Source: a virus
Lineage: Duplodnaviria > Heunggongvirae > Uroviricota > Caudoviricetes
Virus record (IMG/VR): IMGVR_UViG_2698536372_000015
Coordinates: 1 to 16,771 of that record
Length of the DNA: 16,771 bases
Direction: 5' to 3' (one strand)
Shown: positions 1 through 16,771 of the stretch, piece by piece
How positions within the stretch are numbered: the first letter of the stretch is position 1
How the letters are laid out: the number at the start of each line of letters is the position of its first letter
Made by a program: the position numbers and the translations under genes
Notes under the pieces: generated by a model
What the model saw: only the letters and a program-made list of their open reading frames with translations
Database searches by the model: none
Told to the model about the DNA's origin: nothing

Positions 1-66
1 GATACAGGCAGTGTGCTGTTCAATTGCCTCGATCATCTCTTCACGGGTGACTAATGACGTTCTCAT
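1..66 (-). CDS. 5'-partial CDS of unknown function (N-terminus only; continues beyond window start)
   Basis: ATG at 66-64 on the minus strand preceded by a strong Shine-Dalgarno (AGGAGGG); reads MRTSLVTREEMIEAIEQHTACI and runs off the window. The ATG overlaps the TGA stop of the upstream ORF 63..455 as ATGA. Confidence 0.35.
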   Translation of the reverse strand, partial: MRTSLVTREEMIEAIEQHTACI

Positions 67-455
67 AGTCCCTCCTGAGCAGAAGCGTTAACAGGGAGGC
101 ACCAGTAACTGAGAGAATTGCGTGAATCAGTGGAAAAACGGGCAGAGAAAATACAGGGAGCATCCGGAAGCTGAGAACGTGCCTCATCTTCTGTCGGTGC
201 AATAACGAAGTGATAGTGGCGTTTCTGGCAGGAGTAAAAGCGCCAGATAAATTCAGGGCGTGCGCAAGGATTGGCATTAACCATAGTTACGGCCTCATTC
301 GTAGGTTTAACAACCTGCGACCCGCTGTCAAACAGGTGGCAGGACGTGACAGGGTTGACAGACTGGCACGAATGAAACCAGCAGGCCGAAGCCTCCCCAT
401 CACGCCCCACCATAATTCGGGCGTAACGCGGTTTACGGACACAAAAATACCGCAA
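63..455 (-). CDS. hypothetical protein; start uncertain (TTG at 455, or ATG at 284 with a GAGG SD)
   Basis: Open frame whose TGA stop overlaps the start of the next minus-strand gene (ATGA), and whose 3' end encodes that gene's SD. No recognisable motif; composition not strongly protein-like. Confidence 0.3.
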   Translation of the reverse strand: MRYFCVRKPRYARIMVGRDGEASACWFHSCQSVNPVTSCHLFDSGSQVVKPTNEAVTMVNANPCARPEFIWRFYSCQKRHYHFVIAPTEDEARSQLPDAPCIFSARFSTDSRNSLSYWCLPVNASAQEGL

Positions 456-585
456 TATCGGAAATCTGCGGTTGTCCGCATTCGTATTCAGGCTGTCAAA
501 CCTGGTCGCAGAATTTGCTACGACGGTGGAACTATAAGCCTGAACGACGATGAGATCAATAGAGCCGTGTTCGATGGTAGGTTAT

Positions 586-616
586 TTGCTCTAATAAATC
601 AAATTTATTAGAGCAA
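586..616. promoter_or_regulatory. perfect 14-bp inverted repeat (TTGCTCTAATAAAT / ATTTATTAGAGCAA, 3-bp spacer); candidate phage late-promoter or activator site
   Basis: Read directly from the sequence. Each arm matches the motif at 1561-1580. No flanking T-tract, so unlikely to be an intrinsic terminator. Confidence 0.4.
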
Positions 617-627
617 TAATGGTTAAA

Positions 628-879
628 TCATCTTCGCCTGCGTGCCATATATTTGCGCACCGCGCGGCGTGGACAATCTGAAGCGGTTTCTTTCTGCTGC
701 ATCAATCTCGCAGCCATGCTCAAAAAAGTCAGGCACAGCCGAAGCCCGGCATACAATAGCGGTTCCAGTGGCCACGTCTCATTGAGCACATATACCGCCA
801 TGAAAATCGAGTCGAAAACTATCGCCGCCAGCGATAACTTCATTGTCGAAAGTCGGCGGAGCTGCCGGAGTTTATTCAT
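628..879 (-). CDS. small hypothetical membrane protein, translationally coupled to the endolysin gene
   Basis: ATG at 879-877 overlaps the end of the endolysin gene (ATGAATAA). The 83-aa product has a hydrophobic segment (LSLAAIVFDSIFMAVYVL) and a basic C-terminus. No family recognised. Confidence 0.3.
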   Translation of the reverse strand: MNKLRQLRRLSTMKLSLAAIVFDSIFMAVYVLNETWPLEPLLYAGLRLCLTFLSMAARLMQQKETASDCPRRAVRKYMARRRR

Positions 880-1429
880 TGACCAGTCCCGTCAGGCAAA
901 GCTGGCGTTCTTTTTCACGGCGAATCTTTAAACCTCGCAGGGGCACGCCGTTACTGTTCACGAAATCAGGGAGATGGTTACACATATTCACCCATTCCCC
1001 TTTCTGCGCCCACTTGTGGATGGACGTTTCTACTCGCATGCCTCGCGCTTTGCTGTAGTAGGTCCGTAAGCTATTGCATCCCATATTGAATGCCGCGCTT
1101 GTCATTGCACTGAAGGCATTATCGGGCATGTCTTTGCCCCGGAAGTGCTGATTAATACAGCGTTCAGCGATCAGGATATTCTTTTCCCAATCAGCGGCGA
1201 TTTGCTGGTCGGTTTTTCGCACACCCGGCGTTACCCCGTGTGTATTACCGATCCCGTCAGTCCATACCCCCGCAGGGCACATGTATGGATCACGTCGGCA
1301 ACCTTCAGCGTTACCAATCAGCTCAAGCCCCGCCTGGTTGGTTCGCACATTGCCATTACCCATCACGATGGTAATCATCACCGCGATAGCGCAAATTGCA
1401 CCGCCTCCTGCGGCTGTTTTTCCCTTCAT
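872..1429 (-). CDS. lyz: SAR (signal-anchor-release) endolysin, glycoside hydrolase family 24 lysozyme, P1 Lyz-like
   Basis: 185-aa product from the ATG at 1429 (GAGG SD 7 nt upstream). N-terminal Gly/Ala-rich weakly hydrophobic SAR segment (TAAGGGAICAIAVMITIVMG) with Cys13, then Glu42, Cys44 and Cys51 in EGCRRDPYMCPAG, then lysozyme core motifs (GVWTDGIGNTHGV, REKERQLCLTGL). This layout matches what I recall of phage P1 Lyz. The longer ORF-track start at 1528 is rejected. Confidence 0.92.
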   Translation of the reverse strand: MKGKTAAGGGAICAIAVMITIVMGNGNVRTNQAGLELIGNAEGCRRDPYMCPAGVWTDGIGNTHGVTPGVRKTDQQIAADWEKNILIAERCINQHFRGKDMPDNAFSAMTSAAFNMGCNSLRTYYSKARGMRVETSIHKWAQKGEWVNMCNHLPDFVNSNGVPLRGLKIRREKERQLCLTGLVNE

Positions 1430-1560
1430 AAAGACCTCATAAGCGAATTTTTTACGCTCCAGGACAAACACCCATTCACAGCCAATACCGACTGACTCGA
1501 TCCCTTTAGAAGGCACAGGATAATGCAAATCACTTGTTAGCTACGTTTCAAAGATATACA

Positions 1561-1580
1561 TTATTGCTCTAATTAATTTG
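1561..1580. promoter_or_regulatory. third copy of the TTGCTCTAAT[A/T]AAT motif in the lyz-ssb divergent intergenic region; candidate late-promoter element
   Basis: TTATTGCTCTAATTAATTTG matches the reverse complement of 601-620 (19 of 20 positions). Lies between the divergent lyz and ssb starts. Direction of action not determinable from sequence alone. Confidence 0.35.
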
Positions 1581-1598
1581 TTTTATTGGGTAAGAAAA

Positions 1599-2087
1599 GT
1601 GGCACAACGCGGTGTAAACAAAGTCATCCTGATTGGTACCCTGGGGCAAGACCCGGAGATCAGGTATATACCAAATGGCGTCGCGGTCGGAAGACTCAGC
1701 ATCGCAACGAATGAATCATGGCGCGACAAGCAAACGGGCCAACAGAAAGAGCAAACAGAATGGCATAAAGTCGTTTTGTTCGGAAAACTTGCTGAAATTG
1801 CGAGTGAGTATTTACGAAAAGGTTCTCAGGTCTACATCGAAGGGAAACTTAAAACCCGTAAGTGGACAGATGACGCCGGTGTAGAACGTTACACGACGGA
1901 AATTATCGTCAGCCAGGGCGGCACCATGCAAATGATCGGCGCTCGTCGCGACGATTCACAGTCCACAAATGGCTGGGGGCAATCAAACCAACCTCAAAAC
2001 CACCAGCAATACAGCGGTGGTAGCAAACCTCAGAGCAGCGCCAATAACGAACCTCCAATGGACTTTGAAGACGATATTCCGTTTTAG
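1599..2087 (+). CDS. ssb: single-stranded DNA-binding protein (SSB)
   Basis: OB-fold SSB sequence closely resembling E. coli SSB ([50 protein letters not shown]), Gly/Gln-rich linker and the canonical acidic tail [11 protein letters not shown]. Likely GTG start at 1599; the ORF-track start at 1578 is a TTG inside the upstream motif. Confidence 0.93.
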
Positions 2088-2092
2088 AGTTT

Positions 2093-2275
2093 ATGAGTAA
2101 AAAACGACTGAAAGAAAAGCGGTGGTCCAAACGCCAACAAAAGCACGAACTCGCTAAAAAACGCCAAAGTTGGCAATGGAACGCGTTTTTAACGAACAGA
2201 ACACCCCGAGATATTGCTTTCGCTGGTGGGAAAACATTCCTGACCCACCTGAAGGCGCAATACATCAGTTTTTAA
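2093..2275 (+). CDS. possible small basic (Lys/Arg-rich) protein; may be a spurious ORF
   Basis: ATG 6 nt after the ssb stop; 60 aa, highly basic N-terminus (MSKKRLKEKRWSKRQQKHELAKKRQ). Overlaps the long-start version of the next ORF; weak SD. Confidence 0.2.
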   Translation: MSKKRLKEKRWSKRQQKHELAKKRQSWQWNAFLTNRTPRDIAFAGGKTFLTHLKAQYISF

Positions 2276-2289
2276 GCAGAGAAAAGACT

Positions 2290-3078
2290 ATGGCAGCACA
2301 AAATACTAAAACAATTCAATACCGCCTGCGTAATGGCCAGAGTGTCGAAGTGACCATCAATAATGATGGTGTACCTGGCGAAAAGGTTTCTATCTCCGAT
2401 CTGGCTATCGAAAAAACCATCATGTGCCACCTTGGCTTTACTGAAGAAGTGAGCAAAAAGCATGGTGTAGCAATCTGGAGCGCAATGGATACTGGTATGC
2501 GCAAATTCATTACTGCTCGTACCCCAGGGATGACCATGATGGACCTCATGCAGATTGCGCCGCTGTTTGAATGTGAGCCTTTAGATGTATTCAGCAATCC
2601 AGCTATCTGCCAGCAGTTATATGGTGAGGTGAAACTCGCGGTTACCCCCATTGTGCTGCATGAAGGATCGCTTGCTGGCGTGTGGAAAGTGGAGCGTATT
2701 TCAAGCTACATGCCTTTCCATGTCAACGGCGTAATCACTGGTGAAAATCAACCTGTTTCCGTTATAAAGTCAGACCTCAAGCGCGCAATTCTTGAAGCAA
2801 GTTGTCGAGTTATCGGCCTAGGCAAACAGTCTTATGTTTCCTTCCCGGCTGGCCCTGAAGGCCCGGCAGAAATTCTGATTATGGATGCCGATCTGCTCTG
2901 GCAAATACAGTTTCTAATTGGCAAAAGCATCATCCGAGCTGAAGAGCTCGATCAGTACATTACCTGCACGATGACGGATGAAGTCAAAAGTGTGGCTATA
3001 GCCAATGCCAGGAACCTATGTCGTGCTACATTGGCAGAACCGCAAGAAAACATTCCAGAAGAAACAGAAAGTGACTAA
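2290..3078 (+). CDS. hypothetical protein (262 aa from ATG 2290; alternative longer start at 2170 gives 302 aa)
   Basis: Long open frame with protein-like composition directly downstream of ssb; no motif recognised. Start choice is uncertain. Confidence 0.6.
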   Translation: MAAQNTKTIQYRLRNGQSVEVTINNDGVPGEKVSISDLAIEKTIMCHLGFTEEVSKKHGVAIWSAMDTGMRKFITARTPGMTMMDLMQIAPLFECEPLDVFSNPAICQQLYGEVKLAVTPIVLHEGSLAGVWKVERISSYMPFHVNGVITGENQPVSVIKSDLKRAILEASCRVIGLGKQSYVSFPAGPEGPAEILIMDADLLWQIQFLIGKSIIRAEELDQYITCTMTDEVKSVAIANARNLCRATLAEPQENIPEETESD

Positions 3079-3275
3079 TAAAAACCCCGTCAGTTGGCGG
3101 GGAACTCCACGTTAAATGACCAATTATTATGTTAGCTAGCAGTTAAAGCGCCTAGTCATTATCTCTTAAAGAAGTCTTTTTAACTTATCTAAATTAGTGA
3201 CACCTCCCGTTTTGCTTGCTATGGTATGCATTCATAAACCTATTCATTAATCTATTCACAACAGTAATTAAAACT

Positions 3276-4580
3276 ATGGCTACACATGCAACAACAATCC
3301 GTAGCTTGCTCAATCAAGGGCCTATGACACCAAGACAATTGGTTGAAAAACTCAGTGTTAGCCAACCAACGATATCTAGAGCATTAAGAGAACTTGGTGA
3401 TGAAATCGTTAGGATCGGAAATGGAAGATCTATTCAATATGCTTTACGAGACTCTTTTAGAGGATTCGAATCAGTCCCCATTTATCGTATAACTGAAGAG
3501 GGGTGTATTTGCGTTCTTGGTACTCTCATTCCGGTGAGGCCAGAAGGCTATGTTATGGTTGAGGATGGGAAAAATAACAGGCATAGCGATGGGTTACCTT
3601 GGTGGTTATTTGATATGCGTCCACAAGGCTTCCTTGGAAGAGCATATGCATCAGCATATGCTCTTGAACTTAACCTTCCCTCAAATCCAGAGCAATGGTC
3701 AGATACTGATGTGATCAAAGCCTTACTTAAGCATGGGCATGATGTTGTTGGTAATTTGTTAATTGGAGAGCAAGCGCGCACGCATTTTTTAGAGATGCAG
3801 CCTCCTGTTCCTGTTAATCGTGAAATTGAATATCCTGTATTAGCTTTAGCCGCTGGTGAAGGTGATGTGCCAGGTTCATCTGCTGGAGGTGAACAACCCA
3901 AATTTTGTACTTTCACAGAGCGTGGACATGTATTAGTGAAATTCTCTGCGCCTAACGACACCCCTATAAGTGAGCGCTGGAGAGATCTCTTGTTTGCTGA
4001 ACATCTCGCATTAAAAGTTCTGGGGGTAGAAACAGAAGTTTTTGATTATAACGGTCAGAGATTCTTGGAAATTCCCCGATTTGATCGTGTTGGTCAACTC
4101 GGTCGGGTAGGTGTATTCTCACTTCGTGCACTTGATGCAGAATTTGTTGGTAATGCAAGAGCAACATGGCCCTTGCTGGTTAAAGAGTTGGTAAAAAATA
4201 AGTGCGTCCATCCTGATGCGATTATTATAGCAACAAGGCTATGGTCTTTTGGTGTGCTAATAGGCAATACCGATATGCATAATGGCAACCTATCGTTTAT
4301 TAGTAGCCACGGACGCCCATATCATATTGCTCCAGCCTATGACATGTTACCTATGGGTTTTGCCCCACGCTCTGGGGGAGCAATGTCTAATGAGCTTAGA
4401 AAAACAGCACTACCAGACTTTGTAAGTCGAAAAATATGGGATGAATCTCTTGAATTAGCTGAAAAATTTTATGCATTGGCCTGTGAGGCCGACAAATTCT
4501 CAGCTAACTTTACTCCATGTTTAGAAGCACTACGCATCCACCTAGATGATTGTAAAATACGCATAGCCCGCCTGGCATAA
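3276..4580 (+). CDS. HipA-like Ser/Thr kinase with N-terminal helix-turn-helix domain (YjjJ/HipH-like architecture)
   Basis: N-terminal HTH (MTPRQLVEKLSVSQPTISRALRELG). HipA-type motifs: P-loop-like SSAGGEQPKF, catalytic GNTDMHNGNLSF, Mg-binding APAYDMLPMGF. Visibly more AT-rich than flanking genes. Start taken at ATG 3276 (MATHATT...) rather than the ORF-track 3216. Confidence 0.85.
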   Translation: MATHATTIRSLLNQGPMTPRQLVEKLSVSQPTISRALRELGDEIVRIGNGRSIQYALRDSFRGFESVPIYRITEEGCICVLGTLIPVRPEGYVMVEDGKNNRHSDGLPWWLFDMRPQGFLGRAYASAYALELNLPSNPEQWSDTDVIKALLKHGHDVVGNLLIGEQARTHFLEMQPPVPVNREIEYPVLALAAGEGDVPGSSAGGEQPKFCTFTERGHVLVKFSAPNDTPISERWRDLLFAEHLALKVLGVETEVFDYNGQRFLEIPRFDRVGQLGRVGVFSLRALDAEFVGNARATWPLLVKELVKNKCVHPDAIIIATRLWSFGVLIGNTDMHNGNLSFISSHGRPYHIAPAYDMLPMGFAPRSGGAMSNELRKTALPDFVSRKIWDESLELAEKFYALACEADKFSANFTPCLEALRIHLDDCKIRIARLA

Positions 4581-4583
4581 ACA

Positions 4584-4611
4584 AGAAATCCCGCCAATCG
4601 GCGGGATTTCT
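4584..4611. terminator. bidirectional hairpin terminator between convergent genes
   Basis: Perfect 12-bp stem AGAAATCCCGCC / GGCGGGATTTCT with 4-nt loop, 4 nt after the kinase stop and abutting the stop of the minus-strand acidic gene. Confidence 0.6.
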
Positions 4612-4920
4612 TCAATATACGATCTGGTCTACATGATCACCAAAATCATCGTCGTCGTCCTCATCGCCACCCTCTACTGCTGGCCAATCAACAAACCAGC
4701 CAGCGTAAAGATGCAGCGTTCGGAGAACATCACTTGCGGGAGCATCAAGGGTGTTAACGAATCCCATATAGCTATTGGGATTTGCCCCAGCTATGGCTTC
4801 AGCGATCATGTCCTCGGTAATGTCACCGGAGATAATGCTTAAACGCCCGGAAACTTCTTCATTATCATCAAATTCGATAATGGCATCTCCGCCTAATGGC
4901 GCTGCGATTTTAATCTGCAT
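4612..4920 (-). CDS. small highly acidic protein, translationally coupled downstream of the large minus-strand gene
   Basis: ATG at 4920 lies 8 nt upstream of the large gene's stop, with a strong SD (AAGGAG) inside that gene's 3' end. 102 aa, very acidic, C-terminal DEDDDDDFGD run. Confidence 0.6.
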   Translation of the reverse strand: MQIKIAAPLGGDAIIEFDDNEEVSGRLSIISGDITEDMIAEAIAGANPNSYMGFVNTLDAPASDVLRTLHLYAGWFVDWPAVEGGDEDDDDDFGDHVDQIVY

Positions 4921-7897
4921 TATTTAGCTCCTTTGCCACACCTAATAACAGTTCCAGCAATCCGTCACCATTCATCAGTGATGCGGCAGCGGCCTCTTTA
5001 TCATGATACAACTGAAGAGCCATAGAGAATACTTCCGTTGCTGACGTTTTGGAAATAGTCGGTGATTTCTGCCGAATTTTCCCGGTGTTACTTACTGAGG
5101 CTGGCGGGTATACCTTCGCCATATAAATATTACTCAATCGAGATCTGAAGCACCATTCAGGCTTGCCACGCCCACCGATATTGACGAAAGATGGCTTATC
5201 CCCTTCAACATTGGCCTTCAGGAATGACCGGGCTTTCTCTAACAAACCAGGGTTACTGTACTCAAGATGATGACCCAGCTCGTGCCACAGTGCGCTCGCA
5301 TTTTCATCGTTCAAATTGACAGCAACAACACCATTTAGATTTGCATATGCCCTTCCCTGGTGGTGAACTACCTTTGATAAGGTCGATATTTTCCCGCCGG
5401 TCAGGCGATAAATATCAGCAAGTTCCTTGCGCAGGTCTATCCCACCATTCTGTCCAGCGCGGGCTTCTTCCACTTCTTCTGTGATAAAAGAGTCGGCCCA
5501 CTCAAGAGCTTTTTCTTCAGATACGGATGAGTTTGCGATCGCACTGTTCATGGCAGATAACACTTTCTCGTGGACCGAACCCATACTTCGCTGATTCATT
5601 TGCCAGCGTGTCTGCGGGTTATATGAGAATCGCTTAAGTAGTTGGTCAAGCTGCTCAAGTTCTTCTTCACTGACATACTTTTTAGCCTCACCAATAATGC
5701 CAGGGAGAATATTGCCGTTAGGATTAAACGCTCGCGAAAGGAAGAGTTTCAGCGCCCCCATGCCCTCCGATGCTTCAATATCACCAATAACCCGGTTAAC
5801 AATGGCCGCACTCTTCGGATTAGCATCCGCCAACGCTCTGGCTACGATTTGCAGGGACGATACGACCTCACGCTGCATATCAGTCCTGATCTCATCAATA
5901 AACTCTGGCGTTATGCCGTGCTCTTTAAGGATATCCCGGCCTTCCGCCGTTACCCCATCGATATCACCGACATGTTTATTAACACGACTTTGCAATGCCT
6001 TAAATGCCTTCAGAATTCCACGGGCATCATCCGCTTTACTAACGGCCTTCCTGAATGCTGGCAAGAAGTCTGAGTTAACCTCATTTTGTTGATCGGCCCA
6101 CTGAATGGAGGCTTCCTTCATCTCGTCCAGAGTCAGATCACCCAACGCGGTATGGTCTGTGAATATGAGCGATAACCTCTGAACCATTTCTGCCAATGGT
6201 GATGCCGAATGCGCCGCGCTAAGGAATGCTTTCACCCTGGTTGGGCGAATGGAAAACCAGTCAATAGCTGGTGGCATATCTCCGTTTTTTATCGCCTGCG
6301 CTATCTCGTCAAAGCCATCGCGCCCAAGGGAGGATGCGTGATTTAACAAGCCGCGAAGTAACGAATTGCTGATACCGAATAATCGGCACCATTTTTTCAC
6401 GTCGGCAACAGGCATTCGAACAAAATGCGCAAGCACTTGAACAAGCTGTTCATCCTGGGGATCTGTACGGGAAAGCAGCCTGATCAGATGAATAATGTCT
6501 TTGATGCCGGATGCCCGATGTAATAGCAAGCTGGTATATGGAGCAACACCGTTGTAACTACCGCCAGAAGCTGACTCGAAAAGACCGCCAGATATCCCTT
6601 GCATACCTTCGTTTTCCAGTTCCTGAGATACCTGGCGAAGGATATCCTGTAACGACACATCGCCGCCGCCAAACATATCCCCGAGCGCCTGGCCCTGGTG
6701 CTGTAACTCATCATTGATACGTTGCGCCATCAACTTAAAGGCGGTGGCCATACGCTTCGCGCTACGGTTATTCGCGACGATGAACAACGCGAGTGCTTTC
6801 ACTTCCGGGGCCATTTCGCTGAACATATCCCCCTGAGCAATAACATCGGTAATATGCTGGCCTGACTCCTTCGATTGCCTTACCAGGTCTACCGCATCTT
6901 TCAATGCCGCCAGCGCCTTTTTATCGAGGCTATCCGCTGTCTCAATGCCATCAACAATAGTTGTCACAGCCTGCTTGTGCGCTTCTCCTGATAAAGCCTG
7001 CATCTGGACAAAATCATTGGCTGCCGCATTAAGCGCCGTCAGAACATTACGCATATCCGGATCAGGTTCTTCTGCAACCATCCTTACCAGGCGCGCATCC
7101 TTATATGCCTTGGCAAAGATCGCGTTTTGTATACGGTCTACAAGTTGCCGTGTTGGTCGCCCATCTTCAGTTACAAGGCCAGCCGCCTGTGTGGCACCAA
7201 CTTGCGTCATAAATCCGCGAATAAACGCGTCATTACTGCGGCTAAGCAGATCTCCGCTTTCTGACGGATTAAACAGCGCCATCATCGCCGGTGTTATGCT
7301 GTCGGCATCAACAAAAGCCTTTTCACTGGCTGCCATTTCCTGAAGATCAGAAATATTTGAGTCCTTGGCAAACTGAACGCGGTCAACCTTCGTTAACCGG
7401 CGGCGCACCAGTACCGGAGCCGTCATTGATTCAACCTTTTCAGTACGTATGCCGAATTCGGTCGCATGTTCAATCAGGTACTCCCGATACCGATCCGCAT
7501 TACCGTCCTGATAGGCTTTAATGATCCCCATGGTACGTCCATTACCTGACTCAACTGCATTGTCCTCACCAATTATCGGTGCGCCATGGCTGGATAATCC
7601 GGAATCGGTAAGCTGAGCAGGCCGCAAATCTTTGGATATCTGGTTAACCTGAAGAAGGCTGGATGCGCGGGTCCGGTCGCGCGGCTGAAGTTCCTGGGGA
7701 TAGTCAGGATTAATTTTCCCATCCAGAGTATTGGATACCAAAATAGCTGAGGCATCGACGATATCAAACGCTGTTTTTACCTCGTCTCCCTTCGCTGTCA
7801 CCACATACGAAACCCGCCCATAATCGGGCAGGTTCTTTAGCAGCTCGATCAGCGTTTCTATGCTGGTGGCCATTACCACCTGATCGCTTAAGCTCAT
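4910..7897 (-). CDS. large (995 aa) phage protein with an HExxH zinc-metallopeptidase-like motif; possibly an internal virion or antirestriction-type protein (position suggests P1 DdrB, unverified)
   Basis: Uninterrupted 2988-nt frame with protein-like composition. HELGHH encoded at 5284..5267 near the C-terminus. No other motif recognised; the DdrB assignment is from recalled P1 gene order only. Confidence 0.85.
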   Translation of the reverse strand: MSLSDQVVMATSIETLIELLKNLPDYGRVSYVVTAKGDEVKTAFDIVDASAILVSNTLDGKINPDYPQELQPRDRTRASSLLQVNQISKDLRPAQLTDSGLSSHGAPIIGEDNAVESGNGRTMGIIKAYQDGNADRYREYLIEHATEFGIRTEKVESMTAPVLVRRRLTKVDRVQFAKDSNISDLQEMAASEKAFVDADSITPAMMALFNPSESGDLLSRSNDAFIRGFMTQVGATQAAGLVTEDGRPTRQLVDRIQNAIFAKAYKDARLVRMVAEEPDPDMRNVLTALNAAANDFVQMQALSGEAHKQAVTTIVDGIETADSLDKKALAALKDAVDLVRQSKESGQHITDVIAQGDMFSEMAPEVKALALFIVANNRSAKRMATAFKLMAQRINDELQHQGQALGDMFGGGDVSLQDILRQVSQELENEGMQGISGGLFESASGGSYNGVAPYTSLLLHRASGIKDIIHLIRLLSRTDPQDEQLVQVLAHFVRMPVADVKKWCRLFGISNSLLRGLLNHASSLGRDGFDEIAQAIKNGDMPPAIDWFSIRPTRVKAFLSAAHSASPLAEMVQRLSLIFTDHTALGDLTLDEMKEASIQWADQQNEVNSDFLPAFRKAVSKADDARGILKAFKALQSRVNKHVGDIDGVTAEGRDILKEHGITPEFIDEIRTDMQREVVSSLQIVARALADANPKSAAIVNRVIGDIEASEGMGALKLFLSRAFNPNGNILPGIIGEAKKYVSEEELEQLDQLLKRFSYNPQTRWQMNQRSMGSVHEKVLSAMNSAIANSSVSEEKALEWADSFITEEVEEARAGQNGGIDLRKELADIYRLTGGKISTLSKVVHHQGRAYANLNGVVAVNLNDENASALWHELGHHLEYSNPGLLEKARSFLKANVEGDKPSFVNIGGRGKPEWCFRSRLSNIYMAKVYPPASVSNTGKIRQKSPTISKTSATEVFSMALQLYHDKEAAAASLMNGDGLLELLLGVAKELNNAD

Positions 7898-7996
7898 CCC
7901 TGTTACGCCTTATCCAATGTGCCGCCCCCTACGCTCCTCATAGTGGGGATATAAGGCACAGTTTTCCTCCCGGCTATTTTTGCTTAAAATAGTGAC

Positions 7997-9943
7997 ATGA
8001 AACAACAGGTGTCATTCAAATTCCGGTTAAAACCAGATGGTCAACAGGAGCGTCAAATGAGGCGCTTTGCCGGAGCTTGTCGTTTCGTTTTCAACCGTGC
8101 TCTGGCGCTTCAGAATGAGAATCATGAGGCCGGTAAAAAATACATCCCTTACACGAAAATGGCTTCCTGGTTGGTTGAGTGGAAAAAAGACACTGAAACC
8201 GAATGGCTTAAAGATTCTCCCTCACAGCCATTGCAACAGTCACTGAAAGACCTTGAGCGGGCTTACAAAAACTTCTTCCAGAATCGGGCAGCTTTTCCCC
8301 GATTCAAAAAGCGGGGACAGAATGATGCATTCCGCTACCCGCAGGGTGTTAAGCTCGATCAGGAGAACAGCCGTATTTTTCTGCCGAAACTGGGCTGGAT
8401 GCGCTACCGGAATAGCCGTCAGGTCACGGGTGTTGTGAAAAATGTCACTGTCAGCCAGTCCTGCGGTAAGTGGTACATCAGTATTCAGACAGAAAGAGAG
8501 GTATCCACTCCTGTTCACCCTTCTGCATCAATGGTCGGACTGGATGCTGGTGTGGCTAAACTCGCCACGCTGTCAGATGGCACAGTCTTTGAACCTGTAA
8601 ATAGTTTTCAGAAAAACCAGAAGAAGCTGGCGAGACTTCAGCGACAGTTAAGCCGCAAGGTCAAATTCAGCAACAACTGGCAGAAGCAGAAACGCAAAAT
8701 ACAGCGACTGCATTCCCGTATCGCAAATATCCGCAGGGACTACCTTCATAAAGTCACAACGACCGTCAGCAAAAACCACGCAATGATAGTCATTGAGGAT
8801 TTGAAGGTCAGCAACATGTCAAAGTCAGCAGCGGGTACGGTCAGCCAGCCGGGGCGCAATGTCCGGGCAAAATCAGGTTTAAACCGTTCGATACTGGATC
8901 AGGGCTGGTATGAAATGCGCCGCCAGCTTGAGTACAAGCAGCTCTGGCGTGGCGGTCAGGTGCTTGCTGTTCCGCCAGCGTACACAAGCCAGCGTTGCGC
9001 GTGCTGTGGTCATACAGCGAANNNNNNNGCTTTTCCCCGATTCAAAAAGCGGGGACAGAATGATGCATTCCGCTACCCGCAGGGTGTTAAGCTCGATCAG
9101 GAGAACAGCCGTATTTTTCTGCCGAAACTGGGCTGGATGCGCTACCGGAATAGCCGTCAGGTCACGGGTGTTGTGAAAAATGTCACTGTCAGCCAGTCCT
9201 GCGGTAAGTGGTACATCAGTATTCAGACAGAAAGAGAGGTATCCACTCCTGTTCACCCTTCTGCATCAATGGTCGGACTGGATGCTGGTGTGGCTAAACT
9301 CGCCACGCTGTCAGATGGCACAGTCTTTGAACCTGTAAATAGTTTTCAGAAAAACCAGAAGAAGCTGGCGAGACTTCAGCGACAGTTAAGCCGCAAGGTC
9401 AAATTCAGCAACAACTGGCAGAAGCAGAAACGCAAAATACAGCGACTGCATTTTCGTATCGCAAATATCCGCAGAGACTACCTTCATAAAGTCACAACGA
9501 TCATCAGCAAAAACCACGCAATGATTGTCATTGAGGATTTGAAGGTTAAAAACATGGCAAAGTCAGCAGCGGGTACGGTCAGCCAGCCGGGGCGCAATGT
9601 CTGGACAAAATCAGGTTTAAACCGTTCGATACTGGATCAGGGCTGGTATGAAATGCGCCGCCAGCTTGAGTATAAGCAGCTCTGGCATGGCGGTCAGGTA
9701 CTGGCAGTGCCGCCAGCGTACACAAGCCAGCGTTGCGCGTGCTGTGGTCATACCGCGAAAGAAAATCGCCTGTCACAAAGTAAATTCAGATGCCAGGTAT
9801 GTGGATATACAGCGAACGCCGATGTAAACGGCGCTCGTAACATTTTAGCGGCGGGGCACGCCGTTCTTGCCTGTGGAGGGATGGTGCAGTCAGGCCGCCC
9901 GTTGAAGCAGGAACCAACCGAAATGATTCAGGCGATAGCCTGA
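7997..9943 (+). CDS. tnpB: IS605-family TnpB (OrfB) RNA-guided nuclease; assembled ORF artefactually lengthened by an in-frame 738-nt duplication across a 7-N gap (true length about 402 aa)
   Basis: RuvC-I GLDAG, RuvC-II VIEDL, zinc finger CACCGH...CQVCGY, Ruv[14 protein letters not shown]. Blocks 8291-9021 and 9029-9759 are near-identical and separated by NNNNNNN; the offset is 738 nt, so the frame is kept and the translation shows XXX. Confidence 0.85.
8291..9021. repeat. first copy of duplicated 731-bp tnpB segment, ending at the assembly gap
   Basis: Identical to 9029-9452 over the first 424 bp, then roughly 15-20 substitutions by eye up to the gap. Confidence 0.8.
9029..9759. repeat. 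second copy of duplicated tnpB segment, contiguous with the tnpB 3' end
   Basis: Begins immediately after the N run at 9022-9028 and continues into the C-terminal zinc-finger region. Confidence 0.8.
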
Positions 9944-10004
9944 ACGTAGCAGGAATCCACGCCCGTCAGGGTGCGGAGGATGTCAAAAGGCAGGTGAGGT
10001 TATA

Positions 10005-10136
10005 ATGAGAAAACTATTACTACCGTTATTATTTATGGCCGGGACTGTTAATGCAGCATCAAGCGTGAAGGAGATTTGTACCGATTATACGAAATACCTT
10101 GGGCACGTTTACGCCTTTGCGATCAATGACTATTAA
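10005..10136 (+). CDS. small exported peptide (43 aa, predicted signal peptide)
   Basis: ATG with a good SD (GGTGAGG); N-terminal signal-peptide-like MRKLLLPLLFMAGTVNA; mature part about 26 aa with one Cys. Below the ORF-track length cut-off; found by reading. Confidence 0.4.
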   Translation: MRKLLLPLLFMAGTVNAASSVKEICTDYTKYLGHVYAFAINDY

Positions 10137-10157
10137 TCCATGCGTAGGAGTGGATTT

Positions 10158-10475
10158 ATGCTGATTCGTTTGTTTTTAGTGCTTTCCTTTTTAACATTTA
10201 ATGTTTTTGCTGATGAAGTTGACTTTTCGAAGGTAGATTGCAATTCAGTGGAAACAAGAAAAGCTCTTATTGAAGAATATAACGAAATATTATCGTCATA
10301 TGGAATAACAGTGGTTGATTCTTATAATCAAAAAACTATTCAGAAAGGAATAAATAAACTGGTTTGTTATGGGGTTTACCAATATTCAGATGGCTCTTCG
10401 GAGTATGTTATTTATAAAGCATACCCAAATAGTCTTGGTGAATTGATTAGTGAGTTTAAACCGATTAATGAGTGA
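10158..10475 (+). CDS. small exported protein (105 aa, cleavable signal peptide, two Cys)
   Basis: ATG at 10158 with SD AGGAG. Signal peptide MLIRLFLVLSFLTFNVFA followed by an acidic mature start. Very AT-rich coding sequence. Confidence 0.6.
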   Translation: MLIRLFLVLSFLTFNVFADEVDFSKVDCNSVETRKALIEEYNEILSSYGITVVDSYNQKTIQKGINKLVCYGVYQYSDGSSEYVIYKAYPNSLGELISEFKPINE

Positions 10476-10482
10476 ATGGAAA

Positions 10483-11262
10483 ATGAAATTATTTAATGTA
10501 ATAACATTTTGTTGTGCTATTTTTGCTGGAAGCGCGATAGCTGATAATAAATTGCCAGATTGGCTTTCTACTTCAAAAAAAGATTATGATTTAGTAAGGG
10601 TGTTCTATTTGTCTGGATTTGCCTCGAAAGCAATGAATAATCAATTTGGTTATCATTTTCCATCTGAGTTGGTTAATGATTTTAAAGATAATGAATTTGC
10701 CGCTCAGGAAAAATGGAATAAAATTTCAATTGTATATGGTGAAATAAAATCCATAAGAATGGTGAATAATGAACCAATTGTAGAGTTATTTACTCCAGGG
10801 GAAAATGCAACGCCACTAAATTATATCAAATTGAAAGTGTTGGATTCAAAACAAAACTCTCTGTTAAAACTAAAAAAAGGGGATGATATATATGCAGTGT
10901 GCTCCGGTGCTAATTTTAGTTTAGTGCCAATTCTGAGCAACTGCACTCCAGCAACTGACGTCATTGATGCTGCACTCTCTTTTTCTGGTGAATATATGTT
11001 CCCTGCTTTTGATTCTTTTTCACCTACTAAGCAAAACGTCAAATATATATTCACAAATCAAGATCCTGTTCAGATGATGAATTTTATAGGGTACCTATCC
11101 TTAGTCGATACAACGAAGGATAAGAATAAAATGGATATGGTTCGTAAGTGTACGCCTTGGAAGCCGGAATGTTCACAACAATTCGTTGATGTAATGGAAG
11201 GATTTGATAACATCATGTATAAATATGAGAGGGAATTTAAAAATTACATAGAATTAAAATAG
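10483..11262 (+). CDS. exported protein (259 aa, signal peptide, several Cys), unknown function
   Basis: ATG at 10483 is 8 nt after the upstream stop. Signal peptide MKLFNVITFCCAIFAGSAIA with a likely signal peptidase I site (no clear lipobox). Very AT-rich. Confidence 0.65.
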   Translation: MKLFNVITFCCAIFAGSAIADNKLPDWLSTSKKDYDLVRVFYLSGFASKAMNNQFGYHFPSELVNDFKDNEFAAQEKWNKISIVYGEIKSIRMVNNEPIVELFTPGENATPLNYIKLKVLDSKQNSLLKLKKGDDIYAVCSGANFSLVPILSNCTPATDVIDAALSFSGEYMFPAFDSFSPTKQNVKYIFTNQDPVQMMNFIGYLSLVDTTKDKNKMDMVRKCTPWKPECSQQFVDVMEGFDNIMYKYEREFKNYIELK

Positions 11263-11294
11263 TATTTGAAATGATAGTCAATTTAAGTTTTAAC

Positions 11295-11326
11295 AAAACG
11301 CCCATTAAAGGGCGTTTTATTGTTTT
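11295..11326 (+). terminator. rho-independent terminator of the exported-protein operon
   Basis: Stem AAAACGCCC / GGGCGTTTT with loop ATTAAA, followed by a T-rich run (ATTGTTTT). Confidence 0.7.
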
Positions 11327-11430
11327 ACTCAAAACAATCTGATTATGTGATAACCATATCATATTCCTCATTCCACCTACACTGATTACCCCCCAGACAA
11401 CAACATTCCTACTCAATGAACAAATGACTA

Positions 11431-12038
<608 letters not shown>

Positions 12039-12048
12039 GGGGGCTGAT

Positions 12049-12660
12049 ATGGGGCTTAATGTTGCTTCAGTAAAGTCTTATGTATCTTCGGCATTAACGA
12101 CGACATTATTTGGCTCCGGCGTTGGTGAGCGGGAAGTTGGTAAGCTGACGTCAATCATCATGAACAAAATGCTGTTCGCGCAAGGATGGCAGTTCTCTGT
12201 CGAAGTTGATGGTCTGGAGGGGGCAGACTTCTTTGCCAAAGACATTACCTACCACGATTACAGCATCGAATATGAAACGATTAAAATAGGCGGAGGGAAT
12301 ATCCTTCAGCCAACGGAGCGTTCGCCTGGGCAGATAACAATGATGGTCAGGGATACCGTTGATGGCCTCGTTTTGGACTGGTTTAAGACGGCAAAAGGTC
12401 GGGTGATCAATCCGGACGGTACCGGGAATATACCGTCTAAATATTTGCTCAATGTGCGTATTTATCGGTTGCTGTCCTCCGGTTTAACCAAACTGGAAAA
12501 TGAGATGACGGTATTCCCGGTCACTACCGGCGATGTCACCTATGCGCGGGATCAGGTTACGGAATTTAAGTCATTCCCAATGACCTTCGCATTGCACAGC
12601 ACGTTTAACCAATCCTCAAGTTCTTTAGCTTCCCTTCTGGGCTTTAGTTTTTCTCTTTGA
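12049..12660 (+). CDS. hypothetical phage structural protein, 203 aa
   Basis: SD GAGGGGG 7 nt upstream; starts 10 nt after the previous stop. No motif recognised. Confidence 0.7.
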   Translation: MGLNVASVKSYVSSALTTTLFGSGVGEREVGKLTSIIMNKMLFAQGWQFSVEVDGLEGADFFAKDITYHDYSIEYETIKIGGGNILQPTERSPGQITMMVRDTVDGLVLDWFKTAKGRVINPDGTGNIPSKYLLNVRIYRLLSSGLTKLENEMTVFPVTTGDVTYARDQVTEFKSFPMTFALHSTFNQSSSSLASLLGFSFSL

Positions 12661-12674
12661 ATTAAGGAGCAAGG

Positions 12675-13556
12675 ATGCTTTTACCTCTTTTCCCGCTACC
12701 ATCGCGGCCAACTGAATTGATCCAGTTCCGTCAGCCAAATATTGCTGATGCGATGCGTTTCAACTCGATAACACCGGAGGAACAAGAACAACAGACAACG
12801 GCGTATTTAAAAGCCTTGCTGGCTGAACCCGCGAAATATGATCCCCTGACATGGACGGCGCAGGACCGGATTACCGCGTTATGGTGGATATTTACTGGCT
12901 CCCGTGAAACACCGGTCGAGACATTCACCTACACCTGTAAACATTGCGGTAAAGAGCATTATTACGATTGCGATATGAATGCTCTGGCTGAAGATATCCA
13001 GGTCCTGGAAGTGGAACCGTTCATTGACGATATTGAGGTGTCTGTAGAGGGCGTGCCTTATCAATGGCGTATCGTGCCGCTTGATGGTTGGGCAATGGAA
13101 ATGCTGGAGATGCGCCGTGCAGCATTGCCACCTGAAGACGACGCGGAATTCAAAGAAGCGATCGTTGATTTGCGTTTTTGGGAATTCGCTTATCAGTGTG
13201 AACTTTATAACGATGTTAGCGGTACTCGTGAAGAGCAGGCTGAGCGTCGTTATGAAACGATCAAACGGATGGCCATTGATACTGAATTTATGAAGCTGGC
13301 GGCACACATCCGACTGGCTCATGAAAAGCTCGAACATGGTTTACCGTGCTACATCGATAAAGGCGAAATGCGTCTTCGTCTCCCGCCGCACAAATGCCCA
13401 AACCAGGATAAAAAGGAGTCCACAGAGGGTGCGTATACCCGTCTGTGGGTGCCCTTTCGGGCTACCGACTTCATTCCACAGGTGGGGATTGAAAAGCTAT
13501 CAGACCTTAGTGTCCAACCTGGTTTTGTATGGGGGTATACCGATTCAGGACGCTGA
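12675..13556 (+). CDS. hypothetical phage structural or assembly protein with Cys cluster (possible zinc ribbon), 293 aa
   Basis: SD AAGGAG. Cys cluster CKHCGKEHYYDCD plus distal Cys residues. Position directly before the tape-measure-like gene. Confidence 0.7.
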   Translation: MLLPLFPLPSRPTELIQFRQPNIADAMRFNSITPEEQEQQTTAYLKALLAEPAKYDPLTWTAQDRITALWWIFTGSRETPVETFTYTCKHCGKEHYYDCDMNALAEDIQVLEVEPFIDDIEVSVEGVPYQWRIVPLDGWAMEMLEMRRAALPPEDDAEFKEAIVDLRFWEFAYQCELYNDVSGTREEQAERRYETIKRMAIDTEFMKLAAHIRLAHEKLEHGLPCYIDKGEMRLRLPPHKCPNQDKKESTEGAYTRLWVPFRATDFIPQVGIEKLSDLSVQPGFVWGYTDSGR

Positions 13557-13637
13557 AAGGCTCACTGAATCCTATGCGTTTTTCCTGTTGGAGAAACTGG
13601 AAGAAAAACTTAAACCGAAGCGGTAGGCGATAAGATC

Positions 13638-16600
13638 ATGGAAAGAAAAAACGCCAACATTGACGATGTGATAAGGACGGTTGAAACCGCCAGCGCAAAA
13701 GAGCTGGAAGAGCTTGCAGGTATTCGGGAAGCTGTTGAAGATTTGAAAGGGGGGCGAGTTGCTACTGTTGATCCTGTCTCTCGCAGCGTGTCGGCATTAA
13801 ATCGCACAATCGAAAATTCCCGGCCTGACTTTGTGGCCAAAGCGCCATCCGTAGACCCTATTGTTGACGCAATGAAACGGCTTAATTTAGGGGACGTTTC
13901 TCGTGTAGTTCAGGAAGATGTTGCTCAACAGGAACAGCGGGCCAAATCAACCACACAAAAGGGTAAAAAACGACGCAGGAAGGCTATACCAGAGGATGTA
14001 AAGGCACAACGGACCGAAGCAGCCGAACACGCTCGCGAAATGTTCGGTCAAAAAGGCGGTGCGCAAAAAAGCCAAAACCAACGCGATGCGCGTGGTCGTT
14101 TTATTGGAAAGTCAGGGAGTAAGGCCGCAGCGGAAGATGCCCGTGCTGAACGAGCAGAAAAGGCCAGGCGAAAAGAGGATGATGAGCGTCTAAATGCTGA
14201 ATCAGGTTTATTAAAAAAACTGTCAAAAGTAGCTGAAGGCATAGGTAACCCTTCAGAGACTCGTGCCGTCGATGCGTTAGGTTACGCCGTTGCTGGTCCA
14301 TTGTGGGCAGCAGGGAAGGAGCTTGGCGGGATATCAAAAGAAGTTGGTGGATCGCTTAATGGTGCCAGAAAGTCTATTGCCGATGTGATTCGTGGCAATG
14401 ACGATAACAGCCGTAGAAAAGGTTTTTTTAGGCGTAAATCGCAAAATAGTGCCGATGTCGTTCAGGTTAACACCCAAAAACGGACGGTTCAGGAACTTCA
14501 GGAGCAGACCAGCGAAATTAAAGAGGGCAATGACAAGATTCTCCGTGCCCTTGATCAGATAGCCAAAAACACCGGTAAAAAGAAGGGCGGCTTGCTGTCC
14601 AAACTATTTAGCCTGTTAGGGAAGGGGGCCGGTGGCGTCGCGTCGTTGTTAATGGGGCGTGGCATGCTGAAAAAAGCTGGAGCACTCGCTTTTGGCGCTC
14701 TGGGGGCAAAGAAACTTGTAGGAATGCTACGCGGTGGTGGCAAGAAGACTCTCGCTCATGAAGGCGGAGATTTGGCTGCCCGGGCAGCAGGTAAACTTGG
14801 ATTAAAGGCAGTTGGTAAAGGGGCGTTACGCGCAATTCCCCTAGTCGGCACAGTGGCTGGAGGTATTTATGGTGCGGTAACCGGTTGGAATGATACAGAA
14901 GCGCAACGTCGAGCGTTTGGGCTTAAATCAGGACAAGATCCATCATTCCAGCAAAAAGCCGCTTATACGTTAGCTAATGTTCTTGATATGGGGGGACTGG
15001 TATCTGGTATTAGCAGCGCCATTGGTGAGGTTCTCAAATCACTTGGATTTGAGGATATCGGCAATATGTTGCAATCATTTTCGACGGAAAGTATTGCCCA
15101 GGCCATTGATAGTGGGATTACCAACTTAGAAACATATATTTCTAATCTTGGCGACACCATTTCTACCAAGTTCGATGATTATACAGCAAAGATTGGTGAT
15201 GCTATTTCTGCATGGTTCAGTGACACCACAAAGAATCTGAACGAAAAATTAGACGCCATCAAAAACTTCTTTACTGTCGATAACCTGAAACAGGTTTTCA
15301 GTGATGCAATTGATAGTGCAATTGATTTCATTAAGAATCCTGGGAAATACATTAAAGAGGCTGGCAGTAATCTATGGAGTGCCGCAAAAGAGCTTTCAGG
15401 TGAGGTTGCAGATGCCGCTGTTCAGAGCACCCCTGTGGCCTGGGTTGCATCAAAGCTAGTCAACAAAGCGGATGCGAAAGAGGTTACACCTGAATTAAAA
15501 ACACCAGCTAAAGAAAGTCAGGAGGACAATGCTCCTAAGACTGAATATACCCCTAAAAAGGCTAATATTGTCACTCGTGTTGTAAATGCATCCCTAGATA
15601 CGGCGAAAGATAGCAATAAAACAGTTAAAGAAACTGCCAATCAGATTATCAATGCAAATGCCGTAGAAACGGGCAATCGCGCGTTGCAGAAAATTGATAA
15701 TGCTATTGGTCAAAATAGCTCATCATCATCGTCGCTTAATACTACTGGCACCAGGAATGACATTCAGAAAGCTGCGGATACCTACAACAATGGCAACTTA
15801 GATGTAAAAGTCGGAAGCCTTGGCGCTGAAGGTAAGGCAAATCTCGATAAGTTGGCTCCGTATTTTGCTGAACTAGAGAATAAATATGGCCTTCCTGAAG
15901 GTACTCTTTACGCGATCGCTGCAACTGAATCTGGTGGTGATCCTAACGCAAAATCTACGCTTACAAGATCACCAAATGGAAAGCTAAGTGGTGGCGCTCT
16001 CGGAATGTTCCAGTTTACGAGCGTTGCTCGTGAGGAAACTGGATTATCCCGGGAAGATTCTTTTAATCCGGAAAAATCGGCAGAAGCTGCGGCTCTTCTC
16101 ATGAGCAAGTATCTGAAGCAAGCCAATGGAGACTTAAACGAGGCCATCACTGCATATAACGCTGGGTTTGGCACTATCAATAAGTGGAAAAAAGGCACAG
16201 GTGACTTATCGAAAGAAAACCGTGAGTACGCGATCAAGGTCAATACTCATCGTGCTCGCTATTTAGGTGGTGAAATCTATACACCTGGAGCAGGAGCACA
16301 GGGTGGGGCGCAATATGGAGTGAGGGGACCACTGCCTGATAACGCTGTTATCGATCAGTCTACTGGCCTGGCGTTTACCCCTGGTGATAGCCCGTTTGAG
16401 AAAGGTGGTCTGGTAGACAAAATTGGCAATGCTGTTGGCGTTAACGATCTGGTCAACAAATTCATGAATGGCCGGGGTATGCGTCGGGAAGTCGTTCAGG
16501 GAACGCTCGAAGAACGTGCACGAGGGAAGGGGACCGCAACAGCAGCTGGCAATGTGTATGTTGATACTCCGATGCCAGTTGAAGAGGCACGTCCGGTGGC

Positions 16601-16771
16601 CAACAACTCAAGTTACTTTGACCAGCTCGGCGCACAAATGGGGATTGATGGACTGTATGACAAACTCATTAATGCCCGGGGAATGCGCTCAAATAATTCT
16701 CCTCAACCAGCCTCCACGTCCCAGGTGACGACTGCCGCCAACGATTTGCAGCAACCAACCGGTCGTATGCA
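13638..16771 (+). CDS. 3'-partial tape-measure-like structural protein with lytic transglycosylase (SLT) domain, P1 Sit-like; continues beyond window end
   Basis: Frame open from ATG 13638 to the window end (over 1040 codons). Basic and coiled N-terminal region, Gly-rich hydrophobic segment (GKGAGGVASLLMGRGMLKKAGALAFGALGAKKLVG), and SLT motifs AIAATESGG (Glu codon 15927-15929), GALGMFQF and AYNAGFG. Confidence 0.88.
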   Translation, partial: MERKNANIDDVIRTVETASAKELEELAGIREAVEDLKGGRVATVDPVSRSVSALNRTIENSRPDFVAKAPSVDPIVDAMKRLNLGDVSRVVQEDVAQQEQRAKSTTQKGKKRRRKAIPEDVKAQRTEAAEHAREMFGQKGGAQKSQNQRDARGRFIGKSGSKAAAEDARAERAEKARRKEDDERLNAESGLLKKLSKVAEGIGNPSETRAVDALGYAVAGPLWAAGKELGGISKEVGGSLNGARKSIADVIRGNDDNSRRKGFFRRKSQNSADVVQVNTQKRTVQELQEQTSEIKEGNDKILRALDQIAKNTGKKKGGLLSKLFSLLGKGAGGVASLLMGRGMLKKAGALAFGALGAKKLVGMLRGGGKKTLAHEGGDLAARAAGKLGLKAVGKGALRAIPLVGTVAGGIYGAVTGWNDTEAQRRAFGLKSGQDPSFQQKAAYTLANVLDMGGLVSGISSAIGEVLKSLGFEDIGNMLQSFSTESIAQAIDSGITNLETYISNLGDTISTKFDDYTAKIGDAISAWFSDTTKNLNEKLDAIKNFFTVDNLKQVFSDAIDSAIDFIKNPGKYIKEAGSNLWSAAKELSGEVADAAVQSTPVAWVASKLVNKADAKEVTPELKTPAKESQEDNAPKTEYTPKKANIVTRVVNASLDTAKDSNKTVKETANQIINANAVETGNRALQKIDNAIGQNSSSSSSLNTTGTRNDIQKAADTYNNGNLDVKVGSLGAEGKANLDKLAPYFAELENKYGLPEGTLYAIAATESGGDPNAKSTLTRSPNGKLSGGALGMFQFTSVAREETGLSREDSFNPEKSAEAAALLMSKYLKQANGDLNEAITAYNAGFGTINKWKKGTGDLSKENREYAIKVNTHRARYLGGEIYTPGAGAQGGAQYGVRGPLPDNAVIDQSTGLAFTPGDSPFEKGGLVDKIGNAVGVNDLVNKFMNGRGMRREVVQGTLEERARGKGTATAAGNVYVDTPMPVEEARPVANNSSYFDQLGAQMGIDGLYDKLINARGMRSNNSPQPASTSQVTTAANDLQQPTGRM

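Follow-up and report, generated by a model that had tools for sequence, protein, structure and literature searches.

The master repressor C1 of phage P1 recognises operators with the asymmetric 17-mer consensus ATTGCTCTAATAAATTT (PMC8546580), from which the annotated operators of P1 depart at 0 to 5 positions and, in one case, at 7. The bivalent operators annotated in P1, Obanab (Op72ab) and Oc1ab (Op99ab), are 28 bp long each, with two sites that share a self-complementary AAATTT and have their centres 11 bp apart. Monovalent operators include Ossb (former Op21), which serves ssb, one of the genes found to be C1-controlled by RT-qPCR (PMC4713147), and Oc4 (former Op51). The latter is a single site (AATGCTCTAATAAATTT in P1) upstream of c4, and its last two bases overlap the -35 of the promoter P2c4 (former P51a). 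Additional copies of icd and ant in P1-like plasmids were reported before, without operator analysis (PMC6906374).

The stretch of DNA analysed here, hereafter the window, comprises 16,771 nucleotides and is a segment of a P1-like phage-plasmid. Positions 632-3079 and 4614-7913 are 96-98% identical to lydD-lyz-ssb-isaA and hxr-ddrB of P1, 9987-16771 matches P1 from simA to sit, and 2-628 is 82% identical to the immI region. The closest complete relative, the E. coli plasmid pAUSMDU00014361_02 (NZ_CP045829), shares 99.1% identity with window positions 1-7913 and has a P1-like operator set throughout its genome; for the window as a whole there was no covering record, and none at ≥80% in the plasmid or E. 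coli collections.

A repeat search confirmed the perfect inverted repeat at 586-616 that had been described in an earlier note on this DNA. Its arms, 586-599 and 603-616, are 14 nt each, 100% complementary and separated by the 3-nt centre CAA; the surrounding sequence, 581-622, is GTTATTTGCTCTAATAAATCAAATTTATTAGAGCAATAATGG. By direct reading, the exact 20-mer ATTATTGCTCTAATAAATTT is located on the minus strand at 620-601, and a further copy, ATTATTGCTCTAATTAATTT, which differs from it by one A/T exchange, is located on the plus strand at 1560-1579. The earlier note had rightly placed this third copy between lyz (872-1429, minus strand) and ssb (1599-2087, plus strand), but its coordinates, 1561-1580, were off by one. 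Its statement that both arms carry the motif holds for the 14-bp core but not for the full 20-mer, of which the left arm at 582-601 (TTATTTGCTCTAATAAATCA) matches 15 of 20 positions and shares only the core. The repeat search also returned a related copy at 1564-1587.

When the 17-mer ATTGCTCTAATAAATTT was searched with up to three mismatches allowed, exactly three sites were detected within the window: 601-617 on the minus strand with no mismatch, 1563-1579 on the plus strand with one, and 585-601 on the plus strand with three. The chance expectation, taken from 200 dinucleotide-preserving shuffles of the window, was 0.09 sites per window, and none of the 200 shuffles reached three. All three sites fall within the mismatch range of accepted P1 operators. 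The similarity between 593-621 (minus strand) and 1559-1587 (plus strand) extends past the 17-bp operator to 27 of 29 nt, in the form CATT-operator-G(A/T)TTTATT; a 3' extension TTG(A/T)TTTT is common to many P1 operators, where it also serves as the -35 hexamer.

Alignments to AF234172, AF125376 and AF503408 showed positional homology to defined operators for 1563-1579 (Op21) and 601-617 (Op51). In AF234172 (P1), the feature that aligns base for base with 1563-1579 is the 'monovalent C1-controlled operator Ossb; former Op21', and AF125376 labels the same site 'operator 21; binding site for the major P1 repressor protein C1'. The window site, ATTGCTCTAATTAATTT, has exactly the sequence and position of its annotated P1 equivalent, and nothing material differs, as the two flanking substitutions lie outside the operator. 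It is positioned directly downstream of the -10 of P2ssb (TTGTTA-17-TACATT, 1534-1562, plus strand), whose assignment follows from homology to the P1 promoter annotated as P2ssb/Pr21, and the ssb gene starts 20 nt further on; by the same homology the site adjoins a sigma-70 promoter that it could occlude. In a lysogen, Ossb would keep ssb off. The right arm of the palindrome, 617-601, coincides in every alignment column with the 'monovalent C1-controlled operator Oc4' (former Op51) of P1 and P7, in neither of which the left arm, 585-601, has an equivalent.

We conclude that all three motif copies are probably binding sites of the P1 master repressor C1, and that the palindrome is probably a bivalent form of Oc4/Op51 that heads a c4-icd-ant anti-repressor cassette of the immI type. 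For this explanation as a whole we estimate a joint probability of about 0.8. The operator identity is read from sequence: it is based on the consensus match, the positional homology to annotated operators and promoters, the presence of the c4 RNA and its targets, and the C1 protein of the sister element. The c1 gene itself lies outside the 16.8-kb window; in NZ_CP045829, the encoded C1 is identical to that of P1 (C1.100) at 281 of 283 positions. The earlier note had offered a dimeric operator as its fallback, and this was partly right, in that the palindrome would contain two inverted C1 operators; each of these is asymmetric, however, so the element would be bivalent rather than a classical dimer site. 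Neither the motif nor Ossb is new, and both belong to textbook P1 biology. The main value of these assignments is thus a correction of the annotation, as the elements are read as repressor operators and not as late promoters. What is new is modest, namely an immI operator in a second, palindromic allele with a spacing absent from the known bivalent operators of P1, and the finding that this allele heads an anti-repressor cassette present at multiple sites and in multiple copies.

The primary operator at 601-617 (minus strand) corresponds to ATTGCTCTAATAAATTT without mismatches and forms the right arm of the palindrome. The second, inverted predicted operator at 585-601 (plus strand; TTTGCTCTAATAAATCA) forms the left arm and matches the consensus at 14 of 17 positions, including 14 of 14 in the core. 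To the left of the palindrome follows an immI-type c4-icd-ant operon that is read leftwards on the minus strand. It comprises the equivalent of the P1 promoter P1c4 (P51b), TTGATC-17-TATAGT at 531-559, which was matched by the consensus scan and coincides with the annotated P1c4 in the alignment; the a1/b1 element of the operon leader, a target of C4 RNA, at 485-537 (Rfam RF03163, 57.1 bits, E = 2.3e-12); the gene for the C4 antisense RNA at 332-417 (Rfam RF01695, 69.8 bits, E = 4.1e-12), which was aligned with c4 of P1 and P7; icd, encoding a cell-division inhibitor of 73 aa, at 63-284, as judged from its translation and its annotation in NZ_CP045829; and the start of the anti-repressor gene ant at 1-66, cut by the window edge.

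The palindrome overlies a putative sigma-70 promoter at 574-602 on the minus strand, TTGATT (602-597)-17 (596-580)-TACCAT (579-574), which is the positional homologue of P2c4 (P51a). With 8 of 12 consensus positions it remained below the 9/12 threshold and was not called by the consensus scan; its assignment follows from positional homology and from the invariance, across alleles, of the palindrome's centre and the GTA of the -10. On the minus strand the layout is ATTGCTCTAATAAAT-TTGATT-TATTAGAGCAAATAACC-TACCAT, that is, an operator, a -35 with a 2-nt overlap, a 17-bp spacer (596-580) that holds the inverted left-arm operator, and a -10. An operator followed by TTGATT or TTGTTT recurs at many C1 operators, and the P1 annotation sets -35 hexamers at this place in Odmt, Olpa, Oc1e and Oc4, which argues that the centre of the palindrome is likewise a -35; the same architecture with TTGATT is present at OpmgT. 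At the position of ATTTGCTCTAATAAATC in the window, P1 and P7 read CGCGACTTAAAAATAC. This difference, together with a left arm that lacks a counterpart there, indicates that the P51a promoter region is present in the window as a different allele. All statements on P51a and P51b rely on the GenBank annotation of AF234172.

The locus thus resembles P1 Oc4 in its position upstream of c4, its orientation and the 2 nt that it shares with the upstream promoter's -35, and downstream in the P51b promoter, the a1/b1 targets, the C4 RNA, icd and ant. It differs from the single site of P1 and P7 in having a perfect-consensus site plus an inverted second site in the promoter spacer. In addition, the promoter region at 548-600 of the window is of a different allele than in P1 immI, and the cassette, which adjoins sim in P1, is found between pro and lydD.

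We propose that repression at this locus would proceed as follows. The right arm, 617-601, adjoins the putative -35 TTGATT of the P51a-type promoter with a 2-nt overlap, exactly as in P1, and the left arm, 585-601, covers the remainder of the hexamer and the 17-bp spacer. In a lysogen, C1 would bind to 617-601 and probably also to 585-601, and the two repressors, placed tail to tail, would cover approximately -50 to -18 and shut the P51a-type promoter. The P51b-type promoter (559-531) would stay free and yield the C4 RNA, by which translation of icd and ant would be blocked. We infer that C1 may occupy the left arm, that TTGATT-17-TACCAT would be an active promoter, and that double occupancy would tighten repression. 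If the double operator indeed tightens repression, this would help to account for the safe carriage of several anti-repressor genes by one prophage, and the cassettes would provide a tractable example of the stacking of immunity specificities among competing phage-plasmids.

Obanab (Op72ab) and Oc1ab (Op99ab) likewise consist of two C1 operators placed inverted and tail to tail over a sigma-70 promoter, and the orientation of their sites is the same as in the palindrome. The geometry, however, is different: the window element spans 33 bp with an overlap of 1 bp and operator centres 16 bp apart, and it is therefore 5 bp longer than the 28-bp elements with their 6-bp AAATTT overlap, which corresponds to about half a helical turn more. 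Inverted partners were scored at all offsets for each operator of P1 and the sister plasmid. Among these operators, the 28-bp geometry was strong at Oban only and weak at Oc1ab (10 of 17 positions), and the 33-bp geometry with a partner of at least 14/17 was found at no locus but this one. Since the centres are 16 bp rather than 11 bp apart, what is known of Op72ab and Op99ab is not directly transferable; we infer that the palindrome would work like a bivalent operator without sharing the 28-bp geometry.

To survey the allele family, loci were collected from IMG/VR by an anchor outside the operator, AAGCCTGAAC-N7-AGATCAATA. The 30 loci obtained, together with the window, gave 17 distinct 110-nt sequences and 16 distinct 49-nt operator alleles. 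Three elements were invariant in all 16 alleles: the core of the right arm (ATTAGAGCAA), the centre (AAATCAAA) and GTA within the -10. The left arm was perfect (14/14) in 8 of the 16; the remainder had one to several substitutions, giving decayed forms such as TTGCTCCAAT, TTGCCCCAAT and TTGATCCAAT, with CCGCACCCAAAA as the extreme. The left arm thus appears to be dispensable in the lineages in which it is mutated, about half of the alleles. As a whole, the allele pattern fits an essential primary operator with an auxiliary second operator that was lost in some lineages.

The same pattern could be taken to mean that only the right arm works, monovalently as in P1 and P7, and that the left arm has no regulatory role, being left over from an inverted duplication or produced by chance. 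One site suffices in P1 and P7, and the left arm bears uncompensated substitutions in 8 of the 16 alleles, being unrecognisable in 2-3 of them, whereas the right-arm core is fixed. We nevertheless regard this explanation as unlikely. The 8 alleles with a 14/14 left arm have kept this core in at least three genomic contexts while the neighbouring spacer and the flanks diverged, and a match of 14/17 equals that of several accepted P1 operators.

Alternatively, the palindrome could act as a nucleic-acid hairpin, either as a terminator or insulator that ends the lyz-lydD late transcript, which proceeds into the co-oriented cassette, or as a cruciform or recombination site at the cassette edge. Indeed, a stable fold was predicted (RNA, z = -3.25; DNA hairpin, -11.6 kcal/mol, z = -7.8), the palindrome is positioned 7-12 nt past the stop codons of lydD and lydE, and in every allele a mosaic breakpoint falls at the operator's right edge. 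However, the stem is A+T-rich and is not followed by a T run on either strand, with no U tract on the minus strand, and the palindrome was absent from the terminator scan. Among the 14 hairpin pairs, none was changed on both sides in any of the 16 alleles, and 11 depart by unpairing only; because the left arm decays without compensation while the right-arm core is fixed, the hairpin is not what is conserved. Moreover, the palindrome is also present where no lydD precedes it, and both of its arms match a known protein-binding consensus. On the basis of RNA and DNA folding, the terminator scan and covariation over the 16 alleles, a hairpin or terminator was largely rejected, and we consider it very improbable. 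The possibility that the palindrome is an artefact of the junction at which immI was joined to lydD was rejected as well, since it is also present with four other right flanks. Phage D6 has no P1-type operator upstream of its c4 and was uninformative for the comparison. At the junction in the window, the putative antiholin gene lydE (623-775, minus strand) has lost its original 3' end to the inserted cassette and encodes 50 aa, compared to 71 aa in P1, and the last codons of lydD (628-879) are altered as well.

The earlier note had likened the motif to the Lpa-recognised element of P1 late promoters and suggested that the palindrome could be two late promoters placed back to back. A -22 box was derived from the eleven late promoters annotated in P1 (AF234172) and scanned over the window; in these promoters the consensus AAGTGACTT is followed, after 4 nt (9 nt in LPhot), by TANNNT. 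The only close matches within the window were LPlyz at 1535-1517 on the minus strand (-22 box AAGTGATTT, -10 TATCCT), which is identical to the annotated LPlyz, lies outside the operator motif and is 28 bp away from Ossb, and a site at 11422-11440 (plus strand), identical to P1 LPsit (AAATGACTA-N4-TAGAAT) and located upstream of pmgC. Like the C1 operators, the P1 late promoters are short conserved elements scattered over the genome, but both their sequence, AAGTGACTT-N4-TANNNT, and their protein, Lpa, are different. A late-promoter function has nothing in its favour but the closeness of the late genes lyz and lydD, and we consider it refuted, because the motif, when compared directly, agrees with the -22 box at no more than 5-6 of 9 positions and thus mismatches it at 3-4 or more on either strand, because the genuine LPlyz and the LPsit homologue are located elsewhere, and because the motif equals the published C1 operator consensus (PMC8546580).

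The operator of the palindromic type, read here as a bivalent Oc4/Op51, recurs beyond the window. NZ_CP045829.1 contains three c4-icd-ant cassettes (L134 21930-23523; L134 49555 to L135 1225; L135 10094-11765), each with its own C4 RNA and a C1 operator upstream. One occupies the canonical site and has a single operator of the P1 type, one is of the window type, with the palindrome, between pro and lydD, and the third is located between c1 and pacB; the third cassette also has an isrK-like RNA match. In several P1-like contigs of IMG/VR, an immI leader of the palindromic family was observed two or three times. The palindromic allele was found in at least four contexts, namely by lydD, by the region upstream of mat, at the 3' end of mat (res-mod site) and behind dbn. 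In P1-like phage-plasmids of E. coli, E. albertii and Salmonella, cassettes headed by this allele occupy several sites and are present in more than one copy. The junction of the cassette with lydD is rare: among matching records, 11 of 491 PLSDB plasmids and 16 of 491 complete E. coli genomes have it (about 2-3%). A scan of genome contigs gave one match only, to an unrelated Bacteroidetes.

Similarity among the alleles always stops a few bases past the operator. In all alleles examined, from P1, P7, Ro157c2YLVW and the IMG/VR contigs, the right edge of Oc4 (~618-632 in the window) coincides with a mosaic breakpoint. Since this edge is a breakpoint and the cassette is found in at least four contexts, the operator may mark, or even serve as, a recombination joint.

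A further possibility, which we put forward tentatively and regard as doubtful, is that the 33-bp palindrome represents a distinct class of bivalent C1 operator, with the repressors half a helical turn off relative to Op72ab and Op99ab, and evolved as a clamp on the upstream promoter in accessory anti-repressor cassettes. Such cassettes, each composed of an operator, a c4 RNA with its own specificity loop, icd and ant, would be mobile among at least four sites in P1-like phage-plasmids, with up to three per genome, and the operator edge would be the recombination joint. Were this the case, mobile, stacked anti-repressor cassettes would broaden superinfection immunity.

The loop of the C4 RNA (within 332-417) is hypervariable among otherwise near-identical cassettes. 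It reads CATTCGTG in the window, CACAATCG in the sister plasmid and P7, and CACTAACG in P1; including CGTAAGTG, four loop types were distinguished. The b1 target in the leader (~479-486) varies in step with the loop between cassettes, which suggests a switching of immunity specificity. In the window, b2 (~295-302) also matches the loop of its own C4 RNA, an observation confined to the window.

Some rearrangements relative to P1 were observed in the remainder of the window. At 7914-9986, a TnpB element of the IS200/IS605 type (ORF 7997-9943) joins ddrB to simA-simB-simC-pmgC-tub-pmgB-sit. The orientation of this gene block is inverted compared to P1 and the sister plasmid, implying an inversion of ~18 kb over the sim-to-ddrA segment. 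Lastly, a gene for a HipA-family toxin (3216-4580, plus strand; yjjJ in related plasmids) is located between an isaA-like gene and hxr, where P1 has IS1 and isaB.

Follow-up and report, generated by a model that had tools for sequence, protein, structure and literature searches.

The window, a stretch of 16,771 nucleotides from a virus of the Caudoviricetes (IMG/VR record IMGVR_UViG_2698536372_000015), carries a kinase gene and its leader as a cassette between two genes of the P1 backbone, isaA and hxr. The locus comprises the following features:

2290–3078, plus strand: left flank, a homologue of P1 isaA (backbone), with 95.6% nucleotide identity to P1 ssb-isaA up to 3079; phrog_2326, of unknown function
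3085–3102, no strand assigned: left-border hairpin CCCCG-N8-CGGGG, followed by a T-run on the minus strand and by none on the plus strand, and called minus-strand terminator-like
3102–4582, plus strand: inserted cassette of about 1.48 kb, consisting of the leader and the hipH-like gene; absent from SJ46
3197–3225, plus strand: predicted sigma-70-like promoter GTGACA-N17-TATGGT with a TG extension, from a consensus scan
3230–3258, plus strand: three ATTCA cores with a 12-nt period (3230–3234, 3242–3246 and 3254–3258); candidate operator
3276–4580, plus strand: hipH/yjjJ-like gene, ATG start, TAA stop at 4578–4580, 434 amino acids
3288–3455, plus strand: N-terminal winged helix-turn-helix (HTH), residues about 5–60, recognition helix S29-Q-P-T-x-S-R35; Pfam HTH_5/MarR
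3876–3905, plus strand: Gly-rich loop SSAGGEQPKF, residues 201–210, 99% conserved across the family
4263–4298, plus strand: catalytic loop GNTDMHNGNLSF, residues 330–341, with D333, H335 and N338
4329–4352, plus strand: Mg-binding motif APAYDMLP, residues 352–359, with D356
4585–4610, no strand assigned: bidirectional terminator-like hairpin GAAATCCCGCC-AATC-GGCGGGATTTC, read from the sequence, between the stop codons of the hipH-like gene and hxr
4612–4920, minus strand: right flank, P1 hxr (backbone, convergent), with 98–99% nucleotide identity to P1 hxr-ddrB

Accessory cargo in the isaA–hxr slot

The AT-rich cassette is moron-type accessory cargo in the variable slot between isaA and hxr of a P1-like phage-plasmid. 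Homology to SJ46, P1 and 813R1 stops at 3079–3101, and the left-border hairpin is similar to the only hairpin at the SJ46 empty site, where isaA and hxr lie 29 bp apart. The same slot is occupied by IS1 and isaB in P1, and by another ORF (356 amino acids) in 813R1. At the right border, the terminator-like hairpin fills the 31-nt gap before hxr; the SJ46 empty site and the right border of 813R1 have the same hairpin, and it gave only sub-threshold Rfam matches. GC content is 0.417 across the cassette (ORF 0.429, with a GC3 of 0.297; leader 0.322), compared with 0.485 and 0.493 in the flanks. Like the region 2 cargo of P1 and other morons, the cassette is an independent, hairpin-bounded transcription unit of deviant composition between backbone genes, with a promoter-like site of its own and a known empty site.

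The initial annotation described the gene as AT-rich cargo next to ssb, in a place where P1-type elements carry variable DNA, with an unrelated gene upstream and a convergent terminator downstream. Most of this holds. The upstream gene, isaA, is indeed unrelated, the hairpin at 4585–4610 would be the convergent terminator, and the AT-richness relative to the flanks is real, though moderate. The slot corresponds to “region 2” (isaA-IS1-isaB), which is variable among P1-like phage-plasmids (PMC9603915). The proposed comparison of the ssb-proximal locus with P1-like references agrees with this, since the cassette is absent from SJ46 and replaced in P1 and 813R1. However, the gene does not adjoin ssb (1599–2087), as isaA intervenes.

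Two further properties of the slot bear on how the cassette is interpreted. The left hairpin lacks a plus-strand T-run, and so transcription of the C1-controlled ssb-isaA unit may continue into the cassette. Furthermore, neither the 356-amino-acid ORF of 813R1 nor P1 IsaB has a Pfam or PADLOC match, and the slot can therefore not be labeled a defence hotspot.

A HipH-type toxin kinase is in circulation among P1-like phage-plasmids. We found the cassette in about 30 of 488 P1-backbone plasmids (~6%), at 97–100% nucleotide identity, and the same allele recurs in 1264 assembly blocks, always at the same place. Two plasmid alleles show a pN/pS of 0.2, and none of the copies examined has a disrupted reading frame. 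P1-like phage-plasmids pass among E. coli, Salmonella and Klebsiella, often with resistance genes. A tblastn search of 50,697 phage records returned no match, and the P1-diversity papers that we searched make no mention of a HipH-type kinase as an occupant of the slot. Among phage protein families (PHROGs), the protein has a full-length family, phrog_30447, which probably derives from prophage or plasmid-derived entries. The nearest members of its 434-amino-acid subgroup (68–72%) are encoded on chromosomes of Pantoea, Enterobacter, Serratia and Gibbsiella. Kinship with chromosomal E. coli hipH was also sought at the DNA level; nothing matched, including at the “distant” setting.

A diverged member of the HipH/YjjJ family

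Judged from its sequence, the cassette gene belongs to the HipH/YjjJ family as a genuine though diverged member, encoding a stand-alone type of toxin kinase. The protein scores 530.6 bits against the YjjJ equivalog NCBIfam NF007297 (cutoff 401), with residues 4–434 covering profile positions 3–446 of 446. It aligns collinearly and over its full length with K-12 HipH (YjjJ, b4385) at 35% amino acid identity, and belongs to a distinct 434-amino-acid subgroup. Matches above Pfam cutoffs were obtained for HipA_C (6.4e-16, residues 201–372) and, at residues 5–42, for both HTH_5 (6.5e-6) and MarR (8.2e-6). The HipA N-terminal subdomain (Couple_hipA / HipA_N) had no Pfam match at E-values up to 1, and the hhalign alignment to HipA was limited to HipA residues 200–335. 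The domain searches proposed in the initial annotation thus recovered the HipA_C and HTH families and left the HipA N-terminal family unmatched. Its reading of the ORF as an N-terminal HTH joined to a HipA-type core with three intact signatures is confirmed by the ORF call, Pfam and alignments. The absence of a HipB-like gene on either side was likewise upheld when leader ORFs, isaA and hxr were checked. What does not stand is the implied unusualness of this arrangement. The combination of a solitary gene and an N-terminal HTH is what defines the named HipH/YjjJ family (clade X in Gerdes et al. 2021, PMC8262856), and RefSeq/PGAP already names the identical gene yjjJ in about 30 P1-like plasmids. 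As a gene call it is ordinary, a diverged HipH/YjjJ kinase with a name already given by annotation pipelines.

All kinase signatures are intact. SSAGGEQPKF, HVLVKF (residues 218–223, in the activation-loop region), GNTDMHNGNLSF and APAYDMLP can each be aligned with K-12 HipH; for the latter two, the same is true of HipA. D333, H335, N338 and D356 are invariant with both HipA and K-12 HipH. By alignment, D356 corresponds to HipA D332 and K-12 HipH D364, and D333 to K-12 D342, the residue mutated in kinase-dead YjjJ. Similarly, S201 and S202 are counterparts of S200 and S201, at which YjjJ, a toxic Ser/Thr kinase, autophosphorylates (PMC9948734); S217 of the K-12 protein is not conserved. Across the family, conservation within the protein is highest in the kinase motifs (89–99%), and SQPT.SR of the recognition helix is at least 90% conserved among 81 family members. 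From this residue conservation, we predict that the window protein has Ser/Thr kinase activity, autophosphorylates and inhibits growth. No nuclease-type domain was detected in Pfam and NCBIfam profile searches of the protein.

Structural comparisons point the same way. The best match in a sequence search of solved structures was HipT 8ezr (E = 1e-5). A model built from 33 low-diversity sequences was poor (pLDDT 64, pTM 0.51, catalytic region disordered); in Foldseek searches with it, in which the matches were weak (TM scores of about 0.3–0.4), the core best matched HipA 4pu4, HipT 8ezr and CtkA, and the N-terminus matched repressors of the ArsR/SmtB/AdcR/MarR type. By its predicted domains, the protein is a “toxin plus DNA binder” in one polypeptide, composed of an ArsR/MarR-like winged HTH and a HipA-type Ser/Thr kinase.

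No antitoxin or partner gene accompanies the kinase. Within the 174-bp leader, the only ORFs are 21–39 amino acids long and overlapping or antisense; a small antitoxin among these candidates was rejected for lack of support. IsaA shows no Pfam match, lacks an HTH_3 domain and does not resemble HipB. Hxr was considered as a HipB-like antitoxin and rejected: it has no Pfam HTH/HTH_3 match, BLASTP gave no alignment with HipB, and the gene belongs to the backbone with or without the cassette. The P1 annotation describes Hxr as a “homolog of Xre”. A conserved partner gene was rejected as well, as six chromosomal relatives lie in six unrelated neighbourhoods with no common neighbour. Their surroundings are mostly non-defence (metal-resistance, flagellar, fimbrial and invasin loci); one relative adjoins a type I restriction-modification (R-M) system, and another lies near a P2-type Ogr/AIPR prophage end.

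K-12 HipH is the closest of the known systems that we compared. Both proteins combine an N-terminal HTH with a HipA-type core in about 435–445 amino acids, carry all kinase motifs including the Gly-rich-loop serines, and pass the same NCBIfam equivalog. Both genes are monocistronic without an adjacent antitoxin, and both have an array of three ATTCA cores immediately upstream (6738–6766 in the K-12 locus, L002). They differ in location, the window gene lying on a phage-plasmid and K-12 hipH at the conserved deoD-lplA chromosomal site, and in GC3 (0.30 versus 0.55).

Other HipA-family systems share the kinase core and differ in their partners. HipBA has a homologous core (HipA D309 and D332 correspond to D333 and D356), couples DNA binding to the kinase, and has operator repeats by its promoter. 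However, hipB, an adjacent upstream gene for a Cro/Xre-type antitoxin, has no equivalent beside the window gene. The HTH of the window protein is a winged helix fused in cis, whereas that of HipB is of the Cro/Xre-type HTH_3 class; the candidate operator consists of direct repeats with a 12-nt period, whereas HipB sites are palindromes. In HipBST, HipT has two regulatory serines in its Gly-rich loop (PMC8262856), the loop that holds S201 and S202 in the window protein, but HipT is short and lacks the N-terminal HTH extension, and hipS and hipB genes are absent at the window locus. HipAD/DS-6 (DefensePredictor, PMC13092281) is likewise a HipA-family kinase on accessory DNA, with a catalytic residue needed for the HipAD phenotype, but comprises two genes and has a DUF3037/DUF1829 partner.

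The ATTCA array of the leader

A strictly conserved cis element lies by the -10-like hexamer and is common to all 82 HipH-like genes examined. In each of these loci, including K-12 hipH, two to four in-register ATTCA cores are found just upstream of the start. At least three exact cores occur in 57 of 80 loci; elsewhere in the same loci, there are 2 pairs in 635 kb. The array is unique in the window, and none of 200 shuffles matched. Its geometry is fixed. In 57 of 80 loci, exactly 5 nt separate the final core from the ATG; the window, with 17 nt, is an exception. At the other end, the distance between a TAnnnT hexamer and the first core is 4 nt in 41 of 82 loci and 2 nt in a further 19. The array accompanies the gene in Beta- and Gammaproteobacteria and in the phage-plasmid, amid unrelated neighbourhoods. 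Leaders of the two plasmid alleles differ at 12 of 174 positions, with the cores kept and the spacers variable. No SD-like motif lies within 15 nt of the start in any of the 82 leaders. The leader was also considered as a member of a known RNA family or as a structured RNA; both were rejected, as Rfam returned nothing there and folding indicated an unstructured RNA (z = 0.56).

The array, which is apparently so far undescribed, is a candidate operator for the protein's own winged HTH; binding there would result in autorepression. As an operator-like repeat array found family-wide in the leader, it narrows how the gene could be regulated. It could also account for the effect of c-di-GMP, which binds HipH and raises hipH transcription via the promoter region (PMC11452175).

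Probable self-repression and possible roles of the cassette

We consider it probable that the locus is a moron-type cassette with its own promoter, a three-copy ATTCA array, one diverged HipH/YjjJ gene and a shared bidirectional terminator, in which the kinase is autorepressed. A winged HTH bound to the array, 4 nt past the -10 hexamer, would lie over the start of transcription and the entire SD-less leader, and would thus repress transcription of its own gene. The role that HipB plays in hipBA would here be built into the kinase. Residual protein may be further held back by autophosphorylation of the Gly-rich-loop serines S201 and S202. Once repression or inhibition is lifted, the kinase would phosphorylate host proteins, and growth and division would stop. 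Known substrates of K-12 HipH are L31/RpmE and CsrA; these cannot be transferred to the window protein because the two share only 35% identity.

Instead, the array may be recognised by some other conserved factor, or may act in the SD-less leader at the level of RNA or translation, which we regard as possible but rather unlikely. ArsR/MarR-type domains usually bind palindromes, as dimers, and direct repeats with an unusual 12-nt period count against an operator for the protein's own HTH, as does the 17-nt distance between the last core and the ATG in the window. The array also lies within the transcribed leader and, as all 82 leaders are without an SD-like motif, A/U-rich repeats could aid translation initiation. 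However, the array travels with the gene across unrelated contexts, which points to a constant companion, namely the protein itself. The unstructured leader RNA has no Rfam family, and exact 5-nt cores, fixed 12-nt spacing and variable spacers resemble a protein-DNA site. The source of toxicity is contested for K-12 HipH itself, with one study attributing it to the kinase (PMC9948734) and another to an HTH-dependent DNase (PMC11452175). According to the latter, HipH is found at the nucleoid, HTH deletions are non-toxic, the HTH being needed for toxicity, and a HipH deletion without the catalytic motif is still toxic; in addition, purified HipH-GFP cleaves plasmid DNA, and this is inhibited by c-di-GMP, whose Kd for HipH is 7.6 uM (PMC11452175). 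The winged HTH is conserved in the window protein, and so c-di-GMP-inhibited DNA damage, with the kinase motifs secondary, might apply here too. Yet the protein has no detected nuclease-type domain, the conservation of the kinase motifs (89–99%, the highest in the protein) argues that kinase function is selected, and kinase-dead YjjJ retains little toxicity (PMC9948734). The two studies contradict each other, and the claim of DNase activity depends on a GFP fusion. We consider DNA damage an improbable basis of toxicity in this protein.

What an autorepressed kinase would do for the phage-plasmid is a separate question. It may serve as a lysogen-expressed anti-phage (abortive-infection) module, in which another phage relieves repression or activates the kinase and the cell arrests; this is compatible with autorepression and, in our view, conceivable but doubtful. 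HipAD/DS-6, a HipA-family kinase system, has been experimentally validated as phage defence, with the kinase residue needed (PMC13092281), but it consists of two proteins and has a different partner. The cassette is built like a moron and lies in a hypervariable slot of a temperate element, near the P1 dar/ddr anti-restriction genes; this would suit defence, as would the relatives beside a type I R-M system and near the P2-type Ogr/AIPR prophage end, but the majority of relatives have non-defence neighbourhoods. To our knowledge, HipH has never been demonstrated to defend against phages. A known defence system was sought with PADLOC-DB v2 and rejected: there was no significant match, only marginal ones (E ≥ 5e-4) on the HTH or a 30-residue catalytic loop, and K-12 HipH had none. 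Plasmid addiction, that is, post-segregational killing that stabilises the phage-plasmid, is the least likely of the roles initially proposed, because there is no labile antitoxin, phd-doc is already present in P1 elements and carriage is ~6%. Although HipA-family kinases belong to type II toxin-antitoxin systems, on which the reasoning of the initial annotation rests, and overexpressed YjjJ is toxic, there is no component here that would decay before the toxin once the plasmid is lost, the cassette is present in only about 30 of 488 P1 backbones, and close relatives are chromosomal single genes. We regard addiction as highly improbable.

A broader reading extends autorepression to the whole family: HipH kinases would be one-gene toxin-repressor switches, with their own winged HTH on the family-wide ATTCA array and release by a signal (c-di-GMP in K-12), and P1-like elements would have captured one as a lysogen-expressed module for host arrest on superinfection or stress. 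This is speculative and, as a whole, unlikely. If true, it would explain how HipH is controlled, which has been stated to be an open question, and a HipH-type kinase would join the known defence or conversion cargo of phage-plasmids. Finally, the gene may be a neutral or nearly silent passenger without function for the element, as its patchy presence in 6% of P1 backbones, the lack of a match in 50,697 phage records and the absence of a growth phenotype upon hipH deletion in K-12 could suggest. We consider this very unlikely: the two plasmid alleles have a pN/pS of 0.2 with the frame intact in every copy examined, the same allele is in the same place in all 1264 assembly blocks, and the regulatory cores are conserved.

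Identity of the hipH-like gene

We show that the gene at 3276-4580 (+) of the window belongs to the HipH/YjjJ family of stand-alone HipA-type toxin kinases, as a new, diverged member of a kind that is already known and already auto-annotated. The initial annotation of an HTH-fused HipA-type kinase is borne out by an intact ORF of 434 codons, by its three quoted signatures, and by Pfam matches exceeding the curated cutoffs: HipA_C at residues 201-372 (6.4e-16), and a winged-helix HTH at residues 5-42 (HTH_5, 6.5e-6; MarR, 8.2e-6).

Signatures in the 434-aa protein
Residues 201-210: SSAGGEQPKF
Residues 330-341: GNTDMHNGNLSF
Residues 352-359: APAYDMLP

The protein matches NCBIfam NF007297, the equivalog model "type II toxin-antitoxin system HipA family toxin YjjJ", from end to end (530.6 bits; cutoff 401), and is collinear with HipH/YjjJ of E. 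coli K-12 (b4385) at 35% identity (E = 2e-89). The residues for catalysis and autophosphorylation are intact. By alignment, S201/S202 are the counterparts of the Gly-rich-loop serines S200/S201, which K-12 YjjJ autophosphorylates (PMC9948734), while D333/D356 correspond to D342/D364, the aspartates mutated in kinase-dead K-12 YjjJ. D333, H335, N338, and D356 are also invariant relative to HipA.

The absence of an adjacent HipB-like antitoxin also stands: the 174-bp leader contains no ORF longer than 39 aa, and the neighbors, isaA upstream and hxr downstream, are P1 backbone genes. Since hxr carries the label "homolog of Xre" in the P1 annotation, it was tested as a candidate antitoxin and rejected, having no Pfam HTH match, no HipB similarity, and a backbone position in all P1 relatives. 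Clade X HipH has been defined as monocistronic, without a linked antitoxin, and with an N-terminal HTH that possibly acts in cis (Gerdes et al. 2021, PMC8262856). Because these are exactly the features that had seemed striking, the architecture, judged from sequence, is that of the named HipH family, and the implied novelty of a solitary HTH-fused kinase was overstated.

Structural evidence agrees with this identity, although it carries little weight. The solved structures with a sequence match are HipT and HipA_C proteins only, and the AlphaFold2 model is poor (pLDDT 64, shallow alignment); its best Foldseek matches are, over the core, HipA (4pu4), HipT (8ezr), and CtkA and, over the N-terminus, repressors of the ArsR/SmtB type. 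The protein also has a full-length family in PHROGs v4, phrog_30447 (1028 bits), of unannotated function. A tblastn search found no copy in a collection of 50,697 phage genomes; this entry presumably derives from a prophage or plasmid-derived record.

A single-gene cassette in a variable P1 slot

The flanks are P1 backbone, and homology to P1, SJ46, and 813R1 ends at 3079-3101 and restarts at 4583. In Salmonella phage SJ46 the site is empty, with a 29-bp isaA-hxr gap that forms one bidirectional hairpin, and in other relatives the same gap is filled differently.

Occupants of the isaA-hxr gap
P1: IS1 + isaB
813R1: an unrelated 356-aa ORF
RCS47: an ISSod13 family transposase

Features of the cassette and its borders
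3085-3102: left-border hairpin, GC-rich, a diverged look-alike of the right hairpin
3197-3225: promoter-like site GTGACA-N17-TATGGT, within the leader
4585-4610: right-border hairpin, GC-rich, filling the 31-nt gap to convergent hxr; the ancestral SJ46 empty-site terminator

Thus, the insert is a 1.48-kb single-gene cassette between hairpins, and with its own promoter-like site it shows the anatomy of a phage moron. Published work counts the isaA-IS1-isaB region among eight low-GC, hypervariable regions in P1-like phage-plasmids (PMC9603915; PMC6906374). Since the right hairpin is the SJ46 terminator and the left one is related to it, there is a hint that cargo is exchanged by recombination at or beside the terminator hairpin. 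The initial placement as AT-rich cargo in a P1 variable slot therefore holds, but the gene does not adjoin ssb, as isaA lies in between.

The gene is AT-richer than its flanks, as first noted, although the shift is moderate: GC is 0.417 for the cassette (3102-4582; leader 0.322, ORF 0.429) versus 0.485 and 0.493 for the flanks. GC3 of the ORF is 0.297, versus 0.547 for K-12 hipH. This low GC3 indicates a donor outside the GC-rich genera Pantoea, Enterobacter, Serratia, Gibbsiella, Dickeya, and Pectobacterium.

A family-wide ATTCA array and the proposed control of HipH

Three ATTCA cores, at 3230, 3242, and 3254 (a 12-nt period), lie downstream of the -10-like hexamer and upstream of the start codon. 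This triple pattern occurs once in the window and in 0/200 shuffles. The array is also upstream of every relative first looked at, K-12 hipH included. We show that it is conserved across 80 loci picked by protein similarity alone (48-71% identity, Gamma- and Betaproteobacteria): with exact 12-nt spacing and no more than 80 nt from the start, 71 loci have at least two cores and 57 have at least three exact cores, against 2 such pairs in 635 kb elsewhere in these loci, both strands counted. When one mismatch is allowed, all 82 loci (the 80, the window, and K-12) carry the array, with two cores in 7, three in 52, and four in 23. The exact triple is found at this position only, on the coding strand, in all fetched loci.

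The geometry is likewise conserved. In 57/80 loci, exactly 5 nt separate the last core from the ATG (17 nt in the window), and a TAnnnT hexamer ends 4 nt upstream of the first core in 41/82 loci and 2 nt upstream in 19 more. The unit consensus is ~(T/A)ATCT-ATTCA-(T/A)N, and most of the 82 leaders are little beyond the repeat array. No SD-like motif lies within 15 nt of the start in any of the 82 loci, the window (3259-3275) included; translation of HipH may be inherently inefficient or may start by an atypical route. Folding analysis finds the leader RNA unstructured (z = 0.56), and it has no Rfam match. Two plasmid alleles differ at 12/174 leader positions, with the ATTCA cores unchanged.

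We propose that the array, overlapping both the transcription start and the entire leader, is bound by the fused winged helix, which would so repress its own promoter and take in cis the role that HipB has for hipBA. Among 81 family members, conservation is at least 90% in the predicted recognition helix (S-Q-P-T-x-S-R) and at the wing residues. Autophosphorylation of S201/S202 would limit kinase activity, as has been suggested for HipT and HipH, and derepression would let the kinase phosphorylate host targets, blocking growth and division. Direct repeats at a 12-nt period, however, are unusual for this HTH class, and this counts against the model, as does the 17-nt distance from the last core to the ATG in the window.

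This mechanism fits published data on K-12 HipH, whose HTH is needed for toxicity, which localizes to the nucleoid, and which binds c-di-GMP with a Kd of 7.6 uM; c-di-GMP raises hipH transcription, an effect lost on promoter replacement (PMC11452175). A c-di-GMP-released repressor would explain both the binding and the transcriptional rise. HipH toxicity itself is disputed, being attributed to kinase (PMC9948734) or DNase (PMC11452175) activity, and at 35% identity the K-12 substrates cannot be transferred to the window protein. Neither a HipH operator nor ATTCA repeats are mentioned in PMC8262856, PMC11452175, or PMC9948734, and a literature motif search gave no relevant match. With the family-wide array, how HipH is controlled, an admittedly open question, can be addressed by a simple experiment, which lifts the case above routine.

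Distribution, possible role, and probable other cargo

The cassette is present in 31 PLSDB plasmids at 97-100% nucleotide identity (30/31 E. coli; nearly all non-mobilizable, 90-100 kb) and in 26/5,426 complete E. coli genomes. Among the listed records with an annotated feature under the match, that feature is called yjjJ; a single PLSDB row has none. Identical copies of the commoner allele's protein occur in 1,264 assembly blocks, and all ten places inspected have ssb-isaA on one side and hxr-ddrB on the other. Carriage of a HipH-type kinase by a phage-plasmid, of which we found no report in the literature, likewise lifts the case above routine. A P1-type segment with the cassette also lies inside chromosome-sized sequence in GCA_958333505.1 (575-kb contig) and NZ_CM148631.1 (at ~4.44 Mb), either as an integrated P1-like element or through misassembly. 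In the former, the segment and a TnpB gene are followed by genes for OapA/LysM-domain and FKBP-domain proteins that do not belong to the P1 backbone.

The closest proteins outside its own cluster are 434-aa "YjjJ" proteins (68-72% identity) of Pantoea, Enterobacter, Serratia, Gibbsiella, Dickeya, and Pectobacterium; six such chromosomal genes lie in six unrelated neighborhoods.

Contexts of chromosomal relatives
A cus/pco metal island
A type I R-M system (hsdRSM), Gibbsiella quercinecans
Flagellar operons on either side
A fimbrial operon next to the gene
An invasin/AraC pair next to the gene
A P2-type Ogr/AIPR prophage end nearby, Pantoea dispersa (AIPR, abortive-infection protein)

As no partner gene is common to the six, the whole ~70%-identity subgroup is a solitary, mobile accessory gene. 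Mobile or defense neighbors occur in two (P. dispersa and G. quercinecans) and not in the other four, which supports no trend. Distant YjjJ-type genes (36-56% identity) are found on Aeromonas, Acidovorax, and Polaromonas plasmids, and two Proteus plasmids have 60-80% YjjJ-type matches; plasmid-borne HipH-type kinases thus extend beyond P1-like elements.

A role in defense or abortive infection is plausible, given the moron anatomy, the hypervariable slot, and the validation of HipAD/DS-6, a HipA-family kinase system, as phage defense (PMC13092281); yet the protein has no PADLOC match, and most hipH-like relatives lie outside defense neighborhoods. An addiction module is unlikely, since a labile antitoxin is lacking, P1 already has phd-doc, and, with the hxr-ddrB backbone in 488 plasmids, the cassette is on only ~6% of P1 backbones. 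That the cassette is a neutral passenger is disfavored by the conserved regulatory cores and by purifying selection, with 15 synonymous against 10 non-synonymous changes between the two plasmid alleles (pN/pS 0.2) and every copy intact.

Other ORFs of the window
7997-9943 (+): TnpB/IS605-OrfB, 648 aa, two matches to TnpB/IS605-OrfB families
10140-10475 (+): 111 aa, phrog_14329
10450-11262 (+): 270 aa, phrog_14355, weak tRNA_anti-like OB-fold match

The last two lie in an AT-rich island (~10000-11400) whose GC of 0.33 is far below that of the hipH cassette, and which probably represents a further cargo cassette; neither ORF has a PADLOC match or an assigned function. Relative to plasmid NZ_CP058684, with a 403-aa TnpB, ~730 bp of tnpB are repeated in tandem, and 9029-9985 aligns a second time to 14212-15168 of the plasmid locus. 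This repeat is either a true internal duplication or an assembly artifact. Downstream of the TnpB element, 9987-16771 is a different P1 region (the lytic transglycosylase/sit side), where P1 and NZ_CP058684 have ddrA-darA instead. The junction is shared only with one Salmonella plasmid and one E. albertii plasmid, which points to a backbone rearrangement associated with an IS.

Follow-up and report, generated by a model that had tools for sequence, protein, structure and literature searches.

A workhorse of E. coli genetics, phage P1 also supplies, with its Dar (defence against restriction) system, the textbook case of proteins that are injected with phage DNA and defeat type I restriction. 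In the P1 annotation the late dar operon, served by the late promoter LPdar, runs lydA, lydB, hdf, darA, ddrA, ddrB, hxr, with ddrB and hxr as its final two genes. DdrB is an internal head protein of the P1 virion and belongs to the Dar system; it is represented by 39 peptides in the P1 virion proteome. Databases label Hxr a "putative repressor", and the P1 record notes 28% identity with the Xre repressor across about 58 aa. Because P1 CRISPRi scored neither hxr nor ddrB as essential for plaque formation, no phenotype guides the assignment of a role to Hxr, and no experiments on this protein were found in the searchable literature.

[quoted passage not shown] The accessible text of that paper also describes the DdrB-ParB domain and proposes autoprocessing. 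The polyvalent MPTase domains presented there resemble the one discussed here in being C-terminal, zincin-like HExxH domains of virion-delivered multidomain proteins, but that text makes no mention of a small acidic gene coupled to the MPTase gene on its downstream side. A further parallel is provided by the plasmid antirestriction protein ArdC, which has a C-terminal metalloprotease (PDB: 6sna): it is likewise delivered with incoming DNA and carries a zincin-type domain.

The ddrB–hxr pair and its surroundings

The window (the whole stretch of DNA analysed, 16,771 nt) derives from a P1-like plasmid prophage. Its bases 4614–7913 are 98.2% identical over 3300 bp to P1 24246–27545, the segment that holds hxr and ddrB. 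The initial annotation had placed minus-strand ORFs of 995 aa at 4910–7897 and of 102 aa at 4612–4920, and had guessed from their position that they might correspond to the DdrB end of the P1 dar operon. Both ORFs lie exactly there, and the guess proved correct: they are ddrB and hxr of P1, which close the late dar operon and form an already catalogued locus. What had been missed is that the small gene already bears the name hxr and that DdrB is a documented Dar virion protein. DdrB matches phrog_2299 across the whole protein; Hxr, which is annotated under that name in P1 and RCS47, matches phrog_2292, a family annotated as of unknown function. PADLOC gave no match for either protein. We regard the identity of the pair, together with the anatomy of DdrB given below, as almost certain.

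The same genes are found in P1 (P1_gp022, DdrB; P1_gp021, Hxr), P7, RCS47, SJ46 and other P1-like plasmids. P1 shares with the window the lengths of 995 and 102 aa, an 11-nt overlap between the genes and their place as the last two genes of the dar operon, and in RCS47 and SJ46, as in the window, an IS605-family element precedes ddrB. The flanks differ from those of P1. Where P1 has ddrA, darA and hdf, all three absent from the 16,771 nt analysed, the window has the IS605-family element followed by a sim/pmgC/tub/sit block, and downstream of hxr, where P1 has IS1 and isaB, there is a HipA-like kinase gene. The IS605-family element contains a run of N at 9022–9028; since this run sits inside the IS, a scaffold join is at least as likely as an IS-mediated inversion to account for the missing dar genes.

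The two genes overlap by 11 nt on the minus strand (4910–4920), with the hxr ATG at 4920–4918 and the ddrB TAA at 4912–4910. A Shine-Dalgarno sequence, AAGGAG (4928–4933, minus strand), lies 7 nt upstream of the ATG within the K-E codons of ddrB, just as the initial description of a small gene starting inside the large one behind such a site had it. Across eight distinct lineages the site reads AAGGAG in six, AAGGAA in one and CAGGAG in one. Every diverged locus has an hxr homologue downstream of a ddrB-ParB protein of 929–1015 aa, and the overlap is 11–17 nt in all of them (loci L003, L005–L014 and L159–L161). Based on this overlap and Shine-Dalgarno architecture, hxr and ddrB are predicted to be translationally coupled. 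The original claim that the two are expressed as a unit fits this architecture, which is kept in every diverged orthologous locus. The promoter calls for a caveat, as the DNA upstream of ddrB in the window is the IS605-family element with its N run; no late-promoter motif was found in this region, and the promoter context of the pair is unreadable there.

The operon ends in an intrinsic-terminator-like hairpin (4583–4612) that, with its U-rich tract, occupies 4576–4612 on the minus strand. The hairpin has a 13-bp stem and a folding energy of −27.5 kcal/mol (z = −6.4), and none of 200 shuffled sequences folded as well. Its first base is also the final one of the hxr stop codon, and on its other side lies the convergent HipA-like gene, with its end at 4580. 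A simple terminator scan had not flagged the hairpin.

DdrB and its C-terminal zincin-like domain

DdrB is a polyvalent protein in which a conserved N-terminal half with a ParB domain is followed by a fast-evolving middle and by a conserved C-terminal, gluzincin-like MPTase domain (aa ~820–995). All of its features are encoded on the minus strand. The DdrB-ParB domain (aa 36–167; 7397–7792) matches Pfam PF18763 (ddrB-ParB) with E = 4.2e-39. Among six full-length orthologues, invariant columns make up 32–72% of aa 1–450 and 16–36% of aa 801–995, and 0–6% of aa 451–800, the hypervariable middle (5498–6547). The zincin-like MPTase domain (aa 820–995; 4913–5440) is the sole part of DdrB with a net positive charge, +3 to +7, whereas the entire protein has a net charge of −20 to −27.

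The HELGHH sequence that had first drawn attention as a possible zincin signature near the C-terminus lies at aa 872–877 (5267–5284) and would form the zinc-binding and catalytic HExxH motif. A HExxH motif arose by chance in 2.6% of 20,000 composition-preserving shuffles of DdrB. Conservation among homologues, a check named beforehand, gave a clear result: HE[LIV]GHH is kept in all six full-length and all three partial P1-like orthologues (43–95% identity), so that HE[LIV]GH occurs in all nine. In relatives at 23–30% identity, H872, E873 and H876 are invariant or nearly so, while H877 is not; the residues conserved down to this level are H872, E873, H876, E879, E914, Y925, K928, Y930 and E955. 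The last of these (codon at 5033–5035), within a T-E-V-x-S-M motif, is invariant in all relatives. Judged from this pattern and from the predicted model of the C-terminal domain, E955 is a candidate third zinc ligand. In the model, HELGHH falls in the helix spanning residues 48–62, and E955 starts the helix at 137–146, at its N-terminus, as expected of a gluzincin "Glu helix". Retention of both the motif and the downstream Glu in such distant relatives upholds the zincin reading, which is also the assignment published in 2017.

No known peptidase family was recognized in DdrB by Pfam, searched with DdrB and eight C-terminal domains, or by phmmer and profile searches against the PDB. Fold comparison succeeded where these sequence searches returned nothing, and on this comparison the predicted model of the C-terminal domain has a zincin fold. 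The matching structures are zincins of the anthrax lethal factor and Pro-Pro endopeptidase kind (MEROPS: M34; PDB: 6psn, 1yqy, 9g0j, 6fpc), which are only 13–17% identical to the DdrB domain, in line with the empty Pfam and PDB sequence searches. The DdrB domain differs from these M34 zincins in having an additional β-hairpin region between the HExxH motif and the Glu helix.

A zincin fold could also be retained without catalysis, in which case the domain would serve in docking or packaging only, like the N-terminal domain of anthrax lethal factor. Degenerate domains of this type are not known to keep the HExxH motif. In DdrB, on the other hand, H872, E873, H876 and E955 are invariant or nearly so down to 23–30% identity, which is the pattern that an active site should show, and the accessible text of PMC5512222 reports processing of DdrB to about 76 kDa. 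In view of both points, we consider an inactive module very unlikely. The accessible literature contains no demonstration of DdrB peptidase activity.

Hxr and its possible roles

Hxr is a real, conserved and very acidic protein of about 100 aa that is linked to ddrB. Its 102 residues include 23 D+E and 3 K+R, which puts the net charge near −20 and the pI near 3.2. The initial description of an extremely acidic partner fits these values: Hxr carries −0.196 charges per residue, the next most acidic of the scored ORFs of at least 60 aa in the window −0.061. Nine of the 23 acidic residues are among the last 17 aa. The acidic tail (aa 81–102, AVEGGDEDDDDDFGDHVDQIVY; 4615–4680, minus strand) is predicted to be disordered (pLDDT <50), and its acidity and an [IV]-[NYH] C-terminus are retained in all members of the Hxr family. 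In related genomes, where the presence of the small ORF had been in question, hxr is intact in 80 of 80 P1-like IMG/VR contigs, with a poly-Asp tail that varies in length and always stays in frame; the gene was also found in 503 enterobacterial plasmid records.

Word-indexed searches with Hxr and with the DdrB C-terminus gave almost solely near-identical proteins. An exhaustive profile search was needed to reach Hxr relatives at 32–44% identity, in which length, core residues and acidic tail are conserved. Two long repeat proteins that also matched the Hxr profile (P0034 and P0036) look like compositional or repeat artefacts, and no relationship was found between Hxr and DdrA, the other small acidic Dar protein. 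The predicted structure of Hxr, a low-confidence model (pLDDT 61, pTM 0.49), comprises three β-strands, two helices, a fourth strand and the disordered tail. Fold searches with it gave no significant match to any known fold, so this weak model offers no structural pointer to an inhibitor or a chaperone.

The annotation of Hxr as an Xre-like transcriptional repressor, given in P1 and many derived records, has the Xre similarity in the P1 record as its sole support. With Xre-family HTH repressors Hxr otherwise has in common a size of ~100 aa. Pfam finds no family for Hxr at E ≤ 0.1 and no HTH match, HTH_3 included, and eight members of the Hxr family searched at E ≤ 10 yielded only one spurious match, to BofC_C. 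Nor does the predicted core, with four β-strands and two helices in the low-confidence model, resemble an all-helical repressor; it has no HTH fold matches, and a pI of about 3.2 with three K/R residues does not make a basic surface. These observations make it extremely improbable that Hxr acts in the annotated manner, and we conclude with considerable confidence that it is not a repressor.

The charge of Hxr raises another alternative, one that the initial annotation had offered for such acidic proteins next to a dedicated chaperone: antirestriction by DNA mimicry, as in Ocr and ArdA. The carboxylate surface of Hxr would then fill the DNA-binding groove of a type I restriction enzyme, whether in the producing cell or following co-injection with the Dar proteins. 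Like Ocr (T7 gp0.3) and ArdA, Hxr is small, very acidic and encoded by a mobile element in an anti-type-I-restriction setting. Its charge density of −0.20 per residue is within the range of those two proteins, and hxr sits in an operon that protects against type I restriction and is expressed late with virion cargo (the LPdar operon). Hxr was undetected in the P1 virion proteome at a two-peptide threshold; this counts little against the proposal, because the three K/R residues give about one usable tryptic peptide, which is below the threshold, and the absence is weak evidence. However, Hxr has no sequence or fold match to known mimics, much of its charge is in a disordered tail of variable length, and hxr is a late gene coupled to that of a virion protein, not an early gene. 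A DNA mimic therefore seems unlikely to us.

The explanation that we favor, and consider fairly probable as a whole, joins the identity of the pair as ddrB–hxr of the late dar operon and the anatomy of DdrB to a possible role of Hxr as the coupled partner of the DdrB peptidase. The peptidase domain would act at the time of head assembly or afterwards, cutting either DdrB or Dar proteins packaged along with it. Hxr, produced in step with DdrB through translational coupling, would then be a dedicated partner of the peptidase end, most likely binding the MPTase domain via its folded core and acidic tail, and would keep that domain latent, or chaperone it, until assembly. The net positive charge of the MPTase domain within an acidic DdrB was counted in favor of this link, as were the coupled acidic ORFs that follow MPTase genes of other architectures (described below). 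In phage late operons, however, starts that overlap the preceding gene and acidic products are both frequent, and within the Dar system DarA and DdrA are acidic as well; coupling and charge by themselves therefore do not single out a partner role. The narrower assignment of Hxr as a "peptidase partner or latency factor" of DdrB is accordingly tentative.

Acidic genes downstream of other MPTase genes

Where the N-terminal architecture differs from that of DdrB (portal+MuF, InPase or none recognized), a coupled acidic ORF usually follows the MPTase gene as well. We examined 65 diverse IMG/VR MPTase loci, collected with an alignment of distant MPTases; an alignment of P1-like MPTases found only near-identical loci. 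With a crude choice of start codons, and with many of the loci mutually related, the downstream gene usually overlaps the stop codon (gap ≤ 0 in 53 of 61; ATGA in 25), and in at least 35 of the 65 its product opens with a domain of ~100 aa, after which comes an acidic stretch. The leader domains form three families (A, B and C) that are mutually related (hhalign probability 78–97%), and they stand alone or are fused to the polyvalent-protein domains LPD3, InPase, PBECR3 or DUF2958.

Homology of these downstream ORFs to Hxr was rejected. The hhalign probabilities are 0.1–3% for families A–D and 0.3–1.7% for single ORFs, and the Hxr score of 10.2 compares with 8.5 ± 1.8 for a column-shuffle null, in which 18 of 100 shuffles score at least as high. 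The parallel between Hxr and the acidic ORFs that follow other MPTase genes is thus positional and compositional only and is not a claim of homology. One ORF downstream of a ddrB-ParB protein, in locus L158, is related to Hxr at a borderline level (probability 49%, E = 1.8e-4). Linkage to an acidic gene is found in every P1-like lineage examined; in the other MPTase hosts it is looser and positional.

This pattern suggests a different role for Hxr, that of a cargo-less leader domain or adaptor for packaging. In other phages an N-terminal module consisting of a domain plus an acidic linker would tether effector domains to the MPTase head protein, leading to their encapsidation and later release by cutting, and Hxr would be the stand-alone form of this module. 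The overlaps and leader domains across the 65 loci are consistent with such a role, as is the layout of Hxr, which has an N-terminal strand with a [ST]P.G-like turn, helices, a hydrophobic strand ending in P and an acidic run; P1 itself uses N-terminal capsid-targeting signals, as in DarB. Against it, homology of Hxr to the leader families is unsupported (hhalign probability <4%, score within the shuffle null), Hxr has no cargo and was undetected in virions, and the survey from which the pattern comes has the crude start codons and interrelated loci noted above. We judge a cargo-less adaptor rather unlikely. A broader proposal, that Hxr is the P1 case of an undescribed rule, is doubtful but possible: a polyvalent, C-terminal, self-processing MPTase would be accompanied by a dedicated, coupled acidic partner, either alone or fused to an effector, that controls the timing of the cut or docks cargo.

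The ddrB–hxr locus is already known and its peptidase domain was predicted in 2017. The practical value of the present analysis is in correcting a repressor label that has been copied across records, as Hxr shows no property of a repressor. Because every P1-like lineage examined shows it in strict coupling to DdrB, hxr is a cheap and obvious target for deletion in a system for which mutants, antisera and restriction assays are at hand. Should Hxr control the processing or packaging of DdrB, this would explain how a potentially dangerous peptidase stays quiet in the cytoplasm, and would be relevant to the use of the P1 head as a protein-delivery vehicle. If the rule of coupled partners is true, the records that call Hxr a repressor are in error, a seventh and so far overlooked component would join the P1 Dar system, and foreign proteins could be loaded into phage heads with the partner domain as a handle.

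The ddrB–hxr locus of a P1-like plasmid prophage

The window comes from a P1-like plasmid prophage, and the locus is already known: positions 4614-7913 are 98.2% identical in nucleotide sequence to phage P1 24246-27545, which holds hxr (P1_gp021, annotated as "possible repressor; homolog of Xre") and ddrB (P1_gp022, "possible metallopeptidase"). According to the P1 annotation, the pair closes the late operon lydA-lydB-hdf-darA-ddrA-ddrB-hxr, whose promoter is LPdar; the initial annotation, which had guessed at the DdrB end of the dar operon and described a large HExxH protein coupled to a small acidic ORF, was essentially right, and its details of ORFs, overlap, Shine-Dalgarno (SD) sequence, and charge are all borne out. 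ddrB is read as a 995-aa ORF (4910-7897, minus strand) and hxr as a 102-aa ORF (4612-4920, minus strand) whose ATG (4920-4918) starts 11 nt within ddrB, which ends with a TAA stop codon at 4912-4910; the sequence AAGGAG at 4933-4928 lies 7 bases 5′ of the hxr ATG. Hxr contains 23 acidic versus 3 basic residues (net charge about -20, pI about 3.2). Among the scored window ORFs of at least 60 aa, its charge per residue (-0.196) is much the most negative, the next being -0.061. A 13-bp hairpin (4583-4612), whose first base is the last base of the hxr stop codon, is followed by a U-rich tract; it folds at -27.5 kcal/mol (z = -6.4), and none of the shuffled sequences folds equally well.

Elsewhere, the window matches P1 at 94-547 (P1 48660-48207, reversed), 632-3052 (P1 20085-22505; lydD, lyz, ssb, and isaA), and 9987-16771 (P1 48061-41259, reversed; sim, pmgC, tub, pmgB, and sit). 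An IS605-family element occupies 7914-9985, and its apparent 648-aa TnpB ORF (7997-9943) is an artefact that crosses 7 N at 9022-9028 and consists of two overlapping partial tnpB copies (RCS47 31230-32254 and 31524-32480). Based on the N run and the two partial copies, ddrB and the sim block probably meet at a scaffold gap within repeated sequence, and their adjacency is no sign that ddrA-darA-hdf were lost. Exact copies of LPlyz (1517-1535, minus strand) and LPsit (11422-11440, plus strand) are found, and no P1 late-promoter motif (-22 box and -10) occurs upstream of ddrB within the window.

In place of the P1 IS1 and isaB, the segment 3053-4582 carries a HipA-like kinase gene (3216-4580, plus strand). 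In its 454-aa product, called YjjJ-type in plasmid records, a winged-HTH (MarR/ArsR-like) at the N-terminus accompanies a HipA_C kinase domain; the gene converges on hxr, and the hairpin is common to both. Within ddrB there is an antisense ORF (6945-7343, plus strand), the 132-aa iddB of the P1 annotation. An open antisense frame over approximately the same part of ddrB is present in the diverged loci L007, L012, and L014 and in L158, where the ORF following ddrB is a borderline Hxr relative, and is absent from the diverged loci L005, L010, and L159; it may simply reflect codon usage.

The predicted peptidase domain of DdrB

DdrB is a documented virion protein of Dar, a virion-borne antirestriction system of six proteins; its N-terminus is ParB-like, and its C-terminus is conserved and zincin-like. 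A study of purified P1 virions identified it by 39 unique peptides and describes it as aiding the addition of DarB to the capsid. A CRISPRi screen found both ddrB and hxr to be non-essential for plaque formation. The sole Pfam match is ddrB-ParB (aa 36-167, E = 4e-39). In an alignment of six full-length orthologues from diverged P1-like contigs (43–95% identity), invariant columns make up 32–72% of the N-terminal half (aa 1-450), 0–6% of the hypervariable middle (aa 451-800; window 5498-6547, minus strand), and 16–36% of the C-terminal region (aa 801-995). The middle third retains nearly no invariant residues, though its flanks are well conserved, and looks like a fast-diversifying or exchanged module; the reported processing point, at approximately 700 aa, is close by.

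The HELGHH motif occupies aa 872-877, and an HExxH arises in just 2.6% of 20,000 DdrB shuffles of the same composition. Each of the nine P1-like sequences carries HE[LIV]GHH. More distant relatives of the C-terminal domain (23–30% identity), mostly far shorter than DdrB and all lacking precomputed Pfam domains, keep H872, E873, H876, E879, E914, Y925, K928, Y930, and T-E955-V-x-S-M; H877 is not kept. In a model of the domain, HELGH falls in helix 48-62 and E955 begins helix 137-146, a predicted layout suggestive of a gluzincin whose third ligand is Glu. The HExxH residues are thus both conserved and placed in a peptidase-like fold, and it is quite improbable that the domain is catalytically dead. 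The DdrB peptidase is a well-supported prediction that is already published: Iyer et al. 2017 (PMC5512222) gave the domain the name MPTase, noted a ~76 kDa processed form of DdrB that arises before packaging, and suggested autoproteolysis.

Hxr as a conserved gene coupled to ddrB

Searchable literature yielded no experimental statements on Hxr. The ORF is intact in all 80 P1-like IMG/VR contigs, the first 80 residues being almost invariant and the poly-Asp run ranging over 4–9 residues, in every case without loss of frame; in a few of these variants the last ~10 residues are replaced (tail at window 4615-4680, minus strand). When 1.84 billion representative proteins were searched exhaustively with a profile, just 18 matched at E ≤ 0.001; six of these are full-length relatives (32–44% identity) and one is a tandem duplication. 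The relatives share their length (96–100 aa), a very acidic tail with a terminal [IV]-[NY], and invariant P8, G53, V55, N56, V65-L66-R67, W75, and W79-P80. By tblastn, the family occurs in 503 enterobacterial plasmid records, annotated as hypothetical protein. The Hxr family is thus narrow but diverged, and hxr is a real, conserved protein-coding gene overlapping the end of ddrB.

Linkage was judged at every site where diverged Hxr relatives could be located, and at each of them the small ORF follows ddrB. In L003 and L005-L014, an hxr relative lies directly after a 929–1015-aa ddrB-ParB protein within a recognizable dar operon (LydB, DarA_N, DarA_C), with an overlap of 11–17 nt and a conserved SD; in L159-L161 it likewise follows a ddrB-ParB protein with overlap and SD. 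The tandem duplication (L014, 8001-8555) is a 184-aa protein of net charge -30, whose ORF overlaps that of the directly preceding 997-aa DdrB by 17 nt. The dar operons of L005, L007, L010, L012, and L014 encode strongly acidic DarA (net -27 to -48), DdrB (-19 to -25), and Hxr, a mildly to strongly acidic DdrA (-3 to -17), and a basic DarA_N protein at the Hdf position (pI ~10–10.8).

The repressor label has been propagated across records, and the sequence does not support it. A Pfam scan of eight family members found no HTH or other family even at E ≤ 10, apart from one spurious BofC_C hit, and Hxr is classed as function unknown in PHROGs. The predicted order is three β-strands, two helices, a fourth strand, and a disordered tail, at low confidence (pLDDT 61). 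With its extremely acidic pI and this β-containing predicted core, Hxr does not look like a repressor, and that role is extremely unlikely.

Genes downstream of related MPTase genes and a possible role for Hxr

Downstream of each of three distant MPTase genes lacking precomputed Pfam domains lies a small acidic ORF that either overlaps the gene or directly adjoins it (152 aa, net -18; 119 aa, net -17, with a poly-D/E tail; 112 aa, net -7.5). Used as a query against IMG/VR, the alignment of distant MPTases recovered 65 diverse loci, many of them interrelated, 61 with a readable downstream ORF. With start codons chosen crudely, 53 of the 61 begin at or before the MPTase stop codon (25 by ATGA overlap); net charge is -5 or below in 53, and 37 are no longer than 135 aa. 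Phage late operons commonly contain both start overlaps and acidic proteins. The N-termini of 10 MPTase host proteins differ (three ddrB-ParB, one portal+MuF fusion, one InPase, five with nothing recognizable), so the MPTase end is what the loci share. One locus (L155, 439-3345) encodes a single 969-aa protein combining phage portal, Mu-F, and DdrB-type MPTase; the acidic ORF after it has 80 aa and ends in PDDPDIIY.

Most of the downstream genes open with a ~100-aa domain followed by an acidic stretch. These leader domains form three mutually related families (hhalign probability 78–97%). Some stand alone, and others are joined to cargo domains of polyvalent proteins (LPD3, InPase, PBECR3, and DUF2958); together they may constitute a previously undescribed type of leader module in polyvalent virion proteins. 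The retrieved passages of Iyer et al. 2017 (PMC5512222) do not mention a small coupled acidic partner. Comparison by hhalign gives no support for homology between Hxr and the leader families (probability <4%; score 10.2, within a column-shuffle null of 8.5 ± 1.8), and we treat the resemblance as a positional parallel, not shared family membership.

Several observations, the acidic downstream ORFs just described among them, point to a link between Hxr and the peptidase end of DdrB, none decisively; in addition, the C-terminal 176 aa are the sole net-positive part of DdrB (+3 to +7, versus -20 to -27 overall in the orthologues). We tentatively propose, as the leading reading, that the peptidase would process DdrB, and possibly its neighbors too, at assembly, that coupling would yield Hxr in proportion to DdrB, and that Hxr could bind the peptidase end and either keep it latent or chaperone it. 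Its acidity could instead reflect Ocr/ArdA-like DNA mimicry, which is unlikely. Hxr might also be a packaging adaptor without cargo, a rather unlikely role against which its absence from the virion proteome counts weakly: with tryptic sites only at K4, R26, and R67, it gives about one usable peptide, below that study's two-peptide threshold.

The residual interest of this locus lies in Hxr, with its unsupported propagated label, its strict conserved coupling to the end of ddrB that encodes the predicted peptidase, and a similar pairing recurring around the same peptidase type in other phages. Based on the label and the coupling, a simple hxr deletion experiment would be worthwhile.

Follow-up and report, generated by a model that had tools for sequence, protein, structure and literature searches.

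False duplications at scaffold gaps are a recognised class of misassembly. The element affected in the present case is a tnpB insertion sequence (IS) that is found between ddrB and ddrA in many P1-like plasmids and phages, for example pM121-2 (L001), MBT-5 (L007), RCS47 and SJ46, and the 15 independent viral and metagenome contigs recovered by a search for its right-end pattern are all collinear with the order ddrB-IS-ddrA-darA. A second site, between icd and simC, is occupied in E. albertii p06-3542, in IMGVR_UViG_2684622670_000009 (L005), in the Salmonella plasmid pSE18-SA00377-0-P2 and in four complete E. coli plasmids; icd lies on the left-end side in 7 of the 7 records of the IS-sim junction.

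Here, we analyze a stretch of viral DNA of 16,771 bases, called the window, which combines the left flank of the ddrB-ddrA site with the right flank of the icd-sim site. Between these flanks, the sequence contains a duplicated block and a tnpB open reading frame (ORF) of 648 codons. We will show that neither the duplication nor the ORF is a real feature. Very probably, both are an assembly artefact, in which two contig ends stemming from different, inverted copies of the tnpB IS were joined by a scaffolder.

The deposited scaffold and its gap

The window is the complete reverse complement of CYEF01000063.1 (GCA_001283205.2), which is likewise 16,771 bp long and contains the same 7 N, and the Ns are thus not masking that was added to the window. 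An exact-sequence look-up with the 995-aa DdrB protein had CYEF01000063.1 as its single match. As deposited, this record is a scaffold of two contigs, which in the window occupy 1-9021 (contig 1) and 9029-16771 (contig 2). The features discussed below are the following, with positions in the window and the strand where one applies.

1-9021: contig 1, a P1-like backbone with icd-like, lyz, ssb, HipA-family yjjJ, iddB and ddrB genes, and the first 1108 nt of the IS
4910-7897, minus strand: ddrB (995 aa), the left unique flank of the IS; Pfam ddrB-ParB, annotated as DdrB in phages RCS47 and SJ46
7910-7913, plus strand: TTAT target motif directly 5' of the IS left end, from the empty-site comparison with NZ_CP045829
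7914-9021, plus strand: IS copy 1, ddrB-ddrA-site type, with the left end and IS positions 1-1108 of 1335; collinear with L001 and 15 other contigs that run into ddrA-darA
7997-9943, plus strand: 648-codon tnpB ORF, artefactual, containing XXX; OrfB_IS605 twice and TNB twice (Pfam)
8291-8714, plus strand (second copy at 9029-9452): 424-bp identical tract with mosaic alleles, from the 17-copy comparison
8291-9021, plus strand: block A (731 bp), the end of contig 1 that overlaps with contig 2; equal to L001 at 19/19 diagnostic sites
9022-9028: scaffold gap of 7 N, the sole N run, also in the public record
9029-9759, plus strand: block B (731 bp), the start of contig 2 that overlaps with contig 1; equal to L005 at 19/19 diagnostic sites
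9029-9986, plus strand: IS copy 2, icd-sim-site type, with IS positions 378-1335 including the right end
9987-16771, plus strand: unique part of contig 2, with the sim region, three small genes and the 5' part of sit (SLT transglycosylase; Pfam SLT)

The window was found to be of P1-like phage-plasmid type, as the lyz-ssb-ddrB and sim-sit blocks are, block by block, 97-99% identical to many P1-like plasmids. The best complete relative of both scaffold halves is NZ_CP045829. Positions 1-7913 are 99.1% identical to it (and 99.0% to NZ_CP058684) and align to its positions 50172-42259 on the minus strand, while 9987-16771 are 97.9% identical to its positions 23602-30404 on the plus strand. The genes in the unique part of contig 2 are annotated simC/simB in P1. 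Across the IS, the order is not collinear with P1-like plasmids.

Some parts of the backbone are themselves variable or repeated. At the left scaffold end, positions 1-620 hold an icd-like/antirepressor module that is present in several paralogous copies per P1-like plasmid (positions 1-619 match two places in L003 and four in L004), and these copies are a plausible reason for the contig break there. The slot between ssb and iddB/ddrB is variable and is occupied here by a HipA-family toxin gene (yjjJ-like, Pfam HipA_C; 3216-4580, plus strand); other P1-like cargo in or beside this region includes ompC, in the same slot of pM121-2, and gldA, beside ddrA in E. albertii p06-3542. In sit, no megablast alignment to the plasmids of Salmonella and E. 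albertii is obtained for the stretches 14636-14804 and 15710-16334, whose flanks do align, a pattern that points to a locally variable gene segment.

The only N run of the window separates two blocks of 731 bp, A and B, which are offset by exactly 738 nt and are 97.4% identical, a similarity that is far beyond chance for stretches of this length. Their first 424 bp (8291-8714 in block A) are the same, and the 19 substitutions between them all lie within 8715-9016. The 7 nt to the left of block A (8284-8290, TCGGGCA) are without counterpart, since only Ns are found to the left of block B, and to the right of block B the sequence continues with AGAAAAT. Both copies thus abut the N run and stop exactly there, as in a false duplication. 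The initial annotation of this DNA had described the 7 N, the two 731-bp blocks and their 738-nt offset precisely as they are found here, and had put the differences beyond the 424 identical bp at roughly 15-20 substitutions, which agrees with the count of 19.

It is instructive to consider where the two contigs end. Contig 2 starts one base past the type-diagnostic site 8290 (A in ddr-type copies, T in sim-type), which is where one would expect an extension based on a consensus or a graph to break off. The end of contig 1, at 9021, is 5 nt beyond the last diagnostic site (9016) and at no known polymorphic site. De Bruijn node boundaries would account for one of the two ends: the start of contig 2 fits them, but the end of contig 1 and the length of the 7-N gap fit no simple rule.

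The insertion sequence and its two copies

The ends of the IS were defined against NZ_CP045829, a plasmid without the element. At the ddr site, the empty sequence GCCTTAT/GCTGCC (with a slash at the junction) becomes GCCTTAT/CCAATGTG...GATGTCAC/GCTGCC in L001, and the target is not duplicated. At the sim site, TTAT/AAGGCAGG becomes TTAT/...GATGTCAA/AAGGCAGG, the right junction being GATGTCAA/AAGGCAGG, and the sim-site copy in L005 is also located 3' of TTAT. With TTAT at both sites, no target duplication, and the empty sites of NZ_CP045829 restored exactly when the element is taken out, the insertion is of the motif-specific kind. The IS is 1335 bp long; its span in the window, 7914-9986, is inflated by 738 nt.

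No tnpA (Y1 transposase) is present in the element, in which 83 nt separate the left end at 7914 from the tnpB start at 7997 and 43 nt follow the stop codon. It is a non-autonomous, tnpB-only member of the IS200/IS605 family, and the IS itself is of a known kind. No Rfam family matched positions 7700-10300 at E ≤ 0.01 in the search for a guide (omega/re) RNA.

The real tnpB is 1209 nt long and its product 402 aa, as in all related annotated copies that were inspected; these are annotated as RNA-guided endonuclease TnpB, InsQ or IS605 transposase. When either of the two blocks is deleted in silico, a TnpB of 402 aa is obtained from the window as well, with HTH_OrfB_IS605, OrfB_IS605 and TNB present once each (PF12323, PF01385 and PF07282, all above cut-offs; TNB is a Cas12f1-like zinc finger), which is the TnpB architecture of IS200/IS605 elements. 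The plasmid and phage records that match best lack 738 bp of the IS region as it stands in the window and thus hold a single copy of the block. Since 738 nt correspond to 246 codons, the frame is kept over the gap and a single ORF of 648 codons results, and a 648-aa product is listed in the gene table for CYEF01000063.1. The initial annotation had called this ORF artefactual, and the 402-aa relatives, the normal domain set after removal of a block and the two doubled domains of the 648-aa version all bear this out.

Two further observations on these elements can be added. At the right end of the IS (9960-9979 in the window), ddr-type copies have a perfect hairpin, CCACGCCC TTCG GGGCGTGG, and the sim-type copies (the window, L002 and L005) have CCACGCCC GTCA GGGTGCGG, giving an A.C mismatch and a G.T pair; this stem-loop region would fall in the transposon end and in any guide RNA. 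Additional tnpB-only elements are seen in P1-like plasmids (L001 13178-14353; L004 9866-10996 and 24502-25713), the sites being beside the lydA holin, between pro and the portal gene, and beside the terminase genes. P1-like phage-plasmids, that is, gather several TnpB insertion sequences.

The alleles of the two copies in the window were typed in an alignment of 17 IS copies. Block A has the common ddr-site allele (L001, L019) at 19/19 diagnostic sites, and the 5' part of the IS in contig 1 (7914-8290) is of the ddr type too (L001-like). Block B has the allele of the L005 sim-site copy at 19/19 sites, and among the 17 copies it shares this full set with that sequence only. The right-end alleles at 9865, 9916, 9936 and 9965-9974 also all match L005 alone, L002 sharing just those at 9965-9974. 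Over 9029-10120 the window is 99.2% identical to L005, and among complete E. coli genomes no match to 9029-9985 exceeds 96.6%. Both blocks continue without a break into the flank that corresponds to their allele type. The two halves of the duplication thus trace to two different repeat copies, a possibility that had been raised on first reading of the sequence and that the site-specific alleles and matching flanks now substantiate.

The 424-bp tract shows a mosaic of alleles. Its 8524T and 8551T are found elsewhere only in L005, the sim-site copy, and its 8365G is unique among the 17 copies compared. The identity of this tract between the two blocks reflects either a genuine gene-conversion tract between IS copies or a collapsed assembly node. 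Mosaic alleles are also seen across plasmids: the ddr-site copy L011 has sim-type alleles at 8935-9016, and sim-type alleles at 8788-8812 occur in L007, L008, L010, L014, L015 and L018. From these allele patterns, gene conversion among IS copies would appear to be frequent.

Origin of the ddrB-IS-sim order

Searches for the ddrB-IS-sim junction were made with a collapsed query, consisting of both flanks and one IS copy, at a threshold of at least 80% coverage. No record reached this coverage among 72,556 plasmids or among 5,426 complete E. coli genomes, and with the uncollapsed region none was found among 50,697 phage records. An IUPAC pattern of the right end that covers both allele types had no match in the genome contigs; it matched 9 viral and 8 metagenome loci, none of them with ddrB-IS-sim. 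The 30-mer spanning the IS right end and sim was found, in viral contigs, only in L005, which has icd on its left.

The geometry of the complete relatives is informative in this context. There, the ddrB and sim flanks are ca 18.2-18.7 kb apart (ca 18.7 kb in NZ_CP045829) and in opposite relative orientation, which means that the scaffold represents an inversion-type jump between inverted IS copies and not a deletion. In pSE18-SA00377-0-P2 (NZ_CP071390), the layout is ddrB(-) tnpB(+) ddrA(-), 18.2 kb, simC(-) tnpB(-) icd(+), with the two IS copies inverted and each in its canonical flanks; contig 1 aligns to the plus strand on one side and contig 2 to the minus strand on the other. The initial annotation had warned that gene adjacency across the gap is unreliable, and the absence of ddrB-IS-sim from the plasmids, E. 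coli genomes, phages and pattern-matched contigs that were searched supports this. It had also suggested that a misjoin could explain why genes of the P1-type layout are missing. That part has to be modified: the adjacency is indeed untrustworthy, but the genes are not simply missing, as in complete relatives the two flanks lie at the above distance from each other and inverted.

The course of events that we favor, namely a scaffolder joining the ends of two different IS copies, can be outlined as follows. The source would be a P1-like phage-plasmid in GCA_001283205.2 with two copies of the 1335-bp tnpB-only IS, copy 1 between ddrB and ddrA and copy 2, inverted and ca 18 kb away, between icd and sim. 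We infer that both copies, and also the reciprocal ends (IS right end-ddrA and icd-IS left end), are on the source plasmid of the window. Short-read assembly would have given one contig that runs from ddrB 1108 nt into copy 1 and another that runs from position 378 of copy 2 into sim. The scaffolder would have linked these ends, presumably via read pairs in IS sequence common to both copies, i.e. the 424-bp tract and also, provided that copy 1 resembles L001, ca 848 bp at 9017-9864. Pairs of this kind would connect contig 2 to the end of contig 1 regardless of which flank is the true continuation. Because of the 19 differences in the 731-bp overlap, the ends could not be merged, and we propose that the 7-N gap was left for this reason. 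The join would have three by-products, namely the seeming tandem duplication, the 648-aa TnpB that stays in frame, and the adjacency ddrB-IS-sim. An origin in two contig ends joined by a scaffolder had been suspected from the start, and it is in line with blocks that end exactly at the Ns of a complete deposited scaffold. Greedy scaffolding by read pairs, together with gap filling, is documented to produce such false joins (PMC5320598); for CYEF01, an SSPACE/GapFiller scenario would be an analogy only.

The real neighbours are then most likely ddrB-IS-ddrA and icd-IS-sim. In this canonical model, the 3' end of the ddr-type IS would have 9865A, 9916C and 9936C and the right end ...CTTCGGGGCGTGGAGGATGTCAC, and would continue into ddrA-darA, while icd would be followed by a left end of sim type (CCGGTGCGCCTTATATCCCC...). 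On contig 1, ddr alleles are linked to ddrB as far as 9016, and on contig 2, sim alleles from 8715 onwards are linked to sim, so that no single IS produced by one crossover fits both. At face value, therefore, only the non-inverted two-copy layout is compatible with the two contigs. This consistency argument would be weaker if the identical tracts (424 bp, and probably the ca 848 bp at 9017-9864) are longer than the library insert, in which case the phasing within the contigs may be wrong.

An inversion has to be weighed against this scaffolding error. Homologous recombination between the inverted IS copies could have flipped the ca 18-kb ddrA-to-sim segment. In that event, some or all molecules of the population would really have the order ddrB-IS-sim, and the artefact would be confined to the duplicated block and the 648-aa ORF. 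The order in the window is the exact product expected from copies oriented as in NZ_CP071390, the 424-bp tract with its otherwise sim-specific 8524T and 8551T could be the conversion tract of such a recombination, the mosaic alleles among plasmids indicate that the copies do recombine, and the scaffolder had some evidence linking the two ends. We nevertheless consider the inversion unlikely, although it deserves to be taken seriously. Its junction is found in no searched collection, the sole complete plasmid with both copies is canonical, and the contigs at face value jointly fit only the layout without inversion; read pairs in common IS sequence would give the same link in a non-inverted plasmid. 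If the inversion is true, the flipped segment would be the ca 18-kb ddrA-darA-lysis-tail-sit-sim region, ddrB/iddB would be detached from the rest of the darA operon, and the 424-bp tract would be the associated conversion tract.

Two other options can be regarded as highly improbable. In the first, part of a single tnpB (738 bp) would truly be duplicated in tandem and in frame, the Ns merely masking the junction. It is true that the offset is divisible by three and leaves the ORF open, but a multiple of three is a one-in-three event by chance, and Ns placed exactly on the junction imply an assembler without sequence across it. Moreover, the annotated copies inspected all have 402 aa and the best-matching records are shorter by the length of the offset. 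What leads us to reject the tandem duplication is that the 19 differences are not random changes of the kind that follow a duplication; they reproduce two pre-existing natural allele sets tied to the two insertion sites. The other option, which has just as little probability, is that the second allele set comes from outside the plasmid, be it from a chromosomal IS copy, a second co-resident P1-like element or a mixed culture. Related chromosomal copies do exist in more than 90% of complete E. coli genomes, but most such copies (largely chromosomal) are only 90-95% identical. Block B, on the other hand, is contiguous with the IS right end and the sim flank in a stretch that is 99.2% identical to a sim-site plasmid copy, which places the IS-sim junction on the P1-like backbone itself, and both scaffold halves have the same complete plasmid as their best match. 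A chromosomal origin of block B was rejected because of this continuity with the IS-sim junction.

The main import of the scaffolding artefact is a warning about data quality, as the gene table for a public record contains a fused 648-aa TnpB call and the record itself shows a ddrB-IS-sim order without sequence support. Surveys that rely on CYEF01000063.1 could be led astray, whether they address the length and domain diversity of TnpB or synteny in P1-like phage-plasmids. On the biological side, two TTAT sites of a P1-like plasmid can be occupied by inverted copies of the same tnpB-only IS, and this makes a substrate for an 18-kb inversion.

Comparison with known systems

The elements at the ddrB-ddrA site of RCS47, SJ46 and pM121-2 share with the window the left junction TTAT/CCAATGTG... 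and the 402-aa TnpB architecture, and they are 98-99% identical to contig 1. In those three, the IS right end is followed by ddrA-darA, whereas contig 1 of the window breaks off within the IS, where another copy has been joined on. IS-mediated inversion between inverted repeats gives a product with the same geometry as the scaffold; in the present case it is without sequence support, the junction being the gap.

The only complete plasmid found to have the IS at both the ddrB-ddrA and the icd-sim sites is pSE18-SA00377-0-P2 (NZ_CP071390.1, from Salmonella Agona), and its layout is the one inferred for the source of the window. Its two copies are more diverged, with 93.8% identity to each other, and its sim-site copy is ca 94% identical to contig 2, compared to 99.2% for L005. 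With respect to false duplications at scaffold gaps, the window corresponds to that class in its arrangement, in which contig ends that overlap without being identical follow one another across a short run of Ns.

Follow-up and report, generated by a model that had tools for sequence, protein, structure and literature searches.

The region at positions 9800-10010 of the window (the whole 16,771-nucleotide stretch of viral DNA analysed here) is the right-hand end of the catalogued E. coli insertion sequence IS609, in a form without tnpA. The element is an approximately 1.34-kb IS609 derivative of the IS200/IS605 family and is located inside a P1-like phage-plasmid. It is an ordinary, previously catalogued insertion sequence (IS), and IS609 insertions with TTAT/TCAA cleavage sites have already been published for the P1-like plasmids pJIE250-3 and pSvP1 (PMC6906374). 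It is highly probable that the region and its surroundings represent a tnpA-less IS609 end with an omega RNA, a chimeric tnpB open reading frame (ORF) and the native P1 sim operon. The features are summarized in Table 1.

The tnpB gene of IS609 is named insQ in E. coli (K-12 b1432). The element shows 94.0% nucleotide identity over 1236 nt to the annotated K-12 IS609 (mobile element 1503161-1504908), and the identity of tnpB plus the right end (RE) to K-12 IS609 is 94-97%. The right-end terminus differs from that of K-12 IS609 at nine positions in the last 71 nt and keeps GGAGGATGTCAA, and the core motif of the left end (LE) is related to that of K-12 IS609. The element is inserted 3' of a fixed tetranucleotide with neither a target-site duplication nor terminal inverted repeats, and it has imperfect subterminal hairpins at LE and RE, those at LE being present in locus L006, K-12 and the window. 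These features, together with the nucleotide identity, assign it to the IS200/IS605 family. A Y1/HUH transposase (TnpA), as an autonomous element would encode, is absent, with only 83 nt from the start of LE (7914) to the ATG of tnpB (7997). The IS is about 1335-1336 bp long, whereas the K-12 copy measures 1748 bp and has tnpA as a pseudogene (yncK). The element is thus a non-autonomous, tnpB-only derivative, because it is shorter and leaves no space for tnpA. Such elements are a known state in the IS200/IS605 family (IS1341-type group). IS609 DNA is present in about 5000 of 5426 E. coli genomes (approximately 93% of complete genomes), chromosomes included, at a median of two places per genome. 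The C4 RNA, ddrB and 98-99% identity to P1-like plasmids place the window itself in a P1-like phage-plasmid.

The initial annotation placed the right end in the roughly 60 nt between the tnpB stop codon (9941-9943) and the ATG at 10005. This placement is correct, and the boundary is now mapped to the nucleotide at 9986/9987, with the terminus ...GGATGTCAA. This mapping compares the window with IS-free plasmids, in which the site is empty, and with 74 diverse relatives (56-84% amino acid identity). The IS-free plasmids align with the window from 9987 on, and the relatives all terminate with ...GAGGATGTCAA and diverge after GTCAA. TCAA is given as the right cleavage site of IS609 (PMC6906374). 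The empty sim site of pAUSMDU00014361_02 reads TTAT/AAGGCAGG, so that the empty and filled forms of this site are GAGTTAT/AAGGCAGG and GAGTTAT/IS/AAGGCAGG, respectively. Only one catalogued plasmid, Salmonella Agona NZ_CP071390.1, has an IS at this position in simA; its sim site is filled with a 1336-bp IS at identical junctions, and a target duplication is absent. Judged from sequence, the target motif and predicted TAM is TTAT. It flanks the element at four independent sites, including the sim site (L006, L001), K-12 IS609, which has the same ends, and pJIE250-3 (PMC6906374). Alignment to other copies of the IS, which had been proposed as a check, therefore yields both the right end (9986) and the target motif.

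Table 1. Coordinates of the features of the IS609 copies and their flanks in the window
Feature	Position	Strand	Basis
TTAT target/predicted TAM 5' of the copy A left end; overlaps the minus-strand ddrA stop codon	7910..7913	+	empty-site comparison
Left end (LE) of IS609 copy A; imperfect subterminal hairpin at about 7925-7948	7914..7996	+	empty-site comparison
tnpB codons 1-341, copy A (ddrB/ddrA site), ended by contig end	7997..9021	+	Pfam, pMBT-5 match
7-N run, assembly/scaffold gap between two different IS609 copies	9022..9028	.	flanking repeat
tnpB codons 99-402 and stop, copy B (sim site)	9029..9943	+	ISDra2 alignment, Pfam, pCREC447-2
Omega/right-end guide-RNA scaffold (predicted), four stems	9845..9986	+	covariance model, covariation
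Scaffold stem 1	9847-9853/9859-9865
Scaffold stem 2	9870-9874/9907-9911; inner 9878-9880/9898-9900 and 9883-9885/9894-9896
Scaffold stem 3, enclosing the TGA stop	9918-9919/9952-9953 and 9923-9932/9939-9947
Scaffold stem 4	9956-9964/9969-9977
Right-end subterminal hairpin, CCACGCCC-GTCA-GGGTGCGG core	9956..9977	+	helix 7 covariation
TCAA, last four right-end bases (cleavage site)	9983..9986	+	empty sites, 74 relatives, PMC6906374
Predicted omega-RNA guide segment AAGGCAGGTGAGGTTA	9987..10002	+	directly 3' of mapped right end
simA, 43-aa form from internal ATG, signal-peptide-like N-terminus; P1 flank, outside the IS	10005..10136	+	P1 annotation, translation
simB (P1 superimmunity, native flank)	10140-10475	+	NC_005856 identity
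simC (P1 superimmunity, native flank; ORF)	10450-11262	+	NC_005856 identity

The initial annotation proposed that the 3' end of tnpB and the right end give rise to a guide RNA and suggested a covariance-model search to detect it; this search is positive. The covariation analysis uses relatives collected by a representative protein search and a genome-contig scan, the first homologue search having given near-identical E. coli InsQ only. The covariance model (R1) was built from 42 relatives only, all of them non-E. coli. It matches the window at full length with 134.5 bits (E = 5.4e-38) at 9845-9986 as the sole match in the window, and this score equals those of other E. coli copies. The scaffold overlaps the last approximately 100 nt of tnpB and closes with the right-end hairpin and GGATGTCAA; its 5' end is the one that we infer. 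The fold contains 38 pairs and is 91.2% paired across 53 sequences, as compared with 38-48% in slid controls. Double-change cells number 275, as compared with 37-74 in the slid controls, and the result of the shuffle control is 0 of 500. RNAalifold identifies 19 of 24 pairs as compensatory, and the sequence of the window forms 37 of the 38 pairs. A TnpB nuclease is expected to have a conserved structured RNA that overlaps the 3' end of its gene and finishes at the right-end boundary, as is the case here. A single-sequence fold of the RNA at 9830-9986 does not stand out from shuffles (z = -1.27), so that the support for the scaffold is entirely comparative. The single-sequence folds of the DNA (z = -1.58 for LE and -0.87 for RE) are likewise uninformative alone, and a promoter/terminator scan of 7850-10200 gives counts at chance level. 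At the gathering threshold, the only Rfam matches in the window are C4-related RNAs outside this region, and no guide-RNA family is among them. At a permissive E-value, only sub-threshold matches, to RAGATH-18, sot0042 and HgcC, are obtained.

The right-end hairpin (helix 7) is 95.4% paired, with compensatory changes in six of nine pairs. This hairpin forms the final stem of the predicted guide RNA and, by analogy, would serve TnpA as its recognition hairpin in single-stranded DNA. The A.C mismatch at 9959/9974 is found in the window alone among the 53 sequences, base 9974 being unlike that of four reference copies, and could weaken recognition by TnpA or TnpB. This mismatch, the lack of tnpA, and a copy B that is visible only from codon 99, such that it may be truncated or disrupted upstream, are what one would expect if TnpB and/or its RNA were non-functional and the region were decaying IS DNA. 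Such a relic is unlikely, because the frame is open over codons 99-402 with every catalytic and zinc-binding residue kept, nearly all scaffold pairs form, the covariance-model score is not reduced relative to other E. coli copies, and a 402-aa tnpB is kept in every complete replicon inspected, in a species in which the IS is so widespread.

The initial annotation described the TnpB as catalytically intact. The longest tnpB ORF in the window (7997-9943, 648 aa) spans the run of seven N, which is bordered by a 731-nt direct repeat (8291-9021 and 9029-9759) with 19 mismatches and a spacing of 738 nt. InsQ/TnpB is annotated as 402 aa in every complete replicon inspected. The 648-aa ORF is a chimera of two IS609 copies across an assembly gap and is no natural gene. 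Its left piece derives from the copy adjacent to ddrB (copy A) and its right piece from the copy adjacent to sim (copy B); neither copy is present whole in the window. The region 1-9021 is 98.8% identical to pMBT-5, in which the LE of copy A recurs (L004), and the ddrB-side flank is matched in many records. Homology to IS-free plasmids ends at 7913, and the empty ddrB/ddrA site in pAUSMDU00014361_02 reads ...ctgttacgccTTAT/GCTGCC (TTAT/GCTGCC). The region 9029-16771 is 96.4% identical to pCREC447-2. When 7997-8290 is joined to 9029-9943, a collapsed 402-aa TnpB is obtained. It aligns end to end with ISDra2 TnpB (8bf8/8exa; E = 1.4e-52) and contains D183, E267, D363 and both CxxC pairs. The nuclease architecture (HTH/WED-REC-RuvC-zinc finger with D-E-D; PF12323, PF01385 and PF07282) is complete in this collapsed reading only, because the two copies in the window are partial. 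Copy A contains HTH_OrfB_IS605 and OrfB_IS605. Copy B contains OrfB_IS605 and Cas12f1-like_TNB, with the RuvC-I D, RuvC-II E, zinc finger and RuvC-III D, and 9800-10010 covers its C-terminus with the second CxxC and the RuvC-III Asp. Thus, an IS605-family TnpB with RuvC and zinc-finger motifs is confirmed by Pfam and the ISDra2 alignment for the collapsed reading, but the intact 648-aa ORF is not.

The apparent 648-aa tnpB is most likely an assembly join of the IS609 copies at the ddrB/ddrA and sim sites. These two sites are approximately 18.6 kb apart in related plasmids, with the copies inverted relative to each other. A genuine 648-aa ORF would require an in-frame 738-bp tandem duplication that doubles the WED, REC and RuvC-I/II parts, with seven bases masked. 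The spacing of 738 is indeed divisible by 3, which preserves the frame, and some over-long InsQ ORFs (563, 472 and 452 aa) are listed in NCBI records. However, the frame would be preserved by chance in one case in three, and the tnpB ORF annotated in the complete replicons inspected is always one of 402 aa. The N run is located exactly at the repeat junction, the 19 differences in 731 nt all lie within the distal 300 nt, as expected of two different IS609 copies and not of a recent duplication, and the left and right flanks are those of two loci 18.6 kb apart in complete plasmids. Such a duplication was judged unlikely on the N run, the mismatches and the flanks, and we regard it as very improbable. 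The adjacency of ddrB, IS609 and simA could instead be genuine if recombination between inverted IS609 copies had flipped the approximately 18.6-kb tail/lysis segment and left a hybrid IS, the gap and the duplication then being mere difficulty of the assembler with a repeat. In pAUSMDU00014361_02 the sites lie 18.6 kb apart, and copies oriented as in the window would be inverted there with their right ends inward; by geometric reasoning, recombination between such copies would yield ddrB-LE...RE-simA. In contrast, complete E. coli records include none in which one IS links a ddrB flank to a sim flank, mis-joins at repeats are common in scaffolding, and chromosomal IS609 copies add ambiguity. 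This inversion is a possible but less probable explanation than the assembly join, and it concerns the architecture only, so that the identity of 9800-10010 is unchanged.

The IS is inserted 3' of TTAT, where the P1 superimmunity gene simA has its leader and first codons. In the long form of simA annotated in P1, the insertion point follows codon 3, and the predicted promoter PsimA lies upstream of it. The element sits in the superimmunity locus and parts simA from its predicted promoter. The downstream genes had been regarded as an exported-protein operon, a foreign cargo that the IS abuts and may have delivered or mobilised. This operon is phage P1 simA-simB-simC-pmgC-tub-pmgB-sit, next to immI, and the sim-sit block is 98.4% identical to P1 (NC_005856) over 3614 nt with matching annotation. 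By identity and synteny, the sim-sit operon is native P1 DNA and not cargo. That an IS609 copy brought in or mobilised the operon is suggested by adjacency only, the right end being 19 nt from its first ATG. This view has next to no probability, because IS-free relatives have the sim operon at the same position. At least 80% of 9029-16771 is covered in 110 records, and the IS is present in only 4 of the 12 listed. Matches to the sim leader (9987-10030) occur in 213 complete P1-like replicons of E. coli, and in 149 of these the identity over that stretch is at least 99%. TTAT and TCAA cleanly delimit the inserted 1336-bp element, and IS200/IS605 transposition moves only the DNA between LE and RE. 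The IS as a carrier of cargo was rejected on the empty sites.

The initial annotation also expected the guide to match the sequence immediately outside the element, and the predicted guide segment next to the mapped end agrees with this. A guide length of 16 nt is taken over from ISDra2. The segment corresponds to the leader of P1 simA and contains the ribosome-binding site of that gene. It occurs once in the window, and P1 and IS-free plasmids have the identical sequence, preceded by TTAT. A mechanism can be proposed from characterised TnpB systems. TnpB would bind a transcript that runs through the right end, trimming would leave the scaffold with approximately 16 nt of flank (AAGGCAGGTGAGGTTA), and the TnpB-RNA complex would cut DNA bearing TTAT followed by AAGGCAGGTGAGGTTA. 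The target would be the simA site without the IS, as it occurs at the donor joint after excision or in a P1 genome that lacks the element. Repair by recombination with a copy that carries the IS would then restore or spread the element, and transposition would require a Y1 TnpA in trans. Speculatively, the complex could also cut P1-like phages and plasmids without the IS that superinfect or share the cell, such that it acts in exclusion, competition or a homing drive between phage-plasmids, beyond retention of the transposon. We consider this extension doubtful; the TTAT before the sim leader is confirmed in P1 and one plasmid only.

This case shows that a scaffold gap can fabricate a plausible long "intact" nuclease ORF and that an IS end adjoining an operon is no evidence of cargo. 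For the IS609/InsQ clade it provides a nucleotide-exact right end, the TAM (TTAT, predicted) and a covariation-backed four-stem model of the guide RNA. It thereby enables direct testing of the TnpB of E. coli itself and raises the question of whether IS609 copies in P1-like phage-plasmids target IS-free competitors. The literature searched (insQ with TnpB; TnpB with phage-plasmid) contains no characterisation of IS609/InsQ TnpB or its omega RNA.

Among known RNAs, sot0042 and HgcC are archaeal RNAs linked to the 3' ends of IS1341-type tnpB genes. They match over the whole scaffold (9816-9977 and 9876-9999), and RAGATH-18 (RF03064) matches stem 2 (9870-9913; E = 0.0043). The three share with the scaffold the CCUGUGGAG...GAAGCAGGAA motif and a terminal hairpin, but the scores (28.1 bits against a gathering threshold of 44.9 for RAGATH-18; 14 against 88 and 14 against 50 for the others) place the scaffold outside these families. 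IS607 TnpB guide RNAs are reported to derive from RAGATH-18 (reRNA core) (PMC11061315).

ISDra2 TnpB of Deinococcus radiodurans (PDB 8bf8, 8exa, 8h1j) aligns at full length and shares D-E-D and the zinc finger. In ISDra2, too, the scaffold of the omega/reRNA extends over the 3' end of tnpB as far as the boundary of the right end, and the guide is taken from the flank, although the RNA sequence is not alignable by eye with the IS609 scaffold and the nuclease activity of IS609 is a predicted one. The TAM of ISDra2 is the left target motif of the transposon, as here, but is TTGAT instead of TTAT. IS608 of Helicobacter pylori, the model of single-stranded DNA transposition in the IS200/IS605 family, is also inserted 3' of a tetranucleotide without duplication and has imperfect subterminal hairpins. 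The last bases of its right end are likewise TCAA, and GAAT directly precedes the hairpin there on the 5' side; in the window, GAAT is located at 9953-9956. IS608 differs in its left target (TTAC, as compared with TTAT) and in carrying tnpA. The element in the window is most similar to IS609 of K-12, pJIE250-3 and pSvP1. It lacks the approximately 410-bp tnpA segment of the 1748-bp K-12 IS609, and copy A has a variant LE sequence. The start of LE (CCGGTGCGCC/CCAATGTGCC), the end of RE (GGAGGATGTCAA), the TTAT left flank and TCAA right cleavage site (PMC6906374), and the 402-aa InsQ are alike.

The element that carries tnpB in the window is IS609 without tnpA. IS-free plasmids align to the window as far as 7913 and again from 9987 on, with empty sites that read ...ctgttacgccTTAT/GCTGCC and ...ctaaatgagTTAT/AAGGCAGGTGAGG (slashes mark junctions). 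A Salmonella plasmid has a right junction identical to that of the window and the left junction GAGTTAT/CCGGTGCGCC, and its element is 1336 bp long without target duplication. Among 80 relatives (56–84% protein identity) collected by a scan with one genome per species, ...GAGGATGTCAA is the terminus in 74, and the sequences diverge directly after it. Because of the IS-free alignments, the filled Salmonella site and this common terminus, the right end is placed by sequence comparison at 9986, 43 nt past the tnpB stop codon and 18 nt ahead of the ATG at 10005, between the two as the initial annotation had proposed.

Features of the window and their coordinates
Feature	Position	Strand	Remark
Icd-like ORF	41-277	-	lyz neighbour
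P1 C4 antisense RNA with a1/b1 targets	332-537	-	Rfam; lyz neighbour
HipA-family toxin gene	3216-4580	+	between ssb and ddrB in P1 backbone
995-aa ORF	4910-7897	-	ddrB-ParB domain
648-aa tnpB ORF	7997-9943
Direct repeat, first unit	8291-9021		19 mismatches, all within 8715-9016
Seven-N run	9022-9028
Direct repeat, second unit	9029-9759
Guide RNA scaffold	9845-9986		covariance model, full length
RAGATH-18 match	9870-9913		sub-threshold, E 0.004
A.C pair	9959/9974		right-end hairpin
sim leader	9987-10030
Internal simA ATG	10005		ribosome-binding site GGTGAGG
P1-like sim region	9987-13600

The tnpB ORF of the window contains the N run and the direct repeat, and its frame is preserved across the repeat because the repeat spacing is 738 nt. 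In all complete replicons inspected, tnpB is annotated as a gene of 1209 nt that encodes 402 aa. The 648-aa ORF is an artefactual chimera spanning the gap. When the repeat is collapsed (7997–8290 plus 9029–9943), a 402-aa protein is obtained, which aligns full-length with ISDra2 TnpB (8bf8/8exa; E 1.4e-52) and contains the RuvC Asp (GLDAG), Glu (IEDL) and Asp (NADVNGARN) residues and both CxxC pairs. The motifs of the TnpB initially described as catalytically intact are thus real, but the ORF is not, and both IS609 copies in the window are partial, with no whole copy visible. Three over-long InsQ-like ORFs at NCBI (P0001–P0003; 563, 472 and 452 aa; 91–95% identity) may have arisen in the same way, as artefacts of a repeat or of assembly.

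The window derives from a P1-like phage-plasmid of Enterobacteriaceae. Plasmid 'unnamed2' of E. coli MBT-5 is 98.8% identical to positions 1–9021, and pCREC447-2 is 96.4% identical to positions 9029–16771. The left tnpB piece is the continuation of an IS609 copy that pMBT-5 and numerous further P1-like plasmids carry between ddrB and ddrA, and the right piece is that of a copy with the immI region (c4-icd-ant) on one side and the sim genes on the other, which is found in pCREC447-2 and Salmonella Agona pSE18-SA00377-0-P2. In pAUSMDU00014361_02, where neither insertion is present, a distance of 18.6 kb separates the two sites, and IS copies placed in them as oriented in the window would be mutually inverted. 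The window thus joins the two pieces either because scaffolding went wrong at a repeat or because recombination between both IS609 copies gave the inversion isomer. A ddrB flank and a sim flank joined across one IS are found in none of the complete E. coli records.

The C4 RNA and Icd-like ORF beside lyz represent a second immI-like module of this plasmid lineage, the other one being located beside sim in related plasmids. The toxin gene is annotated as yjjJ in the matching plasmids, and the ssb/ddrB interval of other P1-like plasmids contains different DNA, such as ompC. The sim-site IS609 of pCREC447-2 (7960–9330) has the same left flank, GAGTTAT. Its right flank begins AATGAGAAAAC, and therefore the 17 nt AAGGCAGGTGAGGTTAT (window 9987–10003), which terminate in a second TTAT, are absent. 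This loss would fit recombination between IS copies at two neighbouring TTATs, and it alters the predicted guide. The right end of the ddrB/ddrA-site copy (pMBT-5, 18237–18248; pM121-2, about 9338–9349) is GGATGTCAC, not GGATGTCAA, with TCAC where the family-wide terminus is TCAA, and its hairpin is perfect with a CGAA or TTCG loop.

The guide-RNA region initially proposed within 9800–10010 is borne out by covariation and by a covariance model. In an alignment of 53 sequences covering the 165 nt that precede the right end, compensatory changes are present in 19 of the 24 pairs of the RNAalifold helices. Refinement by hand gave a structure of four stems with 38 pairs; two of the stems lie within the coding region, and one surrounds the stop codon. 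This structure is paired at 91.2%, as compared with 38–48% with slid partners, and has 275 double-change cells, as compared with 37–74; its covariation score is 0.402, as compared with at most 0.104 in controls, and none of 500 shuffles attains the observed values. The window forms 37 of these pairs. The exception, A.C, is the sole A.C among the aligned sequences, and four reference IS609 copies have a base other than its C at 9974. When a covariance model is trained on 42 relatives, with the window and every copy from E. coli or Salmonella left out, it matches the window once, with 134.5 bits (E 5.4e-38). Rfam gives only sub-threshold matches to this region, and these fall in the right places of the scaffold: sot0042 and HgcC, archaeal RNAs that overlap tnpB 3' ends, span all of it, and RAGATH-18 matches a part. 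According to PMC11061315, RAGATH-18 is the source of the guide RNAs of IS607 TnpB.

The last stem is subject to variable expansion: about a dozen relatives (loci L022, L032, L038, L039, L049, L055, L066, L072, L076, L082 and L083) have one or more extra nested hairpins, such as CCGCC...GGCGG, inserted in the right-end hairpin loop (last ~70–90 nt before GTCAA). In others (L018, L019, L020, L023, L028, L030, L033, L042, L044, L053, L054, L057, L061, L065 and L078), a longer tnpB ORF ends 17 nt before the right end, with its TAG stop inside this loop; in the window and most other relatives, the stop is located within the 3' strand of stem 3. Flanked by lydA and the tail-fibre genes, a second, different InsQ/TnpB gene (13038–14253, minus strand; 391 aa) is present in plasmid pM121-2, and the guide-RNA model matches weakly at its 3' end (26 bits).

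The sim operon is native P1 DNA and is not delivered by the IS. The region downstream of the element (9987–13600) shares 98.4% identity with the reference sequence of phage P1, in which it is annotated as simA, simB, simC, pmgC, tub and pmgB, followed by sit. Of the complete E. coli replicons, 213 contain the sim leader, all of them lacking the IS junction of the window; this junction is found in one PLSDB plasmid. These results refute the proposal that the IS delivered or mobilised the operon as foreign cargo. The IS is inserted after codon 3 of long-form simA, downstream of the predicted PsimA promoter, and the internal ATG is retained with its own ribosome-binding site.

The ends, target motif, conserved RNA fold and catalytic residues of the element are established. 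By analogy with ISDra2 and other characterised TnpB systems, TnpB would bind the scaffold RNA, and the 3' extension of this RNA (AAGGCAGGTGAGGTTA) would guide cleavage of matching DNA flanked by TTAT. The target would be the IS-free simA site, the cleavage of which may favour retention or homing of the element, and, speculatively, the sim-site copy may act against P1 phages and plasmids that lack the IS. Transposition of the element would require TnpA in trans. Both the IS and the type of replicon that hosts it are already known. The IS609 annotated in K-12 (1748 bp; tnpA pseudogene yncK and insQ) shares its ends with the window element and is likewise flanked on the left by TTAT. It is 94% identical to the window element over 1236 nt, but differs from it by the tnpA segment, which is represented by yncK in K-12 and is missing from the window.

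Follow-up and report, generated by a model that had tools for sequence, protein, structure and literature searches.

The three small genes at positions 10005 to 11326 of the DNA analysed here, a 16,771-nucleotide stretch of a tailed-phage record (hereafter the window), are best explained as the simA'-simB-simC superimmunity operon of a P1-like phage-plasmid, and we give this reading a probability of roughly 0.9. The sim system was named and functionally assigned about forty years ago, and as a discovery the locus carries little weight. Its remaining value lies in the assignment of an OB fold to SimC, in the truncated state of simA, in the cassette-like behaviour of simB-simC and in the insertion of an IS element at the sim leader.

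Identity and layout of the operon

Window positions 9987–11450 align with positions 46598–48061 of phage P1 at 97.7% nucleotide identity over 1464 nt, a part of the P1 record that is labelled as simA, simB and simC. The sim stretch is also 96.7% identical to GenBank M34382 (‘P1 sim region’, 1990), and the operon DNA reaches 99.9% identity with P1-like plasmids of E. coli. At the protein level, identity to P1 is 100% for SimB and 96.5% for SimC, the latter value holding for M34382 ORF2 as well; the P1 annotation of simC reads ‘superimmunity’. The likeness to P1 simA-simB-simC (M34382; NC_005856 46786–48070) extends to the genes, their order, the terminator and the neighbours pmgC-tub-pmgB-sit, whose P1 order is kept to the end of the window. 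The downstream half of the P1 slot (LPsit-pmgC-tub-pmgB-sit) is matched in this way; the upstream half is interrupted by the IS element and holds a scaffold gap at 9022–9028. In P1 the upstream side is occupied by the divergent c4-icd-ant immunity operon (immI), with nothing but PsimA and the Oc4 operator between it and sim, whereas the window has a TnpB element inserted after a TTAT, 18 nt before the simA ATG. The open reading frames are real, far beyond chance: phage P1 has the operon, as do 127 complete E. coli genomes. The original prediction had recognised no family in these proteins, and they belong to the P1 sim family, annotated both in the P1 genome and in M34382. Their identity is hidden from annotation because RefSeq entries label the sim genes on plasmids ‘hypothetical protein’.

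All features of the operon lie on the plus strand. The simA 5' leader (9987–10004) carries a ribosome-binding site, GGTGAGG, at 9993–9999, as placed by alignment to P1 and to pAUSMDU00014361_02. It is followed by simA' (10005–10136; 43 aa), composed of a predicted signal peptide (residues 1–17, cleavage at VNA/A) and 26 further residues; by simB (10158–10475; 105 aa), with a signal peptide at residues 1–18 (VFA/D) and an 87-residue acidic mature part containing two Cys; and by simC (10483–11262; 259 aa), encoding the Sim exclusion protein with a signal peptide at residues 1–20 (AIA/D). An alternative in-frame ATG at 10140 would extend SimB to 111 aa; the AGGAG at 10146–10150 suits the start at 10158. 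The P1 annotation begins simC 15 nt earlier than position 10483. Intergenic gaps are small, with 21 nt (or 3 nt) between simA and simB and 7 nt between simB and simC. Hairpin scanning and folding place a rho-independent terminator at 11295–11326, where a 9-bp stem with five G-C pairs (11295–11318) precedes ATTGTTTT; its fold of −16.5 kcal/mol gives z = −3.6 against shuffles.

All three N-termini show a basic n-region, then a hydrophobic core whose best 9-residue Kyte-Doolittle means are 2.66–2.77, and a −3/−1 cleavage motif. No lipobox, a feature that had been proposed as a check, is present in SimA, SimB or SimC; Cys10-Cys11 of SimC fall within the hydrophobic core and have no L-x-[AG]-C context. 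Nor do the mature parts contain a transmembrane segment, as the top three 19-residue hydropathy windows start at residues 1–3 in SimB and SimC and at residues 1–4 in SimA. Mature SimC comprises 239 aa (27.5 kDa, pI 5.4). The even numbers of Cys residues in the mature proteins (SimB two, SimC four) fit periplasmic disulfides in both.

The original prediction thus stands in its description of the locus: three plus-strand open reading frames of 43, 105 and 259 aa, each with a signal peptide, closely spaced, ended by a rho-independent terminator and adjacent to a TnpB element. Its claim of an AT-rich three-gene unit needs amending. GC content is indeed 0.328 across 10005–11326 and 0.480 in the rest of the window, but the low-GC part is really simB-simC (0.31 and 0.33), with simA at 0.39. 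Across the loci compared, simA ranges from 0.39 to 0.45, and simB and simC from 0.31 to 0.34. We agree with the earlier view that this composition points to an apparently foreign origin.

Evidence for a truncated simA

Profile and sequence comparisons indicate that simA of P1 and of the window consists of the first 43 codons of a gene for an exported ‘SimA domain’ protein of 160–246 aa. PHROG 3933 matches SimA over only positions 1–41 of its 213-position profile. In a diverged P1-like element (L010; GCA_005690115.1), SimA has 179 residues (L010 5059–5598), of which the first 42 are 69% identical to window SimA. A search with this 179-residue protein returned 27 clusters (101–246 aa) from Salmonella, Klebsiella and E. 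coli, and ‘SimA domain protein’ is the name given to some of them. The N-terminus of one E. coli cluster with 906 members matches window SimA over aligned residues 1–37 and departs from it at residue 38. Thus, the three-gene operon predicted earlier does hold three open reading frames, of which the first is only a 43-aa stump of a longer gene, and what P1 annotates as an ‘accessory function’ gene, simA, is probably a remnant. Full-length SimA proteins are widespread in P1-like plasmids of Salmonella, Klebsiella and E. coli.

We considered full-length SimA as a homologue of T4 Spackle (PF25676), and hence as an inhibitor of the Sit transglycosylase, and rejected the match as chance: among 16 family members, only the SimA of L010 matches the Spackle profile, at E 0.048 and with 14.7 bits relative to a cut-off of 27. 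Sequence and profile searches of the PDB found no Spackle chain. Matches to protein A and GhpA are summed repeat noise.

The simB-simC cassette and its slot

The neighbouring segment pmgC-tub occurs in 509 of 5426 complete E. coli genomes and nearly always on a plasmid. P1-type phage-plasmids are frequent in clinical E. coli, being present in about 9% of complete genomes, and roughly one in four of them has sim: simC is found in 128 of the 509 carriers, and about three quarters of the P1-like elements of E. coli are without it. The operon is carried as a whole: in 127 records at least 80% of the operon query is covered, and in 126 at least 80% of simC.

On the sequence comparisons, simB and simC behave as a mobile low-GC two-gene cassette, which is the true AT-rich unit because simA is truncated, has a higher GC content and takes a different place in the gene order of a further element, L007. 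There, simB-simC and the terminator lie upstream of a complete simA (L007 1921–2568) with its own PsimA-like leader. The two genes are also side by side in L010, where they occupy the slot between icd/ant and pmgC. SimB and SimC of L010 are 61% and 40% identical to those of the window, and the two genes have a GC content of 0.32–0.34 against 0.47 in the flanks, low as in the window; SimA is full length there, whereas the window retains only its first 42 residues. No match to the L010-type sim allele was found in the plasmid collection.

Published work on P1-like phage-plasmids lists simABC as one of eight low-GC variable regions (PMC9603915). In P7 and SJ46 the slot, bounded by the C1 operator of c4 and by the late promoter LPsit, also encodes a pair of signal-peptide proteins, upf50.5 and upf50.0, but this pair is unrelated to Sim: one, a lipoprotein of the outer membrane, resembles TraT weakly (E 7e-5, below the cut-off), and the other is a DUF5384 protein. 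Since P7 and SJ46 have a different pair of exported proteins there, the slot is a swap site for envelope-acting cassettes, and the sim locus offers a clean example of such a slot in P1-type phage-plasmids. The P7 cassette lies at 2408–3472 of L004 (SJ46 is L005), and RefSeq mislabels its lipoprotein ‘DNA methyltransferase’.

In phage D6, orf79 (L008 3848–4744) encodes 298 aa, and its N-terminal domain, following the signal sequence, is 52% identical to SimB. We rejected this protein as a SimB-SimC fusion; its 160-residue C-terminal part is without similarity to SimC, so SimB-like domains also occur without SimC.

Fold and relatives of SimC

SimC is a near-orphan. A word-indexed search of 5.8 billion proteins returned four clusters, and an exhaustive HMMER search of 1.84 billion representative proteins gave 14 matches, among which the SimC of L010 (P0005; 40% identity) is the only full-length diverged relative. 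Residues about 48–160 (10624–10962) match Pfam PF12869, the tRNA_anti-like OB fold, with 23.2 bits and E 5.5e-5, 0.3 bits short of the cut-off of 23.5; the SimC relative P0014 scores 25.9 bits, above the cut-off, and both P0014 and another relative, P0015, have precomputed PF12869 matches. An AF2 model of SimC, moderately confident (mean pLDDT 65, from 8 sequences), contains a five-stranded OB barrel that can be superposed on a solved PF12869 structure. Together, profile and model make a PF12869-type OB fold recognisable in the N-terminal half of the protein. Moreover, Cys140 and Cys154 of this domain align with Cys residues in OB-only relatives. The remaining residues 161–259 (10963–11259), with Cys223 and Cys230, form a helical C-terminal domain according to the AF2 secondary structure and the alignment; the same protein searches detected no relatives of it outside the SimC family.

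A SimC-family profile run against PDB sequences gave nothing meaningful (best E 0.19). The solved protein closest in kind, PDB 3f1z, a putative nucleic-acid-binding lipoprotein of K. pneumoniae in PF12869, is 18% identical to SimC and differs from it in being a one-domain lipoprotein, whereas SimC has no lipobox and an extra helical domain of 100 residues. Binding of DNA in transit by the OB fold is disfavoured because mature SimC is acidic (pI 5.4, and 5.8 for the OB domain), which argues against simple DNA binding.

The distant relative P0015 is a 144-aa OB-fold protein encoded on metagenome contigs (L011 560–994, L012 and L013). The gene is flanked by a Pam3_gp18-like gene on one side and Bro-N/antirepressor genes on the other, in what seems to be a phage contig, a hint that phages may repeatedly carry exported OB-fold proteins of the P0015 type as morons.

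The TnpB element upstream of sim

Immediately outside sim lie the 3' part and right end of an IS200/IS605-family (IS609-type) TnpB/InsQ element (9029–9986, plus strand), which ends with ...GATGTCAA at 9986; the element is annotated as IS609 in phage 813R1. Homology to P1 begins at 9987. P1 reads GAGTTAT-AAGGCAGGTGAGGTTAT-AATGAG at this site, and the window resumes at AAGGCAGG. By comparison with the IS-free site, TTAT-AAGGCAGGTGAGGTTATAAT, the element has simply inserted behind the first TTAT; both the ddrB-side copy and the copy in pCREC439-2 likewise abut TTAT with their left ends. Four complete plasmids have the order c4/icd-TnpB-sim, likely the true arrangement. In these four the right end abuts AATGAG, and the ribosome-binding site of simA is lost. 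The two differing junctions, in the window and in pCREC439-2, suggest repeated insertions at the sim leader. The junction regions lie at 9944–10004 and about 7900–7950 of the window, and at 5840–5860 and 7180–7200 of L003.

TnpB elements produce a right-end (omega) RNA whose guide is copied from the flank. By analogy, the guide of this element could be copied from the simA leader (TTAT followed by AAGGCAGGTGAGGTTA...) and would match the IS-free sim loci of other P1-type genomes beside a TTAT motif, with a possible homing or anti-rival effect.

The gene order further upstream is not to be trusted, since two contigs ending in different copies of one and the same IS were joined. An apparent 648-aa ‘TnpB’ open reading frame (7997–9943) spans seven N at 9022–9028, and the N run is flanked by 731-bp segments (8291–9021 and 9029–9759) that are 97.4% identical; judged from this repeat, the reading frame is a scaffolding artefact. 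The adjacency ddrB-TnpB-simA is therefore probably not a real rearrangement.

Exclusion by SimC: proposed mechanism and alternatives

The sim operon was reportedly first described in 1982. Devlin et al. in 1982 and Kliem & Dreiseikelmann in 1989 are said to have observed exclusion with sim on multicopy plasmids, and the early work is said to have found processing of Sim to be SecA-dependent. As the phenotype was reported for multicopy clones, the strength of exclusion by a single-copy prophage is uncertain. More recent papers attribute superinfection exclusion in P1 to the sim gene (PMC9177967), call simC ‘the superinfection exclusion gene’ (PMC2409434) and hold that Sim is thought to prevent superinfecting phage DNA from reaching the cytoplasm (PMC8546580). 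Superinfection exclusion, one of the functions guessed at in the original prediction, is thus the documented function of the locus in the literature. CRISPRi found simA, simB and simC dispensable for lytic growth (PMC10695390). Processing of the SimC precursor is the subject of the title of Maillou & Dreiseikelmann 1990, as cited in PMC2409434; the AIA/D motif after residue 20, without a lipobox, is compatible with it.

In the mechanism that we propose, SimC would be synthesised as a precursor of 29.6 kDa that passes through Sec and loses its signal peptide after Ala20, leaving a soluble 27.5-kDa periplasmic protein, probably disulfide-bonded. It would halt superinfecting P1-type phage after adsorption and before entry of the DNA into the cytoplasm, the step taken from the literature. 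The OB-fold domain may serve as the binding module for a component of the injection apparatus that crosses the periplasm, with the tail-tube tip or the Sit tape-measure/transglycosylase as candidates, such that DNA transfer is jammed. SimB, always found alongside simC, most likely acts as an accessory partner or as a stabiliser, and the 26 residues left over in SimA' are probably inert. The sim papers cited here name no molecular target of SimC; the OB fold offers a concrete starting point for binding and escape-mutant work.

Envelope proteins that block later phage at or just after adsorption include T4 Sp (Spackle) and Imm, P22 SieA, HK97 gp15, TP-J34 Ltp and T5 Llp. SimC resembles them in outline only, in the block before DNA reaches the cytoplasm; we found no sequence or fold relation of the sim proteins to any of them. 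Unlike the lipoproteins Llp, Cor and Ltp, SimC has no lipobox; unlike T4 Imm, P22 SieA and HK97 gp15, mature SimC has no membrane-spanning segment.

Three other explanations have to be set against this one. The original prediction took the genes for an undescribed envelope-acting system, such as an endolysin inhibitor, an immunity protein or a virulence moron, and what speaks for it is the RefSeq label ‘hypothetical protein’ together with the lack of matches in annotation libraries: none of the three proteins matched a PADLOC-DB model at E up to 0.1, and the NCBIfam search was likewise without a usable match. The nucleotide identity to the named and published P1 simABC refutes this view, to which we give next to no credence. 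A second explanation accepts the operon as sim and regards the window copy as a silenced relic, severed from its promoters by the IS element, with simA truncated and the persistence of the genes owed only to a recent event. The element indeed lies between the annotated PsimA promoter and sim and takes the place of the −35 box of the annotated PsimB, so expression of this copy is uncertain. A promoter scan of 9700–11600 found 7 sites, with 6.3 ± 2.5 expected and nothing above background, and the similar insertion in pCREC439-2 has removed even the simA ribosome-binding site. Nevertheless, simB and simC are intact, with 99.9–100% identity to IS-free plasmid copies, and so are their ribosome-binding sites. 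Moreover, tnpB is co-directional and we found no terminator-like site on the plus strand between its stop codon and simA, which makes read-through plausible. On balance a relic seems unlikely, and expression of the window copy, if any, would come from tnpB read-through or from weak internal promoters.

The third explanation keeps the operon and changes the target: SimC would act on a component of the host envelope, an inner-membrane or periplasmic factor, that is needed for translocation of P1 DNA. Ordinary bacterial lipoproteins, that of K. pneumoniae (3f1z) for example, also contain OB folds of the SimC subfamily, so that the fold is not specific to phages, and other exclusion proteins work through host components, HK97 gp15 and DicB being examples cited in PMC6832061. 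Against such a target, the tail-tube and sit genes directly follow the sim slot, whose alleles differ by phage lineage; this pattern is expected if the target co-varies with the phage. No host factor beyond LPS is known to take part in P1 DNA entry. A host target is the main alternative, although we hold it less likely than the injection apparatus.

If the phage-directed mechanism is extended further, SimC might be the first exclusion protein to seize contractile-tail injection machinery through a periplasmic PF12869 OB fold, SimB-SimC a portable specificity module, and the TnpB guide a means of cutting rival IS-free sim loci. We regard this combination as quite improbable; were it true, exchange of SimB-SimC would change exclusion specificity, and TnpB would add a second exclusion at the same site, at the level of nucleic acids.

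Other features of the window

Near the start of the window, Rfam models identify a C4 antisense RNA at 332–417 (minus strand, 69.8 bits) and its a1/b1 targets at 485–537 (minus strand, 57.1 bits). These c4-like sequences are only 89% identical to P1 c4 and adjoin the lysozyme gene, not sim; a palindromic C1-operator-like sequence lies near 585–620, and open reading frames are found to the left of the RNA. The module beside lyz (c4-like, icd-like and antirepressor) is common to sixteen complete E. coli plasmids, and a plasmid with this module plus the usual c4-icd-ant would hold two such modules. Between ssb and ddrB, where P1 has IS1 and hxr, the window has a 454-aa open reading frame (3216–4580, plus strand) with an HTH-like start and a C-terminal part that looks HipA-kinase-like by eye.
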